Below, in pieces: positions 1 through 64,000 of a stretch of 64,000 nt of DNA. Location of the stretch: IMG/VR virus record IMGVR_UViG_3300010233_000007, one strand, 5' to 3'. A model generated the notes under the pieces. The model searched no databases. It was not told where the DNA came from and was given only the letters and a program-made list of their open reading frames with translations. The translations under genes and the position numbers were made by a program. Numbering within the stretch: the stretch's first letter is position 1; each line of letters begins with the position of its first letter. Origin of the DNA: an uncultured virus (IMG/VR IMGVR_UViG_3300010233_000007) (lineage: Duplodnaviria > Heunggongvirae > Uroviricota > Caudoviricetes).

Positions 1-801
1 AAAGGGCGGCATGGTTTGCTGCCCTTTCTTTTCTATCAGTGTTCTTCGGAGGAAAAGGAAATGGCTGGTCCGCAACAACGCGGTGTCGGATCTGTAACTG
101 GTCGGCCTGCTCAACAACAACAACCACCAGCAGAACCACCGCAACACAGACGCGCCGACGACGGAACCACGACCAGAAACAATGCCCTAGATGTGCAGCA
201 GCTCATCTCGGCAATGGGACAGAAACNNNNNNNNNNNNNNNNNNNNNNNNNNNNNNNNNNNNNNNNNNNNNNNNNNNNNNNNNAACAAACCATTTACGCG
301 GACACCCGGCGAGCGGCTGAACACTCCGCGACAAGTTCTGGCAGAATGGAACGGCAAACACTGGGAAGTGCTCAATCAATACGAAAAGCCAACAGAACCA
401 CCAGCCGTCGTTGAGCCGGAACCTGTGACAACACAACAGCAACCGCTAACTGAACGTGTCCAACAACAGCCGCAGGCAACCGACGGAGAGGATGATCAAC
501 CTCCAGCGGCCAATGAGGACGAAGACGCGCCAGATGAGGCCACTCGGCGACAACAGCAGAAACGGCATCAACAGCATCGAGCGTAGTTCTCCTCCGAGAG
601 CCGTGTCGCCAAGCTTTAGACCACTTTTGCCGGGTGGTTGCAGCTAAGCAAACCCTTTCTGGTACAAGATATTCGCCGGAATGGATGCTGCCCATGTCTT
701 GTGGTGCCATCGATTTCACTTGAGTAGGTCGGTCCGCATTGGTGATGATGAATTACCGACGGGCTGAGCGGGGATAACGGTGGATAATACCAGATGGCGA
801 C

Positions 802-1266
802 ATGTTTTCATTTATGGAAAGGGGTACGATGTTGGTGGAACTCGACTCAACTACGGAAGAAGCATTAGAGGCAGTCAGGATCAGAGAGGAAGAAGAGTCC
901 GAGTCATTCCTAGAAATCGATCTCGGCGTCGTCATACCAGCTGATCTGTATATGTTTCTCGACTGTGAAAGCCGTGTGGTTTTCATGGGCGGGGAAGCAA
1001 TACCAGCAGTTGTAATGACGTTGTTGAAAGATGGAAGTCCTATTCGAGTAATAATGCCCGCATCACAATTGCCCGCGTTATTCTCACGAACAATTCATCA
1101 TGTCAGGCGTTTCGGAATGATGAATGATCCTCCATCCGATGAGACAATTAACAAGATAGTTGACCGTCTTCACGGCCTGAACAAGAAGATGGTCGCCGAA
1201 AAAGAGAAGGAAGTCCGAGGAAACTCAATCGCGATGGAGAGCCGTATCACTGAGATTGCTCTATGA
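802..1266 (+). CDS. hypothetical protein
   Basis: 154-aa ORF followed by long hairpins; start codon uncertain. Confidence 0.6.
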   Translation: MFSFMERGTMLVELDSTTEEALEAVRIREEEESESFLEIDLGVVIPADLYMFLDCESRVVFMGGEAIPAVVMTLLKDGSPIRVIMPASQLPALFSRTIHHVRRFGMMNDPPSDETINKIVDRLHGLNKKMVAEKEKEVRGNSIAMESRITEIAL

Positions 1267-1417
1267 TTGTTTGTGTATGTGAGTTAGCTTTTTCTGTGCT
1301 TTAATCGACCGCATTGAGCACAATGAAAAGCTGATGAACTAACGCAAACAATCATAGCCGTGGTTTCTTGATATGGAAGTAAGATGCTAGCCGGAAGTGA
1401 ATTCGGTTAGCATTTTG
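1261..1417 (+). terminator. two long imperfect hairpins (terminator or processing signals)
   Basis: CTATGATTGTTTGTGT (1261-1276) pairs with ACGCAAACAATCATAG (1342-1357); second stem AAGATGCTAGCCG/CGGTTAGCATTTT at about 1381-1416. Confidence 0.5.
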
Positions 1418-1512
1418 CTTAGCCATCACAAGCTTTTCCTTGTAATTTCTAATGCTGTAATTAGAATATACTATAATGTATGTTGTTTTAATTTTGTTCA
1501 AAGGAGTTTCAA

Positions 1513-1797
1513 ATGGTTCAGATCGTTGATTCGGCTTGTGAGGTTGTAGGCGGTAAGTTAGTGATGGTTATTGAGAGCAATAGCATGGAAGAACTAATGG
1601 ATCATCAGATACACAAGTATGCAGTTGAGCAAGCACATAGATTTGGCTGGCCTAATGCATGTTTGAATGGCTCTGATCCGCCTAGTCCTGTAGATGAGAA
1701 TGGTAATATCCCGGAAACATTTGCAGATATGGCTAAATTGGCTAATACAAAGACCCCACGATTCAGAAAGAAGATATATTTAACTACGAGATTCTAA
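1513..1797 (+). CDS. hypothetical protein
   Basis: AAGGAG RBS upstream, 94 aa. Confidence 0.75.
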   Translation: MVQIVDSACEVVGGKLVMVIESNSMEELMDHQIHKYAVEQAHRFGWPNACLNGSDPPSPVDENGNIPETFADMAKLANTKTPRFRKKIYLTTRF

Positions 1798-1799
1798 TC

Positions 1800-2504
1800 A
1801 TGCCAGAGACAGTAAAAAATCTATTACAGGACAACCACACTTTTGCCACGACACTTCTGGCAATCCTATTAGATACATTTGGACTAGAGGCCGTTGAATG
1901 GTCGCCACAAACTGTCGTTATGGAAATAAGAGACGAGTTCGGCGTTAATTTGCCGAACGTGCTCCTTGACCGTTTGATGGTGGCTGTTGAGCTTTTAACT
2001 TCCAACTCGTTCTATAAGAGTCTTCCCGACTTTATCGAATTCTGTAATATATTGTCTGGCAATCATAGCACTCTTGGTCAATTCGCCCCAGCCGATGTTG
2101 CTGATGTTGGCTGGGGCTTGACTGAGGCTATGTTGATAATGCCGCCAGATGAAGACGACAAACAACCTTTTACACCAGAGATAATCGGATATATAGAAGA
2201 AACACTTAAAGATGAAGGTATTCTAGATCCGCCAGACATATTGAAATTAGGCGCTGGTAGTTCTGAGTTATTAAAGAAAGTGCAGTTCGATTTCTCAGAT
2301 GATCCGGAGATGTTTTCGTCTATTTGGGAATTTGAGAAAGCTAAGACAGATGACATCAATGAACTAATCAGAGAAAGACTATTAGCAATGCTTATGCAGA
2401 TCAAGAGCCTACCGCTTAAAAATCCTAAAGCTATTGGTGTCATTACAAAGATGATAGGTGTATTGGAAAGGCAGGGACAGGACACAGAAAAAGAACTAAT
2501 ATGA
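1800..2504 (+). CDS. hypothetical acidic protein
   Basis: 234-aa ORF tightly packed with both neighbours. Confidence 0.75.
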   Translation: MPETVKNLLQDNHTFATTLLAILLDTFGLEAVEWSPQTVVMEIRDEFGVNLPNVLLDRLMVAVELLTSNSFYKSLPDFIEFCNILSGNHSTLGQFAPADVADVGWGLTEAMLIMPPDEDDKQPFTPEIIGYIEETLKDEGILDPPDILKLGAGSSELLKKVQFDFSDDPEMFSSIWEFEKAKTDDINELIRERLLAMLMQIKSLPLKNPKAIGVITKMIGVLERQGQDTEKELI

Positions 2505-2968
2505 TCAAGTTTATCAATGGCAACTTGTTTGAAGTGCCGGCAGATATACTAGTCAATGCTGTTAATTGTGTCGGTGTTATGGGCGGCGGGATAGCATTAG
2601 AATTCAAGAATCGTTATCCCGAAATGTATGAGGACTATAAGATAGCTTGTTCAGAAAACAGGATAAGACCAGGTAAAATACATATTTGGACTGGTCACTA
2701 TCCACAAACAATAGTGAATTTTCCGACTAAAGGTCATTATAGGCACCCATCTTTTGAACACTTTATTACAGATGGTTTAAAAGAATTGCGTTATTATCTT
2801 ATATCAGTTGAAACCAGAATTGGCGATAGTCAGCTTAATAGAATTAACATACCGGCATTAGGCTGTGGACTCGGCGGGCTAAAGTGGAGTTTTGTGGCTG
2901 GTCAAATTGTTGACATATTAGGCGTACTAGAATCAGAGATATCTGTTTTCAATCCACAGGAGCATTAA
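2501..2968 (+). CDS. macro domain protein (DarG/TARG1/Poa1-like ADP-ribose glycohydrolase)
   Basis: GNLF...VNAVNCVGVMGGGIA...FPTK...PALGCGLGGL motifs. Confidence 0.9.
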   Translation: MIKFINGNLFEVPADILVNAVNCVGVMGGGIALEFKNRYPEMYEDYKIACSENRIRPGKIHIWTGHYPQTIVNFPTKGHYRHPSFEHFITDGLKELRYYLISVETRIGDSQLNRINIPALGCGLGGLKWSFVAGQIVDILGVLESEISVFNPQEH

Positions 2969-3078
2969 TTGAATTTCGTCGATCAGTTGGCCGACTATAT
3001 TAGATCTGGCCGACAGGCAATGGCCATCCAAACCTATGAATCAGAAAAGAACAAAAATCACAAGGTCGTTAGACTTAA

Positions 3079-4059
3079 ATGCAGGCAGCAATTAAAGCAG
3101 CAGTTCCGTTCAAATCAAAACAACCTAAACAATCAGTAGAAGATATTATGAAGAAAGTGCAACAGCACTGTCTTCTAGTTACGTTGAACATTCATTGTTG
3201 GCAAGGCAGACCACAAATAGATGAAGCTAGTGTTTCAATTAATGACGATGAATTAGACGACGAAACCGCGACCCAGCCGCACTGGAAATTAATGCCGAAA
3301 CAATGGCGCGCTAAATTCCAGAATCTAGAAGGTAAAGCCAGAGGGTTAATAAAGCAATACTCTGTGCCGTTTAAACTGCGTGGCGTCTATATAGTGCCGA
3401 TTGTAGATGCCGATGAGTTATTTGGCGGGTTAAGAGAAGTTAGAGATGGTTATGAAAATGTAACCAGTCAATTTGTTGACTGTTACGACGAATGGGTAGA
3501 TGCACTTAGAGCCAAGTATGGTGAAGATAAGTTTAATATGGCTGTTAAGCACATCCCTAGTAAAAAGTATCTCCCACATAAATTTGGCATAGAGTGGGCT
3601 ATTGTGCCTATGGGTCGTCCCGGCGATACTATAGATGATTTTGCCGTATCGGATTTGGTTAGAGAAGCCAAAACAACCATGAATAAAATGATCATTGATT
3701 CGGTAGAAACTATGATCAGACAACCGCGCGAAGAACTAGCTGAAGCGGTGGCATCTCTGACAAAAATGCTTAGTGCAGACGGCAACGGCAGAGTGAAGAC
3801 AGCCTCACTGGAAAAGGTCCAACGATCTTTCAATAAGTATCGGAACTTCGCACAAATGATTGGTGAGGATAGCGCGGCTCTTCAGATAATGAGACAAGTA
3901 GATGCGCAACTGGATGGGCTATCGCCGCAAACACTAAATAGAGACGAACAGATTAGAGATGATCTTCTCGGTGTCTTGTCTTCATTAAAAAATGAGATAG
4001 CCGATGAAGCCAAGACAATTGCTACATTTGATAAGTTTAAACGTAATCTGGAGATTTGA
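3079..4059 (+). CDS. DUF3150-like helical phage protein
   Basis: 326 aa; LNIHCWQG and following helical pattern resemble DUF3150 (by eye). Confidence 0.55.
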   Translation: MQAAIKAAVPFKSKQPKQSVEDIMKKVQQHCLLVTLNIHCWQGRPQIDEASVSINDDELDDETATQPHWKLMPKQWRAKFQNLEGKARGLIKQYSVPFKLRGVYIVPIVDADELFGGLREVRDGYENVTSQFVDCYDEWVDALRAKYGEDKFNMAVKHIPSKKYLPHKFGIEWAIVPMGRPGDTIDDFAVSDLVREAKTTMNKMIIDSVETMIRQPREELAEAVASLTKMLSADGNGRVKTASLEKVQRSFNKYRNFAQMIGEDSAALQIMRQVDAQLDGLSPQTLNRDEQIRDDLLGVLSSLKNEIADEAKTIATFDKFKRNLEI

Positions 4060-4093
4060 TTTATGTCTATAGCTAAAAGAAAGAGATATTAAG

Positions 4094-4294
4094 ATGGAGC
4101 CAAAGACTTGTCCGACATGCGACGGCGATGGTGAATTAGCCACTAGCCATGTATTTACTTGCTATACGTGCGATGGTACAGGAAAAGTAAGTGATCCTAA
4201 AATATATGAGAAAGCGCTAGAATCGGAACGTGAATGTGCGCGGAATATGGCCAGATCAGTATCAGCGATGGAATATAGAATGATGGGCGGATAA
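4094..4294 (+). CDS. small DnaJ-type zinc-finger protein
   Basis: two CxxCxGxG motifs (CPTCDGDG, CYTCDGTG). Confidence 0.75.
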   Translation: MEPKTCPTCDGDGELATSHVFTCYTCDGTGKVSDPKIYEKALESERECARNMARSVSAMEYRMMGG

Positions 4295-4327
4295 TTTAGA
4301 CTAATCAATTCAGTCAGGAAATTCAGC

Positions 4328-4462
4328 ATGGACAATGAAGACTACCAATATATTGCTGCTACATTGTTTGGTATGTTTATTCTACTACTTATAGGAAGTA
4401 GCATTGGGGCTTGTTTCATCAGGCTTATTTTCGAGATACTAAAGCGAAACTTCTTTTCCTAA
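4328..4462 (+). CDS. 44-aa membrane peptide (below ORF-track cutoff)
   Basis: MDNEDYQYIAATLFGMFILLLIGSSIGACF...; AGGA upstream; TAATG overlap with next gene. Confidence 0.6.
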   Translation: MDNEDYQYIAATLFGMFILLLIGSSIGACFIRLIFEILKRNFFS

Positions 4463-5190
4463 TGTCGCAATTAAAATCTAAGCGAAAGCTACTTATCAGC
4501 AAGGGAAATGGAAAGCTAGGGAAGATGATGATCTTCTCTATTCCTGCTGGCGATTCTTGCCCAGGTAAGAGTCAGGTTTGTTTCGATGCTTGTTATGCCA
4601 GAAAGAATTATTTTGCTCTTAAAGCGGCAAAGAGTGCTTATAAGCAAAACTGGCAGACAGCAGATACGAATGAGTTTGTATCTTTAATGGTTAATGAAAT
4701 CAAACGTAGACCGGAAAAGTTATTCCGCATACATTCCGCTGGCGATTTCTATAGTCCAGAATATGTAAAGAAATGGATACAAATTGCTGAAGCTTGTCCG
4801 GATGTTAAATTCTACGCTTATACTAGATCCTGGCGAGTTAAACCAATATTGAAACAGTTGCTACAATTCAGACGGCTTACAAATGTACGTTTGTGGTTTT
4901 CCATTGATAAAGAAACAGGACTACCAAAACGTAAATATAAGCGTATTAGATTAGCTTATATGCAGGTAGGGACAGATGATGTTCCCAAATCGTCTTGTGA
5001 TTTGGTATTTAGAGATTATTCGCTAAGAAAGATAGAAGCTAAAAAAGTAAACGGTGTATTTGTTTGCCCACCTGAGAATGCTGTTAATCATGATATGACA
5101 TGCACACAATGCGGCTATTGTTGGAGGTTTACTCCACAAAACGAAAGAGACTCGAATATTCGAGTCTCTTTACAAGTTGTAGGGAGTTAG
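4462..5190 (+). CDS. Gp88-family protein (radical-SAM-like fold)
   Basis: GNGKLG, SCPG...CxxxCYA, FRIHSAGDF, YAYT, C-terminal CxxCxxC. Confidence 0.8.
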   Translation: MSQLKSKRKLLISKGNGKLGKMMIFSIPAGDSCPGKSQVCFDACYARKNYFALKAAKSAYKQNWQTADTNEFVSLMVNEIKRRPEKLFRIHSAGDFYSPEYVKKWIQIAEACPDVKFYAYTRSWRVKPILKQLLQFRRLTNVRLWFSIDKETGLPKRKYKRIRLAYMQVGTDDVPKSSCDLVFRDYSLRKIEAKKVNGVFVCPPENAVNHDMTCTQCGYCWRFTPQNERDSNIRVSLQVVGS

Positions 5191-5192
5191 TT

Positions 5193-5411
5193 ATGCTATC
5201 GGTTGACGGCGTACCATGTGAAGTGTGGGATCTTGCGGATAAAATGGAATGGTCTGATAGATTCCTTTTCTTGTTAGCCTATGATTTCCTCGATGACCTC
5301 GACGCAAAGCTACAGCAACAATTTATAGAAAAATTGAAACGAGTAGCCAGTAAAGAAAGAGCAGAAAAAGCCGCCGAAGATCCGTGGGCAACTCACAGCT
5401 CGCTCAATTGA
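5193..5411 (+). CDS. hypothetical protein
   Basis: GGAG RBS before ATG at 5193. Confidence 0.6.
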   Translation: MLSVDGVPCEVWDLADKMEWSDRFLFLLAYDFLDDLDAKLQQQFIEKLKRVASKERAEKAAEDPWATHSSLN

Positions 5412-6732
5412 ACTTCTTGCTTAGGTTTAAAGCGAGACTAGCCACAGCAGCCCCCCTACTTGGCTTAAAATCATCTTTCTTAAACTCTGAGCCTAAAGCC
5501 TTGGTGTGTTCATTTGCCTCTTTAGTCCGCCGCTCTTTGTGATAGGCAGCTAATTTATTAAGCTCTTCCTTTGTAATTCCAGAATTAGAGTGTGCCGCCT
5601 CTTTGACAACAGGAGCAACACCATTATCCCGCAAGAGCCTGTCCATGAGCTTAGCATCGCCACGCGGCAAAGTGTGCAGCTCTGTCGCCAGTTTTTCTGG
5701 ATCTACAAATAAACCACCAGCACTAATACTATCAGCGAATTCTGGCCCCATTAAGCTTTCGACTTCGCTATACTTGATTCTATTCAAATCATTCTTATTG
5801 TAGATGTTGCCTGTAACCGTAGAGAAATGCGAATCTGCAACATGGCTGGCTGTTTTCTGTGTAACCACAAACAGTACATCTTCCGGTCTACTGAGTACAG
5901 AGCCATACAAACCAGTAAGGCCAAACTGCTTATCCACCTGATCTATAATGCTGGCCACTTTTGTTAGTGTTCCAGGTGTATGTATTCGCTTTGGATTCTT
6001 TAACAATGTCCTGGCGATCTTGGCCAATTCAAAACTAGCAGCTTTAGCTTCCTTTGTTTGCTTGCCGACAGCCTGAACCCTAGACCATAAAAGCCTACCA
6101 ACATCTTCAGTAGCACAACCACCAAATGCCGCCTGCTTTTCTAGGAATTCTCCGTGTTTCTCTTCAAACGTAGTATCCAGTGTATTTGCCTTATCTAGTA
6201 TTTTCTCTGCAATAGATTGACGTTGATCAAAGGTAAACTGATCACGGAACTTATATAGAAACTCAGCGGCAGCTTTTACTTCGCCATCATTGGATAAACG
6301 TAGGTGTCGTTCCTTGGCACCATTATCGTGCAATATGACTACGGCAAAATTATCATCAGGTAAATCTGAATCATTTGGGGTACGATTAGACGAAGCAATT
6401 TTTTCAGACAATGATTTGATATCGCGGGATATACCGTGAATTTCAGCGGCTTCATTCAATCGCCTGATCATATTATCAAATTCAATTCTGTTGTAATTGG
6501 CACGTTTCTCCAGAAGGAAGCTTGTACTAACCCACGTTGCAGCTGGCGTATGGTATGGGTATGATTTGTTAGATCTATTAGCAAAAGCATTTACTGATTT
6601 ATCTTCTATATCTTTTGCTCCAAGATCTTCAAAAGATGCAGTTTTAACGTAGTCTGGAGCTTCGTATTGCTTGACGATACGATAAAGCTCCTGATGATTT
6701 ACATCACGCGATTGATCGAGAATATTAGTCAT
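5404..6732 (-). CDS. KxA-motif-rich protein, probable virion/late protein
   Basis: start MTNILDQ preceded by AGGA; about 12 KxA(S/A)-type motifs. Confidence 0.7.
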   Translation of the reverse strand: MTNILDQSRDVNHQELYRIVKQYEAPDYVKTASFEDLGAKDIEDKSVNAFANRSNKSYPYHTPAATWVSTSFLLEKRANYNRIEFDNMIRRLNEAAEIHGISRDIKSLSEKIASSNRTPNDSDLPDDNFAVVILHDNGAKERHLRLSNDGEVKAAAEFLYKFRDQFTFDQRQSIAEKILDKANTLDTTFEEKHGEFLEKQAAFGGCATEDVGRLLWSRVQAVGKQTKEAKAASFELAKIARTLLKNPKRIHTPGTLTKVASIIDQVDKQFGLTGLYGSVLSRPEDVLFVVTQKTASHVADSHFSTVTGNIYNKNDLNRIKYSEVESLMGPEFADSISAGGLFVDPEKLATELHTLPRGDAKLMDRLLRDNGVAPVVKEAAHSNSGITKEELNKLAAYHKERRTKEANEHTKALGSEFKKDDFKPSRGAAVASLALNLSKKFN

Positions 6733-8332
6733 GGAAAATACTTCCTGTAAATTTAATTCGAAGGTTGCTTGGAATAGATTGCTTAATGCTCTTAATGTTA
6801 AAACACCGCGCGGTTTATTGCCATGTTTTGTTGAATGCCCGCTTTGCCATAAACAAAATTTCAATGTTTATAGAGATATTGTTTGCGGCGGCGAATGGTA
6901 TTTTTGCCAAGATTGTCGTTGGGGCGGTGACTCTATAGAGTTAGCCGCAAAAGTGTGGGATGTCGATTTAGCTACAGCGTTAGTCAAATTAGACATAGCT
7001 GAAACTTCCGCATCTTTACCAGCAAAAAGATATTTGGACATTATTGATGTACGCCGACAATTATTCAATATTTGGAAAACAGGTAGAGAAAATCATCCAT
7101 TTGACGATAAAGCTGACATACGTAATATTTTACACAAATTTGCCATCCAGGTCACTTTAGATCGTGAAAGATGGATGAGCAGAATGGGCAATGTTATAGG
7201 TAGCGTTAATGTCAGCGCATTCAAAGATTTAGGATATACTCACGGCGGACATACGCCGGCCATTGCATTTACTCATAGCTGGAATAATGTAATCGTTATT
7301 CCTTACACAGACTTACCTGGTCGAGTCACAGGGTTTTTGTGTATAGGGCGGAAAGCTAACGAGGAAGCCGGCGATTTTGTATTTAAGAAAATACTACTAA
7401 ATAAGTACGGACCTACTTACGATCACGGGCTTGGATTATTCAATATACTCTACGAAAATCCAATAAATATTGACGATTCTATCTTTATAGTTGAAGAGCC
7501 TATTGTTGGATTAAAGATGCATTCAAATCATTTTATGGACAATGAAAGACCAATTCCTCTTTTGATCTCATATCACGATATACCTGAAACAAAAACGATC
7601 TGGAAGTTTATATCTCTTTTACCGCGAAAGATATTCTGGGGGCCGCGTGTTCATGCCAATAGAATACTAAGACAAGCCAAAAATGCAGATGGTGATGTTG
7701 CGCCATTTTTCGATAAAGATGTTTTCCTAAGAAAAATCAGCAGAAGACCGCCTACGGAATGGTTGACGAACGTAAAAAACAAATCTCAGCATTGGCGATA
7801 TGCGCTAGAAGAATACATCAAGGATTTACCAATTAACGATATGCAGCGAACATTTGGATATTTAGGTTTCTCGAATGAAGACCTACATCAATTCGCCAAA
7901 GAATGCCAGCCGCCATTAGATCAGAAACTGGAAAAGATAAGGTACAGGCTTGGCAGCACAGTAAAAGCAAACAACACAAATGTAGCTGAATCAGACGGCA
8001 AATGGATAATAGCAGAAACAGGCGAAGTTATTAGTGACGCCATTTTGAGAATAGATAAGGCTGTCTATCGCGATGACATGACTAATAAACGTGACAAAGT
8101 AGTATACATTGGCAGAATCATTTATAAAGGTGACGAAATACCATTTGAAAGTATAGCGTATAAAATGGAAGAATCGCCATTTATTTGGATGCGCCGCGAG
8201 CTAATCAGGCAAGGCAAGGGCTTTATGGAATTCAATCCTAGATGGTCAAATCAAGGTGTAAACATAGCTATTAAATTCCATGAACCGGTTTGTGAGAAAG
8301 TGGAACCACCCGGAAAAAAGAGGGCTAAATGA
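6731..8332 (+). CDS. primase-like zinc-finger protein
   Basis: N-terminal CPLC...CQDC.WGGD..EL resembling a CHC2-type primase finger; no clear Toprim DxD. Confidence 0.6.
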   Translation: MENTSCKFNSKVAWNRLLNALNVKTPRGLLPCFVECPLCHKQNFNVYRDIVCGGEWYFCQDCRWGGDSIELAAKVWDVDLATALVKLDIAETSASLPAKRYLDIIDVRRQLFNIWKTGRENHPFDDKADIRNILHKFAIQVTLDRERWMSRMGNVIGSVNVSAFKDLGYTHGGHTPAIAFTHSWNNVIVIPYTDLPGRVTGFLCIGRKANEEAGDFVFKKILLNKYGPTYDHGLGLFNILYENPINIDDSIFIVEEPIVGLKMHSNHFMDNERPIPLLISYHDIPETKTIWKFISLLPRKIFWGPRVHANRILRQAKNADGDVAPFFDKDVFLRKISRRPPTEWLTNVKNKSQHWRYALEEYIKDLPINDMQRTFGYLGFSNEDLHQFAKECQPPLDQKLEKIRYRLGSTVKANNTNVAESDGKWIIAETGEVISDAILRIDKAVYRDDMTNKRDKVVYIGRIIYKGDEIPFESIAYKMEESPFIWMRRELIRQGKGFMEFNPRWSNQGVNIAIKFHEPVCEKVEPPGKKRAK

Positions 8333-8604
8333 AAATCCTTTACCGTTCTATATGCACTGATTGCGAGAACCCATTTGAAACAACAAGCCCAGAAGAACCC
8401 AGGTGCCCACAGTGTCGGCAGGTAAGCACGCTTTCACGAATATACACAGAAATAAATCGTGATCGTCGCAAATTACTCGTGAATGATGAGGATGATCCAT
8501 ATGACAATCCGTCGTCAATACGAGAACGCGGGATGCCAAGAAATGACGGCGAGTGGGATGACTTTATCCGTGCGATGGAAGATGATCTAGTAACTACATT
8601 CTAA
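8329..8604 (+). CDS. zinc-ribbon protein
   Basis: CTDC...CPQC. Confidence 0.65.
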   Translation: MKILYRSICTDCENPFETTSPEEPRCPQCRQVSTLSRIYTEINRDRRKLLVNDEDDPYDNPSSIRERGMPRNDGEWDDFIRAMEDDLVTTF

Positions 8605-8618
8605 TTACAGGATTAGAA

Positions 8619-8882
8619 ATGGCTAACTCAATTATCCATGTCTATCAGCAGAGAATTCGACAAAACAAAAATAAAGCACCAAAAGATAGGTTGCCGCCTA
8701 TAATTGTGAAGCCTACCGGACAACGTGGCAAATCTAATTATGTTAATGTGGTGTTCATTAGAAATAAGCTTACTGGTGCATTAGTTGGTGCTTTAATGTA
8801 CACACCTGATAAACCATTAAAATGCGGAGCCACTGTATATCTTGAGCTTAACGATAACTACAAAGCAGAATTTCAGGAGTAG
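8619..8882 (+). CDS. hypothetical phage protein
   Basis: IIHV.QQ.IR.N...Y.PDKPL.CGA.V pattern. Confidence 0.7.
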   Translation: MANSIIHVYQQRIRQNKNKAPKDRLPPIIVKPTGQRGKSNYVNVVFIRNKLTGALVGALMYTPDKPLKCGATVYLELNDNYKAEFQE

Positions 8883-8884
8883 AA

Positions 8885-9196
8885 ATGTCAGATCAAGTTA
8901 TAACCGTGGCTGAACAACCGCAACCAGTGCCAACCACGCCGTTTTTCTCAAATAAACAATCACATATCGTTGTTGTCGATCTTTCAGCTGAAGATTTTGA
9001 CAGCCTCAGTGTAGAAAGCCAAAATGCTGAAGTCGTTGAGGCCATCGGTAATGCGTTCGCTAATTTGACTAATCAGATCGATGCCGGGGAAGTTGATTTC
9101 GATAAACCACTTCGTTCAATTGTTGTCGGTAAACCACACACCGACAACAATACGCAGAAGAAGCTGGTCACAATCGTATTTAGTTTCGATAATTAA
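8885..9196 (+). CDS. hypothetical protein
   Basis: AGGAG RBS, 103 aa. Confidence 0.7.
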   Translation: MSDQVITVAEQPQPVPTTPFFSNKQSHIVVVDLSAEDFDSLSVESQNAEVVEAIGNAFANLTNQIDAGEVDFDKPLRSIVVGKPHTDNNTQKKLVTIVFSFDN

Positions 9197-12100
9197 AAGC
9201 TGAGCGGGTCATCATTCCAATTGCTGTCATAATTACCTAGTGCCTGACTCTGCTCATCTGATAATGCAGTATTTTGGTATTCTACTTCAGACAACACCGG
9301 CCAATTTCCAGTCATATGCCATAAAGCGCAAGCTCCGATGTTTACTGCTTGAGCAAAGTCATCAGGAAACATCGGATTGCGCTGTATGGTGTATATGTCG
9401 CCAGCGTGATGGGTATTAATTTTGTTTTCGATCAAAGCCAAGAAGTCGTGTAATAAGCCAGGATCGTCGTTATTAATATAATCATATTTGAAGAAAAGTA
9501 CCTTCTTTAGTTTAATAGCATGACACGTTAATTGAAGACTTCTAGCTTTATCCACACGCCAGAATGCTCGGCTATTTAGATTGGTCGGAGCCACATACGA
9601 CATATAATCATGTTTGGCGGTTCTGACGTAAGCGATGGGAATAATACGGTCTGGTGAAACTCCCTTATGCACAAGAACAGTTTCACGAATAGAGCCAGCA
9701 CCAGTGTAATCGTGCGCAATCATGTGACAGTCAAATAAGCTAAACAATCGCATACACATTGATGCTTCGCCCATATGATCGTGCGGTGTTAATGATTTCT
9801 TAGCAAAGATCACGTCAATTCTGCCATCACCTCTAATACCCATGACAACGGCAACAGTAAAGCTGACTTCTTTTTCACCGCCGCCGCCCCAGTCGATTGC
9901 TAGAATTCTGTAGTCGTATTGATTTAAAACTTTCAAAGCCTCTTCTTCAGTGTTCTCATGAAGAATAGCGGCTTGTTGTAACTCAGATTGAGTTACAAGT
10001 TTCATGCCTGTATCGTATGATTCGCCTAATACTTCGTTATAAAATCGGCCAATAGTAAAATTACCTTGGCCACGTTGTTTGCCGAGAAGCGACGACCATT
10101 TGTCATTTGACGTAAAGTGAGTTGGCATGATTATCTGTGGAATATGATAACCAGCAAAATTCCAGCGTTTTTCGGGGTACTTGTGAACCCATCTACCTTT
10201 GCGCGGAAATATTGATTTTCTGCATTTAGCACATATCACCGCAGGTTTGGCTTCACTGATATCTTGTCGCCAAGGACCAATCATTTTTTCTACATCATGG
10301 GATAAGCAAGGTACATTATCATAATGACAGGCATCGCATCTAATTACCCACTCCGCGCGACTTGAATCAGACCAAAGACCTTCGATGGTGTTATCTAAAG
10401 TTTTTGGAGTTCCAGTAAACTGTATAACGCCCCAATCATCAGAGCCAGACATGGTTTCTTTGATAATAGGGATATGATCACGATCCATATCTTGAACTTC
10501 ATCTATATTCACCATAGACGCATCAATACCACGAATACGATCAGCATCAAGTAATGCAAACGAGAAAAACAATTGAGAATTGTTTTTGAACGATCTTTGT
10601 AATACCGAATTGACTGTGTTTGTGTTAATTAGAATAGATTTGACGGGCGATGTGTTTATCATCGGCCCAACATTATTCCCAGAAAAACGCCTAATTTGTT
10701 CAAACAATGGTGTGACGGTGAGAATATTAAAATAAGGCTTGCTGGCCGCTAAAAGAATTAACTTGGCAGCGGTAGAGGTCGAATTATGGCTAACTATACC
10801 ATCATAAATATAGTTGTGCCGACCGTCTGTTTCTATGTCAATACTGTCGTTAGCTTCTATGTGTTTAATGAATTTGATTCTATCTACAACTACATCGTTA
10901 TTAACATACTTATTTAACTCTCGATAATTTACATCACGCTGTTTTAACAATCGTGTATATCGTCTCAACATACTAACAGTTGTAGATTTTTGATGTTTTC
11001 TTCTACACAGCAGCATCATGGGCGGTAGTTTTACTGATGCTGCTTGCACAATGTTTTGTAACGTTTTCATCGCTTCTATAGGAACCGATTTACGTTCCTG
11101 TGCTTCTTTCACTTTCACAGACCGTTTGCCGGGCGCTCTAATTAATTTTAAAAATAATTTACATCCAACAGCGGTTATAACGACGACATTATAAACATCT
11201 CTACAACTAACATAATCACCATTTTTAGCCTTATAACCGGCCTTCTTTTGGTGTATCGATGTCGGAATTCCTAACTTATTTAATAATGATCTGACGCCGT
11301 GCGCAAGATTGTAACACGTTGTAGAGTACAAAATATCCGCATGGCCGTGGCGTCGTTTAATCATACCGTCAGTTGCCCACAACCTAGACAAGAATAGAAT
11401 GGTATTCGTTCGCGATAAATCATAAACCCAGTCCGGTAAAGGTTTTTCATATGAGTATTTACCAAGCAATTTATCTTGTACAAACCATTCGACCATTTTG
11501 CTGTTAGTATGACAGCATATTTTTGTATTAATATTGCCATGCTTTTCCAAACGAACAGGGCGACCTTCTTGTAATGCTTCGGCTATTTTTTTAAATTCTT
11601 TTAATACTTTCACCGATTTTGATGTAAATGTTAAATTTCTCTGTACACAGCAGCCGTCGCCTATCATATAAGCTGTCATAATAATCCTACTGCGACATAT
11701 AGGCTTATCAATAAAACTACCGCCGTTTCTAATAGCGACAATCTCATCACCAGGTTTTAAATCCCCGGCTTTTTTGTATCCGGCAAAAGTTAAAAGCCGA
11801 TGTTCAGCGGTTACATATAGTTCTGATCCGAAAGCCGTCTTTAAATATAATCCCGGCTTAACACCTGTGTTGTAGATATTGGTTACAGTGTGCGTTGTCC
11901 ATTTCAATGTTTCATCATTTAAAGCTAATAATTTGTCGCCAATTTTAACATCTGCTGCTTTTATTTGTTTACCGTTAGAGAGTCTTATAAGAGATTTATC
12001 TACTAGCATATTACACTTACTTATTTGACGTGCGGCCTTAACCACGACATTCGATGGAAGTCGAGTTCTGAATAGTGGCTCCATCGCAAAATGATTCTTT

Positions 12101-12252
12101 AGAGTATATGGCTTACCTTTCAAATTCAGTAAAAGAGGTAATAGTGGAACAAGCGTCTGTAAACCTATTCCTTCTTTTTCCACAAACTTCTTAAAAGTAG
12201 TAAGACGTTCATTCCAATTAGTAGACTTTTCAAAATCAATCAAATCATTCAC
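9193..12252 (-). CDS. terL: terminase large subunit (GpA-like) with intein
   Basis: KAARQISK|ST P-loop, IDEVQD Walker B, GTPK, CxxC pairs, AIDWG nuclease motif; probable GTG start at 12252. Confidence 0.85.
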   Translation of the reverse strand: MNDLIDFEKSTNWNERLTTFKKFVEKEGIGLQTLVPLLPLLLNLKGKPYTLKNHFAMEPLFRTRLPSNVVVKAARQISKCNMLVDKSLIRLSNGKQIKAADVKIGDKLLALNDETLKWTTHTVTNIYNTGVKPGLYLKTAFGSELYVTAEHRLLTFAGYKKAGDLKPGDEIVAIRNGGSFIDKPICRSRIIMTAYMIGDGCCVQRNLTFTSKSVKVLKEFKKIAEALQEGRPVRLEKHGNINTKICCHTNSKMVEWFVQDKLLGKYSYEKPLPDWVYDLSRTNTILFLSRLWATDGMIKRRHGHADILYSTTCYNLAHGVRSLLNKLGIPTSIHQKKAGYKAKNGDYVSCRDVYNVVVITAVGCKLFLKLIRAPGKRSVKVKEAQERKSVPIEAMKTLQNIVQAASVKLPPMMLLCRRKHQKSTTVSMLRRYTRLLKQRDVNYRELNKYVNNDVVVDRIKFIKHIEANDSIDIETDGRHNYIYDGIVSHNSTSTAAKLILLAASKPYFNILTVTPLFEQIRRFSGNNVGPMINTSPVKSILINTNTVNSVLQRSFKNNSQLFFSFALLDADRIRGIDASMVNIDEVQDMDRDHIPIIKETMSGSDDWGVIQFTGTPKTLDNTIEGLWSDSSRAEWVIRCDACHYDNVPCLSHDVEKMIGPWRQDISEAKPAVICAKCRKSIFPRKGRWVHKYPEKRWNFAGYHIPQIIMPTHFTSNDKWSSLLGKQRGQGNFTIGRFYNEVLGESYDTGMKLVTQSELQQAAILHENTEEEALKVLNQYDYRILAIDWGGGGEKEVSFTVAVVMGIRGDGRIDVIFAKKSLTPHDHMGEASMCMRLFSLFDCHMIAHDYTGAGSIRETVLVHKGVSPDRIIPIAYVRTAKHDYMSYVAPTNLNSRAFWRVDKARSLQLTCHAIKLKKVLFFKYDYINNDDPGLLHDFLALIENKINTHHAGDIYTIQRNPMFPDDFAQAVNIGACALWHMTGNWPVLSEVEYQNTALSDEQSQALGNYDSNWNDDPLSF
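10783..12015 (-). mobile_element. intein (411 aa) with LAGLIDADG homing endonuclease in the terminase P-loop
   Basis: starts with C, TAEH block B, YMIGDG and LWATDG endonuclease motifs, ends SHN/S. Confidence 0.9.
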
Positions 12253-12261
12253 GAGAAAATT

Positions 12262-12856
12262 ATGCCTCCGAAAGCAAAGCAGAAACCACCAGAGCAATCT
12301 GTTGGATTGGTTGTTAGTGGGATTTTAGATAAGATATCAATAGGCGTAGCTCAGATAGTTTTAGGTATTTATGCGTGTTTTAACGCAGAAACAAAAGCGT
12401 ATCTAGCTAATTACCAGTATATCATCAACAATTTGTCATCTATAGAAAATGGTGAGTAATCATGGCAATTTCCAGTGCTAGACAATATATGCGAAAAGCC
12501 GGTATCAGGTACATTGAGAATCCAGCAGTGTTCAAACGCATTAATGTTCAGGATAATTTGGTCAATACAGTTAAAGCTAAGCTTCCAACTAATGTATCTA
12601 CTTTCATAGACAGGTACGATAGTCCTGATAAAGTTAGACCACCAGCAGGCGGCAGTTAGTTATGACAGATTCGCATTATTACTGGAGTCTGAAGATGAGT
12701 ATGTGGATGGTAGGAGTTGGTTTAGTCACATCATTTCTAGCTCATACCATTTGGCCATTTGTGATTAGTCTTGTTGCTGTTTATTGTACGCATAACTATC
12801 TTAATCGTGTTGAAGCGGCAGAGAAAAAGTACACTAATGGCAAGAAAGATGTATAA
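12262..12856 (+). CDS. three small hypothetical ORFs (12262-12459, 12462-12659, 12662-12856)
   Basis: tightly packed 64-65 aa ORFs; the last is hydrophobic. Confidence 0.55.
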
Positions 12857-13340
12857 AACAGAAGTTGATATGGGTATCACATGGGAAAAGATACAAGAAT
12901 GCCGATCAACCTATGCACAAGCAGCACAAGGCGATTGGATATCAGATGAAGATGGGCGAATAGAGTGTTTTTCTCCTAATGCAGAATTTACTAAAGTATG
13001 CGGTTTAATTGCGACTATGGCTGATCATAGTAATGTTAACACAATAAGCAGAACCGGCGAATGTTTCAGTCATGCTGATAGTAAATTCATAACAGACGCG
13101 CATAATCATATAGTTCCAGAATTATTAGATGTTGCTGAAGCGTATATAAAAGTACGCGAGTTATTAAGACATCTTCTATCTTGTGTTCATCGTGACGGCG
13201 GGCGCTATACAGTTGAGAACGGTTTAGATGCATCAACTTGCGCTGCCATAGATATTTGTACATCGCATAATGCTTTTGTAGATAGATTTACAAAAATGGC
13301 ACTAGAACATGATGCAATAGCCAACAAGGATGAAGAATGA
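12837..13340 (+). CDS. Ead/Ea22-like protein
   Basis: AAQGDW...DSKFITDAHN.IVPELLD pattern. Confidence 0.5.
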   Translation: MARKMYKTEVDMGITWEKIQECRSTYAQAAQGDWISDEDGRIECFSPNAEFTKVCGLIATMADHSNVNTISRTGECFSHADSKFITDAHNHIVPELLDVAEAYIKVRELLRHLLSCVHRDGGRYTVENGLDASTCAAIDICTSHNAFVDRFTKMALEHDAIANKDEE

Positions 13341-13681
13341 TTTCATCAGACAGCATATACCGAATAATCATAGTAGCATTTGCTGTCTATGGTATCCTTA
13401 CATTGTGGTTCTACGGATCTATCTTTGCTTCAGCAAGAGCTAAACTCGATATTTGGTATTATTTAAGCCAGCCAAATCCCGCACAGCTCACAGATGGCGT
13501 AGACTATAAGCCAACATTATTGGCACGTATAAAGGGCAAACTAGCTAATTTATTAACGTGTCGAATTTGCTTAACACCATATCTAACTATCTTATTGTGG
13601 TTCTTTCCATTTGAGATTGTAATTACGTTATTAGCAATTGCTGGTGAAGTTTATTTTCTAACACATCTAGCTGAGCGTTAA
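13337..13681 (+). CDS. DUF1360-like membrane protein
   Basis: hydrophobic helices, LLTCRIC motif. Confidence 0.55.
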   Translation: MISSDSIYRIIIVAFAVYGILTLWFYGSIFASARAKLDIWYYLSQPNPAQLTDGVDYKPTLLARIKGKLANLLTCRICLTPYLTILLWFFPFEIVITLLAIAGEVYFLTHLAER

Positions 13682-14107
13682 ATGGATCAAAACTCAAGAT
13701 CACGTAATCTATTCGTTGATAAGGTAGCTGAAGAACTTAATACATTTTCAAATAAACTTTGTAATCTAATCCCAGAATTAGGCGGACTAACTCTTATACC
13801 ACTATGGCGACTGGAAAGTGAATCTTTACCAGCGGCTATGATATTCTTTATTAAGGAACTGGAGAATTCACCAGATGCCTTAATAGGAATGCTTGAACAA
13901 ACAAGGCGAGCATTAGAACATCAGATAATAGCTGTACAAAGTCATGTGGACAAATTATCAGCACAATGTCAGAGGTTATCCATTCTTATAAATGGCAAAG
14001 AAAAAGTCCTGGAACAAAAAGCGGCCCAGATCAGCGCTATCGAAGAAAAAGCGAATAAAGCGCAAAACACCGCCCAAAACAGTAACCAGGGCGCAGCAAC
14101 ATCGTGA
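13682..14107 (+). CDS. coiled-coil hypothetical protein
   Basis: 141 aa. Confidence 0.65.
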   Translation: MDQNSRSRNLFVDKVAEELNTFSNKLCNLIPELGGLTLIPLWRLESESLPAAMIFFIKELENSPDALIGMLEQTRRALEHQIIAVQSHVDKLSAQCQRLSILINGKEKVLEQKAAQISAIEEKANKAQNTAQNSNQGAATS

Positions 14108-14687
14108 TCGAATGAAACTCAGCACTATTCAAGAGATAATGACTCATTTAGGAATTTATTCACAAAATTGGGATGTTCTACTTATAGGCGATGGTTCCGG
14201 ACAAGGCTGGGAGATGGGTTGTGGTTGGGCTTGTGTTCTTATAGATCATTATTCAGCTAGACGTAAGCTGTTCTATGGCGCGATGAGTTCTGGAACAATA
14301 GGACTAGCTGAACTATTGCCATATTTTCATTCGATGTTGTGGTATTCAAGGGGTCCAGGTAAGAGTCGATTAGATAGACTGCAAACAACGCGTAAATCTA
14401 ATCCAATTCTTCAAGTTCACATTATTACAGACAGCGAGATTATTGCCAAACAAGGTAACGGTCACGCGAAGATAATTAATAATCGCGAACTATGGGCCGC
14501 GTTTGATCAGTTCTCGAAAATGGGTTATGCCTTTAAATGGCATTGGCTGGAAAGAGATACCATAGGCTTGAATGCATTAACAGACCATATTTCACGGGAG
14601 TCGAGACGTTCTGTAGAAAAAGTCCAACTACCAGAAGGAGTATCAATCTATGACTACAACATCTATCGCCGTACAGACCAAGAATGA
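13992..14687 (+). CDS. rnhA: ribonuclease H
   Basis: GDGS, AEL, TDS, NRELW, W.W, N..TD catalytic pattern. Confidence 0.8.
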   Translation: MAKKKSWNKKRPRSALSKKKRIKRKTPPKTVTRAQQHRDRMKLSTIQEIMTHLGIYSQNWDVLLIGDGSGQGWEMGCGWACVLIDHYSARRKLFYGAMSSGTIGLAELLPYFHSMLWYSRGPGKSRLDRLQTTRKSNPILQVHIITDSEIIAKQGNGHAKIINNRELWAAFDQFSKMGYAFKWHWLERDTIGLNALTDHISRESRRSVEKVQLPEGVSIYDYNIYRRTDQE

Positions 14688-14877
14688 AGAAGCAACCATG
14701 ACTATTGGTGGAAAAGAACGAGCGATGGCGTTAGCTAGCATTCTTGTTATGCACGACATTCCGTTCCACTGCGGTTATCTTGGCTCGGAGTTGTACAAGT
14801 TCAAATTACCGAAAGAATACGAGGATCAAGTTGAAGACTGGATATCGGTAACTTTGTGATAGCTAAAAGAAACTGAA

Positions 14878-14915
14878 AACACAGGCGAGTAGGGATGAAC
14901 CTACTCGCCTGTGTT
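14878..14915. terminator. 16-bp perfect stem, bidirectional terminator at a convergent junction
   Basis: AACACAGGCGAGTAGG/CCTACTCGCCTGTGTT. Confidence 0.8.
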
Positions 14916-14917
14916 GT

Positions 14918-15142
14918 TTACTTCACCCGTTTGTAGTGTGGACGTTCGATCTCAATCACGAACTTTCCCGCTCGCTGTGGATACGAGAAGATAAGTCGTG
15001 GCCCAACCTCTCTGATGCTATCGGCGCAGATCTTTGCCTTTCGAAAAGGTTTTACTCGCTTCGACCAGAGTTTTGTCATTGTCTCCGTCAGTTCGTAGAT
15101 CTTCCCGTCGTCACTTTCGAACCGCGCGCATTGAACGGTCAT
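14918..15142 (-). CDS. hypothetical protein
   Basis: GGAAGGAAAGGGA before ATG at 15142. Confidence 0.6.
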   Translation of the reverse strand: MTVQCARFESDDGKIYELTETMTKLWSKRVKPFRKAKICADSIREVGPRLIFSYPQRAGKFVIEIERPHYKRVK

Positions 15143-15208
15143 TTCCCTTTCCTTCCATGTTAGAGAATCCTGATGATTGATTATTGCTCCTTTACAATAA
15201 TCAATCAA

Positions 15209-15281
15209 TGGGCAGTATCCGACTTGAACGGATAACCTCCTGAATGTAACTCAGGCGCTCTGCCAATTGAGCTAACCGCCC
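15209..15281 (-). tRNA. tRNA-Val(TAC), CCA not encoded
   Basis: GGGCGGT/ACTGCCC acceptor, GCTC/GAGC D-stem, CCTGA-GTTACAT-TCAGG, TTCAAGT T-loop. Confidence 0.9.
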
Positions 15282-15598
15282 AGAACTGCAACACTGGTAA
15301 TTGATGTGGTAGGGTCCGTTTACTCTGCCATATTCAGATACGCAATGTTGCAGTCCAACGCTGATGCCCCGATACATTGAAATGAATTTAACCTCTTTGT
15401 TGAGGCGTATCGATCCAGGACCAGGTGAAGATGGGCGAAGATGACGAGAAGTAAGCTGACATTCCAACGAACACACTCGTCCTCTCTCAGATGGAACTTA
15501 GGACTTCACAGGAGTGTATTTGTTAGAAAAGAAAATGTCAGTTTGGATTCTATAAGACGCAGTTGCCAGATCCTCAGACGGATGTGATTGGTCGAAAA

Positions 15599-15833
15599 CG
15601 CCTAGACTTAGCAGCCACCACGCAGGGAACAACCAGCAAAGGCTCGATAATGGTTGTTCGTCCGTATTACTACAGCGACCGCGTTTGAGGTGGGTTTTGT
15701 TCGAACTTTAAACGATGAGAGTTCAGCTTTGAAAACCTGAGCTTTGATCGTTAAGGTTTGAACTTTGAGTTTCGAAAGATTATTAATCTTTTTGGCGGGC
15801 CATTGCTTCTTCCCATTTCGTTAAGTCTAGGCG
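15599..15833 (-). ncRNA. structured RNA containing ten degenerate AAAGYUC heptamers
   Basis: 12-bp closing stem 15599-15610/15822-15833, internal hairpins, heptamer array 15703-15773. Confidence 0.65.
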
Positions 15834-15844
15834 CATCTGTGAAC

Positions 15845-16384
15845 TTACACTTGGACCTGAACAGTTGCGTTCTTCAGAGAAAGCTGTCCATCCAGATTGT
15901 CAGCGATTTCCTGCACTTGTTCGATCCGCTTTCGTAGTTCGGTTTCGTCGATGTTGACGATGATGTCAGTGGCGACAGCTTGGGCGTCATCAGGTTTCAA
16001 TGCGCCTGACTGTCGCGTGGCTTGCTGACGGGCGACATCAATTCTTTGCCTGATCTCGCTCAACTGTTTCAGCTCGACAGCCATCACTTCCCTCTTCCAC
16101 GTCAGCCACTCTGAAATCGATCTGACTTGGCCGGCGATTGTCACTTGTGCCTCGTCGTTGGCCTTCGCGATAGCCCGGCGGATCTTGATGACACGTTCGT
16201 TCAGGTCGCGTACCGATTGCTGCTCGCCAGCCAAGACTTTCTTGCTGCCGCCCTCCTTTTCGAATGGGTCTTTCACGTGACCCGCTCTGGTCAGATGGAT
16301 GTTGATTGTTTCCTGTTTTTTGGCCAGCTTGTTGCGGATCAGCTTCAGTTCTGCCAGCGCCTCCGTGATCGTGATCTGTGCCAT
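15845..16384 (-). CDS. small coiled-coil protein (DIP1984-like pattern, unverified)
   Basis: MAQITITEALAELK...LS.KNAT.V; AGGAG RBS. Confidence 0.8.
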   Translation of the reverse strand: MAQITITEALAELKLIRNKLAKKQETINIHLTRAGHVKDPFEKEGGSKKVLAGEQQSVRDLNERVIKIRRAIAKANDEAQVTIAGQVRSISEWLTWKREVMAVELKQLSEIRQRIDVARQQATRQSGALKPDDAQAVATDIIVNIDETELRKRIEQVQEIADNLDGQLSLKNATVQVQV

Positions 16385-16411
16385 GAGATTCTCCTGAGTT
16401 TTGATCGTTGA

Positions 16412-16439
16412 AACTTTCTAATTACGTAATTAGAAAGTT
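16412..16439. promoter_or_regulatory. perfect 28-bp palindrome; best copy of the TTCTAAT-N6-ATTAGAA box
   Basis: AACTTTCTAATTACGTAATTAGAAAGTT. Confidence 0.7.
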
Positions 16440-16441
16440 AG

Positions 16442-16529
16442 TGTCGCAAGCAAGATTCGAACTTGCACGGAGAATTACCTCCACAGGTGTCTAAAACCTG
16501 CGCGTATTACCAGTTTTCGCCATTGCGAC
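16442..16529 (-). tRNA. tRNA-Leu(TAG)
   Basis: GTCGCAA/TTGCGAC acceptor, CAGGT-TTTAGAC-ACCTG, long variable arm, TTCGAAT T-loop, A73. Confidence 0.9.
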
Positions 16530-16643
16530 ATCAGTGGATCACTTTCGTAATCCACCGACACAGCTATTCCCTCTGTCCAAGCTGCCAAGACAGAAAGGAG
16601 GCATCGTTATAGCCGGGGAAAACACGGCTACAACGGAGGAGGG

Positions 16644-16796
16644 TCATTTTGTCAGCAGATGCAGGATGGCCGTGACAATGATTGTGAGAACGGCCCACAC
16701 CAGAAATATGAAAACGAAGAAGCAACCCCAGCGGACACAACTGCCTTTACGTCTGATTGGGAGATAGTAACCAGACAGATGCACTCCATCGAACAC
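16644..16796 (-). CDS. 50-aa membrane peptide (not in ORF track)
   Basis: AAGGAG then GTG; MFDGVHLSGYYLPIRRKGSCVRWGCFFVFIFLVWAVLTIIVTAILHLLTK. Confidence 0.65.
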   Translation of the reverse strand: MFDGVHLSGYYLPIRRKGSCVRWGCFFVFIFLVWAVLTIIVTAILHLLTK

Positions 16797-16807
16797 TTCG
16801 CACTCCT

Positions 16808-17272
16808 TTACGAAATGAATAGAGGCGTATCCATATTGATTTTCCGAATTGGCAGAGCTTTGCCGCTCTCGTACAACGTTTTCCAGTCGGCCAATTGCAG
16901 AAAATCAGTTACTTGTCTGACTATCTTGGTTTCATCATCGACCCAGATTATACCAAGATATGATGAAGTTGCTATTCTGGTCAACTGCTTGATAAACAGC
17001 GGGATGTTCTTTTCTGCCTCTTTTTGTTTAAACCATACAAAAAAGATCATCATACCATCATCACCACAAGCAAATCGAAGTTTAGCAATAGTCGCATTTT
17101 GGTAGGATTCAGCACGATGCAGAACTCCGACAGGCCAAAAGGCTTCCATTGGCCCTGGTATTGGTTTGGGTAGCTCGTCTTCCTTGATGTTGAAAAAATC
17201 AAGAATGACAAGCAGCTCGGGGTCGTCGATATGTGAGTGTATCTCGGCACTTGGTTGAAGATTGCCGAACAT
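16808..17272 (-). CDS. hypothetical protein
   Basis: AAAGGA before ATG at 17272. Confidence 0.7.
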   Translation of the reverse strand: MFGNLQPSAEIHSHIDDPELLVILDFFNIKEDELPKPIPGPMEAFWPVGVLHRAESYQNATIAKLRFACGDDGMMIFFVWFKQKEAEKNIPLFIKQLTRIATSSYLGIIWVDDETKIVRQVTDFLQLADWKTLYESGKALPIRKINMDTPLFIS

Positions 17273-17520
17273 GTGAAGTCCTTTCATTGTGGGATGAAAA
17301 TGTTGTTGTCTGAGGTATGCTGTTATGCCAAAGGAGATTTTGGTAACTTATGGTGCTCGTTGTTCTCGCTAGCAAGAACATTTGAACTGAACCTGTTGCC
17401 AGCCAGCCGCGCCTATCACGGTGACGGCCCAACCACTACGAATACCACTCTGATGATATCGTCTGGAAACACAGGATTGATCGAGGACAGGTATCCCGCA
17501 TTTTATGCGCCCCCACGTCA

Positions 17521-17616
17521 CTGCCACAGGATGCACTGTTACCAGGCATTCTCTCTTGCTTTGCGCAAGTCCACTTTTTAAAGGATGGATACTGCTAGTC
17601 CCACCTCCCGCAGACA
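17521..17616 (-). ncRNA. RNA resembling 23S rRNA helices 43/44 (L11-binding region)
   Basis: GGAGGUGGGACUAGCAGUAUCCAUCCUUUAAAAAGUG...GUAACAG, with compensatory base pairs. Confidence 0.7.
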
Positions 17617-17625
17617 ACAACAAAG

Positions 17626-17861
17626 TGCTTCGAATCTTGACTCGAACAAGAAATCAACACCGACAAATTCAAATATTAGCCCCAATTATGCTAGTGGCTG
17701 CAATGGGACGGGTGCAAAAGCCGACACATACCACTATCTCCCGGAATTAGCACAACGGAAAGGACGGAACGCAAACAGGAAGGAGGCTTGTGCTAATTCA
17801 TATTTGAAATTTCAGCTTGCGGATTAAACCGCTGTTGACCAGGCCGACCCTGTTTCGAAGC
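17626..17861 (-). ncRNA. 236-nt tRNA-like RNA with a large domain in place of the anticodon loop
   Basis: 8-bp acceptor GCTTCGAA/TTCGAAGC-A, T-arm TCTTG-TTCGAGT-CAAGA, D-like hairpin, nested long helices. Confidence 0.7.
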
Positions 17862-17883
17862 GAGAGATTGTATATCTCTAATA

Positions 17884-17998
17884 TGGCCGAGGCGCGAGTC
17901 GAACGCGCACGAAGCCTAAGCTTCACGAGCTTTTAACTTGGTAGTCGATAAAAGATCGGACTATTCAGCTCGTGTGTCTGCCATTCCACCACTCGGCC
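17884..17998 (-). tRNA. tRNA-Leu(TAA) with a 30-nt insertion (17937-17966) in the anticodon loop
   Basis: complete Leu-type cloverleaf; removing the insert gives CGAGC-TTTAAAA-GCTCG. Confidence 0.8.
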
Positions 17999-18097
17999 AG
18001 AAATCACCCAACCACCTCGAAAATGGTTGGGTGAGCCCAGTCTTTTCCACGTTGTCTTCGCTTGCACCTCCCATCTGAAGATACAGAGTTATCTCCA

Positions 18098-18487
18098 CTA
18101 TGCAGACAGTTCTACCGGTGTGTAGACGTGCGCACCGAAATCGAATGCGCATTTCGTTGGCACATCATCAGGTAGATTGTCTTCACCGATGACTGAACAC
18201 AGAAACAGCAGTGTGCATCCGTCACTACCAATCAGGCCGAACTTTCGAAATTGACACTCTTGTCCATTGGCCTGTCTTTTGGCAGACATAGTGCTGGAAT
18301 CGAAGCAGTAGCATCTCCAGGCGATGATCGTTGTCGGCCACAGCAACCATAGAGCTGTCAGAAACGCTTCAACATATGTGTTTCTGACATACTCCTGATT
18401 GCCTGCCGGTTCTGGTGTTGGTACTGCGACGCAGGCGAAGCACTGTCCGTCTGGCGTATGGACGATTCCTTTTCTTCCACGAATCAT
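18098..18487 (-). CDS. hypothetical Cys-rich protein
   Basis: AGGAGGAG RBS. Confidence 0.7.
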   Translation of the reverse strand: MIRGRKGIVHTPDGQCFACVAVPTPEPAGNQEYVRNTYVEAFLTALWLLWPTTIIAWRCYCFDSSTMSAKRQANGQECQFRKFGLIGSDGCTLLFLCSVIGEDNLPDDVPTKCAFDFGAHVYTPVELSA

Positions 18488-18497
18488 GTGGCTCCTC

Positions 18498-20195
18498 CTA
18501 GATGATCAGGCCCATTTCTTGCAGCATAGCGATGGAGAAGATGGCTGCGGCCTCTTTTTGCCTGAGCATGGCGTAGAAAAACTTGCCCTGCCCCCAAGTA
18601 GAGCAGAAATCCAATTTTCGCCAGCCGTTTGAATCATCTTCTTCTGCCGGAAGTGCGTATTGCCATCCGCTGATCCATGTCTTGATCAGCAGCTCCGAGA
18701 CAGTGAGCAGCTCCGAGACAGCGAGATTCGCCAGTATGAGATTGTCGGTGTTTAGTATTTCAAACTGAAATACTATACATTCTTGCTGACTGTCTGGGTT
18801 GTCGTTCACGCACACCCGACAGACATGTGGCCCATTTACCAGTGTCAGCACTTGGTCCTCCTTTTCCTTGGGCCGAGTTTTCTCCTTCGGCAGTTCGACG
18901 AGCGCATTCCTTCTTGGTTCTTCCGTCTTGGCCTTTTGTCCGAAGCCGAGCTTGAGCGTGAAGAGCATATGCATAGCCGCAGCCTGAATGGACGCCCAAT
19001 ACACGGCGGGCACACCGGTAGAAAGCACGTAGAACTGACCGATGATGCTACGACCTTGAGCTGCCACGATTCGTGTGCCATCAGGGAAGTTGTAGTCTCC
19101 ACAATGGTCTTGTTGCGGAAACACGTATCCGGTGGCTATCGCTGCTGCTTCGGGCGTAGGAAAGTTGCCGTCGTATTTGTCGTCTTTACGGTAGCACCAA
19201 TCTGCCGAACAGTACCAGACCTGGTAACTGTTCGGTAGATTGTAGACTCCGCGATCATCCCGTTGCGGCAGCGGAAGCAGCACGGGATTGTTCGTTCCGT
19301 CGGGCACTGTTTCCTCCTTTTTGGCGGCTGTTGTGTTTTCTGTGGTGAATCCTTTCTTGAGTGTGTAGAGAAGAAAAGCAGCGGCTTCTCTGCGGTCGGC
19401 GAAATATCGAATTCTGTCGTCACCGTTGATTCGGTATGGTTCGCTGCCATTGCATACGAACCATGAACGATTATCGCACGACTTGCTGATCCGGTGACCA
19501 TCTGGAAATTTGTATTCCCCCGATATCGATATGTAAGGCGTAAACACGAATCCAGTGTATCGTGCCGCATCTTCTGCTGTTGCGAATGGTCCACATGTTT
19601 TTGTCTCGTTGAAGCTACCATTTTTACAGGAGCGCCAGCTTCTGTTCGGCAACTGATATACATTCCAGCCATTGGGCAAAACATAGCTGATGAACGAGCC
19701 TAGTGTACAATCATGCGGCAGCGGCGGAAACGGCAGGACTTCAGATTGCTCGCTTGTTGTCTGTGTGATGTCTGCTTTCCTCTCTTGTTTGTTGGCTTCT
19801 CGTACCACATTCAACGCTTGGGCAGCTTCGAGTGATGTGTCGTAATACCCGCCGCAGTTACCATGAGCCGATTCACAACGCCAACCACGAGCAGCGCGGG
19901 CAATGCGTGTTCCGTCTGGAAACACATAATAATCTATGTGTGACACTGTTGACATTAGCGGCAGCAGATGGCCCAAAGCGACAGCGGCTTCTTCTGGTGA
20001 CTTAAACTCCTGACTTCTTTGCTGATAGTCTGTGACATCGCCAGTCACCAGTAATTCATGCCCGTCTTTGTTGATAGCGTACCATTTTCCATACGCCATA
20101 ACTACGTTTGATCCGTCTGGAAATCGGTATTCAGTGGGCATTCCTCCAGGCGTTCTGGTGTGCGGCTCAGGCATTTTGTAGACGAACTCGGACAT
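18498..20195 (-). CDS. repeat-domain protein
   Basis: about six Y.(F/L)P(D/N)G...W...A.A modules; AAAGGA RBS. Confidence 0.8.
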   Translation of the reverse strand: MSEFVYKMPEPHTRTPGGMPTEYRFPDGSNVVMAYGKWYAINKDGHELLVTGDVTDYQQRSQEFKSPEEAAVALGHLLPLMSTVSHIDYYVFPDGTRIARAARGWRCESAHGNCGGYYDTSLEAAQALNVVREANKQERKADITQTTSEQSEVLPFPPLPHDCTLGSFISYVLPNGWNVYQLPNRSWRSCKNGSFNETKTCGPFATAEDAARYTGFVFTPYISISGEYKFPDGHRISKSCDNRSWFVCNGSEPYRINGDDRIRYFADRREAAAFLLYTLKKGFTTENTTAAKKEETVPDGTNNPVLLPLPQRDDRGVYNLPNSYQVWYCSADWCYRKDDKYDGNFPTPEAAAIATGYVFPQQDHCGDYNFPDGTRIVAAQGRSIIGQFYVLSTGVPAVYWASIQAAAMHMLFTLKLGFGQKAKTEEPRRNALVELPKEKTRPKEKEDQVLTLVNGPHVCRVCVNDNPDSQQECIVFQFEILNTDNLILANLAVSELLTVSELLIKTWISGWQYALPAEEDDSNGWRKLDFCSTWGQGKFFYAMLRQKEAAAIFSIAMLQEMGLII

Positions 20196-20255
20196 TTGGA
20201 ATTCCTTTCATGAGGTAAAAAGAATCGGACCATTACCCAAAAAGGTAAAGATCTT

Positions 20256-20294
20256 GTCTACATTATTATGACTGTATAACGGCGAATATTTAGC
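20256..20294 (-). promoter_or_regulatory. island promoter motif, copy 1
   Basis: GCTAAATA-N15-TCATAATAATGTAGAC. Confidence 0.75.
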
Positions 20295-20349
20295 AGTACG
20301 AATCATTTCTAATTTTGCAATTAAAACGATCAAATCGCTAACGGAGACT

Positions 20350-20658
20350 ATGATGACTACTCTCGCTGTTGCTTGTCCACATCAGGCCAAGCCCACTCTG
20401 CACTATGACGTTTCATTTACTGGAGAGGATCGCGCCGAAGCTAATGAGGCAATGCAGCTTCTGGCGGAATACTTCCAGCAAAAGAATCTTATGTTCTGCT
20501 ATTACAGAATTTGTTGCGAATATCCGGTATATGCTTTCTATTTGAATACTTTGGGTAGGCAAGAATTACGCAAGGCAATCAGGGATAATATATTTGAATC
20601 ATTGCATTTGCGGTTAGGACTCAAAGATAATCGTGCAGAATCATTTGATCAGCGCTAA
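20350..20658 (+). CDS. hypothetical protein
   Basis: GGAG RBS; lies between two islands. Confidence 0.65.
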   Translation: MMTTLAVACPHQAKPTLHYDVSFTGEDRAEANEAMQLLAEYFQQKNLMFCYYRICCEYPVYAFYLNTLGRQELRKAIRDNIFESLHLRLGLKDNRAESFDQR

Positions 20659-20664
20659 TAGCTA

Positions 20665-20704
20665 AATAAACAGTTAATCCGGAATTCCGGATTAACTGTT
20701 TATT
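20665..20704. terminator. perfect 40-bp palindrome at a convergent junction
   Basis: AATAAACAGTTAATCCGGAA|TTCCGGATTAACTGTTTATT. Confidence 0.75.
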
Positions 20705-20707
20705 GAC

Positions 20708-23353
20708 TCATTCCATATCACTGGCTGGAATCTGTGTCTTGGCGCGGCGAAATTCGGCCTTGGCGAAGAACACTATATCATCGAAAGTGTCACACGGTAT
20801 GATCTTGATTGCGCGAAGCAAATCGAAGATCACAGGGACTGTGAAGTTGTGTCCAGTCTGCACATCGTTGAAGTGTGTTTGTGCCAGGACGACGATGACG
20901 CTGTTGTCTGTGCTGAACATGAGATGAAGATCTCTTGTCGAACCCGCTTTGACGTATCCTTCGATGAAATGAAGCGCGTCGAGAGCTTTATATGGCTCGA
21001 TGTTGAAAGTGAACACGGTCAGATTAAGCCTACCCTGCGGCAGCTTCATACTGTGGTTGTTGATGACCGGCTTGAGCGGTTCGTACAGTGTTCCTACCTT
21101 TTCCTCCTGTTGTTGAACCATCTCTTCTTGTTGTCTGTTTCTCTGGTGTGTTGCTGCCGCCATCTGCTCAGCCATCGGATGAGTGGTCACGGTTTCGACC
21201 TCCTTTACTTTGGTTAGTGGTTGTTGCGTCTTGAGCTGCCCCTCGTCGGATTGCAGGTAGTTGAGAAGAGCGGCTTTGAGTGTGCGGTGACTAGCCGTGA
21301 ATCCTAATCCTTTCCGCTGGCCACTTACACACCAGCTTCCGCTATCTTCATACCATGTCAGATTGTTACGGAAAGGTTTTTCGTCCTCGCCGCACAGCCG
21401 AATGAAAGCGTCGATTGTGGCTTTCGCCTGGTTCATCGTCGGCAGTTCGCTGGTTGGTTGCGGCTGCTGTATCTTCTGCTGCATCTCATCGGATTGCAGG
21501 TAGTTGATAAGAGCGGTTTTGAGTGTAGGCTGGCTGGCTGTGAATGGTTTTCCATTTACGGTACCACTCACATACCACACTTGTTGGCTGTGCCGCGTCA
21601 ATCGACCGAAGAGCTGTGTGTCGTCACCGAACAAACGGCAGAAAGCATCGATGACTGCTTCCGCGTTGGCCTGTGTTGACATCTCCTGAAGAGCGTTGCG
21701 GTTCTGTGGCGTGTTTTCTTTCATTGAGTCGGGTTCATTCGAGAGGGCGGCTTGTAGGGCGTGGGCGTGATTGGCACTAACCCGTTTTGCCGCGTCGAGC
21801 GCAGAGGCATACTCTCTTTCTCTTGTGAGAAGGGTTTTTAGGGCGCGGGCGTGATTGGCGCTGATCTGGAATGCTGCTTCGATGACGTCGGAGTATGTCA
21901 GGGTGATTATAGCCGACGACGGCAGTCGCCCGTAGAAACCTTCCCCAGTAGCGTAGATCTTCACACCGTCCGAGAAGATGAACCCATTGAGATCGTCGCG
22001 TTGAGCGGTTAGTGGCGGCGATTGCACTTCTTTCTCCTTTCGTGGCGGCGTTGGCTTGATTGTGAATGGGAACTTGGCGTCGTACTCAGTCAGCACACGT
22101 CCGTGCTCCTCGCTGATGGAAGAGGCGGCGGAGATAGCACTACTGAATCGAGTTTTCTCATAGCCGTCGAAAAAATGCGGCCTCTGAATCGCGTATGCGA
22201 AGTCGCCGTTATCCCAGTAGTGAATCTGGTAGTGGTCTGAGAAGATGTAGCGTGGTCGTGCGTCTGTAGGGTTGATCTGGACGACGGTGAGCGGGGGCTT
22301 TGTTTCTTCCTTTCTGGGCGGTGTTGCGATTCTTTGCTCATCGACGTACCGCTTGAGTAGCTCGTCGAAGTTGTTGATGCCCAGAAGTTGCGCGGCTAGA
22401 ACTGCATTGGGTTGTTTTGCTTGCTCGCCGTTTCCTGGATCGATGCTCCATCCGTACTTGTCATAGGCATACCAGTTAGTATTGCCAGCATCTATCCGAT
22501 TCCAGCTTCTGATGCTTGTGGCATCTGAGAGGATGTACTGACAAGCCCCGTATTCATTTGTGTTGCTGCCTGTGATTCGTAGCGGTGGCTTCTCTTTCAC
22601 TGGGCCGGGCTTGGGGTTCTGTGCTTCTTCGTACTGTCTGAGTAGCTCGTCGAAGTTGTAGATATCGAGAAGAGTTGCGGCTGAGTGCGGTGTGTCGCGT
22701 ATACAGCCGTAATTCACATCCGTTCCATTGACGCTGTAGGCGTGCCAATTGGTATAACCATGCGCTCCTGCCAGGTGATTGTCACTCTGAATGTGCGAAC
22801 CATCAGAGAAGTCGAATCGGTAGTCGCCGAATCCATTGGTCCCGCGACATTTGATTGTGACAGTTTTCATGTTATCCTTTGCTGGTTCGGGTTTTGGTTT
22901 GTTGAATTTATCCAGAAGCTCCTGAAGATTGTTGATTTCCAACGCTTCTTTGGCAGCTGTGGTGTGGCTGGGGTATGCCTTGTCATCGATTGAAATATGA
23001 TCTGGCCCATTGGCATACCATATCGTCGTTCTAGCCGGCCTATATAAATTTGTCCCGTCTGAGAAAGCGATCCTGAACAGCAGGCCGTCACGAGTATCCG
23101 TCAATGCATCGACGATCTCCACTTCTCTCACATCGAGTAGATGAAGATTGACACGCCGGGCTGCATCGATTGCTATGTGCGGCGATTTGTGGTGCCTACT
23201 TCCATTTGTATGCGCGTACTCTGTCCGGCCCTGGTTCGGCCAGCTCAACCACCAGCCCCATTCATGGGCTGCTGGTGTTTGTCTGATGATGACACCGTTG
23301 GGCAGCTCGTATTGACCCATGCTGTTCAGGGGCGGAAGGACGTACCTTGACAT
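20708..23353 (-). CDS. 881-aa repeat-domain protein, related to 18498-20195
   Basis: repeated FSDG...W.A...AA..L.I.NF.ELL modules and duplicated AL.NYLQSDE module. Confidence 0.8.
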   Translation of the reverse strand: MSRYVLPPLNSMGQYELPNGVIIRQTPAAHEWGWWLSWPNQGRTEYAHTNGSRHHKSPHIAIDAARRVNLHLLDVREVEIVDALTDTRDGLLFRIAFSDGTNLYRPARTTIWYANGPDHISIDDKAYPSHTTAAKEALEINNLQELLDKFNKPKPEPAKDNMKTVTIKCRGTNGFGDYRFDFSDGSHIQSDNHLAGAHGYTNWHAYSVNGTDVNYGCIRDTPHSAATLLDIYNFDELLRQYEEAQNPKPGPVKEKPPLRITGSNTNEYGACQYILSDATSIRSWNRIDAGNTNWYAYDKYGWSIDPGNGEQAKQPNAVLAAQLLGINNFDELLKRYVDEQRIATPPRKEETKPPLTVVQINPTDARPRYIFSDHYQIHYWDNGDFAYAIQRPHFFDGYEKTRFSSAISAASSISEEHGRVLTEYDAKFPFTIKPTPPRKEKEVQSPPLTAQRDDLNGFIFSDGVKIYATGEGFYGRLPSSAIITLTYSDVIEAAFQISANHARALKTLLTREREYASALDAAKRVSANHAHALQAALSNEPDSMKENTPQNRNALQEMSTQANAEAVIDAFCRLFGDDTQLFGRLTRHSQQVWYVSGTVNGKPFTASQPTLKTALINYLQSDEMQQKIQQPQPTSELPTMNQAKATIDAFIRLCGEDEKPFRNNLTWYEDSGSWCVSGQRKGLGFTASHRTLKAALLNYLQSDEGQLKTQQPLTKVKEVETVTTHPMAEQMAAATHQRNRQQEEMVQQQEEKVGTLYEPLKPVINNHSMKLPQGRLNLTVFTFNIEPYKALDALHFIEGYVKAGSTRDLHLMFSTDNSVIVVLAQTHFNDVQTGHNFTVPVIFDLLRAIKIIPCDTFDDIVFFAKAEFRRAKTQIPASDME

Positions 23354-23409
23354 GTGAGATTCCTTTCGTGGGTAAGAAAATAGCCACCGAAAAGTCGGCA
23401 GCTAAAGAT

Positions 23410-23448
23410 GTCTACATAATAATGCCAGATTAATGGTGATTATTTAGG
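23410..23448 (-). promoter_or_regulatory. island promoter motif, copy 2
   Basis: CCTAAATA-N15-GCATTATTATGTAGAC. Confidence 0.75.
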
Positions 23449-23616
23449 TTCTAATTTTGAAATTAAAATCTGAAGATAACTCAGCAAATTTACGATAGAT
23501 CATGAACAATTTCTATTTCAAGTCTGTTCCTTGATTTGGGTTAGTGGTAGGCTGGGAACTTATCCACATTTACGGAACAAATCAAATATTGGGATTCTAT
23601 TTGGAGAACTCATTTT

Positions 23617-26600
23617 ATGAGTGATGAGAGCTTTTTCGCCAAAACTATTGCTGAACAAAAATATTGTCATGATAAAGCAGATGGGACGAAGGAGAGTTGG
23701 AGTCAGGTAGCGGAGAGAGTTGCTACGTGTGTTACTAAGCCTTATTTACCGGAGATTACTGAATATATAAGGGAGAGGATTGAACGTAAGGAAATGTTAC
23801 CGGGAGGAAGATGGTTAGCCAATTCAGGTAGAAAATATCCCCAAGTGAATAATTGCGCATTGTTTGATGTGGAGGACAGCCGACAAGATTGGGCAATGTT
23901 GATGAATAATATTGTAAATACGCTCACTACCGGAATGGGGATTGGTGTCGTATACAGTAAGTTAAGAGGTGAAGGTGCATATATTAGTGGCATGGGTGGA
24001 AAATCTTCTGGTCCGTTAAGTTTAATGCAAATGGTTAACGAATGTGGCAGACACATAATGGCCGGTGGAAGTAGAAGATGTCTTGAAGAAAATGCATTAG
24101 TTCATACTAAAATCGGATTAAAGAAAATCAAGGATATCGAAATAGGCCAACTGGTGTTAACTGGTGATGGTAGTTATCACAAAGTTTTAGCAAAACTCGA
24201 TCAAGGTATACAAAACACAGTAAAAATCAAAACTCAGCTTGGTGAATTTGTTTGTACGCCTAATCACAGAATGGCGGTGTTGGCGAATATATATGGTGAA
24301 TATTATTGGAAAGAAGCCAAAGATTTAATCAGTGCAGACAGACTTTTATTCGTAACCAAAACTATACCGGGGCATAAGACTAGATTACCAAAAGACGATA
24401 ATTCCGAATGCGAACACTGGCGAACTAAACAAATAACAATACCTGACCTAGATACAGAAATAGCTTGGTTTTTAGGTTTCTTACATGGCGACGGATGCGT
24501 GCATTATGAATTCAAAAATATTCCCAATAAGGCCAATCGAATCACCATAAATACGCATATTACTGAATATAGTGAATGTAAGAGATTGATAAAAGCCATT
24601 AAAAAATTCGGTATTAAAGCAAAAATAAAACAAGGACATGGTAATTGTTGGTCGGTTTCGGCAGATTCGTTATTACTAACCAAATATTTACTTAAATTTA
24701 AACAATCTAAAGTACCCATGACTATACCTATGTGTATTTTAGAGGGCACACCAGATATTCGTGCGGCTTATTTAGCTGGTGTTTTAGACTCTGATGGTTG
24801 CATTAGTAAGACCATTAGAGCTTGTTGCTCTATTTATAAATCTTATATTTTGCAAGTACAGAATCTATTGGCATCATTAGGAATAGCGTCACGATTAAAA
24901 TTAGACAGGCCAGCTTACGAAAATAGAAAAGATGCATTTAGATTAACTATTAGCGACGTAGGACAGATAGATAAATATATACAGACTATTGGGCCTTATT
25001 CGTGTAAACAATCAAGATTAAAAAAAGCGAAGATATTTCAATCACACCATACTTATTCAGCTCCGGCTAATATGTTGAATATTGATGATAAATGTTGGCA
25101 AAAAACAACATATAATCAAAAAGCTGTATACTATCGTAATGGAAATATACCAATAGACAGTATAAATAAAAGTCATGGGTTCCCAGCATTACTACCTATT
25201 ACAGTTGAAAATGTATCAGCGAATATAGCAATACAAACATACGACATAGAAGTTGCCGGTAGAAATGAATTCGTAGTGAGTGGATTATTGGTACACAATT
25301 CAGCAATATGGTCTGGTTTGCATCATGATCATCCAGATATAGATAAATACATTGATATTAAAAATTGGCCAATTGAAATAAAGAAGCTGAAAGCAAAAGA
25401 TTTCAATTTTCCGGCCACATTAGACATGACTAATATTTCAGTTATTTTAGACGACAACTTTTTCACAGCCTATAATGATACTGACCATCCAAAACATAAA
25501 AGAGCGCACGAAATATACTGGAAAACAGTAAGAAATATGATGATCGCCGGCGAGCCGGGTTTCTCGATAGATGTTGGAGAAAACGCAGGTGAGCACCTTA
25601 GAAACGCTCCTGTTGCCGGTGAAACTCGTGTATTAACAGATACCGGCTATCAGAAAGTTATAGACATTGTAGATAAGCCAGTAACCGTATGGACAGGTTG
25701 GAGTTGGGCAAAAGACGTTAGCTTTAAGCTAACCGGAGTAAAACAGCCAATAATTAAAATAAGTTTAAGTAATGGTAACTATATAAGATGTGAGCCTAAT
25801 CATGAATTTATAGCCGTAGATAGTGACAAAGATATACCAGCATGCGAATTAAATATTAGCACTAAGCTAATGGAAAAACTACCTGATAAAGCGTTTTTTA
25901 ATATCGTAAATATTACCGCCGTAGCTAAAGATGGTTATGATGATGTGTATTGCGCCGACGTCAAACAACCTGAGCATTCTTTTATGGCAGAAGGTGTAAT
26001 TGTAAAAAATTGCACCGAAATAGTATCAAGAGATAATGGCGACGTATGTAATCTTGCAAGTATAAATATAGCAAAAATAAATCATATAGATCAATTTGCT
26101 GAAGCGGTATGGAACACTATTGGCTTTATGTTGTGCGGTACAATTTATGGAAAATTGCCACTGGATATAATGCATACTATACGTGATAAAAATAGACGAC
26201 TTGGATTAGGTTTAATGGGATTACACGAGTGGTTATTAGTTCGTGGTTATAAATATGGCCCAAACCAAGAACTCGGACAATGGTTACAAATATATAAAGA
26301 CACCTCCGACAGTGCGGCTAAATACTGGGCCAATAAACTCGGTATTGTTATTCCTATTAAAAAACGAGCTTTGGCACCAAATGGCAGTATCGGAATTGTC
26401 GCCGACACGACAACATGTTTAGAACCAGTTTTCGCTGTGGCTATAAAACGTCGCTATATGAAAAATAAAAATTGGGTTTTTCAATACATTATTGACGGAG
26501 CGGCTGAAAGAATTATCGCACGCGGGGTAGATCCAGCATTAATTGAAGATGCATATACACTAGCTGAAGATATAGAACGACGAATTGCATTTCAAGCATG

Positions 26601-26898
26601 GATTCAGTCCAACTACGTAGACAACTCTATTTCTAGCACCCTAAATGTGCCGCGCTGGGGATCGTCTATTAACAACGAATCTACAGTAAAATCATTCGGA
26701 AATACTTTAATGAAATACCTTCCACAATTAAGAGGAATAACCACATACCCAGACGGCTCACGTGGCGGTCAGCCATTAACTAGGGTGTCATACCAAGAAG
26801 CCGTAAAACATCTCGGAAAGGAATATATTGAATCAGGGCACGGACAAGAAGAGCTTACTAATGATAGGGCATGTGTTAATGGCGTTTGTGGTATCTGA
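23617..26898 (+). CDS. nrdJ: class II (B12-dependent) ribonucleotide reductase with two inteins
   Basis: PGGR, NNC, GGSRR|SA, RNA|CTE, CNL, RRLGLG, AP.GS, C-terminal C..GVCG; no nrdB-like gene nearby. Confidence 0.85.
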   Translation: MSDESFFAKTIAEQKYCHDKADGTKESWSQVAERVATCVTKPYLPEITEYIRERIERKEMLPGGRWLANSGRKYPQVNNCALFDVEDSRQDWAMLMNNIVNTLTTGMGIGVVYSKLRGEGAYISGMGGKSSGPLSLMQMVNECGRHIMAGGSRRCLEENALVHTKIGLKKIKDIEIGQLVLTGDGSYHKVLAKLDQGIQNTVKIKTQLGEFVCTPNHRMAVLANIYGEYYWKEAKDLISADRLLFVTKTIPGHKTRLPKDDNSECEHWRTKQITIPDLDTEIAWFLGFLHGDGCVHYEFKNIPNKANRITINTHITEYSECKRLIKAIKKFGIKAKIKQGHGNCWSVSADSLLLTKYLLKFKQSKVPMTIPMCILEGTPDIRAAYLAGVLDSDGCISKTIRACCSIYKSYILQVQNLLASLGIASRLKLDRPAYENRKDAFRLTISDVGQIDKYIQTIGPYSCKQSRLKKAKIFQSHHTYSAPANMLNIDDKCWQKTTYNQKAVYYRNGNIPIDSINKSHGFPALLPITVENVSANIAIQTYDIEVAGRNEFVVSGLLVHNSAIWSGLHHDHPDIDKYIDIKNWPIEIKKLKAKDFNFPATLDMTNISVILDDNFFTAYNDTDHPKHKRAHEIYWKTVRNMMIAGEPGFSIDVGENAGEHLRNAPVAGETRVLTDTGYQKVIDIVDKPVTVWTGWSWAKDVSFKLTGVKQPIIKISLSNGNYIRCEPNHEFIAVDSDKDIPACELNISTKLMEKLPDKAFFNIVNITAVAKDGYDDVYCADVKQPEHSFMAEGVIVKNCTEIVSRDNGDVCNLASINIAKINHIDQFAEAVWNTIGFMLCGTIYGKLPLDIMHTIRDKNRRLGLGLMGLHEWLLVRGYKYGPNQELGQWLQIYKDTSDSAAKYWANKLGIVIPIKKRALAPNGSIGIVADTTTCLEPVFAVAIKRRYMKNKNWVFQYIIDGAAERIIARGVDPALIEDAYTLAEDIERRIAFQAWIQSNYVDNSISSTLNVPRWGSSINNESTVKSFGNTLMKYLPQLRGITTYPDGSRGGQPLTRVSYQEAVKHLGKEYIESGHGQEELTNDRACVNGVCGI
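24079..25299 (+). mobile_element. intein 1 (407 aa) with LAGLIDADG endonuclease
   Basis: CLEENALV...TPNH...LGFLHGDG...LAGVLDSDG...LVHN/S. Confidence 0.9.
25609..26010 (+). mobile_element. intein 2 (134 aa), class-3-like mini-intein
   Basis: starts PVAGETRV, block F VYC, ends VKN/C. Confidence 0.8.
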
Positions 26899-26973
26899 TC
26901 GTTTTCCTCATCTCCCCCTTCATCCCATAGCCCAGCCTTTTTAGTCTGGTCTATTTTTATAGGAATCCAACGT

Positions 26974-27123
26974 ATGTTCAATTTCCTAAAACGCCTTTGG
27001 TGCAGATTTTGGCATACCGATCATTGGACAATAACCAAACATACACAAAATAAACAAAGTGGAGTGTTTGAATGTGAAATCCTTTGCCAGAAATGCCAAC
27101 AAACACACCCTTATAATTTCTGA
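26974..27123 (+). CDS. 49-aa Cys/His peptide
   Basis: MFNFLKRLWCRFWH...CQKC; AGGA RBS. Confidence 0.55.
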   Translation: MFNFLKRLWCRFWHTDHWTITKHTQNKQSGVFECEILCQKCQQTHPYNF

Positions 27124-27134
27124 AAGGACTACCC

Positions 27135-27584
27135 GTGCCTGAGTCAAAGTTTGATTTACGCACACATTATGATCTTGATAAACTTGAAGACGCTATTTAT
27201 GACAAGAATCAATACGATTTAATAAAAGGCGTGCAAAACATATTAGTGACAGCATATAAAGCAGTGGGCCTTGATGGCTACAGTAAGATTTATACACATG
27301 AAAAAAAAGATAGCCTGCTATATCAGATAGGCAAAACAACTAAGATAAAAGAAGCCGATGAAGACAGAAATAAAGAATGCTCATTCGGCATTAATTTAGG
27401 CACGTTAGAATGGTGCAGTGATTGGATAGGTTGCAATACCAGGGATTATAAGATTCTAATTGCACAATTTAAAGTCAAGGATATTGCAGCCATACCATAT
27501 CGTGCAAATGGAAAACTTAGAGTATGGCGTTGTAAGATCATAGGCGAGCGCACAGATATTTATAAGGTAATATGTATAGACTAA
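27135..27584 (+). CDS. AYK...GIN.GT..WC...GKLR family protein, paralog 1
   Basis: motif shared with four other ORFs in the window. Confidence 0.8.
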   Translation: MPESKFDLRTHYDLDKLEDAIYDKNQYDLIKGVQNILVTAYKAVGLDGYSKIYTHEKKDSLLYQIGKTTKIKEADEDRNKECSFGINLGTLEWCSDWIGCNTRDYKILIAQFKVKDIAAIPYRANGKLRVWRCKIIGERTDIYKVICID

Positions 27585-27594
27585 CGAGGTCACA

Positions 27595-28079
27595 ATGTAC
27601 TTCTGCGACTTATTGCGTTGTTATGGTCACTGGCCTCAGAGAAGTAGAGATGCAAGACGTGTCACTAAATACGCTAAGCGGAAATTGCGTCACGGTATCA
27701 AGAAAAAAGAAGCCAAAGAAGTAGCCTCAATAATCCAAGAATATCTGATAGCCAGAAGGACAGTCAAATGGCTCGTACACTAACGACCGAAGAACGGAAC
27801 AACATAGCAAAAGAAACAGAGGAACATCTTAGAGGCAATGAGTGCAAGTGTTTCTTTTGTAATAATAGAGCTTACTACAGTAGCGCAAATGTAATAATCG
27901 GTTATCCGCCCGTTCCTATGTGCCCACAATGTTGCTTAGGTTATGGTGTTGCATTTTGTAGATGCTGCGGCGATATGTATAAAGTTGTTGATTCAAATGC
28001 TAGATATCCAGAACAATACTGTAACTGGATGTGCGAGGCCAACGAAGAAGAATGGGAAAGTATGAGGTCTGATAGCTAA
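27595..28079 (+). CDS. two small ORFs (27595-27783 basic; 27768-28079 Cys-rich)
   Basis: ORF track, RBS-like GAGG/AGGA. Confidence 0.6.
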
Positions 28080-28088
28080 AAGAAACAA

Positions 28089-28874
28089 TCATCCTTGATT
28101 GTTTCTTGCCGTGTCCCATTGATCCAAGTGTTGTATCAGAATCTTAATCGCCGCTCGCTCTAGGCTCACAATCCTTGATACACACCACTCATCCAAAGCG
28201 TTGGCGATATACCTAAAACTGCGCCTCTCGTCGCCACCAAGCCCATATCGCATTATCACGATATCGGCGAGGCGAGAGTTCCCCAATGATCTAAAGACCT
28301 CCGATACCCAGTTAAACACGCGGTCCCTTTGCGCTGGATCGTTAGTTCTCAGAAGCACATCAATAGGACGTTTATGGACTACGGGCATTGTTGGTTTAGG
28401 TTCGAGACTTGTTGGCTTTAGCCAGAACAAGCTCGCCAATTTCCGCAGAATGTGTTTGAGATTTTGACGGATACATTCTTGCGTTCTACCAACAGCCCTG
28501 CCGATTTGAAGTAGTGTACGCCGCCCATTACCGTCCAGATCGAAGCGCATATCCAAGATTTTGATTTCTCGCTCCTCCAAATGCTTCAGGATCAACGGCA
28601 TGTAATCTTCTTGCCGTGACAAATCTGTGGCGGCTAAAGATTCGGCGATGCGACTGGTTACTTCTCGGAAATTGTATTGCTCTTCCTTTGCCAATCTTTT
28701 GGCTTTTGCTACAGCCATTGCTTCCGCCGCTTTAGCCGCTTTTTTGGCTGCTCTCCTCTCTTGGCTGGTCTGCTTTCTTTCGGCCGCTCTCTCGGCAGCT
28801 CTTTTGGCTACCGCTGCTCTTGCTTCTTCAGCCGTAGGAGTAATCTTCGCAGCAAACCAGTCGTCGATAGTCAC
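28089..28874 (-). CDS. protein with two tandem sigma70 region-4 HTH domains
   Basis: LEEREIKILDMRFDL...TLLQIG...RTQECIRQ and IVIMRYGL...SFRYIA...RIVSLE..AI..L; AAGGAG RBS. Confidence 0.8.
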   Translation of the reverse strand: MTIDDWFAAKITPTAEEARAAVAKRAAERAAERKQTSQERRAAKKAAKAAEAMAVAKAKRLAKEEQYNFREVTSRIAESLAATDLSRQEDYMPLILKHLEEREIKILDMRFDLDGNGRRTLLQIGRAVGRTQECIRQNLKHILRKLASLFWLKPTSLEPKPTMPVVHKRPIDVLLRTNDPAQRDRVFNWVSEVFRSLGNSRLADIVIMRYGLGGDERRSFRYIANALDEWCVSRIVSLERAAIKILIQHLDQWDTARNNQG

Positions 28875-28921
28875 GTTGTCGTCTCCTTGTTGGTTATAGA
28901 AAGATTTGGGCGAAGTCTTTC

Positions 28922-29236
28922 TTACTTGGTCACGAGGCGGGTGCTCGGTTGACGTGCGACGACTTTCCCCTCATACAGCACAACACCATCGCACGCCGGA
29001 ACCAGTTCTTGGATGCGCGCTCCACCGGTCAGCTGATCGCCCCAGTTGTAGAAGTCAGCACTCAATCCGTCACGAGCGATACCGACTTGACACTGTTGCC
29101 GATCACACAGCTTTTGCAGGGCTTCCTTGGTCTCTTCCAGCGTTTCGTATTCAGCTGCACCACTTGGGCCATCGTCGCACACCTGTCCAGCAAAGGACGA
29201 GCCGAAGAACCACCTAAGCTGAAACATTGTTGTCAT
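28922..29236 (-). CDS. hypothetical protein
   Basis: AAGGAG RBS. Confidence 0.7.
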   Translation of the reverse strand: MTTMFQLRWFFGSSFAGQVCDDGPSGAAEYETLEETKEALQKLCDRQQCQVGIARDGLSADFYNWGDQLTGGARIQELVPACDGVVLYEGKVVARQPSTRLVTK

Positions 29237-29305
29237 CTCCTTGTGTTCTGATCACTAAACCATGACCCACGCAAGTGAGTCGCAATGATAGTTTAGTATC
29301 ATCAT

Positions 29306-29338
29306 ATTACTATGATGGGTTTCTTCCGGTTATTTAGC
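29306..29338 (-). promoter_or_regulatory. island promoter motif, copy 3
   Basis: GCTAAATA-N15-TCATAGTAAT. Confidence 0.7.
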
Positions 29339-29363
29339 GTACCCCAAGAAAGGAACGCTAAGC

Positions 29364-29828
29364 ATGCCAGCCCAAAAACTACCAATCAGCCAAGATTCAG
29401 TTTATCTTGATTTACGTTCAATGAAGCATCTTAAAGAACTGAAAGATCTTGTGGCTAGTGCGCGTTATTATCCTGCACATATGAATCTACTCATTCAGGG
29501 TTATAAGTTAGTACGTCCCGGCGGTAGGAACTATATACACACCAAATATAAAACATATAAAATCGGGCGAGAATACAAAATCAAAGCGGATACGAGACAG
29601 GATTACGATTGCAGTTATGGACTAAACGTAGGCACATGGGACTGGTGTAAGAAAAACAAGCCAACGTCAAATTTTATAAGTATTCCAATGCCACCAGCTA
29701 ATTATAAAGTCCTAGTTGTACATTTCCGTGTAAAGGATGTAGCTTGTATACCGAATGGTACAGACGGCAAGCTCAGACTACATAAAGGACTGATAGTTTC
29801 TGCTTTACGTGGAGAATTACTGGTTTAA
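29364..29828 (+). CDS. GKLR-family paralog 2
   Basis: GYK...CSYGLNVGTWDWC...DVACIP..TDGKLR. Confidence 0.8.
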   Translation: MPAQKLPISQDSVYLDLRSMKHLKELKDLVASARYYPAHMNLLIQGYKLVRPGGRNYIHTKYKTYKIGREYKIKADTRQDYDCSYGLNVGTWDWCKKNKPTSNFISIPMPPANYKVLVVHFRVKDVACIPNGTDGKLRLHKGLIVSALRGELLV

Positions 29829-29842
29829 ACAGAAAGGGTTAT

Positions 29843-30295
29843 ATGCCATCAAAACAGTATCCGATACTTAATTTGGTTCATAATAGTCACATTAATTTAT
29901 TACGCCTACGTGTTGAGAATAATTTCTCAGGACTAGTACAGGCATATAAACTAGTAGACCAAAATCTTAGAAGTTATATTATTGGACCCGGTAACAGCAT
30001 TGAATATAAACTCGGAAAATTAATCAAAGTCAAAGACGCCAACACAGATCGCCATAATGATTGTGCCGTTGGTATTAACGTTGGAACATTAGAGTGGTGC
30101 GTAAAATGGGCAACGTTTGAATCACATCAAACAGCACAAAATAAACCGAAGCTACTAATTGTGCATTTCAAAATAAAGGATGTAGCGTGTATCCCCACTA
30201 ATTCAGACGGCAAGCTCAGATTATATCAATGTAGACCAGTGAAAATAATTGTCGATTGTTTTCCCTGTATAGACCACCGCGATATTCCGAGTTGA
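29843..30295 (+). CDS. GKLR-family paralog 3
   Basis: AYK...CAVGINVGTLEWC...DVACIP..SDGKLR. Confidence 0.8.
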   Translation: MPSKQYPILNLVHNSHINLLRLRVENNFSGLVQAYKLVDQNLRSYIIGPGNSIEYKLGKLIKVKDANTDRHNDCAVGINVGTLEWCVKWATFESHQTAQNKPKLLIVHFKIKDVACIPTNSDGKLRLYQCRPVKIIVDCFPCIDHRDIPS

Positions 30296-30297
30296 AA

Positions 30298-30741
30298 ATG
30301 ACAAAATTAAAATCCGACCTAGATCTTAAAACAATGGCAGATTTTCGTAAGTTGATCAAATGGAACGAAGATGTTGTTGCCAATGCTGACAAAGTAATAA
30401 CCGCGTATAAGCTTGTAGACCACAAAAATCAGAATTTTATACATAGATCAAAGCGCAAAGTTACATATGTAGTCGGTAAAAAAGTTGTTAATAGAAAAGC
30501 AGACACATTTATTAATCACAGTTGCGCTGCCGGAATTAACGTGGCAACTCTGGCTTGGTGTAGAAGACTACACGGAGCAAATTACAATTACAGCTGGCAT
30601 AATAGAATTCTCAAACCAAAAATAATCAGCGTCCAGTTCAGACTTAAAGATATCGCCGCAATTCCAATTAATTCGGGCGGTAAATTTCGCCTATTCCGCT
30701 GTATAGTTACGGCAGTTGCACATACCTATAAAAAGCGATGA
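30298..30741 (+). CDS. GKLR-family paralog 4
   Basis: AYK...CAAGINVATLAWC...DIAAIP..SGGKFR. Confidence 0.8.
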   Translation: MTKLKSDLDLKTMADFRKLIKWNEDVVANADKVITAYKLVDHKNQNFIHRSKRKVTYVVGKKVVNRKADTFINHSCAAGINVATLAWCRRLHGANYNYSWHNRILKPKIISVQFRLKDIAAIPINSGGKFRLFRCIVTAVAHTYKKR

Positions 30742-30752
30742 TAGCTAAAGAA

Positions 30753-30788
30753 AATACTACAGCAGGCAGTTAAGTCAGCTGTAGTATT
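30753..30788. terminator. hairpin at island end
   Basis: AATACTACAGC/GCTGTAGTATT. Confidence 0.6.
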
Positions 30789-30900
30789 CATGAAGTGTTT
30801 TCCTCGGCTGTGGTTTTAAGGCACTCACAGCTAATCCTCTCCCTCAGTAAATATAAGTGTTACCCATTATATCGACCGCAATGCCGGAAGCAGCAACTTA

Positions 30901-32777
30901 TCACGAAATCCGACTCAACAACTGTAGGAGCTGCTGAATGGATTCTTGTGATATCGCATTATGCACAACGATCTTTACCGCGACCTCATCCTTACAGTGC
31001 TCAATCTGGACGATAGCACTGTAAGGATGAAGCCGAAATGTTGTCACCGTTATCCCGCACCTTTCGACGGAAACGACATCTTCCACCTTGCCCGTTGACG
31101 CCACTGTCAGCAGCGTTTCATTCAGCGTGTCATAGCCGACCTCCATTTCAGCTTCGCCAGCAAACATAATTGAAATGATTTCCAGTTTATGTTTGCTGGC
31201 GAATTCACCGATAGTGGCAATTGTTTGGTCGGCGTTCATCGCGGAATTGCTCCTGTTGAAGAGGTTTAATCACCACGGCCAAATTGATATGGCGGCGGTC
31301 TGATCCCATCACCTAGTACGACCGGTGCGCTTTGTACATCAGCTTTGTTGGGCATCTTGAGGTTGTAGATATTCTCTACAGCCTCTAAACCAACCAACAA
31401 CGCGTCGAAAGAGAGCTGCCGCTTGTCCAGTGTGTTGATTGTCCACATTGGCGCGTATGGATCTGGTAGCTTCGCCAGAATGAAGCATCGCACATTAGCG
31501 CACCACTGTCTGGTCGTTCGAATGTCGCTTTCTATCGTTGCAATAGCCATCTCCCATTTTGATTTGTCGGCTATGGCTATGTGATCATCGACTTTGATCA
31601 TCGCTTTGTCGGTCATGATTATCAGTTGTGATGAGTTATTTGCCGATATGACCAAGCTCATCTTCACTTGATCATCGGCTGATTCGTGGTGACAGCGGCA
31701 GACTATATCTGCCAATTCCACCGGATCGTACATTCCAGTTCGACGCGGAAGCACATTCAAGATCTCCAGAAATCGACTGATTTGATCGTTCGTATTCCTG
31801 GTTATTGCTCCCGCTGTAGCGCTCAATGCCGCGTGAAGCAGCGGTACGATCTTCCACATCACAGAAACGCTGATATCGAGCATGGCACCTCCGTGGCTTG
31901 GAGTGTAGAAAAGGGCACAGACCAGAAACCAGCTTTGATCTGTGCCCAAAGATGAAGTTGTGAAACAATCACTCGGTATCAACCAGAGTCGGATACCGCT
32001 TCATCTTATGTGAAGAATGCGATCATGAGAATGTACGCCAACATTCCCGCAGAGGCGATCAGACAGACTGCGAAACAGAGGCGATCTCGTGTTGTTTGTA
32101 ACGGATGTGTTTCGGACTGTTGTTGATGATGATCTTGCATGGTCCCTCCGTGACTTTGCTCATGAGCGATTCCAGCACGCTCGTGTTAGAAGCGAATTCT
32201 CCATACTTGATGCCACCGCTGTAAGGGCAGCAGTAGAAGGTGACGAATTGACAGCAGTTCTTTCCCTGAATCAGATACAGGAACCGTTTAAACGGCTCAG
32301 GCGTTCTCAGCTCGCCGCAGTATGAGACGGCTCTGGCCTCGCGTATGATCCAGTCTGGAAGACGTTTTGCGTCGGATGGTACAGTAGGATTGAAGTACGA
32401 AATCCTACGTCCGAATGCTTTCCATGCATCGTCTTTCGGCGCTGACATTGTTACTTCCTGAGTCTGGTGACATGTTCACTTGTATTTGGATACGGCGCGC
32501 GATAGAACTTACGAAGCAGTGTGTCATAGATGAAGAAGTCAGCTTTCGGCGCTGACAGTGTTCCCAGTGTTGCAGACACTACGAAACGATCTATAGATAC
32601 TGCGACGTGTTGTGTCCAGTCTTTACAAAGACACGTGCGCTCATCCTGTTGTTCGAGCATTCGACACAGGGTTTCGCCCGGTTTGAGTTTGTAGGCGAAC
32701 TTGACTACCGCATCTTCGGCATTTTTGGCCGATTCTCGTACTTCCGGCCGCTCTTTGATGAAATAGATTGTTTCCAT
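30901..32777 (-). CDS. four hypothetical ORFs (30901-31239, 31266-31883, 32059-32448, 32451-32777)
   Basis: each has an AGGA/GGAGG RBS; downstream of promoter copy 4. Confidence 0.7.
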
Positions 32778-32832
32778 TTGTCATTCCTTTCGTGACAGTT
32801 AGAAAAAGAGAGGCGATAGCAAAATAGCTATC

Positions 32833-32871
32833 GTCTACTTTATAATGACTGATTGATCTCAATTATTTAGG
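32833..32871 (-). promoter_or_regulatory. island promoter motif, copy 4
   Basis: CCTAAATA-N15-TCATTATAAAGTAGAC. Confidence 0.75.
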
Positions 32872-32879
32872 AGACTGAT

Positions 32880-33083
32880 TTGATGGAAAAAACCGCGTTT
32901 GAAAAGAATGCAGCACAGCTTTCTGACAAAGCTAGAGATGCTGCAACTGATTTGTTGGAGAAACTTGCTAAAGCCGAAGACCAAGGTGAAGCTATGATTT
33001 TAGCCACATCTGCTGCCGCATATTCAAATTTAGCTGTATTACATAAATTAGATCAAATTAAGGAAGCCCTCTCTGAAAAGTAG
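32880..33083 (+). CDS. hypothetical protein
   Basis: AGGAG RBS. Confidence 0.65.
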   Translation: MMEKTAFEKNAAQLSDKARDAATDLLEKLAKAEDQGEAMILATSAAAYSNLAVLHKLDQIKEALSEK

Positions 33084-33144
33084 CGGACAATGAACCAACT
33101 TGAATCGACATATAACCTAATCTCAAAATTAGAAAGGGCTAGCT

Positions 33145-34513
33145 TTGCCCGCTTTATATAGCAAAGACCTTTCTGGCTTACGTGCTGACCTTATCCGCGC
33201 AATCATGGCACTTCCTGAGATCAATCTCGGCAACTTATTAAAGCATCTCAAAAACAACGTAAACATCTCTGCTAGTTCGGACTGGTACAAATACCTGGAC
33301 GGCAGTGGGGGCGGCTGTTTGGCCGCTTTAGCAGCCTGCTGGGATATTCCACAGGTCGAATGGACAGAGTGGCAATCTCAACACACAATAACAGCTTTAG
33401 ATGAGTCAGAAGTGAAAGAGATTTTGCGTTGGCACGGTTATTTTGATCGTAGTCTGGGATATCAATTCTCCGCACTATGTTTAGAATCAGATGTACAAGG
33501 TCTGAAAACCTGCTTATACAAGGGGCTTCTATATAAGAAATTGATTATGGAAAATAAGGTCTTAACTAAGGCTGGCGAGCACGCTTTAAATTTGGCACAG
33601 ATATTCTCAAAAAGTGAAACAACCAGTAGTGGCCTCATTGTGCCTGAGACAAAACCAAAAGAAAGGACGGACGATTATGATGCCGCCGAGAAAGAGTTGT
33701 TATGCATTTAACTAAGATAAAAGCTATATTTCTATTACGACTTAGAGATTTATTTGCAGTATTAACGATTAAACAACTTGAGAGACTTGTAGATAATTTA
33801 AGCAAACACGCAGATATTTATCATTGTGGTGGATACGTAGACCAATATAGTGACGGCAAAGTAAAAGGTTGTCCTGCCGTATTAGCTAGTGTTATATACG
33901 AACCAAGCAAGTTACTCAAGTTAAAAGGGGCATATAGCAGATTTAAGAACTATGTTAAGATTTTCCATAAATTTTGCACAGTTACAAACTGGGACACAAA
34001 TGGCAGCGTAGATGGAACATTAAAACACTTTAATCAATCAGAAATATTGTCTGTGGCTAAACAAGTTCTAAAGAACAAAATCAAGAAAAAGGTATCCAAA
34101 TGAACGCAGTCGCTAAGAGAACACTCGAAGTAGCTTTCAATTCTTTCACTGATCGTCAATTAGCTTTATTAATTTGGAATCTTACACACGGAGCACAATG
34201 TCACGAGGGTGTATTTATAGCTCGTGACGCCGCTGGAAATATTTGTGGCGGTTGTCCTGCGACTTTGGCCACCAGTAAGTTTAACTCACGTAGATGGGCA
34301 AGGTTCGGTGAAGCCGGCCCAAAGAACGCAAACAAAGTATTCAACAAAATGGAGAGAGCATTACTGAAGCGAAATGAGGCTGCGGATGATGTATACAGTG
34401 ATATCGATTCTGCACTGGGACATACACCATCTGCCGTTGTACTAAGTGTTGCAAGGAAAGTATTCAATGAACGAACTAACAAACGAATTGAACGCCTTGT
34501 AAATGCCGCATGA
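33145..34513 (+). CDS. three tandem diverged paralogs (33145-33711, 33702-34103, 34100-34513)
   Basis: shared helical N-terminus and GC(P/L)A.LA motif. Confidence 0.65.
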
Positions 34514-34668
34514 ACTATAAAGATAATATTCTGTTATTAAGATTGTGCACTGTTTAGGACTTTACTCATGACAAATACTTTCTAATTTTGAAATTAAACT
34601 TACTTTGAACTGAATGAAGCTTACTCCGTTAATACTTACTTAGTAATAGTCTAACAAAGGAATTCTGA

Positions 34669-35019
34669 ATGACAAGAGCAAAGATAATAGATTCTGTGAT
34701 TATTTTTTCTGATGAATTAACCAGTCCAAATCCTAAAGTTTTGAAAGATGGGTTGGTTGAAATCAGAAGACAGTGGGAAGAAGTCCGAGAAACTTGGGAA
34801 GATTTTCTTACTGGAATCAGAAGCTACTATAACGCTAATGAGGCAAGTATTCCTGCTTTACAGTTAGCTGCCAAACTGATTAACTTTGTCCATTTATTCA
34901 GTGATCAGACACATGAAGGTCTGAATCAGTTTCTGAATAAGTCTAGAAAGATTTCTGAAGTAAAGAAACCCAAGTCAAATAAACTTGCCAAGTCTCACAA
35001 GTCTAAGCTGAAAAAGTAA
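34669..35019 (+). CDS. hypothetical protein with a basic tail
   Basis: AAGGA RBS. Confidence 0.65.
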   Translation: MTRAKIIDSVIIFSDELTSPNPKVLKDGLVEIRRQWEEVRETWEDFLTGIRSYYNANEASIPALQLAAKLINFVHLFSDQTHEGLNQFLNKSRKISEVKKPKSNKLAKSHKSKLKK

Positions 35020-35057
35020 ACCATACACATGCTTCAGAAAACATAAAAGGCTGTATC

Positions 35058-35825
35058 CACAAAGATTGTTTGGGTGAGCGAAGCGAACCCAAACAATCTT
35101 TGTGTAATCACAGCGGGCGCGCAAGCGCCCGCTGCATATCAAAGCTCCTGCTCCTTATATAGAAGTTAATAGTTAGAACACGATGCTAATGCTTTAAGCT
35201 TGAAGCGCTGTTTTTGTAAGTCTTTGAAATAGTTAAGTCTTATGTATTCTTATATATAGGGGTATTTAGAGGGCGTGGGGTAAAATGTCTGTTTTCATGA
35301 CTTAAAAATAGACATTATCATATATGGCATCAAAAATCGCTGGTGATTAAGCTATGTTTTTAATTTACAATAGTGAGATTTTGATACCTATTTATGTCTA
35401 TGCGATGAAAGTGACTAAAAAACGCATAGACATAAATAGGTATCAAAATTACAGATGTGTAAAATAAGAAACGTGGTAATTTGTGCTGTTTAATAGACTA
35501 GTGCTAATGTTGTGATTAGAGTTTTTCCGAATGAGTTATCAAAACTGCTCATTTTTGGCATTTTGAGAATTCATTCGGAAATTGACCATCCGTCGCTACA
35601 GTCGATAGCCGCCAAATCGCACAAATTACCGTGTTTCTTATTTTACACATCTGTAATTTTGATACCTATTTATGTCTATGCGTTTTTTCGGTGTATATAA
35701 GCCCAACTACTCACTTTTTCGGAAAATTGTAATGGTGTTATTAGACTGATCCATACCAAACAGCACAAATTACCACGTTTCTTATTTTACACATCTGTAA
35801 TTTTGATACCTATTTATGTCTATGC
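35058..35825. repeat. non-coding hairpin/iteron-like region, probable replication origin
   Basis: 18-bp and 10-bp stems; a 68-bp unit in direct and inverted copies. Confidence 0.65.
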
Positions 35826-35928
35826 ATTCTAGCTACTTTTGTTGTCCGTTTTGTTTACCAGGTCAAAGCCTGTAAATTGGAGTCACGTCTTGGCAGCAGT
35901 AATACAGCGAGATGGGTTCGGCGATCGC

Positions 35929-36933
35929 ATGGTCTGGTCGTTAATTATTAAATTGGAAGATCCCTGGCGCAGAGACATTGCACTAGCGTTAGCCGATACT
36001 AACTTTATTTATAGTGCTGCTGCTTTAATAAGTAATCTAGACGATCTGTATAACGCTAATAAAACAGATAAACGTGGTTTTGACTGTGTACAATTGCTCG
36101 ATATGATCGCTTGGTCATATTCTGTTGGTTTGATGCGGGCAGCAGAAGACGATGCGCCGGCTTTAGTGTTTTACAGTAAGTGGCATGTAGTAGAAGTAGA
36201 AGATATGAAACAGTTGAAATCATCAATCGGAAGAAGCACAGCCAACATTAGCATATTTTATTCGTTTACTAGTATAAGACAGCTTAATTTTAATACGCCC
36301 GAATATGACAACATCTTCAGAGAAACTATTGATGACTTAGTAAACCAAAACGGGGACCATGTTGAATATCCTATTACCGCAATAGATAAAAATATAACCA
36401 AGACCGGAAGAGCTAAAAAGCTTGAATTGGCTATAAATAAAACACTGGAGTTCGTGAAATCCGGTAAACCATATCCAACAGTCGAAGAAGAACCAATAGC
36501 AATAACCGAGGTGCATACCCTAAGTAAATTATTAAAGAGATGGGATAACACAGCGGCAGTAACAGAAGAACCAGCTACAGTTACACCGATACTAGCGCGG
36601 GCTTACGGTAGAGATATTTTACAGCATACTACGCCTGTGACATACCGTGTTCAGACTAACAGACCGATTAGTGGCTTTTTAGATACATCGGCAGAAGCAA
36701 CTCCTGATATCACAAATCGGGCAGAATTTGTTGACATCGTAGCCACAAATAATCCAATTACATTAGGGCTATTAAGTCAATTACAACTAGCCGTATCAGG
36801 GACGAGAGTAGAACGTGGTGTGCCCGAAAACGAGCTAGAAGCAATAAGAGATGAGGAAGAAGATATAGACGAAGAAACAGAAGATGAAGAAGAAGATATA
36901 GACGAAGAAACAGAAGATGATGAAGATAACTAA
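35929..36933 (+). CDS. hypothetical protein with an acidic tail (33-bp tandem duplication)
   Basis: DEEEDIDEETE twice; start uncertain. Confidence 0.7.
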   Translation: MVWSLIIKLEDPWRRDIALALADTNFIYSAAALISNLDDLYNANKTDKRGFDCVQLLDMIAWSYSVGLMRAAEDDAPALVFYSKWHVVEVEDMKQLKSSIGRSTANISIFYSFTSIRQLNFNTPEYDNIFRETIDDLVNQNGDHVEYPITAIDKNITKTGRAKKLELAINKTLEFVKSGKPYPTVEEEPIAITEVHTLSKLLKRWDNTAAVTEEPATVTPILARAYGRDILQHTTPVTYRVQTNRPISGFLDTSAEATPDITNRAEFVDIVATNNPITLGLLSQLQLAVSGTRVERGVPENELEAIRDEEEDIDEETEDEEEDIDEETEDDEDN

Positions 36934-37715
36934 TGCGCGCCAAGCCGCTAATCTTAGATATAATCCAGTCAGACTGCTATAACGTTCAGAAATACGTATT
37001 ACTGTCGTTTTTATTTAAGGACAGCGGTGGAACAAAACAAAAAGTAGACAGATTGATTACACTATGGCGGCATAGACTGTACGAGCTACGGCAGGCCGGT
37101 TGGCAGACTACAAGTGATAAACGCACTTTTGCGTATATGTACAACTGCCAACCGGCAATGGTCAAAACTGATTTTGTGACCCAGTATTGTAGCCGCCGCC
37201 ACATCTGTCCCTTTTGTTATAGCAGATCTGTGGCGCGTGTATATCAAGCTATAACTGCCGGTATGCATCGTTATTCGGATGGTGTGCTTATAACTAGATC
37301 GCATCAGATACATATTAATTCTAATTTTGACATTAGAAACACAACCGATAAGATTCGTTCAACGTGGCCAGCGATTGCGGCTAACACATTAGGTGCATAT
37401 TTTTCGATAGTGTTAGAGCCGTTTAAGGCTGATATCGTTATGACCATAAGATCAATAATGTTAATAAACCCAAAAACAATCTTGCCTAAATGGATAAGTG
37501 AAGATAGTATTGTGCATCGCGATTTGACCAAACACCAGTTGTCTAAAGCCGTCGGAACAGTATTACAATATCCAAAAACCTTGTTATATGGAGATCCTGC
37601 ACTAACTTGTAAAATATTGTACAAACGTGAGAATTTACGTCTAGCCGCTAGTCATGGTTGTTTCAGGAACAGAGAGTCACTATGGAAACTTCGCCAGCTC
37701 CAACAATGCCAGTAG
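36933..37715 (+). CDS. degenerate rolling-circle Rep-like zinc-finger protein
   Basis: C...CSRRHICPFC..R and a late QYPK; no HUH motif. Confidence 0.45.
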   Translation: MRAKPLILDIIQSDCYNVQKYVLLSFLFKDSGGTKQKVDRLITLWRHRLYELRQAGWQTTSDKRTFAYMYNCQPAMVKTDFVTQYCSRRHICPFCYSRSVARVYQAITAGMHRYSDGVLITRSHQIHINSNFDIRNTTDKIRSTWPAIAANTLGAYFSIVLEPFKADIVMTIRSIMLINPKTILPKWISEDSIVHRDLTKHQLSKAVGTVLQYPKTLLYGDPALTCKILYKRENLRLAASHGCFRNRESLWKLRQLQQCQ

Positions 37716-38437
37716 GTTTTTCTTTTGACGAACCAACTGATGAAATATCTGAACGTAATGAGATTATGCCTAAATTATCCGAACTTGAACACGGGATGGT
37801 GAAATTAACGAATTTACTGCACGCTTTAGTTGAAGTGTCTGACTTGAAAAATACAATAAATGCCATCGGTAATTTGCAGAAAGCCAGCGACAGTATTGAA
37901 TTGATAAAGAAACAGATTAATGCGTTACTTGAATCAAATAGAAGAACGACAGACGTAGTAGCAAATACATCTATAGAAGTTGAAAAACTTACTAACGATT
38001 TTACTGCGCTGCATTCAAAAATTGGTGAAGTCGCTATTCAACGTCAAAATGTTGAAAACACATATTATACAGCATTAGAACAATGGCAAGACGATGTGCA
38101 AGGGCTACGTGGACAGGTAAACACACTACTTGGTCGAAGTGCTGATGCCCCTATATACGCACATGCATTTACTGAGCGGACTATTACAAAAGAAGTTGTT
38201 AATAGCTTTATTCGCACATTAGGAACGATTGGACTTATACCATCGTCCGGCGATAATGCCCAATACAGGGATTTCTATTATTTGATGTATCATTCAGTAT
38301 TAGGCAGTATCCCGGAGCGCACTTATAATGGCGACGCTAGGATCGATACGTTAAGCCAAGCTCACCTCCTGGCTTGCTACAACTGGTTATATTTATACGC
38401 GCAGAAAGCCGCTATGTTCAAACTCACCCCCCAATAA
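37682..38437 (+). CDS. coiled-coil hypothetical protein
   Basis: ORF track; start re-placed at ATG 37682. Confidence 0.65.
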   Translation: METSPAPTMPVGFSFDEPTDEISERNEIMPKLSELEHGMVKLTNLLHALVEVSDLKNTINAIGNLQKASDSIELIKKQINALLESNRRTTDVVANTSIEVEKLTNDFTALHSKIGEVAIQRQNVENTYYTALEQWQDDVQGLRGQVNTLLGRSADAPIYAHAFTERTITKEVVNSFIRTLGTIGLIPSSGDNAQYRDFYYLMYHSVLGSIPERTYNGDARIDTLSQAHLLACYNWLYLYAQKAAMFKLTPQ

Positions 38438-38451
38438 CTTAGGAAGCAATT

Positions 38452-40179
38452 ATGGCAATAAAACATACATTACCTGATGGCGACGTAAAATTAAGTGATT
38501 GTCTATCAAAACTAGTAACGCTATTAAAAGAGCAACCAGATTTACTTAAAAATACATTCTTCGTTAATGATGAGACAAATCAGTTCATCATTGCGGCTGC
38601 TGATGAAATATCTATAATTAAGTTTATGTTAGAACAGGACGATGACTGGCAAGAATTGGATTTATCCAAAGAAAACATTGAGGATGATTTGGGTTAAAGA
38701 TGGCTAATAGACGAACCAAAAAGTGCAGGAATAAGAGAAACCATAACTGTTCGCCGTGTCCATTCTGCGACATGACACAGCATGACTTTGATTTTGACGG
38801 CTTCTGTAAGCAATGCGGAGAGCCGGAAGATGCTGCTGATAAGTATGCTGAGTTCTACGATTATGAAGACAGAGCAGGCGGTGGAAAACGTGTAAATAAG
38901 AAGAGGAGATTCGACGACGAAGAATATTAATCATGAGTGATTTTGATGATAGTAATGTAATTAAGCCAACACCAGGTCGCGTAAAATGCCTTGGCGGTTG
39001 TGATAAGCTGTTTGACTCTATTGATAGGTTTACCAATAGAGTGTGCCCTAAATGTGCGAAGAAGTTAGCTAAGGAAAGATTTCCTAAGCGTTACTCTTCG
39101 CATTTTGGGGACGACACGGGCTCTGGGGAAGGAGATGGGTAGATGATTGTTTATGTTGATAAAGATCATAGTTATGTTAGGGATCAAGGTTGTGGTTGTT
39201 GTTGTAATACTTATTGCACGGACGTGGACCAATCGGTAATTACAGACCACTTACGAAAGAATATCGAAGTAACAATAGAAGCCTGTAATCTCATTGGTAA
39301 GGACTTTAAGGAACTGGTTCAAGAAGTCAATCCGATGGTGGTCTAATAATGCCTAAGCCTGAGAAGATTTTAAATAAAATTAGAGATAAACTAATAGCGG
39401 CTAATGGGCTATACACAAAATACATACGCCAATGTAAAAAGATATTTGAGGAAGGCGCGGCCAATCTATTCAAGCAATATCCAGAATTGCTCACACTCAG
39501 CTTTAATATAGATGGAGAGTACGAGGAAGATCCTTCCATAGTCAATGTTTATGTTAATGGTATTGAGGACGATATCATTAAGTTATATTCAGCGTACACT
39601 GATGACCCTGATGTAAGGTATGTATTGTGTAAATTTCTATATATGTTCGATTGTGAACAATACATCGGCATGTTTGATCATAACTGTAAAGTAACTGTCA
39701 CAAAAGATGGTGCTTCGTATGAGTAATATAAAACAAGCCTCAGACCACGACTAACTAAAATGGCCGCAAAGAAAAAGAAACCGATCAATGTAAGTAGTGA
39801 GGCCATCGTTGTAACCGCAGTAAAACCTAAGCAATCTAAAGAAATCCACATATTGATGGAACATGGTTCTAATTATGATAAGCCTGTACTTGTCTTTAAA
39901 AGCAAAGCCAAAGCACTTGAAGCAGTTAAAACTTTTAGTTTAAAGAAGTTGGTAGGCAATCATTTCAGCATGGAAAGTTTACGTTGTTTAACGTCAAAGC
40001 CAAATGTAACTAATATCACTGTTGAAGATTTGGAATTTAAAAAAGAAGGCAACACCGTTAAACCTGGAGATTTTATCTATATAATCCCGCCTGGCATAGC
40101 TAAGGTCAAATTAGACAAAATCTATTCATTTCTCAACAAATTGAACTTTTATAGTGTAGTCAGCTTACCACAATCTTAA
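38452..40179 (+). CDS. six small hypothetical ORFs (38452, 38700, 38933, 39143, 39349, 39760 starts), several zinc-ribbon
   Basis: tightly packed, CxxC pairs. Confidence 0.65.
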
Positions 40180-40192
40180 TTACGAAATTAAA

Positions 40193-41362
40193 ATGCCAAA
40201 TCAAATTGCCATACTTACTAGCGATTGGCATCTTGATAAATACACATGGGCTAAGCATCCAACGCTAGCGGGAGATTCTCTATACAGCCTTGAGCAAATA
40301 ATCGATTACGCAAATAATCACGACATACGTGACATATTAGCGGCTGGCGATTTAATAGATAGGCACAATCCAGATTCATATACAGTTGCACAAACTATAT
40401 CGTTGCTGAACAAGTATAAAGTTAAAGATGGGTTGATTTCATTCATTCAGGGCCAACATGAGAAGGTGAGAGAGAATCCGTGGTTGTCTCTCTCACCTAA
40501 AGCTATATATTCGCACAGATCTCATTGGCATCTAGAAAATGGTGCCAGGTGTTATGGTATTGACCACAATAGACCAGACACATTACAAGCAGAATTAGAT
40601 GCGATTCCAAGAGATACAGATCTACTCATGATGCATCAAGTGTGGAAAGAGTTCATGTATCCCTTCCCATACGAGGCAAGCATATCAGCGATTCAACAAG
40701 ATATAGACTTACTTCTGACTGGCGATTTTCATCAGACACATGTTAGGCACTATATGAACGCCCATGATCGTAAATTCAAGGTTATATCACCAGGCTCCAT
40801 CAGTATGCGAGCCATAGATGAGACAGAGAATAAGTATTTCTTTGTCTTATGGAGCGATATGTCAGTCACGAAGATTCAGTTAAAGACTAGGGCCGTATTT
40901 AGACGAATTATTGAGAATGAGGAACAGCTACGAGAATTTATAAACGAATATGAATGCTCGCAACTAATTGATCAGTCCCAAACTTTACCGCCTCAACTAC
41001 GAAAGAATATTCTAGACGTTAAATACCATCCTAATATTGATGACGTATTTGATCGAATAACCAAGGCAGTCAATAACAAGGCTTTCTTATTCTTGCGGCC
41101 AATCAAGATTAAGCAGTTAGACACCATAGAGCAGCCAGCAGTACAAGACATGAGTTCAGTGGCAATAGAAGATTGTCTGGCACAACGATTAGATTCAGAA
41201 TCACAAGAATATGCTTTAATTATGCGTTTACTGAATTCAAATCAAGTTAATGAAGAAACAAAAGCCATGATTCAGGAGTTACTAGAATGCGGCTCAATAG
41301 AGTCAGACTCAAAAACATCTGCCAGCACAGAGATAGAGACACAGAATTTGATCCCGGCCTAA
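40193..41362 (+). CDS. sbcD: Mre11/SbcD-like metallophosphoesterase nuclease
   Basis: SDWH, AGDL.D, GQHE, GDFH, PGS motifs; adjacent to SbcC. Confidence 0.9.
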   Translation: MPNQIAILTSDWHLDKYTWAKHPTLAGDSLYSLEQIIDYANNHDIRDILAAGDLIDRHNPDSYTVAQTISLLNKYKVKDGLISFIQGQHEKVRENPWLSLSPKAIYSHRSHWHLENGARCYGIDHNRPDTLQAELDAIPRDTDLLMMHQVWKEFMYPFPYEASISAIQQDIDLLLTGDFHQTHVRHYMNAHDRKFKVISPGSISMRAIDETENKYFFVLWSDMSVTKIQLKTRAVFRRIIENEEQLREFINEYECSQLIDQSQTLPPQLRKNILDVKYHPNIDDVFDRITKAVNNKAFLFLRPIKIKQLDTIEQPAVQDMSSVAIEDCLAQRLDSESQEYALIMRLLNSNQVNEETKAMIQELLECGSIESDSKTSASTEIETQNLIPA

Positions 41363-43416
41363 ATGCCATTTTAGGCCCAAACGGTAGTGGTAAAAGTAAT
41401 TTTGTTAATTCAATATACGCCGGCCTCACTAACGACTTTTCTAGATTCAGCGGAAACAAATTCGACCAAATCAGTCAGTACGCTAAAGACAAAGAAAAAT
41501 CATTCATAGATATAGAATTGCAGCACGAAGGTAATCAGCTGCATTTAAGGCGTAGTCTTATTCCATCGTCTAAGTATTTAACAATTGACGATGGGCCTAA
41601 GATTACTAGTGAGAAGGGTATAGCTGAAGCATTACAAACCATAACAGGTATATCAAACAAACTACTGGACTCCTATGTATTTGTTGACCAGTGGCAGATA
41701 TTCGCATTCTTACTTCAGACAGAGAGTGAACGTGCCAAAGCACTTCAACATTTGTTCGGCACTGATAAACTGGAGATTTGCTGGAATGCGCTAGGTAAAG
41801 AGATTAGTCAGCTAACCATTCCAGTTTCTCTTGTTAATGAAGATTCAATAAAAGCTAGATTATTTAAAAATGAAACGGCTCTAGCCGATTTGGATAAACA
41901 ATTAAAAGCAGCTGAAGTGAAGTTTTATAAGTATGACATTGAGATATTAGAAGATGAGCTGACCAAGATTAGAGAAATTAAGGCTAAACGAATAAGGCTC
42001 AAAAAGCTTCAAGAGCAATGGACAGTTTTATACACCGAAAAAGTAAATATAGAACAGCAATTGAATAAAGACATTAATGCCAGAGTAGACGTAGTAAGAA
42101 AAGAAGTACAAACCAAACAATCGGAATATAATTGGGCCAGAAATACTTTAAACGAATGGAAGAAATATAAAAGCTATGCAGTAAAGCTAACTAAGTTGGA
42201 CAATGAGTTAACTAAAGTATACACCGAATTAGCCAAGCCTTTTACTAAGTCACCAGATGATCTCATAACCACACAAGATGAGCAAGACGCAGTTTTTAAT
42301 AGGTGTGATGAATTAAGGGCGACACTCAGTAACTGTGAACATTTGGCAAAGTTAAATATTGAAGAGAATTCCAGTTGTCCTTTATGTGGGCAAAAAATAG
42401 TCGATGTATTACATATATTAGAAGAACATAAAACTCTAATTCCGAAATTAGAAATAGAACTTGAAACTTTAATAGGGCGGATAGATAGAACCAATGATTA
42501 TGTGCAGTACCTTCAATTAGCAGAATCTAAGCACGACTCGTTACTTCAATTAAAAGATCAACTACTTGAACAGTTAGAAGCAATGCACGAAATAATGCCG
42601 CCTAATGTAGATGAAAAAAGGTTATTGGAAATCTGTAATAATTACACGGAATTTGAAAATATCTATCAAGGGTTAATCACAGAACAATCAACACTAAATA
42701 GTGATTTGTCGTCAATTGCCGGTAAAATTAAGCTTATTAAGCAATCTTATGTCGAGCTAAAGAAAGAGATTGCCGACTGTGGTAATGTTGATAAAGACAA
42801 AGAACAAATCACATTGAATGCACTCAATGATTATAAAGCTATGGACAAGTTATTGAGTACACTTACAGCTAAATTTGAAGCTTTAGATGACGTGGCGAAA
42901 TCAGATTCAGAACTCCTAAAAGATATTCAAGCCACAAAAAATAAAGCAGCCAGAGTATCAAATGTAATTACGAAATTAGAAAGTGTGCGGACAATACTCC
43001 ACAGAGATTGTCTTCCGCGAGATGTGGCTAAGATTTGTATAGTTAAATTATTGGATGACCTTAATGACATACTAGAATCTTTTGACAGTCCTTTTCGGGC
43101 CAAGACAACAGATAATCTCGGTTTTCGTGCGGTGTTCTTTGATGGTAGAGATGTGCCAGCTGAGGCGTTGTCTGGCGGGGAAAAGGCCATATTTGCCATT
43201 GCCTTCAGGATAGTTATAAATTCCAAGTTTGCGGGAGAAGCTGGCTTGCTATGCTTAGACGAACCAACGGCTGGGCTAGATAAGAAAAACATTGGTTGCC
43301 TTACAGTTGCTCTTGATCGGCTCAGGTATTTATCCAAATCACGGGGATTGCAGTGTTTGCTAATAACACATGAAGAATCCTTGATGCCATATTTTGATAA
43401 GGTAATAGAACTATGA
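41287..43416 (+). CDS. sbcC: Rad50/SbcC ABC-ATPase
   Basis: GPNGSGKS, CPLC hook, LSGGE, LDEPT, ITH. Confidence 0.95.
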   Translation: MRLNRVRLKNICQHRDRDTEFDPGLNAILGPNGSGKSNFVNSIYAGLTNDFSRFSGNKFDQISQYAKDKEKSFIDIELQHEGNQLHLRRSLIPSSKYLTIDDGPKITSEKGIAEALQTITGISNKLLDSYVFVDQWQIFAFLLQTESERAKALQHLFGTDKLEICWNALGKEISQLTIPVSLVNEDSIKARLFKNETALADLDKQLKAAEVKFYKYDIEILEDELTKIREIKAKRIRLKKLQEQWTVLYTEKVNIEQQLNKDINARVDVVRKEVQTKQSEYNWARNTLNEWKKYKSYAVKLTKLDNELTKVYTELAKPFTKSPDDLITTQDEQDAVFNRCDELRATLSNCEHLAKLNIEENSSCPLCGQKIVDVLHILEEHKTLIPKLEIELETLIGRIDRTNDYVQYLQLAESKHDSLLQLKDQLLEQLEAMHEIMPPNVDEKRLLEICNNYTEFENIYQGLITEQSTLNSDLSSIAGKIKLIKQSYVELKKEIADCGNVDKDKEQITLNALNDYKAMDKLLSTLTAKFEALDDVAKSDSELLKDIQATKNKAARVSNVITKLESVRTILHRDCLPRDVAKICIVKLLDDLNDILESFDSPFRAKTTDNLGFRAVFFDGRDVPAEALSGGEKAIFAIAFRIVINSKFAGEAGLLCLDEPTAGLDKKNIGCLTVALDRLRYLSKSRGLQCLLITHEESLMPYFDKVIEL

Positions 43417-44375
43417 GCACACAACCCATAAATTTTAATGGAATATCAGCTATATCTCGTGACGCCATGTCATTAAAGATACACATAGATAATCTTGGTA
43501 AGGTTTGGTTCATAAACGGCAACGAGACTATTAACAATTCTGGCCAAGATATGAATGCGTTTATGCAGTCGGATGTATATAAAGACGCAAAAATATTTAG
43601 ACTAGTCGGCTCACGCAACAACGCTAAGCTTATAGTTCAGCTCTACAGTAAGAAGAAAGCAAAAACCTTAAAGAAAGTTGAAGTGTGCAGTCCGGCGTGT
43701 AATATTGATGTGTCCGATCCGACGACTGTACTGATGAATATGCGCCGATGGTCTTATCCAACTAGTGTTGGTGGTTGGCATGAAGTTAATGAGCAAGATT
43801 TTGCTATGTATATACTGATTCATGCATTGCAAAGAATGAAAAATATTCCAGACGATAACATTAGGCAATTAGTCCTAAATCATCCTGCCTGGAGATCGTT
43901 GTCATTTATCGGTACTCTAAATATCGATTGTATAGCGGTATTACTATCGTTGATTATAGATCCTCGTTGGTTTGTTGATGTGGATGAGCCTTCTTCTGGT
44001 TCCCGATTAAAAGCTTTCTTAGGGCTTAATCCTAAGATTCAATCGTTGGTGTCGTCTAGTAGAATACCTAGTAATTCAAATGACATTAAACATTACGATA
44101 GATGCGCATTAGTGTTGAACACTTGGAAAAACTCCGATAAGCCGCCTAAAGATGCCCAATTACCAAATCATTTCTTGTGGCGATTTTGGCTAAATAAGAG
44201 TAATGATCCTGTTGCTTCTGATTTAAGAACGTCACAATACTTTATTTCATATCTAAGGCACACGTGGATAGCTGCGCTGTACGGCGGTAAACAAGCCGGT
44301 GAAGATTTGTTTGTCCCAGAAATATTTTTTCATGAAGAGATTGATACTAATGGTTATAAGCAACACATGACATAA
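43413..44375 (+). CDS. protein with an IS110 (Transposase_20)-like C-terminal motif
   Basis: [11 protein letters not shown]...[11 protein letters not shown]. Confidence 0.5.
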
Positions 44376-44389
44376 AGAGGACTCCCAAA

Positions 44390-45112
44390 ATGGCTTTAGT
44401 CAAACAAGTCATTTACCATAAAATAACAAATTTAACCATATTCGAAACAGATGTAGATTTAGTAGATACTACAAATAAACGTCTAGGCGAAGCAGTAAAA
44501 ATCGCAGCCAGCAAAAACATTAACCTTTCCGATGCCAACCTTTACGGTGCCAGCCTTTCCTATGCCAACCTTTACGGTGCCAACCTTTCCGGTGCCAACC
44601 TTTCCGATGCCAACCTTTACGGTGCCAGCCTTTCCTATGCCAACCTTTACGGTGCCAACCTTTACGGTGCCAACCTTTCCGATGCCAACCTTTACGGTGC
44701 CAACTTTTCCGGTGCCAACCTTTACGGTGCCAAAGGTTTAGCTAAGGAGTTTAATACTTTACAGTTATTGGCATATCAACCAGGAGAAATCAGATTATTT
44801 AAATTAGTCACAAACAGTTTTCACAGCCCTATTCAAACACAAAATCCTAGATTTTATTGTATCGGCTCATTTCACGAAATCTTAACCGCTAACACAGATC
44901 CAAATGTAGATTGTGCGGAAGGCATCAATGTGGCAGATTTACCTTGGTGTCTTAGAAATTGGAAGAAAGATTTCAGAATTATATTAGTTAAATTTGAAGC
45001 TAAAGATATAGCATGTATACCGTCAGGTTCAGATGGAAAACTGAGACTGTTTAGGTGTACTGTGGTGGAAGAGATTAAATTAGATTATGTGGCGTTAGGA
45101 TTGGATAAATAA
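44390..45112 (+). CDS. pentapeptide-repeat protein fused to a GKLR-family domain (paralog 5)
   Basis: about 14 A(N/S)L(Y/S)x repeats from 15-bp units (about 44520-44730); C-terminal CAEGINVA...SDGKLR. Confidence 0.85.
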
Positions 45113-45126
45113 GCAAAGAGAGATGT

Positions 45127-46632
45127 ATGCAAGATATTCCCGACATTGTTATCCGAAAATCTGGCAATTTGATAGACATAAGTCAAAATGGACTACCACT
45201 AACAAAACTAATTGCTAGAGAATTAGAAAAAGAACTAACGTATGTATATGTGAAATCATTATATGGCCAAGCTGAATTTGAGCACGGTAAAACATTAGAC
45301 TTTGAACCGCGTCGATTATACAAGTACGACAGTAAAGGAAGGATGATATGCGGACGCGGACATTTAAATAAAATAACTAGACTACTTATAGATAAATTCC
45401 AAGTCAGTCCGACTCTAATCAATAAAGACCCTAAAGATCATCCAAGACCGCGTAGATACGAAGAAAGAGTAGACATAGTTGATCAGAACGTCACATACAG
45501 ACCAAAGCAAGAAGAATGCCTAGAAGCAATATCGGCAAACGAGTGCGGAATTATCGCAGCTCCTACAGGCTTCGGTAAGGGCATGATAATACTAATGGTC
45601 TGTTTACTTTATCCGTATGCAAAAATACATATCATTACACCAGGCAAGGATCTCGTATCTAAAACTGTTAGGTTATTAAGTAAGACACTTCCAAATATCG
45701 GTCAGGTAGGATTCGGCTCAAAGCGTATCAACAGAATTACTGTGTTTTCAGCCGATAGTCTTCATCTATCGGATTTTGACGCTGATATACTGATCGTTGA
45801 CGAAGCGCATGAATTGATGGCTCCGACATATGGGCAATATCTGGCTAAGTACAGATTCTCTAGAAACTATGCTTTTACAGCTACACCAACAGGTAGAGCC
45901 GATAAAGCTGATAGTAAGATGGAGAGTTTATTTGGTGAGACGATATTCTCAGTGACATATCAGGAAGCTGTGCAACTTGGTCTTGTTGTACAGATCAATG
46001 TAGATTGGCTAGATGTTCCTAGCGATAATCCGGCTGAAAATTATGTAACACGTATAGCTAAGAAGAGATACGGCGTTTGGCGTAACTGGGATAGAAACAA
46101 TACAATAGCTGAAAAACTGAAGCAATATACAAATGACCAGGTATTGATATTAGTAACCACACTCGAACACGCTTTAAACTTGCGACAACATCTTCCGGAT
46201 TATAGCCTGTGCTACGATAAGCTAACTGCGCATAAACGTAAGCAGTTCGTAAAAGCTGGATTAATGGAGCCAGATGAAGCAGTAATAACTCCTAGACAAC
46301 GTGAACAAATGCGTTTGGACTTTGAGACAGGTAAATTGAAGCATGTGATAGCTACAACTATTTGGGCAACAGGAGTTAGTTTTGATGCTTTACCAGTGTT
46401 AGTGTGGGCAGCAGGAGGAAGCAGTGAAATCAGAAGTACACAGGTTCCCGGCAGAGTGTGTCGTATTCACGAATCGTCTGGAAAACAATTCGGTGTACTG
46501 ATAGATTGTTGTGACCAGTTTGATTCTGGTTTTGAAAATCAAGCTAACACAAGATGCAGGTATTACAAGAAGCACGGATGGGCACAGGTGTATGATGGGC
46601 GAATCACACGCAGAAAGAGAAATCAGATATGA
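45127..46632 (+). CDS. SF2 helicase (UvsW-like)
   Basis: APTGFGK, DEAH, TAT, Q..GR..R. Confidence 0.9.
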   Translation: MQDIPDIVIRKSGNLIDISQNGLPLTKLIARELEKELTYVYVKSLYGQAEFEHGKTLDFEPRRLYKYDSKGRMICGRGHLNKITRLLIDKFQVSPTLINKDPKDHPRPRRYEERVDIVDQNVTYRPKQEECLEAISANECGIIAAPTGFGKGMIILMVCLLYPYAKIHIITPGKDLVSKTVRLLSKTLPNIGQVGFGSKRINRITVFSADSLHLSDFDADILIVDEAHELMAPTYGQYLAKYRFSRNYAFTATPTGRADKADSKMESLFGETIFSVTYQEAVQLGLVVQINVDWLDVPSDNPAENYVTRIAKKRYGVWRNWDRNNTIAEKLKQYTNDQVLILVTTLEHALNLRQHLPDYSLCYDKLTAHKRKQFVKAGLMEPDEAVITPRQREQMRLDFETGKLKHVIATTIWATGVSFDALPVLVWAAGGSSEIRSTQVPGRVCRIHESSGKQFGVLIDCCDQFDSGFENQANTRCRYYKKHGWAQVYDGRITRRKRNQI

Positions 46633-47236
46633 GCAATTGGCCTATAAGTTAAGAGAAATATGGGCAAGTGAGTTTGAGCAGTTTACATATAGAAAACGTG
46701 GGCAAGCAACAAAGTACAAACATTCCAAAATATGGGATGGTGGTACTGACGCAATGGGCCGTAAGCATAGATCTGTGTGGGACAAGGTAGCAGTTTTACT
46801 TTCTAATTCTGAAATTAGAATCGATCCGGAAAAGTTCGTAAAAGCCCAATTTGAATACAGAGACACGTTAGATCCACCTAGACCAAACATATTACTTAGC
46901 AAAGTCGCTTTTAATAAATATAGAGAATTTTGCTCTAAGCGCGCTCCTGATATAAAGGCATCATTGGAGACGCAAAAGCAGCAATTTCGTTTGCTGTTAT
47001 ATAAGCGGCAGTTTCTGTACAACGAAGACATAGCAACAGCGGCTGATTTTATTCTGGTGGATAAAACAGCAGCTTTATCGGCCTTGTTTCGGTATTGTAT
47101 TGCAAGACAGATTAATCGTGAGGCTATGACTGAATTATGGCATGATGCAGCGCTTGAGCAGTATTTACCGGATAGAAGCGAATATGATATTTCATGGGGA
47201 AACCTTATACCTGATGAAATAAGGACGACGCTATGA
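46592..47236 (+). CDS. hypothetical protein preceding the replicative helicase
   Basis: overlaps both neighbours; start uncertain. Confidence 0.6.
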   Translation: MMGESHAEREIRYEQLAYKLREIWASEFEQFTYRKRGQATKYKHSKIWDGGTDAMGRKHRSVWDKVAVLLSNSEIRIDPEKFVKAQFEYRDTLDPPRPNILLSKVAFNKYREFCSKRAPDIKASLETQKQQFRLLLYKRQFLYNEDIATAADFILVDKTAALSALFRYCIARQINREAMTELWHDAALEQYLPDRSEYDISWGNLIPDEIRTTL

Positions 47237-48849
47237 TTCCCATACCAAAAACGCAACCGAGATTGACGTTTGATGAGAAGGAAGACATATTGCTACATTT
47301 ATTATGGTTTCCGAAGTTATTTGCAGAGGCAAAGCGGCAATTAAAAGTTGAGCATTTTTATGCGGACGAAAGACATTATGCGCTATTGTGGAAGACGCTA
47401 TTAGAATTATCAGACGTGTCAGGCGGACAATTAGTAACAAAAGGATTAAAGCGAAGACTAATAGCGGCCATTAATACTAAATTAGAAAATTACCCAGATT
47501 GTATAACAGCGGAGCAACGTAATGATTTGATAGATGGGCCGTCTAATTTTATAGAATGGGCGTTTAATCAGACTGAGTTATATGAGCAGGATGGTAGAGT
47601 ATTGCTTTGTGCTCTTTTACGCGAAAGAACTGTAATAGATCCACTTAAACAATACTTTTTAAATTCAGGTGATCAAAATCCCACTGATTTGAAACAAGTA
47701 TTAAATGAAGCGGCTAAACAAGAAACTAAAATAGTTTCTGTTGCCGCTAACCCAATTATTCAGGCATGTCCCGACGGATGGAAACCCAAAAAGTATGAGC
47801 TGACACCGACTAATATATCGTTTCTAGATAAATATCTTGGCGGCGGCACAGCTCCAGGTGACGCAGTGGGGATTTTGGGTCCAACTGGTGTAGGAAAATC
47901 TACATTAGCTGTAATGATAGCAGTTGAGGCAGCGTTCTATCAGCAGATGCTTACCGACACAGAAGATAAGGAATTGGGACACGTCTATTTATTTTCGTAT
48001 GAAGCACCAATCGACCCAGAAGTGCAATTAAGAACATTATCTTATGCAGCGCAAATACATCGTGACACATTATTTACCGACGCTGAATTTAGCACTAAAG
48101 GTAATCTGAAGCAATACGAGAAGAAACTGTGGGCTGACAATCTAAAAGCCGGTATGGATGTACCAGGAGAAAAAGAACGCATAGATGCAGTATCATCTAA
48201 ACTTAGGCGAAATTTATGGTTATGCGAATTTTCTGGTGCTTTAGCGAATAGCCCATATATAGGCTCAGGTGGACCACAAGAAATAGTAGACTATTTGTCA
48301 ATGGAACGGGATGCAGGGAAAAAGATTTGTTGTGTGATTATTGATTACGTTGGGTTAGCCGCTCGCAGACAAATGGCTAATGATGGCGTATCTGTAAATG
48401 AGATTCGTCATTTTATTGGAGGCTACGCTGATGTAGCAAGACGATTAATAGCTGAGAACTTTGGTGCTTGTGTATGGCTTATACATCAGCTCACTGGTGC
48501 TGCAAATAATTCGGCTCCGACTGTAAAGCAAACCCATGCATCAGCAGCAGAAGCCAAGAATTGGGCAGAGAATTTACATTTTAATTTTTCGCTAGGAACT
48601 AAGTATAAAGCCAATGGTGTTGATTTGTGTTTATTCAACTGTTCTAAGGCTAGACGAACGAGTGGAGGAGATGACGCGACGATTTTGGTGATAGATGGTG
48701 GATTATGCGCATTAAGACCAGGAGATAAGCTCTATGGGCTTGAGGGTAATCGAATCGTGCCAAAAGAATATCAAGATAGAGTCGTTGGTAACACAGAAAT
48801 AAAACGAAGCAGACCATCACCGGCTTCTGCTGCTGGATATTTTAGATGA
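47233..48849 (+). CDS. dnaB: DnaB-like replicative helicase
   Basis: GPTGVGKST, SYE, IIDY, HQL, K.R. Confidence 0.85.
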   Translation: MIPIPKTQPRLTFDEKEDILLHLLWFPKLFAEAKRQLKVEHFYADERHYALLWKTLLELSDVSGGQLVTKGLKRRLIAAINTKLENYPDCITAEQRNDLIDGPSNFIEWAFNQTELYEQDGRVLLCALLRERTVIDPLKQYFLNSGDQNPTDLKQVLNEAAKQETKIVSVAANPIIQACPDGWKPKKYELTPTNISFLDKYLGGGTAPGDAVGILGPTGVGKSTLAVMIAVEAAFYQQMLTDTEDKELGHVYLFSYEAPIDPEVQLRTLSYAAQIHRDTLFTDAEFSTKGNLKQYEKKLWADNLKAGMDVPGEKERIDAVSSKLRRNLWLCEFSGALANSPYIGSGGPQEIVDYLSMERDAGKKICCVIIDYVGLAARRQMANDGVSVNEIRHFIGGYADVARRLIAENFGACVWLIHQLTGAANNSAPTVKQTHASAAEAKNWAENLHFNFSLGTKYKANGVDLCLFNCSKARRTSGGDDATILVIDGGLCALRPGDKLYGLEGNRIVPKEYQDRVVGNTEIKRSRPSPASAAGYFR

Positions 48850-48859
48850 GGAAATATTT

Positions 48860-49426
48860 ATGTTACATGGTAAATGTAAAACACCAGAATACAGAGTTTG
48901 GCGAAGGATGTTAGAAAGATGTTATTACAAAAAGAAAGACAATTATATTGCTTATGGTGGTCGCGGCATATGTGTATGTGATAGATGGCGTAATGATTTT
49001 ATGGCCTTTTTACATGATATGGGGCAACGGCCTAGTCCAAAACATTCTATAGATAGAATTAATAATGATGGAAATTATGAGCCAAATAATTGCAGGTGGG
49101 CTACAACTAAAGAACAGGCAAGAAATAGAAGATCGAATAAACTATATACCTATAGAGGCAATACCAAAACAATTGCAGAATGGGCTGACGAATATAATTT
49201 GCCATATCATATATTACATCAACGATTATTTAAATTTAAATGGCCAATTAAAAGAGCACTTACGAAACCACCACTTATAATGATAAAAATTGGCACCGAA
49301 TATAGGACTATGGTTGAACTGGCTAAAACCTACGGTATCCGGCAGGCAACATTGCGACATAGAATTTTTGTCGCTGGTTGGCCTATTGAAAAAGCCCTAA
49401 ACACACCCGTTAAAAAGGCAAAATAA
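48860..49426 (+). mobile_element. free-standing HNH homing endonuclease
   Basis: YGGRGI...SIDRINNDGNYEPNNCRWAT..EQARN plus two HTH-like repeats. Confidence 0.9.
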
Positions 49427-49427
49427 T

Positions 49428-50486
49428 GTGTTGAACCCAACGCTTTTTAGTTTGCTTAAAGCCCGCTTTGACAGTGTAAAAATAGTAAATGAGAATCAAC
49501 GTGCTTTAGGTAGCTATCAAACAGACCCCATTAGTGGTAGACAAAAGTTTAAAACCAGGCAAGCGGGCGAAAATTATGCGATCAACTGCTGCTACTGCTC
49601 AGACACAAGACATAGACTTTACATAAGTTACAGATATGGAATTTGGGATGATGAAATACATAGCTATGGGGCGCATCTGGCCCTGTGCTTCAACGAGAAC
49701 TGTTTAGCTGATCCCGGTAATAGGGAAAAGCTATTCCATATGATCATGGGACATATTAATCGTAATCAGCGCAAACAAATTAAACTCAATGAGACTTATG
49801 AGCCAGCATCAATATCAAATCCAGTTAAACCAGAACTGCCAAGCAATGTTATTCCACTTCTTGATTTACCAGTAGACCATGCGGCTAGAATTTATGTGCG
49901 CGAGAGAGGGTATGACGAGGAATTATTAAGTAATACATATGCTATTGGCTATTGTGAACACGCAATTAAACAACATTCATTGGCATCACACAGATTGATT
50001 ATCCCTATATATGATGTAGATTATAATTTACAGGGATATCAAGCTAGAGCTATTTTTGAGCGAAACTTTAAAATAGCCGGTATTCCTAAGTATTTTACAA
50101 TGTATGGTATGCGCAAATCTGAAATGCTTTATGGTATGTGGTTCTATGATCCAGATGACGATCCATTTGTGATTGTCACGGAAGGCCCGTTTGATGCGAT
50201 TTCAACTGGACGAAGAGCCGTAGCTATATTCGGCAAGAAACCATCAATCACACAAAAGAATTTGATATGTCAATACTGGAAAAGAGTGGTAATACTGCTT
50301 GATCCTGACGCGCAAAAGGAGGCACTGGAATTCAGAGACGATCTAATTAAGATGGGATTGGAAGCGTGGAATGTTAAACTGCCAAATGGTTATGACGCCG
50401 GAAGCTTACCAACACATGTTATTGAATCAACCATAGACGCGCAGACTAATAGAGATTACCTGTATGAACCGCACTGTAGAGGATAA
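49428..50486 (+). CDS. dnaG: DNA primase
   Basis: N-terminal Zn ligands, KYF, TEGPFDA, LDPDA Toprim motifs. Confidence 0.85.
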   Translation: MLNPTLFSLLKARFDSVKIVNENQRALGSYQTDPISGRQKFKTRQAGENYAINCCYCSDTRHRLYISYRYGIWDDEIHSYGAHLALCFNENCLADPGNREKLFHMIMGHINRNQRKQIKLNETYEPASISNPVKPELPSNVIPLLDLPVDHAARIYVRERGYDEELLSNTYAIGYCEHAIKQHSLASHRLIIPIYDVDYNLQGYQARAIFERNFKIAGIPKYFTMYGMRKSEMLYGMWFYDPDDDPFVIVTEGPFDAISTGRRAVAIFGKKPSITQKNLICQYWKRVVILLDPDAQKEALEFRDDLIKMGLEAWNVKLPNGYDAGSLPTHVIESTIDAQTNRDYLYEPHCRG

Positions 50487-50489
50487 TTT

Positions 50490-53400
50490 GTGCAAATACT
50501 CAAATCCAACCATCCAAAACTTTGGCCGTGGACAGCGGCAGGCATTTCAAGCGCCGGCCCTGACTTCATCGAGACAGCACAAGCCCTAAGCAATAACACA
50601 GAAGAACAAAACGAATATCTTGATTATCTGTATCGTGAAGCTCTTTATACAAATCAGTTACAAATACAAGTAGAGTTTAAGAATCTCTACCGTAAAGTAA
50701 GATTCTTAACTGGGCATAAATGGGATTCCGAGTCTTTTGGTCCACGAGAGCACCACAATGTAATGATCATAGGTAAAATCGCTGGTGCCGACGAAAATAG
50801 AACAGGCAGATTCTTATCAGGTCCGCCTGGTGAAAAGCTAATAGAAGCATTTGAGCAACTTGGCGAATATTCCTGGCGGGAGGCATACATAACTAACCTT
50901 ATTCGCTTCACACACCCAGATAAAGTATCTGGTGGTACATTGCCCGTTGCGTGGATTAAGGACTGTGCACCGCTACTACAGAATGAACTACGTATAGTCC
51001 GGCCCAACTATATCCTTTGCCTTGGTACAGATGCAATTAAGCATCTATTTGGTAAGCCTATCAAAGCAACTAGCGCCATAGGCGAAATATTTGAGTTACA
51101 GATCCCACTACATAAATCAGTAGAAGAAAAGCCAAAGTATCATACCGCTAAAGTAGTTTGTTGCATCCACCCTGCCGCAGTTTTACGGACACCAGATATG
51201 GAGCAGTCATTCTTATTAGGCTTACAGGGATTCGTAGACTTAATCAATGGCACAACAAAAGTACAAGAGTCTATAGAAGAACACTACATAGACAACGAAG
51301 CAGATCTGTCAGCGCTTGTAACAGAGATAATGAAAGATCCAGCCAACAGTAAGTTGTCGTTTGACTCAGAGTGGCAAGGTGAACGGCCAGAATATGAAGG
51401 TTCTTACCTACGAACGATTCAATTCTCGTGGCATCCTAACAAAGCCTGTTGCGTTATTTTGAACGACGTTGGTGGTGTACCGGTCTTTAAGCCAGATTTT
51501 AATGCTGCCATTAGAATCTTAAACAATCTCACCAAAAAGACTTCGACTTGGCCTGTTAGAATTATTGGCCACTTCCTTCGTGCTGACTTGCCTTGGCTTA
51601 TATCAGCTGGCATGAAATACATTAAAGACGGCTATAATGCGCCTGAAGATGATCCAGATATGTCCCTGCCCGGCGCTAAATACGGCTGGGAAAAGACTAA
51701 GGATGAGGGTGGCTTTGATACTAGCCTAGCTGTACATTCCCATACAGAAGCCGGGATTCAATATAAGCTAGAAGTATTGTGTAATCAGTTATTAGGAATG
51801 CCTAGATATGATCGTATATTGCAGAAATACAAAGATGACTATTGCAAGGAACACAAGCTTAAAGACGAGCAATTAGAGGGCTACGGCTTCATTCCTGGCG
51901 AAATTTTGCACCCGTATGGATTACTCGATGCTATAGGCCCTCGTCGTTTATTTGATCTCTATAACGACAAGCTTCTGGACTGTGATAGATTTGGTAATAA
52001 TTGTCGAGAAGCTTTCTGGATAGGCCAACGCGCGTCATTAAGTGTTTTGGAAATGGAGCGAACAGGGATATTAATAGATAGAGAGCGAACCGAAGAACTT
52101 ATTAGTATCTATAAACAAACCAAAGAAGATTTGGTTAAGGAATTAAAGAAAGACGCCAATTGGCCTGACTTCAATGCCAGTAGCGCAACACATTGCCGTG
52201 AGTTATTATTTGGCCTTGGTTATTCAGGCGCAATTGACAAGACAACCGGTAAACCAGCCAGAGTAAGTCCACGATACGCTAAGTTACAGAACCTCACACC
52301 GATAAAGAATACCAAGAAGCCAGCTAAGATGTGGGCTGACATAGTAGCTAGGGGTGAGACGTGGAAGAATAATGCGTCCACCGATAAAGAAAGTCTTGGC
52401 GAGCTTGGTTGTGAAAATCCAATAGCCAAAAAGCTTAGAGATATACGCTTTATCGAACAGCTACTTAGAACCAATCTTAAACCAGCCAAGATTGACAAGA
52501 AAAGTAAAGAACTTATTCTTGATGAAGATGGTGAAGTTATTTATGAAAAAGGATTGTTGCATTATGCTTCGCCAATAGACGGAAGAATACATCCAAGACT
52601 CAGAATGACATTAGAAACTGCTAGGTATGGTTGTCGTGATCCGAATCTTCAAGCCTGCGCAAAGAGACGGGAAGATGACTATAAAAGAATATTAGGCCCA
52701 CGTTACAAATACCAGCTTCGTAGTGTTTTTATGGCTAAGCCGGGACATGTGCTAATAGAGGCTGACTATTCTGGCGCTGAGTTGTACGCTGTTGCAATTA
52801 TGGCTAGATGTCAGAAGATGATAGAACATTGTCAAAGAGGTTTATTAAAAGAAAGCGATCCCAATTACTACGATATTCACTCGACTGTTGCTGTTAAGGC
52901 ATTCAAGCTTAACTGTGCGCCCACCAAATCAGGATTAGCTTCAATTGGTAAGAAAGGATTAAGAGTTGCCGCCAAAAACTGCATGTTTGGCGGGCTTTAT
53001 GGAAGAGGCGCGGTTGCCATATCACGAGGATCAAAGGAAGAGGGTGTTGATTTAACACCGCTAGAGGCACAGGCGCTCCTTGATGAATTACACGTAATGT
53101 ATCCAGAAGTGTTTCAAGTATATATGCCAGAAGCTAAAGCTAGGGTACATAGTCCTGGCTGGATATGCACCAGCTTTGGGCGCTTTCGTAGATTCGGTAT
53201 CGCATATGATAGATCAGTAATAGGTGATCTAGAACGACAAGCTGGCAATTTCAAGATTCAGGCGCATATAGCTGATTCCATGTCACGCGCGCTTGATCAT
53301 CTGTATAACTACAGAAAAACAAGACCATCTAAAGATTTGTGGTATGATTTGCTTTTGCAAGTACATGATGCCGTTATTCTCGAAGTTCCATTTAACAGTA

Positions 53401-53609
53401 TTGAGTGGGTAGTTGATGACGTATTACCAACCTGTTTAAGTAAACGCAACGAATCTTGGCCCACAGATTTTGACGGCGTAGTATATCCAGACGTAAAAGA
53501 GCCATTTCACCTCGGTATAGACATATCAGTAATGTTGCGTTGGAGTGAAGAATTAAACAAAGAACAAGCTCAAGCTCTAGGAATCCCATTAAGGTTCGCA
53601 CATGCATAA
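50490..53609 (+). CDS. polA: family A DNA polymerase with N-terminal family-4 UDG-like and 3'-5' exonuclease domains
   Basis: UDG-like ..HPAAVLR, FDSE, ADYSGAEL, R..AK...FG..YG, QVHD. Confidence 0.92.
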   Translation: MQILKSNHPKLWPWTAAGISSAGPDFIETAQALSNNTEEQNEYLDYLYREALYTNQLQIQVEFKNLYRKVRFLTGHKWDSESFGPREHHNVMIIGKIAGADENRTGRFLSGPPGEKLIEAFEQLGEYSWREAYITNLIRFTHPDKVSGGTLPVAWIKDCAPLLQNELRIVRPNYILCLGTDAIKHLFGKPIKATSAIGEIFELQIPLHKSVEEKPKYHTAKVVCCIHPAAVLRTPDMEQSFLLGLQGFVDLINGTTKVQESIEEHYIDNEADLSALVTEIMKDPANSKLSFDSEWQGERPEYEGSYLRTIQFSWHPNKACCVILNDVGGVPVFKPDFNAAIRILNNLTKKTSTWPVRIIGHFLRADLPWLISAGMKYIKDGYNAPEDDPDMSLPGAKYGWEKTKDEGGFDTSLAVHSHTEAGIQYKLEVLCNQLLGMPRYDRILQKYKDDYCKEHKLKDEQLEGYGFIPGEILHPYGLLDAIGPRRLFDLYNDKLLDCDRFGNNCREAFWIGQRASLSVLEMERTGILIDRERTEELISIYKQTKEDLVKELKKDANWPDFNASSATHCRELLFGLGYSGAIDKTTGKPARVSPRYAKLQNLTPIKNTKKPAKMWADIVARGETWKNNASTDKESLGELGCENPIAKKLRDIRFIEQLLRTNLKPAKIDKKSKELILDEDGEVIYEKGLLHYASPIDGRIHPRLRMTLETARYGCRDPNLQACAKRREDDYKRILGPRYKYQLRSVFMAKPGHVLIEADYSGAELYAVAIMARCQKMIEHCQRGLLKESDPNYYDIHSTVAVKAFKLNCAPTKSGLASIGKKGLRVAAKNCMFGGLYGRGAVAISRGSKEEGVDLTPLEAQALLDELHVMYPEVFQVYMPEAKARVHSPGWICTSFGRFRRFGIAYDRSVIGDLERQAGNFKIQAHIADSMSRALDHLYNYRKTRPSKDLWYDLLLQVHDAVILEVPFNSIEWVVDDVLPTCLSKRNESWPTDFDGVVYPDVKEPFHLGIDISVMLRWSEELNKEQAQALGIPLRFAHA

Positions 53610-53850
53610 AATCGGATTTGACGTTGAAGGATGGGTATCAGGACTAGAATTGACATGGGTATATGACGTAAGAGATGGTTTTGAAAAAGTAAACGTTGAA
53701 AATATTGATGCTGAAACACTACTTAAAAACCTGCGAAGCGGCGTGTGGTTATTTCCAGTAGAACTTATTCGTGACGCTCCTATTAACATGGTCGAGTGCA
53801 GCAGCTTCAGAATAGAAGGATTAAGCGATGACTACTCAGAAGACATTTGA
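53602..53850 (+). CDS. hypothetical protein
   Basis: overlapping packing with neighbours. Confidence 0.6.
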   Translation: MHKIGFDVEGWVSGLELTWVYDVRDGFEKVNVENIDAETLLKNLRSGVWLFPVELIRDAPINMVECSSFRIEGLSDDYSEDI

Positions 53851-54442
53851 TGAGATTTTTGAGAAAAGAGAATGTGGACATGGACAATATCCGTTTGAGG
53901 TTAAAAAAATCAATGATTTCATTTTCCTTGCACATCAAAAACGCCTAATTCCAAAGCTCCTTATAGTTGGTTATGGCCGTGCAGGTAAGGACACTTGTGC
54001 CGAATACATTTCCAAGATTTCCCCTTTGCGTTATGGCGGCAGCACGAGTAATATCATCTGTCCGTTAATAGCAAAGGAGCTTGGAGTAAGTGAAGAAGAA
54101 GCCTGGAATACACGACACCTTAATAGGCAGTTCTGGTATGAATGGGCAAATGAATACCGAAAAGACGATCCAGCTAAGCTAATAAAGACAGCGCTTGAGA
54201 AAGCTGATATGGTTGTTGGTATTCGCGATAAGCTTGAAATGGAAGCTGTCAAAGATCATAAATTGATAGATCTGATTATCTGGATAGACAATGCAAGAGT
54301 CAGGATAGATTCGACAGTAACCTTCAATAGATCTGATTGTGATGTAGTTATATGCAACCATGAATCCTTACAAGAGTTTCATAGTAAGATCAAAGCGCTA
54401 GTTAATAGTATGGGGCTAACAAAAGATGATAGATCCGCCTAA
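53828..54442 (+). CDS. dNMP kinase-like P-loop protein
   Basis: GYGRAGKDT, G.R...E, D.VI.N. Confidence 0.75.
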   Translation: MTTQKTFDEIFEKRECGHGQYPFEVKKINDFIFLAHQKRLIPKLLIVGYGRAGKDTCAEYISKISPLRYGGSTSNIICPLIAKELGVSEEEAWNTRHLNRQFWYEWANEYRKDDPAKLIKTALEKADMVVGIRDKLEMEAVKDHKLIDLIIWIDNARVRIDSTVTFNRSDCDVVICNHESLQEFHSKIKALVNSMGLTKDDRSA

Positions 54443-55433
54443 TGTATTAGCTGTGCAAAATACACCAGCTGGTGAGATACATTATATTGGCTCTTTTCGC
54501 TGTACGAGTACAAACTGTACACACATAACTGGAACACCACTCGCTTTAGCGCGACTTGCAAAAGCAATAAATGATACTTTAACAGGATATGGTCCACATG
54601 TTATTCATTGCTGTGATGGTGATGACACCAAGCAAACAAAAGCAATAATGATTACTATGGTTAATGATGAGGCCGATATTAACGAAATGCGGCGCAATGG
54701 TCATTTCTAATTTCAAAATTAGAAAGGTCTAAGTATGTTCTACACGCTTCTTGCTGTCTTGGCGCTTGTTTGCCCTTTCAAGCTCAGTCTATATCAGCCT
54801 AGTTTGAGCTTGCCGAGTTTGACATACACATACCTATGTAGAGACTATAAGTTCCGTCAAAAGTTAGTTGATTTAGCTGAAGCGGTGCAAGCTGTATCAA
54901 CGAAAGACGATTCTGACCTCTTTATGACAGTAGAATTTTATAAGCCAGTAGAACAAGATCCAACAAAGAAAAACGATCCAACCAAAAGAAGTGAGCTTAG
55001 ATTTCCTTACGATCAGGGATGGTCATCGCCGCCACATTCCGGCGTTACACTTATCAATTTTTTGCGTAACGAAGTATACCAAACAGCAACTCTTGAGAGA
55101 ATGGAAGCAGCTGATGAACTAGGATTACCTAATCGCGAAGAATGTGAATATTGGATCTCACTGAAAAATAAAGTCATAGAGCATTTGGAAGGGCTTAAAC
55201 CAATTCTATTTGACTTTCAACAGAAACAGGCCGACGCGCTTATTCAGCAAATAAAGACGAATCATGAATTATGGGATCACATTTTGGTTGTTAGAAAAGG
55301 CATGTATTATATTTCAGTCAGACGTAGGTGTTTGACAAAGATAAAGAAAGGATTAGACGAGATTCCAGGTATAACTATTCACGATTGTTTAATTCCCGTT
55401 TCTGCACTTGAAAAGATTATCAATAATGATTAA
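54426..55433 (+). CDS. two hypothetical ORFs (54426-54710, 54735-55433)
   Basis: ORF track; the second has a signal-like N-terminus. Confidence 0.65.
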
Positions 55434-55492
55434 CGTATAGAAATCGTAATAAGTAAGTAGTAATTTGTTTTAAGTAATTCAAAGGAAGTAAT

Positions 55493-56926
55493 ATGCCAAG
55501 AGCAAGTAACCTTCGTCAGAGTAATCGTCGTTATCAAGTCCGTGATCAAGTAAATTTAGGTGGTGAAAGTCGTTTAGGTAGTTATGTATTAAAGCGCAAT
55601 TCTGGCTGTGAATATTGGAAGCCGAGTTGGAATAACACCAAGACTTGTATTCGCATATTTCCTGGTTTAGACCCAGAAGACAATTCAAAGTTCGATCAAT
55701 TCCGTTTAACCACAGAGCCATTAGATTTCGGTGATTGGATTCGTACATATCCGGCTGTTCGCAATTTTGGCGATCCCGGCCTTACGATGCTTTTGTACGA
55801 TCCTACCAGTGAAGAGACTTATAACGCTAATGCTAATCCATGTTCAATCTTATATTGGGCAATTGAGAAGGCATGTAAAGATAATCTGCCGTGTGTAGAA
55901 AGAGAGTGGTATCCTCTTCGTGAGTTTAATCAGGGTCGCGGCAGAATCCTCTCCAAGCCGGCGCAAATAGGCTTAGTGCAGTGCGCAATGATGACGCACA
56001 ATAATAAGGATTTCTTCGACGGGCAGAATCCGCCAAGAGGAGGAGCACCAGAAGACAAGACAGTTGTATTTGAATTGTCTATTAGTGCTGTAAAGGCTCT
56101 ATTTGATTTGCTTGAGTCAAAGGACGATGATTGGGAAGGTGATCCAGAAGACTTTGCGCAATATAAGTATGGTGATATAGTTGCGCCTGAAGCCGGTGGA
56201 TACGTTTGGCTCTATCAGCGTGGTACTGATATGAGTGCTGGCACGACAAAGCGTGAAGTACCAAAGTCAGCATTTGGTGGAAAGCGTAACACATCCTTGT
56301 CAAGCGGCGATCAAGAAGTTAAGGGATTTGATTGCAGTATTACAGATGACTTTAAGGGTGTACCAGCTGCTATTGAAGAGGAATTACTGCAATCCAAAGT
56401 AAAGCCTTGGGAAGACATTTTGCAGTTCTATACTAATGATGAGCAAGCGCATCTGTTGAACGGTAGTTTTCCTGCTTCTGCGATTATGTACGCCTTTCGA
56501 GATCATCCCGAATGGATTGATTCAACGACAAAGCGCATTAGCAGCAAAACTAAACAGGTTGAAGTTAGAAAGCCTGTTGAGGAGGACGCTGGTGATGATG
56601 AAGAGACAGAAAAGCCGCCAACTAGGTCTAATTCTAGCTGGGGGAAGAAAGCTCCGAACAAGCCGCCAGCAACTCCTCATCCAAAGCAGGACAGTGTAGT
56701 TCCAGAGGATGAGATTCCTGATGATGAATTAGATCCGCCCGGTATTCAAGTGGAGGAACAAGAGGAAGCGATTGTAAATGGTGCTCAAGATGAAGAGTTG
56801 GTAGATTTTCCGCCAAAGGACGAGGAGGATTTTGACGAACAGCCGGATAAGCCAAGTGAAGCAGAAGCAGCAGCGGAAGCTTTGAAAGTAGCTAAGAATA
56901 GGGCTAATTCTCGTAAACGACGATAA
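55493..56926 (+). CDS. putative ssDNA-binding protein (gp32-like)
   Basis: IRIFP motif, aromatic-rich body, acidic disordered tail, directly before RecA. Confidence 0.5.
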   Translation: MPRASNLRQSNRRYQVRDQVNLGGESRLGSYVLKRNSGCEYWKPSWNNTKTCIRIFPGLDPEDNSKFDQFRLTTEPLDFGDWIRTYPAVRNFGDPGLTMLLYDPTSEETYNANANPCSILYWAIEKACKDNLPCVEREWYPLREFNQGRGRILSKPAQIGLVQCAMMTHNNKDFFDGQNPPRGGAPEDKTVVFELSISAVKALFDLLESKDDDWEGDPEDFAQYKYGDIVAPEAGGYVWLYQRGTDMSAGTTKREVPKSAFGGKRNTSLSSGDQEVKGFDCSITDDFKGVPAAIEEELLQSKVKPWEDILQFYTNDEQAHLLNGSFPASAIMYAFRDHPEWIDSTTKRISSKTKQVEVRKPVEEDAGDDEETEKPPTRSNSSWGKKAPNKPPATPHPKQDSVVPEDEIPDDELDPPGIQVEEQEEAIVNGAQDEELVDFPPKDEEDFDEQPDKPSEAEAAAEALKVAKNRANSRKRR

Positions 56927-56982
56927 GGGCAGTAATCACTAAACAGGGATCTTTTGATCCCTGTTGTCATTTGGGGCTTATT

Positions 56983-58287
56983 ATGGCTAAGAAGCGAAAG
57001 AACCAAGACATAAATGACAGCGATATAGATGCGCTGTTTGACAGTATGAGTGATGCTGCTAAGGATCATTTCGGCGCTGGTAATATTTATACAGGCAGCG
57101 AAGCAGAACGATTGATTATTGGGCTGTATCTTCCTGCGCTATGTTTGCGGTATTTGTTCCAGTCGAATATCTTGCCGTTTGAACGAATTGGGCAGATTGT
57201 GGGACAGGAAGGATCATGTAAGTCAGCACTATTAGATGAGTTCTTTAGAATCACGAGGATGAATAGGGGCCGAGGATATTTACAAGAAGCAGAAACAAAA
57301 GATAGTCCAATTATGCGGCTCTCTATTCTCAATTACGATGAAAAGGCCGTGGTCATCAGGCCGTGTGAAGCATTAGAAGACTGGCAAGAAGGGCTTACGT
57401 ATCTTATAAATCTGAATAAACAACAAATGCTCGGAACCAAGTCTAAGCCGGGACTAGGCAAGATTGCGCCTGTATTGCATGGCGTTGATTCTTTAATGGG
57501 CAAGGGTTGTCGTGAATCGTTAGCGAAGATAGCCAAGGATGGATACTCACAACGGTCGTTTCCCGCAGAAGCTATGCTGATTAACAGCTACATGAAATTC
57601 ATTCCGCAACAACTGGCTGGTTGGCCGTTCATGCTTTGGGGTGTCAACCACATGAAGCCATCTCAAGACCAGATGGGTAGGCCGCAAAATAATATACCGG
57701 GCGGAATGTCACTAAAGTTCCAGGAAACATATCAACTGGAGCTACACAGAGTAAAAGATATTAAAAAGGTGGACGTGCAAGGTATTACCGTGAAAATGGT
57801 AATGCGTAAGAATAGTCTTGGTGCATCGAGGCTATCTATAAATGCTGATTTGCTGTGGTGGGACGACGAAGAAGCTGGATATGTGCAGCGAACTGTCTGG
57901 GACTGGAACACTGCGACTATAGATTTATTATTGGCATTTGAGGGGTCGCGGTTTAACCGGCTACAAGAGGTATGCGACCTACACGTGGCTGATAAGAGCA
58001 AGAAATTGGTATGGTCAGAACGACTTAATATTCCTAGAGACGACTCACAACCATATGCGGTAGCAGCAGAAGCACTTGAGAACGATATGCAGTTAGTGTC
58101 TGAATTACATAAGCTGCTTAGAATTCATGATTACCAAGTCTACAAGCCTGGTGTGCCATATGACGACCAATTAGCTGAAGCCAGAGAAGCCGCATCAAAA
58201 ATCAACTGGTCAGAACTAGCCAGCAGTAAGCCGACACAAACCGTCGAGGTTTCTAAAAATGCTGGAGAAGATACTAGTAACAATTAA
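56983..58287 (+). CDS. recA: RecA/UvsX-like recombinase
   Basis: GQEGSCKS, VDS, NH, PGG.SLKF, KN. Confidence 0.85.
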   Translation: MAKKRKNQDINDSDIDALFDSMSDAAKDHFGAGNIYTGSEAERLIIGLYLPALCLRYLFQSNILPFERIGQIVGQEGSCKSALLDEFFRITRMNRGRGYLQEAETKDSPIMRLSILNYDEKAVVIRPCEALEDWQEGLTYLINLNKQQMLGTKSKPGLGKIAPVLHGVDSLMGKGCRESLAKIAKDGYSQRSFPAEAMLINSYMKFIPQQLAGWPFMLWGVNHMKPSQDQMGRPQNNIPGGMSLKFQETYQLELHRVKDIKKVDVQGITVKMVMRKNSLGASRLSINADLLWWDDEEAGYVQRTVWDWNTATIDLLLAFEGSRFNRLQEVCDLHVADKSKKLVWSERLNIPRDDSQPYAVAAEALENDMQLVSELHKLLRIHDYQVYKPGVPYDDQLAEAREAASKINWSELASSKPTQTVEVSKNAGEDTSNN

Positions 58288-58369
58288 TCCATGTATGTGT
58301 TGGCCTTTGTCATTATTATGCCTGGTTATCGTGCTAGGTTATAAGTTCGCTAAAGAGTAACAAATCCTA

Positions 58370-58924
58370 ATGGCGGAATTAGAAATGACCAGTCCATTAG
58401 ATGATGATAGTAACTTCGATATAGGGGAATGGATCGGAAAGAAGCATGATGCCTTTGAAGAGTCAGTTATCAAAAAGATATTTGCATATTATAATATGAA
58501 GGAAAAGGTGGCTGAGCTAAGACGTAAATGTCAGGAAGTGACTGGATCTCCTAGACTTTGTTTTGAGATATTAGAAGAATTATACCCAGACTTCAATGTT
58601 CGACTGTTTTCTCGTTCAGTTCCATATGTTCACCATGTCACTTTAATTGATCTGTTCAAACGATTTACCAAGACATTGATCTGGAAAGAATATGAATCAT
58701 GTCTTGATTTGTTCGGTGTACCAGCGTATGCCAAATCTGGGTTAGCTTTTAATATGCCAGGTGTCGGCGTTATGGTTATGCACAACACTCACGCGGCTGA
58801 AAACGGCGGCACTAGAATACAGAAAGATGTTTATGACAAAATAACTGATACTTATCGGATTTTTACCATAGAACCATTAAACGACTTTCTGAGCACCATA
58901 AACATAAGCGGCTGGGTTAAATGA
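58370..58924 (+). CDS. hypothetical protein
   Basis: 184 aa. Confidence 0.65.
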   Translation: MAELEMTSPLDDDSNFDIGEWIGKKHDAFEESVIKKIFAYYNMKEKVAELRRKCQEVTGSPRLCFEILEELYPDFNVRLFSRSVPYVHHVTLIDLFKRFTKTLIWKEYESCLDLFGVPAYAKSGLAFNMPGVGVMVMHNTHAAENGGTRIQKDVYDKITDTYRIFTIEPLNDFLSTINISGWVK

Positions 58925-59014
58925 TATTAGACGCAGTTAAGAGAAACACAATAAAAAGATACAAAGACAGAAAGTACCGGCGTAATTTAATCAGTCTAAG
59001 TAAAAGAGGTCAAG

Positions 59015-60058
59015 ATGGCTAAAACAGTTGTGAAAGACGCAAAGCCCGCAAAAACAGTAGAAGTACCTGAAACTGACAATGGTGAAATGTCGCCCGCGCT
59101 CAAAAAGAAGTTTGAGCAGGCAGATAAACTCTTGCGCAGTGCAGACGCAAATTTCTTGAAAGCCAGGTATTCCCTTGGTGAAATCGTATCCGACGTTGAG
59201 AAAGATCCAAAGAGTGTTTATGGAGCCAAGGCCATTGATAAGCTCCGTACTGCTCTTGGTGTGAATAGCAACATCCTGTATAAAGCTCGCCGGTTTACCG
59301 AGCTTTACACCAGTGACGATTTGACTCAGATTATGTCTGCTCGTGGCAAGGGCGGGCAATCAATCAATTGGTCGCATATGGAAGTCCTCGTTACCGTAGA
59401 GGATGACGATATGCGCAATGAATTAACTGAGAAGGTGTTAAAGGAGGCGTGGACAGCGAGAGATTTGGGTAAGGAGGTAAAGAAGTTATTCGGAGGTTCA
59501 CGCAGTAATTCCAACGGTCGGCCCATGAGTAAGCCAAAGCATTTCTCTGGCTATCTGGACTCGGTGATTTCTGTATCTCAGGGTGTACAGAAGAAGACTA
59601 ATACTGTATGGTTGTCCGAAGAAGATAACATTCACGACGCGGCTTCCACATTATCAGAGATTAACGACGATGTGATGGGTAAGTTGCAGGAAGCAATGGA
59701 CGAACTTGCGGCAATGGTTATTTCTGCCGAGACAATGGTTAAAGAGTTAAATGATATCCGAGAAGAACTGCTTAGCCGTGTTACCAAAGCAGAACAACAG
59801 GTAAAAGCAAACACAAAAACTTTCAAAAAGGACGAGATAGATGACATCTACGACGACGAATCCGATGAGCCAGCCAGTGGTGCCGAACGCAGTTCCGTCA
59901 AATCAGGCCCAGGCGTTGACGAAGACGAAGAAGACGACGAAGAAGCCGGTGACGAAGAAGACGAAGAGTTCGACGAAGAAGACGACGAAGTTGAAGAAGA
60001 GCTGACCAAGAAGATCAAAGCTCGTCCCGGTGCGCCTAAAACATATGCCAAACGTTAA
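59015..60058 (+). CDS. DUF1016-N-like helical DNA-binding protein with an acidic tail
   Basis: YSLGE...YG...L...R.F..Y...NWSH..L...W..R.L pattern. Confidence 0.55.
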   Translation: MAKTVVKDAKPAKTVEVPETDNGEMSPALKKKFEQADKLLRSADANFLKARYSLGEIVSDVEKDPKSVYGAKAIDKLRTALGVNSNILYKARRFTELYTSDDLTQIMSARGKGGQSINWSHMEVLVTVEDDDMRNELTEKVLKEAWTARDLGKEVKKLFGGSRSNSNGRPMSKPKHFSGYLDSVISVSQGVQKKTNTVWLSEEDNIHDAASTLSEINDDVMGKLQEAMDELAAMVISAETMVKELNDIREELLSRVTKAEQQVKANTKTFKKDEIDDIYDDESDEPASGAERSSVKSGPGVDEDEEDDEEAGDEEDEEFDEEDDEVEEELTKKIKARPGAPKTYAKR

Positions 60059-60078
60059 TTAGTTGTTATTTCACTCCA

Positions 60079-60114
60079 GGCGAGCGGTTATTTAATCGCT
60101 CGCTTTTTCTTTTT
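60079..60114 (+). terminator. intrinsic terminator
   Basis: GGCGAGCGGTTA/TAATCGCTCGCT plus T-run. Confidence 0.8.
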
Positions 60115-60151
60115 GGAGATTATTTCTAATTTCAAAATTAGAAAGGTAAGT

Positions 60152-61538
60152 ATGGACTTCAACGGCTTAGCTGTACAGTATCAAGTCGCAATAGTGGCCG
60201 CATTAGTCGGCGCTATTAGTATATGGTTCAATAAGATACGTGAATTACCTAAGAAGATATTCGCATTTCTCAAGAGTCAATTCGTAGTAACAATCGAAGC
60301 GGAAAAAAAAGACGAGGCATTCAGTTGGCTGCAAATATGGGTATCTAGACAAGAGAAGATTAAAANNNNNNNNNNGACAATTAGTAGCAGTAACCGGTAG
60401 CAACAAAGAAACCGAGTTACCGTTTGATTTGGAGGCTGATAACCGACCAGAAGTTATGTTGATTCCGAACAAGGGTTTACACAAATATACATTTGAAAAT
60501 AAGACGATATATGTCGGTGTTGCAAGCAGAGATTCACAGGCAGACAAGCAAAGTGCAGTAATGGTAGCGCGTGCCGATAGGTTAGAGCCAGAATATTTCA
60601 ATATAATTATGAGGACAAGAGACACAAGTGTAGCGACTAGATTCATGCAGTCTGTAAAAGATACGGCATTACCTAAAGACAACAAGATCATCATTAGAAC
60701 AGCTACACCTTGCTTTTGGAATCCGTGGCGAGTTGTGTCCAGAACAGAGCCACGAGATGTAAGTTCGGTTATTTTGGCGGGAAACATTAAAGATGAACTT
60801 ATTGCTGACATGAAGGAATTTATGGAAGCTATCGATTGGTATACCGGTTTGGGTATCCCATATAGACGTGGCTATTTGCTCTATGGCCCACCGGGAAATG
60901 GTAAAAGTTCTCTAATCGCAGCATTAGCTGGACATTTTGGGTTGAATCTGTATATTTTAAGTCTAGCCGCATCAAAGGTTAACGACGCAAATATAGATGA
61001 GGTATTAAGCGGAGTGCATAACAATAGCCTTATTCTAATTGAGGATATTGATTGTGCATTCGTTAAGCGAATAAATGTAGTTGAAGAAACAACAGAGAAA
61101 GCAGTCGCAACTAGTGGCAGTCCTACACCAGTAGCAGCTACAGCCGATAAATCAGATAAACTTTCATTTAGTGGATTACTGAACGCGCTGGATGGAGTAT
61201 CTTGTGGGCAAGGCCGAATGATTTTTATGACGACCAATCACATAGAAAGATTGGACCCAGCTTTAATAAGACCCGGCAGAGTAGATATTAAGAAATATAT
61301 AGGTAATGCCGATCAAGTTCAAGCCAAGCACCTATACCAGCGTTTCTATAAATTAAGCGATAATAGTAGCTTGGCTTCTTTGTTTGCCAGCTATATTCCG
61401 CATCAACAGATTAGCATGGCCGCGTTACAGGGCCATTTGATGCAACATAAGAGTGAGCCACAAGCAGCTATAGATAACCTTTTCAAATTGAAAGAGAGCA
61501 TAGAGTGCAAACAGACAGCGATGACAGTAACGAGCTAA
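60152..61538 (+). CDS. BCS1-like AAA ATPase (apparent frameshift falls at the 10-N gap)
   Basis: N-terminal TM segment, GIPYRRGYLLYGPPGNGKSS, IEDID, SGLLNALDG, LDPALIRPGR.D. Confidence 0.85.
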
Positions 61539-62289
61539 TGGACTGTCAAATCATGAGAACCTGTGTAGAGCAATTAGTTATCGATCACCAAACTTACGCG
61601 GTGCCACGTATAGAAACTATATGGGTGCTTCTTCCTGCTAAATTTGCCGAAAAAGGTAAACTAATTGCTATTAAATACGAAGGATGGGAAAAATGGGTCG
61701 GCGGCTGGGAGGTTATGGAAGTCTGTAAAGTAAGCAGAAGGCCAGAAGTAATGGAGGAAGAATGCCAGGAACCACAGAGTTCTGCGAAGGATCAAACACA
61801 CATAGAGAAGAATTAATACAAGTTGATTTGTATCGTGATTATACGGCTGACGGCGAACTATTCCAATGTAGAGATTGGCAGCACAGTATTTGGATTCCTG
61901 TTAAGTTTGCCGTTATTGGTAAACGATTAAAGACTAGAAAAACAACCAGTGATAAATGGGAAGACGGCTGGATAGTTGGTGATGTGTATTTTCCGTCACG
62001 AACGGTAGAAGTAGAAGATTCCGATTCCTGCTATTGAAAGGAAATAATGGAAAACACAGCCCCACCAGATATATTTCGATCAATAGGTTTTGACACCGTA
62101 TATATGCCTGGTAAACACCATGAGACTATATTTTTCATAGGTCCAAACGGCGAACAAATGGAAAACGTATCGCCAGAAGCCGTAGAGGAATATATTAACT
62201 ATTGTGAAAAACAATTAAAAGTAGCTAAAGATTATGTCGATAATAACTATAACAATAAAACACACGAATGGACTTATGATCTGTTTTGA
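61505..62289 (+). CDS. three small ORFs; 61505-61816 and 61762-62037 are paralogs
   Basis: shared P.KFA..GK....KW..GW.V motif. Confidence 0.6.
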
Positions 62290-62295
62290 AAGGTT

Positions 62296-62901
62296 ATGAT
62301 GCCAAAACGGATATGCTTATTTGGTGGACCAAATGCGGGAAAATCTGTACTGGCCGCTGAATTGTTCGCCGAATTAAAGAAGCGCGGATATAAGATTGAA
62401 TTAGTCACAGAGTACATTAAGCTCTGGGCCTGGCAGAAATTAAAGCCAACATCATGGGATCAGTTCTACATACTAGCTAAGCAAATACACAATGAAGACG
62501 TGATTCTAAGAAACGGTGGGCATATAATAACAGATGTCCCACTTTGGTTAATATATACCTATTGCAAGTGGTGGAAAACTGATTACACTAGTGATCTTGC
62601 GCCGCTTATAGAGACATTCGACCGGCAGTATCCTAATACAATAAATATATTCATTAATCGTGAAGATTTACCGTATAAAGATGAAGGCCGCTACCACACA
62701 AAGCAAGAAGCGGAAGACATAGATTACGAAACCTGGATCACTATATGTGATCACGTGTACCATACGCGAGGTTGTTATACTTATAACCACAAAGTAAAAG
62801 ATAGTATGTCAAAATTACTTGAGTTTGTAATTTCAAAATTAGAAACCGAAGATGAAAAAGCTAAAGTACGCGCCGAAGAACTGGAAACAACATGGCAGTG
62901 A
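62296..62901 (+). CDS. NadR/AAA_28-type P-loop kinase
   Basis: GGPNAGKS, VTEY.K, IITD.P, GR. Confidence 0.75.
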   Translation: MMPKRICLFGGPNAGKSVLAAELFAELKKRGYKIELVTEYIKLWAWQKLKPTSWDQFYILAKQIHNEDVILRNGGHIITDVPLWLIYTYCKWWKTDYTSDLAPLIETFDRQYPNTINIFINREDLPYKDEGRYHTKQEAEDIDYETWITICDHVYHTRGCYTYNHKVKDSMSKLLEFVISKLETEDEKAKVRAEELETTWQ

Positions 62902-63570
62902 CCGTTTTGAGTCGAATTTTGGTGTTGTCAGTAGAGTAAAAAACAAGTGGTTAGCCGTATTAAAGGTGTATCAATCGGAGACACCTGAAAAATTAGATTC
63001 ATTTCAATTGACATCATCATCCATATCAGGCAATCATAGAACTTCCAAAGATGCAATGCGGGCAGTAGAAAGAGCCGCCGATTATTATGTCGATCAGATT
63101 TCATTAAACGGCGAAACTAAATACATGATTCTTCTACCGAAAGATATCATGAAGCGGAAAGTGCTTAAATACCGAGAACTACAACAGAAATTGGAAGAGC
63201 ATCGTAAAGCGTATGAAGAGCACATACACGAAACAACTGATGTGCATAGTTGTTCCGGCGACTGTGAGAAGAAGTAACAACTTCTTCTCACAGTGACAGC
63301 CAGCAATAGGAGAAAACATTGGTAGTTCTCGCTTACTATAAAAAAGGCAAGACGTGGTTAGGCTACATCAGCTATTTATGGTGTTGGATGTGGCATAAGC
63401 ACACATACGTAAGGATATATTGGAACGGATTAGAAGTTGTAGAATACGATCAGCCGTTGTTTGTAGTATATGAATGTCAGAAATGTAAAAAGCTACAATT
63501 AGAAACACATTATAGCGTAGTTATAAAAGGAAAACCCTCTGGTGATGGCACGGAAACCAAAAACGCATAG
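62852..63570 (+). CDS. two hypothetical ORFs (62852-63277, 63319-63570)
   Basis: ORF track. Confidence 0.55.
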
Positions 63571-63679
63571 CCTGGTCGCTGCGTGAGCAGTGCTTTAAAT
63601 CACAGTATCTCACGACTGTTGTTGCGATAAAGGAAGCTTAGAGGATCAGGACGACCACGTTCAAATCGTGGCAGAGGCC
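63535..63679 (+). ncRNA. tRNA-like RNA with an expanded anticodon domain
   Basis: CCTCTG/CAGAGG acceptor, CCTGGTC/GATCAGG stem, T-arm CCACG-TTCAAAT-CGTGG. Confidence 0.5.
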
Positions 63680-63681
63680 GA

Positions 63682-64000
63682 ATGAATCTTTTCAGCAAAG
63701 GTGACTTTCGATTACACAGTGGAATTGAATCGGATTGGAAGATAGATTGTGACGCTTTAACAGACGAAGATATTAAAACAATAGCTTATCTGTTTTCAAA
63801 AGTATTACCGCCATTCGGACCAGTCGAAGGTATACCAAGAGGCGGGTTGAGATTAGCCGCCGCGTTACGAGAATATAGTAAGTCTAGCGATTACAAAACC
63901 TTAATATGCGACGACGTTTACACTACCGGATTAAGTATGGAAAAACGACGTGGCGATAGAGAAACAATGGGCGCGGTTATTTTTGCCAGACAGCCTACAC
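63682..64000 (+). CDS. type I phosphoribosyltransferase (PyrE-like), truncated by the window end
   Basis: own translation: MNLFSKGDFRLHSG...GIPRGG...LICDDVYTTG. Confidence 0.85.
   Translation, partial: MNLFSKGDFRLHSGIESDWKIDCDALTDEDIKTIAYLFSKVLPPFGPVEGIPRGGLRLAAALREYSKSSDYKTLICDDVYTTGLSMEKRRGDRETMGAVIFARQPT

Follow-up and report, generated by a model that had tools for sequence, protein, structure and literature searches.

In the 64,000-nt stretch of uncultured tailed-phage DNA analysed here (the window), a 179-aa gene is followed by a 235-nt region rich in phased 7-nt units, and similar units precede the gene's own start codon. This arrangement raises the question of whether gene and RNA form one system and, if they do, what reads the units. 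The original prediction held that the protein oligomerises on A-rich heptamers, assembles a ribonucleoprotein on the downstream RNA and, when in excess, represses its own translation.

The elements from which that prediction was drawn are present in the DNA. A perfect 12-nt inverted repeat closes the region, both internal hairpins appear in the minus-strand fold, and the ten units from GAAACTC to AAAGTTC read letter for letter as described on the minus strand at 15703-15773. The sequence of the leader is AAAGTTTC AACGATC AAAACTC AGGAG, within which positions 16393-16409 match 15736-15752 at 16 of 17 nt. The picture of the RNA itself was too simple: stem, hairpins and array all stand, but the array is one element of a scaffold of six helices, two of them pseudoknots (Table 1). 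Four further features, absent from the earlier description, are a tRNA-Leu gene at the leader, a tRNA-Val gene, a 28-nt palindrome and the pseudoknotted fold around the array. The palindrome forms the 5' start of the leader, its 3' arm overlapping the first leader heptad, and could be a 5' hairpin or an operator. After 3' processing of tRNA-Leu(UAG), the 5' end of the mRNA would sit at ~16440. The RNA of the window starts 8-11 nt past the gene's stop codon.

Table 1. Features of the locus in the window, in the order in which they are read on the minus strand.
Feature	Position	Strand	Details
tRNA-Leu (anticodon UAG)	16441..16529	-	ARAGORN; Rfam tRNA 52.4 bits; directly upstream of leader
Perfect 28-nt palindrome AACTTTCTAATTAC/GTAATTAGAAAGTT	16412..16439	-	14-nt arms, 100% complementary, 0 nt between
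Leader heptads AAAGTTT(C) AACGATC AAAACTC, then Shine-Dalgarno AGGAG (16395-16391)	16391..16417	-	
Gene for 179-aa helical protein	15845..16384	-	DIP1984/DUF6847-like fold; distant phrog_1491 (T5.085 family) member
Conserved structured RNA	15596..15836 (R1 match); paired ends 15599-15833	-	R1 144.4 bits, E 1.8e-45
P1 5' strand CGCCTAGACTTAACG	15819..15833	-	partner 15600-15613; perfect 12 bp = 15822-15833 / 15599-15610
P2 5' strand GGGAA (15814-15810) and linker	15803..15814	-	P2 partner TTCCC 15629-15625
Linker AGCAA	15807-15803	-	pairs with UUGCU in the loop of hairpin P5 (pseudoknot a)
Variable region	15767..15802	-	holds small hairpin 15775-15791; tRNA insertion site in relatives
Heptad array, 67 nt: four units, centre AGGTTTTC, four units	15700..15766	-	
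Anchor CAAAACC and CCACCT (pseudoknot b 5' strand)	15688..15699	-	CCACCT partner TGGTGG 15615-15620
Hairpin P4 CUGUA-GUAA-UACGG	15662..15675	-	loop consensus in family AGAGAU
Hairpin P5 GAACAACCA / UGGUUGUUC	15627..15659	-	loop contains the linker's partner (pseudoknot a)
3' strands of P2 (overlaps P5 end), pseudoknot b (TGGTGG 15620-15615) and P1 (CTGC + TAAGTCTAGGCG), then TTTT	15599..15626	-	
tRNA-Val (anticodon UAC)	15208..15282	-	~316 nt downstream of RNA; context

Gene and RNA occur together

A covariance model, R1, was built from 11 copies of the RNA, the window's among them, and searched against the 45 other gene-bearing sources, 8 near-identical loci of the 63 fetched having been left out. 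R1 matched all 45, once each and always on the gene's strand, with E-values of 3e-49 to 3e-11 in 43 of them; the remaining two matches are shortened by a contig end (L043, E 5.3e-19; L025, E 0.0026 with just 40 nt left). Among 17 loci from metagenome-assembled genomes (MAGs) of many phyla, 15 gave a match, and the two misses are contigs that end inside the gene. The prediction that homologues would carry the 3' array is thus borne out in every non-training source and in 15 of 15 assessable MAG loci. When loci were sought by the RNA instead, with an exact 16-mer, only 5 of 27 contained it, namely those that encode the protein, the other 22 being chance matches.

The RNA follows the gene in 54 of 56 sources and precedes it in L045 and L056; the gap between stop codon and RNA is 7-21 nt in most loci and 100-370 nt in several. 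No other neighbour is conserved, the next commonest ORF family occurring in 6 of 56 loci and the Pfam families of the neighbours being diverse. A 159-aa upstream ORF, considered as a second conserved protein, was rejected, as it clusters with nothing. The idea of a retron-like ncRNA was set aside; no reverse transcriptase came up among the 60 neighbour proteins of relatives or the 24 window ORFs scanned. Among uncultivated phages, 786 protein clusters of the family were found, and the hosts on which its carriers were isolated, or with which they were binned, include Enterobacteria, Pseudomonas, Bacillus, Clostridioides and Vibrio, as well as MAGs of Chloroflexota, Planctomycetota and Gemmatimonadota.

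A pseudoknotted scaffold holds out a heptad array

The covariation support for the RNA fold is strong. Pairing holds in 90.0% of the 2316 cells of the alignment; shuffles give 63.0%, and slid partners 37.5-43.6%. Of 45 base pairs, 42 show changes on both sides. Helices 4 and 6 were absent from the model behind the alignment and are still 91% and 83% paired. Covariation shows a closed scaffold: P1 joins the two ends, and P2, a pair of hairpins and a pair of pseudoknots come after it. High conservation is seen at the core's junction nucleotides. The array, a stretch of 66-70 nt in which conserved pairing is slight or absent, is held out by this scaffold. In the window region it is the plus strand that folds with the better energy (-89.1 kcal/mol, z -4.8, versus -72.9, z -3.3, for the minus strand), which we read as a by-product of the quasi-palindromic units, G-U pairs becoming A-C mismatches on the opposite strand. 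A plus-strand RNA was rejected, since all model hits, the P1 G-U pairs and the pseudoknots are on the gene strand, and the RNA is assigned to the minus strand on account of conservation and covariation.

At gathering score, no Rfam 15 family matched the RNA, GOLLD, ROOL, YrlA, tmRNA, 6S and RNase P included; the scan covered the window, 20 metagenomic loci, 7 isolate-phage loci and the T5 region, and returned tRNAs and one tmRNA elsewhere in L048, nothing else. E-value scans of the RNA region gave nothing relevant.

The array itself is built as four heptads, a centre and four heptads, with the unit consensus A-A-A/C-G-N-U-N, a length of 66-70 nt in nearly all members, and columns A1, G4 and U6 conserved with period 7. 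The flavour of the units differs among clades, those of Brizo being U-rich. On the gene strand of the window, phased unit pairs are confined to three places, namely the array, the leader and a coding tandem repeat of 15 nt (44522-44707) that is unrelated. One further phased pair, on the plus strand at 3813, was taken as chance.

Individual units are near-palindromic (AAGCUU, AACGUU). Set against permuted controls, the two halves of the array show no conserved pairing with each other (no more than 41% paired, z no higher than 2.3). The minimum free energy of some arrays is as weak as 0 to -4 kcal/mol, and the natural unit order is only slightly more stable than unit-shuffled versions (mean z -0.6; 19 of 53 below -1, 4 of 53 above +1). 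The array as a conserved hairpin was rejected for its lack of excess pairing and its weak order effect. It is possible that some pairing forms within the array and that the protein reads this structure rather than single strands. We could find no described RNA with this design, a phased, length-fixed heptad array in a pseudoknot frame.

The protein is a helical bundle of DIP1984-like fold

The AF2 model of the protein (pLDDT 88.4) has four long helices and a small sheet assembled from the strands of the two termini and a central hairpin. Conservation is highest in these two terminal strands and the hairpin. The overall fold is that of Corynebacterium diphtheriae DIP1984 (3KDQ; VIA-align Z 11.2 over 152/152 residues, next row 8.4; Foldseek against the DIP1984 structure, probability 1.0, E 2.8e-3). 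One Atlas structure row bears the name 'DIP1984 family protein'. By sequence, 7 of 28 family members match PF20935 (DUF6847) weakly (best E 6e-4), but none reaches the Pfam gathering score and the window protein gives no match at all. As DIP1984 itself has no known function, the likeness explains nothing about the module. No known RNA-binding fold was matched, the best structural match being this protein without assigned function, and a sequence search of solved structures with the family profile gave a chance-level match only. The family is not markedly basic, with a median pI of 6.8 (119 members, range 5.0-9.2); the window protein has a pI of 9.2.

Heptads are enriched at the gene's own start

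Allowing up to 2 mismatches, the 17-mer shared by leader and array occurs in the 64-kb window at these two places only, with 0.02 occurrences expected from 100 shuffles. At least one unit lies at -40..-4 in 20 of 50 loci, compared with 14 of 137 control genes (Fisher p 1.1e-5), and at least two units in 7 of 50 compared with 1 of 137 (p 4.5e-4). The units are positioned just upstream of Shine-Dalgarno sequences; in five loci (L004, L024, L026, L045 and L051) the start codon itself falls inside a unit, AAAGAUG, and in the first four of these a phased unit lies 7 nt upstream of it. Start regions are generally A/G-rich, and a unit is found in 10% of control genes. The leader copy that homologues were predicted to share is therefore enriched without being universal, a tendency and not a rule, and since 30 of 50 loci have a leader without any unit, autoregulation is not a general feature of the family.

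Phage T5 and other isolates carry the module

By tblastn, neither the window protein nor P0006 found a match in 50,697 isolate phage records. The route to the isolates was a weak blastn match of the array (E 0.3), which profile comparison then confirmed, the KKP_3711 member and the family profile aligning over their full length (hhalign probability 93.8%, E 1.7e-7). The window protein itself matches phrog_1491 with E 1.5e-13 (residues 1-143 against profile positions 2-146 of 211). Distant homologues (phrog_1491, T5.085) are found in 702 isolate phage records. Eight isolates were inspected (T5, KKP_3711, PVP-SE1, PN09, BCP8-2, Brizo, phiCDIF1296T and Simmy50), and all eight have an unannotated gap of 364-636 nt after the gene, with an array and an AAAUCC-type anchor. 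Their proteins are longer than the window's (205-217 aa), and so are their RNAs (~310-450 nt), which R1 covers only partly, giving local matches in four of the eight; an energy test of the closing stem did not reach significance in Brizo, Simmy50 and PN09. Between gene and RNA of KKP_3711 stands a terminator-like hairpin, so that co-transcription is not certain everywhere.

T5.085 is annotated as 'tail fiber protein' or hypothetical, and no evidence in this analysis supports a tail fiber function. It has been classed 'unknown/other' and 'Not Fit' (PMC11879866, supplement file 7), and by the latter score the particle is dispensable for T5 in a laboratory host. Identity of the window family with Rad, the anti-retron protein of the T5 family, was considered and rejected, Rad being described as a 189-aa primase/TOPRIM-like protein (10.1101/2023.03.15.532788). 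The pairing of gene and RNA is common to many phages, T5 included, and no published description of it was found: a full-text literature search, with subscription journals outside its coverage, returned no paper that deals with T5.085, with this RNA or with any phage RNA of heptad repeats.

Some of the RNAs host a tRNA

A whole tRNA sits at one fixed site in 16 of 54 RNAs, with many different anticodons, and a T-arm-like hairpin is found in ~10 more; 27 of 54, the window's included, have neither. These counts are locus-level ARAGORN calls, as excised RNAs missed tRNAs that were called in context. The module also adjoins tRNA genes in the window, BCP8-2, Brizo, phiCDIF1296T and PVP-SE1. More broadly, it was seen beside or around tRNA genes in tRNA-rich phages. 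The insert of Simmy50 alone gave a sub-threshold match to the tRNA-like module of YrlA (44.5 bits against a gathering score of 69); YrlA has no match in the window or the metagenomic loci, and no Ro-like neighbour was found in the 60 neighbour proteins scanned.

What reads the heptads

We favour, with moderate confidence, the reading that the 179-aa gene and the 235-nt RNA constitute a self-contained two-part phage module, in which the protein binds the array, forms a ribonucleoprotein and feeds back on its own leader. The RNA would be made from the gene's strand, most likely as a 3' extension of the mRNA. The heptads would be the protein's binding sites, on which several protomers, possibly about one per unit, would line up to give a ribonucleoprotein of fixed size. 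In the window and ~40% of its relatives, 1-3 units stand at the gene's own ribosome binding site or start codon; there, protein exceeding the RNA would occupy its own mRNA and lower translation, by analogy with ribosomal proteins that have rRNA-site mimics. As to purpose, our guess is an accessory role tied to tRNA or to RNA-level host defence. A bolder proposal, which we put forward as doubtful, is that of a new class of phage ribonucleoprotein, in which a double-pseudoknot RNA with a heptad 'ruler' of 66-70 nt counts about eight to ten DIP1984-like protomers into a ring or short filament, with a landing pad for tRNA genes, serving as an early counter-measure against RNA- or tRNA-directed immunity in T5 and hundreds of large virulent phages.

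The heptads might instead be read by a host factor (an RNA-binding protein, 30S/S1 or a ribonuclease), the RNA acting as a sponge or decoy and the phage protein sitting on the pseudoknot core or serving as chaperone or stabiliser. A-rich single-strand motifs are plausible targets for host single-strand RNA binders, and the units occupy a place immediately before Shine-Dalgarno sequences at which A-rich enhancers act; the family of the phage protein is not basic, and the highly conserved core junction nucleotides could be that protein's site. However, across such different hosts, a phage protein that accompanies the RNA is a likelier reader of the 7 nt than one shared host factor, and the clade-varying flavour of the units, U-rich in Brizo, fits co-evolution with that protein. 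We consider a host reader unlikely.

Quite unlikely, in our view, is a tRNA-directed device, a decoy or carrier by which phage tRNAs would be protected or delivered, or host anticodon nucleases distracted, with the insert doing the work and the heptads a tether. The tRNAs at a fixed site, the T-arm-like hairpins, the sub-threshold YrlA match of the Simmy50 insert, the adjoining tRNA genes and a T5.085 that is dispensable in a laboratory host, as counter-defence genes often are, all point that way, but half of the RNAs lack tRNA and T-arm alike, the varied anticodons argue that no single tRNA is the point, and it is the core and array that are conserved, not the insert.

We regard it as improbable that the array makes RNA-RNA contacts, its quasi-palindromic units pairing with another array or with a different RNA and so building multimers like those of ROOL or GOLLD with the protein as an accessory. 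The units do approach palindromes, the C or U at position 5 (71% of 129 units) would pair with the partner's G4, the natural order folds slightly better than shuffled ones, and tRNAs are hosted as in GOLLD. Against this, at most 4 of 7 positions per unit would pair, the C at position 3 (29%) would face an invariant U, several arrays have almost no folding energy, and pairing within arrays does not exceed that of permuted controls. Neither ROOL nor GOLLD, moreover, is known to be strictly linked to a protein gene.

That the RNA is a cis-acting 3' element of the mRNA (for stability, termination or processing) with no role in trans, its likeness to the leader arising from A-rich starts, would suit both its place shortly after the stop codon in most loci and the UUUU that follows the 3' strand of P1 in the window, but is hardly credible, given that a six-helix double pseudoknot with a length-conserved array far exceeds a stabiliser's needs, that tRNA processing would probably cut embedded tRNAs out and so separate RNA from mRNA, that the RNA lies upstream in two loci and at a distance in several others, and that the leader enrichment holds against control genes.

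If our reading of a self-contained module holds, then T5-like, rV5-like, Bastille-like, Otagovirus and jumbo Erwinia phages, together with the many uncultivated phages behind the 786 clusters, carry an unannotated complex-folded RNA with a dedicated protein. The phased array in its pseudoknot frame would point to a metering of protein copies on RNA, the propagated annotation 'tail fiber protein' would be corrected, and the module would be the second case, after GOLLD, of phage RNAs hosting tRNAs. With T5 as a carrier that can be grown on Escherichia coli K-12, ordinary tools suffice to test the question directly.

Comparison with known systems

Analogies with CsrA/CsrB and with type III toxin-antitoxin systems had been proposed for this locus. 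As family membership these do not survive, the protein being helical and DIP1984-like and the units 7 nt long without GGA; as logic, titration of a protein by an RNA with a mimic on the mRNA is possible. Type III systems such as ToxIN also place a repeat RNA next to a protein gene. ToxI-type repeats, however, are ~34-36 nt long, precede the toxin gene and are cleaved by the toxin, which has a nuclease fold, whereas here the units measure 7 nt, the RNA follows the gene in 54 of 56 sources, and the helical protein has no PADLOC or Pfam match to a ToxN/AbiQ/CptN-type endoribonuclease.

GOLLD, which has a tRNA link, and ROOL resemble the module as phage-borne, complex-folded RNAs next to or containing tRNAs. 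The RNA described here is smaller (~225-450 nt), matches neither in Rfam, and has a heptad array and an obligate protein gene, while ROOL and GOLLD are reported to form RNA-only cages (10.1101/2024.12.08.627333). In its short repeats, phased at fixed spacing and in near-constant number, the array recalls the trp leader bound by TRAP, with 11 G/UAG triplets round an 11-mer ring; by that analogy, spacing and number suggest one protomer per unit, even though protein fold, repeat length (7 nt) and setting all differ. CsrB and RsmZ, the RNAs of CsrA and RsmA, share with the module many copies of a short motif also found at ribosome binding sites. CsrA has a small fold, and its sites are GGA in hairpin loops; here, by contrast, the motif is A-A-A/C-G-N-U-N, in a phased, length-fixed array on a pseudoknot scaffold, and the protein is a 179-aa helical bundle with no Pfam or NCBIfam match to CsrA, its gene being adjacent and strictly linked to the RNA.

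Judged by analogy, the logic of the module seems closer to the autogenous control of ribosomal proteins than to CsrA/CsrB or type III toxin-antitoxin systems. The copy of the motif at the start occurs here in 20 of 50 loci only, and the likeness is one of logic, not of family; what the two have in common is a structural RNA target together with a short copy of its motif at the protein's own start.

A structured RNA is strictly linked to the protein gene

Among 1003 candidates, 786 relatives of the 179-aa protein were found at E up to 0.001, nearly all of about 179 aa and without a name. We fetched 63 viral loci encoding such a relative (L numbers). A common layout recurs in the DNA read downstream of their genes. 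It opens with a 5′ motif resembling GCCUUCGGYAGCGAAGUGAGAGAA, whose first base lies 7-21 nt past the stop in most loci; after a variable segment come phased A-rich heptads in a block, then AAAAYCC, a pair of hairpins and UCUCAGGAYGGYGGCUGCU....GGAGGC. R1, a covariance model of this RNA built on 11 copies (alignment A2), was searched against 56 sources, the window plus 55 loci, with eight near-duplicates omitted. Exactly one match was obtained per source in all 56, on the gene's strand every time. Matches in the 11 training sequences are built in; the 45 non-training sources were all matched as well, 43 of them at E 3e-49 to 3e-11, and two loci cut by a contig end were still recovered (L043, E 5.3e-19; L025, E 0.0026, with 40 nt left). 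The RNA lies 3′ of the gene in 54/56 sources and 5′ of it in L045 and L056. Metagenome-assembled genomes of many phyla supplied 17 more loci; the RNA is present in 15, and the remaining two end within the gene. The co-occurrence of a 3′ array with homologues, to which the original prediction pointed, is borne out by the 45/45 and 15/17 counts.

A scan starting from the RNA, with an exact 16-mer, returned 27 loci; five encode the protein and carry the RNA, and 22 lack both. No other conserved neighbour was detected near the gene, the second-largest ORF family occurring in 6/56 loci, and 60 neighbour proteins scanned gave few Pfam matches, including ThyX, HIRAN, SSB, SNF2 helicases and HTH proteins. 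Taken together, these results show that the protein gene and the complex-folded RNA form a strictly linked pair.

The RNA has six helices and two pseudoknots

Pair counts over a 56-sequence alignment define a six-helix structure with two pseudoknots. P1 joins the 5′ and 3′ ends, P2 pairs UGAGA with UCUCA, and P4 and P5 are hairpins. In pseudoknot a, the linker following P2 pairs with loop bases of the final hairpin, and pseudoknot b pairs CCACC, 3′ of the array, with GGUGG just 5′ of the P1 3′ strand, crossing P2. Standard pairs occupy 90.0% of 2316 cells, compared with 63.0% in shuffles (0/500 reach the observed value) and 37.5-43.6% with slid partners, and both-side changes occur in 42/45 pairs. 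Nested helices guided the alignment, and the model contained neither pseudoknot b nor the P5 stem; even so, these two are 91% paired with both-side changes in 5/6 pairs, and 83% paired with such changes in 5/5, respectively. All six helices are found in the window copy. Folded in isolation, the window region gives a better structure on the plus than on the minus strand, which we attribute to the quasi-palindromic units.

Sixteen of the 54 complete RNAs contain a whole tRNA, with many anticodons, starting 18-59 nt from the 5′ end (37-45 nt in 13/16). A T-arm-like hairpin occupies the tRNA site in 11 more, one probably spurious, and 27, the window's included, have neither. tRNA processing would split the tRNA-bearing RNAs in two pieces, which P1, P2 and pseudoknot a could keep joined. 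The RNA insert of Erwinia phage Simmy50 gives a sub-threshold match to the YrlA tRNA-like module (44.5 bits, gathering score 69) and resembles a permuted tRNA, with the T-arm ahead of the acceptor and D-arm. The module of another viral contig (L048) is preceded, at a distance of about 2.2 kb, by a phage-borne tmRNA (78.9 bits, 5′ end cut).

The array is a phased sequence motif of fixed length

Nearly all members have an array of 66-70 nt, counted from the first unit up to the AAAAYCC anchor. Four units stand on each side of a centre some 9 nt long, which is often AGGAUUUC-like, and columns A1, G4 and U6 recur at period 7. Of 129 units selected by A..G.U, 78% have A at position 2; at position 3, A accounts for 55% and C for 29%, and positions 5 and 7 are free. 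No conserved hairpin between the array halves was found, every fold centre showing at most 41% pairing (z at most 2.3 against permuted partners). The natural unit order is slightly more stable than shuffled orders (mean z -0.6 over 53 arrays, with 19 below -1 and 4 above +1), and some arrays have near-zero folding energy. With no conserved hairpin and a weak effect of unit order, what is conserved is thus a motif in the sequence, phased and constant in total length, as a protein reading single-stranded RNA in regular steps would select for.

The array of Vibrio phage Brizo has U-rich units (AAGUGUU AGUUUUU AAGUUUU AAGUAUU ...), unlike the A-rich consensus, and is a possible test case for array-protein co-evolution. 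Elsewhere in the window, a plus-strand ORF contains a tandem repeat with a 15-nt period (minus-strand reading GTAAAGGTTGGCACC-like); it was picked up solely on account of its AAAGGT, spaced every 15 nt, and has no relation to the heptad RNA.

Array units recur at the start of the gene in a subset of loci

In the window, the original prediction had described a perfect 12-nt inverted repeat, two hairpins, ten phased units, leader units (AAAGTTTC AACGATC AAAACTC) reading into AGGAG, and a leader segment nearly identical to part of the array; all are present. The 17-mer of the leader/array match has only two sites in the 64 kb, with 0.02 expected.

Leaders were compared in 50 loci with start codons set by the conserved N terminus, six without the motif being dropped; the controls were 137 other genes from these loci that have a Shine-Dalgarno site. 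At least one AA[AC]GNU unit occurs at -40..-4 in 20/50 loci versus 14/137 controls (p 1.1e-5), and at least two in 7/50 versus 1/137 (p 4.5e-4). Either the units lie 5-10 nt 5′ of the Shine-Dalgarno site (window, L007, L022, L030, L042, L048), or the start codon falls within the unit AAAGAUG (L004, L024, L026, L045, L051); four of these five loci also have a unit in phase 7 nt upstream, L051 being the exception. No unit is found at -40..-4 in 30/50 loci. The expected leader copy is thus upheld as an enrichment among homologues and fails as a general rule: the presence of the array motif at the gene's start region is significant but partial.

The pair is present in cultured phages, T5 included

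A metagenomic RNA array gave a weak blastn match to an unannotated gap in the T5-like Enterobacter phage KKP_3711. This gap lies directly 3′ of the gene for a 213-aa member of phrog_1491, a group of distant homologues of the window protein. The 213-aa protein and the family profile can be aligned over their full length (probability 93.8%, E 1.7e-7), and R1 matches the array locally (30.9 bits, E 1.3e-10). Relatives of the KKP_3711 protein occur in 702 isolate phage records, spanning T5-likes, PVP-SE1, Pseudomonas, Bacillus, Vibrio and Erwinia jumbo phages and one Clostridioides phage.

In T5, the homologue T5.085 is followed 3′ by a 442-nt gap without annotated RNA, which contains a 17-bp closing stem (three G-U pairs), the array, a CAAACC anchor and a CCUAG/CUAGG pseudoknot. 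The T5 record annotates eight further RNAs as "stable RNAs with unknown functions", none at this gap. Six more phages of other clades have an unannotated gap of 364-636 nt 3′ of the gene, with array and anchor in each. The geometry of pseudoknot b and P1 was recovered by script in 7/8 phages and by eye in PN09. R1 gave local matches in 4/8. The closing stem stands out from shuffles in T5, KKP_3711, PVP-SE1 and phiCDIF1296T (equalled in 0/300) and in BCP8-2 (8/300), but not in Brizo, Simmy50 and PN09.

Supplement file 7 of a genome-wide knock-down screen lists T5.085 as "Not Fit", class "unknown/other" (PMC11879866). The "tail fiber protein" label of T5.085 and many relatives matches the PHROG label of phrog_1491 in the phage records; our analysis found no support for it.

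The protein resembles DIP1984

The AlphaFold2 model of the window protein is confident (pLDDT 88.4) and comprises four long helices and a small sheet. Only one structure is clearly related to it, 3KDQ (Foldseek probability 1.0; VIA-align Z 11.2 with 152/152 residues aligned, next row 8.4), which is that of DIP1984, a protein of unknown function. PF20935/DUF6847 matched weakly in 7/28 relatives, and PADLOC gave no match. Invariant residues are concentrated in the N- and C-terminal strands and the central hairpin. With a median pI of 6.8, the family is not basic.

Genomic surroundings

The window encodes a large terminase, ribonucleotide reductase, helicases, DNA polymerase and a UvsX-like recombinase, and looks like part of a large phage. 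Two flanking tRNAs and a perfect palindrome had gone unmentioned in the original prediction; the palindrome could act in the RNA, as a 5′ hairpin giving protection once the tRNA has been processed, or in the DNA, as an operator. Between the RNA 3′ end and tRNA-Val, no ORF stands out (44-91 aa only, one overlapping the tRNA), and a single promoter-like site is present.

Terminase profiles cover only residues ~456-1010 of the terminase ORF, leaving the N-terminal ~450 aa unmatched; an inserted element (intein or homing endonuclease) is possible. The reductase large subunit ORF matches reductase profiles at 8-154 and 552-1093 and, between them, HNH and endonuclease profiles at ~269-481, which looks like an intein or homing-endonuclease insertion.

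Coordinates of the features in the window and in other records
Feature	Record	Position	Strand	Remark
Protein gene	window	15845-16384	minus	179 aa
Inverted repeat	window	15599-15610 / 15822-15833		12 nt, perfect
Hairpins	window	15627-15659; 15775-15791		
Ten phased units	window	15703-15773		
Leader/array match	window	16393-16409; 15736-15752		16/17 identity
tRNA-Leu(UAG)	window	16441-16529		one flank of gene
tRNA-Val	window	15208-15282		other flank of gene
Palindrome	window	16412-16439		28 nt; start of leader, between tRNA-Leu and leader heptads
RNA 3′ end to tRNA-Val	window	15283-15598	minus	~316 nt
Promoter-like site	window	15541-15513		
15-nt tandem repeat	window	44522-44707		
ORF around tandem repeat	window	44390-45112	plus	
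Large terminase ORF	window	9193-12297	minus	1034 aa
Reductase large subunit ORF	window	23617-26898	plus	1093 aa
T5.085	NC_005859	43505-44143	minus	labelled "tail fiber protein"
Brizo U-rich units	L113	~1670-1770		
Simmy50 RNA insert	L115	1653-1716		
tmRNA	L048	1-296		

Interpretation and relation to known systems

We propose that the protein binds the units, with several protomers per RNA. Alternatively, the RNA could act as a sponge for a host factor, multimerise through RNA-RNA contacts, serve as a cis element or be a tRNA device. If the protein does bind the units, free protein would damp its own translation in phages with leader copies, and the particle may play an accessory role early in infection, perhaps linked to tRNAs or to RNA-level defence.

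No family in Rfam 15 matches the RNA, and it belongs to none of the RNA families tested. In the literature covered, with subscription journals mostly outside, we found nothing on T5.085, on the RNA or on a comparable heptad-repeat RNA; an older description of a T5 RNA at this locus is possible. In logic, the pair comes closest to the autogenous control of ribosomal proteins or to sponges of the CsrB type; among RNAs, GOLLD and ROOL are nearest in habit, and among proteins DIP1984 is nearest.

Follow-up and report, generated by a model that had tools for sequence, protein, structure and literature searches.

The window (the whole 64-kb stretch of DNA that we analysed) is part of a large tailed bacteriophage, as judged from the proteins that it encodes. 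These include a gpA-type large terminase and a class II ribonucleotide reductase, each with an intein (of the LAGLIDADG type in the terminase); a DNA polymerase A fused with a uracil-DNA glycosylase domain; and an SbcCD-like pair, a helicase, and a primase. A second scan identified further proteins, among them a sigma-70 region 4 protein and a macro-domain protein. Shine-Dalgarno (SD)-like words precede 38 of the 88 mechanical ORFs, as compared to 7% of random sites. Given these SD-led genes and the sigma-70 region 4 protein, the phage looks bacterial. (The source contig is 76,993 bp, of which the window covers 64 kb; related contigs with terminal repeats are around 200 kb.)

The window includes a cluster of tRNA genes that is interspersed with minus-strand ORFs, from about position 23353 down to 14878-14915. 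Both ARAGORN and Rfam identify tRNA-Val(UAC) (15208-15282) and tRNA-Leu(UAG) (16441-16529). Another gene, tRNA-Leu(UAA) (17883-17999, minus strand), is found by ARAGORN if introns are allowed (score 113.9) and has an insert of 30 nt (17937-17966) that separates nucleotide 32 from nucleotide 33. The subject of this study is a candidate gene for a tRNA-shaped RNA of 236 nt (17626-17861, minus strand). Just 21 nt separate this element from the 3' end of tRNA-Leu(UAA), which lies upstream on the same strand. CCA is not encoded in the element, in tRNA-Val, or in either of the tRNA-Leu genes.

A strong terminator-like hairpin is present at 14878-14915, and we found no other such site between the upstream genes and that point. 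The element is therefore probably within a long transcript that needs cutting. This run of minus-strand genes around the element, with its interspersed ORFs and tRNAs, would also suit an element that serves purely as a signal for processing. In that case, the tRNA-like frame would mark cuts by RNase P and RNase Z that split the message of the structural genes from the downstream genes, and the rest of the element would have no role. We think that the chance of this is small, as the tRNA-Leu 21 nt upstream already supplies a cut site, and the highly ordered 175-nt insert that we describe below is not needed for cutting.

As for the immediate neighbors, a 15-nt inverted repeat (17301-17315 and 17608-17622) lies directly downstream of the element and encloses a further folded stretch of 322 nt. 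An 84-aa ORF just downstream of the element had one marginal match among 1.84 billion representative proteins. The 565-aa neighboring protein had no relatives in IMG/VR or in a search of 5.8 billion proteins, and the ORFs opposite the element matched no protein family.

The tRNA-like frame and its insert

The element as a whole is supported by its minimum free energy (MFE) fold, by a descriptor match, and by a single-sequence covariance model. Read along the minus strand, the element begins with the 5' strand of an 8-bp acceptor helix, GCUUCGAA (17854-17861). This forms an inverted repeat with the acceptor's 3' strand, UUCGAAGC (17627-17634), with a pair probability of 0.96, and an unpaired A (17626) follows at the place of the discriminator. 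After a connector of just 1 nt (A, 17853) comes a D-like hairpin, CAGG-GUCGG-CCUG (17840-17852), with 4 bp and a 5-nt loop (pair probability 0.93). The equivalent of the anticodon stem has 6-7 bp. Its 5' strand is GUCAACA (17833-17839; pair probability 0.97) and its 3' strand, from the MFE fold and the pair probabilities, is UGUUGAU (17653-17659). The variable region is very short (2-3 nt), and just 1-2 nt follow UGUUGAU before the T arm begins. The T arm, UCUUG-UUCGAGU-CAAGA (17635-17651), has a canonical T loop and is found by both the fold (pair probability 0.90) and the descriptor. UUCGAAGC comes directly after the T arm, and the 8-bp acceptor abuts the 5-bp T stem to give a 13-bp stack. 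All 8 pairs of the acceptor are Watson-Crick, with no G-U pair, and the pair at position 3 is U-A. The first pair of the helix is G:C, reminiscent of the G-1:C73 pair by which HisRS identifies its tRNA.

In place of the anticodon loop there are about 175 nt, close to the roughly 170 nt of the original prediction, that fold as a rod of stacked helices with a 12-bp hairpin. The insert starts with a small side hairpin, GCGG-UUUAAU-CCGC (17819-17832; pair probability 1.00). The 5' strands of the rod (17800-17816) follow. These are GCUGA, which pairs with 17659-17663 (pair probability 0.91), and UUCAAAUAU (17800-17808), which forms a long-range 9-bp helix with AUAUUUGAA (17668-17676; pair probability 0.98). 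The rod ends in a perfect 12-bp hairpin (17744-17799), in which 17788-17799 and 17744-17755 form an inverted repeat (pair probability 0.94). The loop of this hairpin is 32 nt (17756-17787). It starts with GCCUCCUUCC, contains no A, and is mostly pyrimidines (26/32).

The 3' domain of the insert (17677-17743) contains a helix, GUCCCA/UGGGGC (17704-17709 with 17679-17684; pair probability 0.90), and a competing pair of hexamers, UAGUGG and CCACUA. A UAGUGG/CCACUA helix had been predicted at the outset. The two hexamers are indeed present and complementary, but the probability that they pair is around 0, and forcing them to pair costs 5.5 kcal/mol. They could form a helix only as a pseudoknot with GUCCCA/UGGGGC.

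The other predicted parts (the acceptor, the D-like hairpin, the anticodon-stem equivalent, the T arm, the 9-bp helix, and the 12-bp hairpin) are all where they had been placed, and the MFE fold agrees with them. The MFE of the 236 nt is -72.8 kcal/mol, versus -61.7 +/- 4.3 kcal/mol for shuffled sequences (z = -2.57), and none of 200 shuffles was as stable. The helices that the MFE fold reproduces have mean pair probabilities of 0.90-1.00. The fold has around 59 predicted base pairs. None of the long helices has a mismatch, and complementarity is 100% in both the acceptor and the 12-bp hairpin.

We also searched both strands of the window with a cloverleaf descriptor, which asked for an acceptor of 7 bp, a D hairpin, an anticodon stem of 5 bp, and a T arm with a TTCRANN loop, and which tolerated an insert of up to about 330 nt. 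Only tRNA-Val and the element matched, and 100 dinucleotide-shuffled whole windows gave just 1 match. (A caveat is that we wrote the descriptor with the element already in view, and its tolerances are thus fitted to it.) The element also has a T arm with a UUCRANY loop, adjoining the 3' strand of the acceptor. The tRNA-like frame of the element is real. It does depart from a tRNA in several ways besides its short variable region: the acceptor has 8 bp, the connector between acceptor and D hairpin is 1 nt, and the 5-nt D loop has a GG but lacks A14 and A21.

Searches for known RNA families and for relatives

We compared the element to known families of RNAs. No Rfam family reached its gathering score on the element. 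Even when the 901 nt around the element were searched at E <= 10, the models of tRNAs, tmRNAs, group I introns, and ribozymes had no match on the element itself. ARAGORN, with or without introns and at thresholds from 100% down to 70%, made no call that spans the whole element. At the 90% threshold only, ARAGORN reports a weak tRNA-Ile(aat) with a score of 92.5, which joins the T arm and the 3' acceptor strand of the element to a different 5' half. We therefore reject an ordinary tRNA, on the grounds that the element has neither a match to RF00005 (at the gathering score or at E <= 10) nor a whole-element call from ARAGORN.

The stack of an 8-bp acceptor and a 5-bp T stem is shared with bacterial tRNA-Sec, as had been noted in the original prediction, and a tRNA-Sec-like D arm can be drawn in the element (6 bp and a 4-nt loop, with one A-G mismatch). 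The likeness stops there. The element has no match to the tRNA-Sec model (RF01852) at E <= 10, no UCA anticodon in a 7-nt loop, and no long variable arm, and it has a 1-nt connector. The only match to RF01852 in the 901-nt region is the neighboring tRNA-Leu (23.6 bits).

A group I intron is rejected as well. Group I introns in bacterial tRNAs are inserted in the region of the anticodon loop, as is the insert in the element, but the group I model (RF00028) has no match at E <= 10, which agrees with the original view that there is no group I core. The possible pseudoknot of the element leaves only 21 and 7 nt for the P4-P6 domain and P8. Also, there is no suitable splice site. Group I introns have a U before the 5' site and a G before the 3' site (Williams 2020). 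By hand, we considered 8 sites, with both of the possible stems, and none of them combines this U-1 and omega-G with a remaining 7-nt loop that includes U33.

Next, consider tmRNA. Searches with the polymerase and the terminase found many relatives of the phage, on contigs of up to about 230 kb. The relatives that we examined are 80 loci from IMG/VR and 70 loci from metagenomes, with terminases that are 37-57% identical. (The closest ones, at 67-72% identity, lie outside this set.) In 8 of these loci (L090 and L093-L099) there is a tRNA cluster with the order Lys(UUU), Leu(UAA), Val(UAC), Ile(UAU) in some of them, Glu(UUC), a second Leu (UAG or CAA) in 7 loci, and tmRNA. The tmRNA matches RF00023 with 97-150 bits and closes the cluster in all 8, and in 6 of them, as well as in L104, ARAGORN identifies tags such as GAYAPALAA. 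In the window, the order is Leu(UAA), element, Leu(UAG), Val, so the cluster is rearranged relative to the relatives, and Rfam finds no standard tmRNA in the window.

Could the element be a very diverged or reduced tmRNA that has replaced the ordinary one? The topology is similar: in the tmRNAs of the relatives, as in the element, an acceptor and a T arm close a large structured insert, the gene is in the tRNA cluster, and CCA is not encoded. The element may also form a pseudoknot. Against this, the tmRNAs are around 350 nt rather than 236 nt. Their ring of four pseudoknots is absent from the element, which does have a real D stem. It does not match RF00023 (at the gathering score or at E <= 10), and an nhmmer profile built from 8 tmRNAs of related phages found nothing on the element. 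A G3-U70 pair in the acceptor is the identity rule for alanine. The acceptor of the element has no G-U pair, so charging with alanine is excluded by the known rule. The reading frames through 17744-17799, including the loop, end in ...SGR or ...PLC instead of in ..AA, and none encodes a hydrophobic tag. The sole tmRNA call from ARAGORN, at the 70% threshold, is of the permuted type and borrows the neighboring tRNA, and we consider it spurious. Furthermore, the window is 64 of the contig's 77 kb and related genomes are around 200 kb, so a tmRNA may lie elsewhere in the genome. We conclude, as originally predicted, that the element is not a tmRNA and has no evident tag ORF; that it is a diverged form of one is highly improbable.

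We then looked for homologs of the element. At the DNA level, BLAST of positions 15000-19000 against the phage collection found no match. BLAST of the element and its neighbor against 38 related phage records gave only chance matches of 11-27 nt. Exact patterns from the 3' end of the element were absent from IMG/VR, from the JGI metagenomes, and from the GTDB genomes, and an exact pattern from the 3' half of the tRNA-Leu was absent from IMG/VR. A single PolA query in IMG/VR had no match, nor did an alignment of the close terminases in the GTDB genomes. The single-sequence covariance model scores the element itself at 309.5 bits, finds no other copy in the window, and has no real match in the 38 related phage records. 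In the 70 metagenome loci, it has weak matches in L138 and L155. We rejected both: each falls within a protein-coding ORF and shows neither a T arm nor a signal of a fold. Both ends of the element are unlike any tRNA of the examined relatives, and the gaps after tRNA-Leu(UAA) in the relatives contain small ORFs and no RNA like the element. Overall, the element is an orphan in the collections that we searched. Because no homolog was found, there is no covariation that would prove selection.

An orphan in a rearranged cluster, with a tRNA body that falls below the thresholds of ARAGORN and RF00005 as it stands, and below that of ARAGORN after in-silico excision (see below), might be a relic: a former tRNA gene that was destroyed when something inserted into it or when the clustered tRNA genes recombined, and that has no function even if it is transcribed. 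Chimeric tRNAs do occur in the family. For example, one relative (L090 2458-2559) has the body of a tRNA-Ile(GAU) with an extra hairpin that resembles a UAU anticodon arm, so that this tRNA-Ile has two anticodon-like arms. On the other hand, a decaying gene would be expected to show mismatches, so the roughly 59 predicted pairs of the element, with perfect long helices, count against decay. The significance of the fold and the intact canonical T loop also argue against a relic. The argument from intact helices is weak, as a recent origin would explain them equally well, but taking all of this together we think that a relic is quite unlikely.

tRNA genes with inserts in the phage family, and a possible interrupted tRNA

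Alternatively, the element may be a tRNA gene that is interrupted at 31/32 or 32/33 by about 168-175 nt. These would be removed from the transcript, without group I self-splicing or an archaeal-type endonuclease, to leave a short and odd tRNA, for which Asp(GUC) is the best candidate. We have several pieces of evidence that bear on this.

First, inserts at the junction of the 5' strand of the anticodon stem and the loop recur in this family of phages. Relative to 4 uninterrupted orthologs from related phages, the neighboring tRNA-Leu(UAA) has a clean gain of 30 nt at 32/33, and its body is otherwise similar. In a distant relative (L091 1525-1649), a tRNA-Met(CAU) has a clean 50-nt insert at 31/32, as compared to a paralog just 840 nt away, and this gene still scores 50.3 bits with the tRNA model. 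The only 7-nt loop with U33 that could be drawn in the element is UUGUCGG (with GUC, for Asp), and it lies wholly 3' of the insert, which is the same geometry. So the insert of the element might be of the same kind and might be removed, and the insert at the same junction of tRNA-Leu(UAA) keeps this explanation alive.

Second, there is a precedent in other phages. In Devoto et al. 2019 (PMC6784885), "enigmatic" introns that belong to no class are reported from the tRNAs of Lak megaphages. These are inserts in the anticodon region of a tRNA-type gene of a phage, as we see here, and the 30-nt insert in tRNA-Leu(UAA) is of this sort. The Lak inserts are in tRNAs that can otherwise be classified, whereas the body of the element is non-canonical even after in-silico excision, and the phage lineage and the host differ as well.

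Third, we removed the insert in silico, with 16 start points and 22 end points around it, and ran ARAGORN on each of the 352 variants. None of them reached the default threshold. The best was Asp(GUC), with a score of 98.8. As a control, tRNA-Leu(UAA) without its insert scores 124.8.

Other observations argue against an interrupted tRNA as well. The frame is aberrant, with its 8-bp acceptor, its 1-nt connector, its variable region of 2-3 nt, and its lack of A14 and A21, and GUC would be followed by G37 and G38. The bases of the would-be anticodon are paired in the fold (UCGGU with GCUGA, probability 0.91). As discussed above, the element has no site with U-1 and omega-G that would give a loop with U33, and no group I core. 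Nor did we see, by eye, the bulge-helix-bulge of archaeal and eukaryal protein-spliced tRNA introns, either in tRNA-Leu(UAA) or in the element, and the phage looks bacterial. (In tRNA-Leu(UAA), the 30-nt insert does have a U-1 and a G-omega, but a ribozyme would need to be much longer.) Finally, we found no RNA ligase and no splicing endonuclease among the 89 ORFs of the window. Overall, we consider an interrupted tRNA to be unlikely, while giving it some weight.

A broader form of this explanation is that the inserts in tRNA-Leu(UAA) (30 nt), in tRNA-Met (50 nt), and in the element are one undescribed kind of intervening sequence, located at 31/32-32/33. In each, a helix would continue the anticodon stem, the 7-nt loop would be bulged out on the 3' side, and removal would involve neither group I splicing nor a bulge-helix-bulge. 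We find this doubtful. If it were true, then two RNAs would come from the 236-nt gene: one short and tRNA-like, and the other a free rod of 170 nt with a pyrimidine loop. And if these inserts are excised, then bacteria or their phages would have an undescribed route of tRNA splicing.

A candidate non-decoding RNA and its closest known counterparts

The explanation that we favor is that the element is a gene for a stable, non-decoding RNA in a tRNA frame, which is released by the enzymes that process tRNAs and is of the same kind as T4 species 1 RNA. We put the probability of this at roughly 45%. We favor it because of the significance of the fold, the failed tests for a tRNA, and the precedent of T4 rnaC. 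What speaks against it is that the collections we searched contain no homolog, and hence give no covariation, and that the frame departs from that of a tRNA. Because the anticodon loop is replaced by a folded rod, the RNA can probably not read codons.

If the element is a gene of this kind, then the tRNA enzymes of the host would recognize its tRNA-like frame. Judging from the sequence, it is plausible that RNase P, RNase Z, and the CCA-adding enzyme would all do so. The 5' end would be made by RNase P and the 3' end, just behind the unpaired A, by RNase Z or by exonucleases, before CCA is added. (We place the 3' cut there because CCA is not encoded.) Processing would thereby free a stable RNA of 236 nt from the long transcript. 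The working part of this RNA would be the rod (6 + 5 + 9 + 12 bp), along with the side hairpin, the possible pseudoknot, and the 32-nt loop. Presented on its 12-bp stem, the loop would most likely bind a purine-rich partner. This could be an RNA (for example, a ribosome-binding site) or else a protein with affinity for pyrimidine tracts.

In particular, the loop had been proposed to act as an anti-Shine-Dalgarno sequence. The case for this role is weak. The loop lies within the second-longest A-free run on its strand of the window. The heptamer CCUCCUU occurs 9 times in the window and is not statistically special. In a search for targets of the loop within the window, the longest complementarity was 10-11 nt, which is the level expected by chance. 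Also, a GGGAG (17738-17742) just 3' of the 12-bp hairpin could pair with CUCCU in the loop, which would mask it.

Phage RNAs that share some of these properties have been described. C4 antisense RNA acts by pairing at a ribosome-binding region. According to PMC11143913, RNase P processes phage RNAs that are not tRNAs, including M3 RNA and the precursor of the C4 antisense RNA of P1/P7, and the latter is a regulatory RNA that is matured by this cut. C4 is short and lacks a full frame of acceptor, T arm, and D arm, unlike the element; for the element, no target was found within the window.

Clusters of tRNA genes in phages are usually thought of as simple supplies of tRNAs. The element retains the parts of a tRNA that processing enzymes see, and a large ordered domain takes the place of the decoding loop. 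If the RNA is made and is stable, it would be a natural "tRNA scaffold" that displays a single-stranded loop of 32 nt.

The closest described systems are species 1 RNA (rnaC) and species 2 RNA (rnaD) of phage T4. The 139-nt species 1 RNA (NC_000866 70908-71046) carries the annotation of a small stable RNA, and its gene closes the T4 tRNA cluster at the distal end. By eye, rnaC and the element show no likeness in sequence. The terminal helix of rnaC is imperfect, and rnaC, unlike the element, has no 32-nt pyrimidine loop. Also, rnaC is known to be a stable RNA, whereas the RNA of the element is a predicted one. To our knowledge, the function of T4 species 1 RNA has been unexplained since the 1970s. 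Like the element, rnaC has no Rfam family of its own; it has just a sub-threshold match that resembles tRNA-Sec. The two genes are both within a tRNA cluster and on the strand of the tRNAs. In the fold of rnaC, a canonical T arm (CCGGG-UUCGAAU-CCCGG) is beside a terminal helix, and the element shares this layout, with no usable anticodon loop. In rnaC, long extra arms take the places of the anticodon and variable arms, and the element is likewise extended. The element is best classed as a new, large variant among the poorly known look-alikes of tRNAs in phages, with an interrupted tRNA of the enigmatic kind as the main rival. If its RNA is made and is stable, it would be a large and distinct addition to this little-studied group.

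Inserts and extra hairpins in tRNA genes

The tRNA-Leu(UAA) gene of the window (17883-17999, - strand), which lies 21 nt upstream of the 236-nt tRNA-shaped element, has a clean 30-nt hairpin insert at nucleotides 32/33 (17937-17966). Orthologues in four related phages do not have the insert. The base preceding the insert is U and its last base is G, but with only 30 nt the insert is much too small to be a ribozyme.

We also found odd tRNA genes in distant relatives of the window phage. In one of these loci (L091), a tRNA-Met(CAU) gene (1525-1649, + strand) is cleanly interrupted at the 31/32 junction by an insert of 50 nt, as judged by comparison with a paralogue at 2489-2562. The two ends of this insert pair with each other, and the resulting helix would be stacked onto the anticodon stem. 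In another (L090), the body of a tRNA-Ile(GAU) (2458-2559, - strand) has an additional hairpin that resembles an anticodon arm with UAU; it is located after the D arm and before the GAU arm. (The Rfam tRNA model, RF00005, matches this gene with 53.9 bits over 101 nt.)

Surroundings of the element

Directly downstream of the element, on the - strand, is a 322-nt stretch (17301-17622) that is closed by a 15-nt inverted repeat (93% complementary). The 338-nt gap that contains it (17288-17625) folds better than its shuffles (z = -2.38). This stretch may be a second structured RNA. A mechanical ORF of 84 amino acids (17369-17623) overlaps it; we found no protein-family match for this ORF, and one marginal match among 1.84 billion proteins.

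The - strand block at 14000-24000, in which the tRNAs lie together with two long orphan ORFs of 565 and 881 amino acids, has a G+C content of 45-51%, versus 37-41% in most of the remaining window. LAGLIDADG inteins interrupt the genes for the large terminase and ribonucleotide reductase (9193-12297, - strand, and 23617-26898, + strand), and a free-standing HNH endonuclease gene (48860-49426, + strand) sits between a helicase and a primase.

Matches to known RNAs in the relatives' tRNA clusters

In the tRNA cluster of a related phage (L099), a Pistol self-cleaving ribozyme match (1274-1344, + strand; 58.1 bits, versus a gathering score of 34.5) lies 190 nt upstream of tRNA-Lys.

In distant relatives of the window phage, with genomes of about 200 kb, the tRNA cluster ends with a standard tmRNA (- strand: L090, 910-1257; L093, 766-1113; L094, 965-1308; L095, 1247-1603; L096, 914-1264; L097, 1222-1578; L098, 775-1131; + strand: L099, 5923-6272; L104, 5488-5836). 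The Rfam tmRNA model, RF00023, gives 97-150 bits in the eight of these loci that were scanned with it, and the tags identified by ARAGORN include GAYAPALAA, GASAPALAA, and GTFNSVPALAA.
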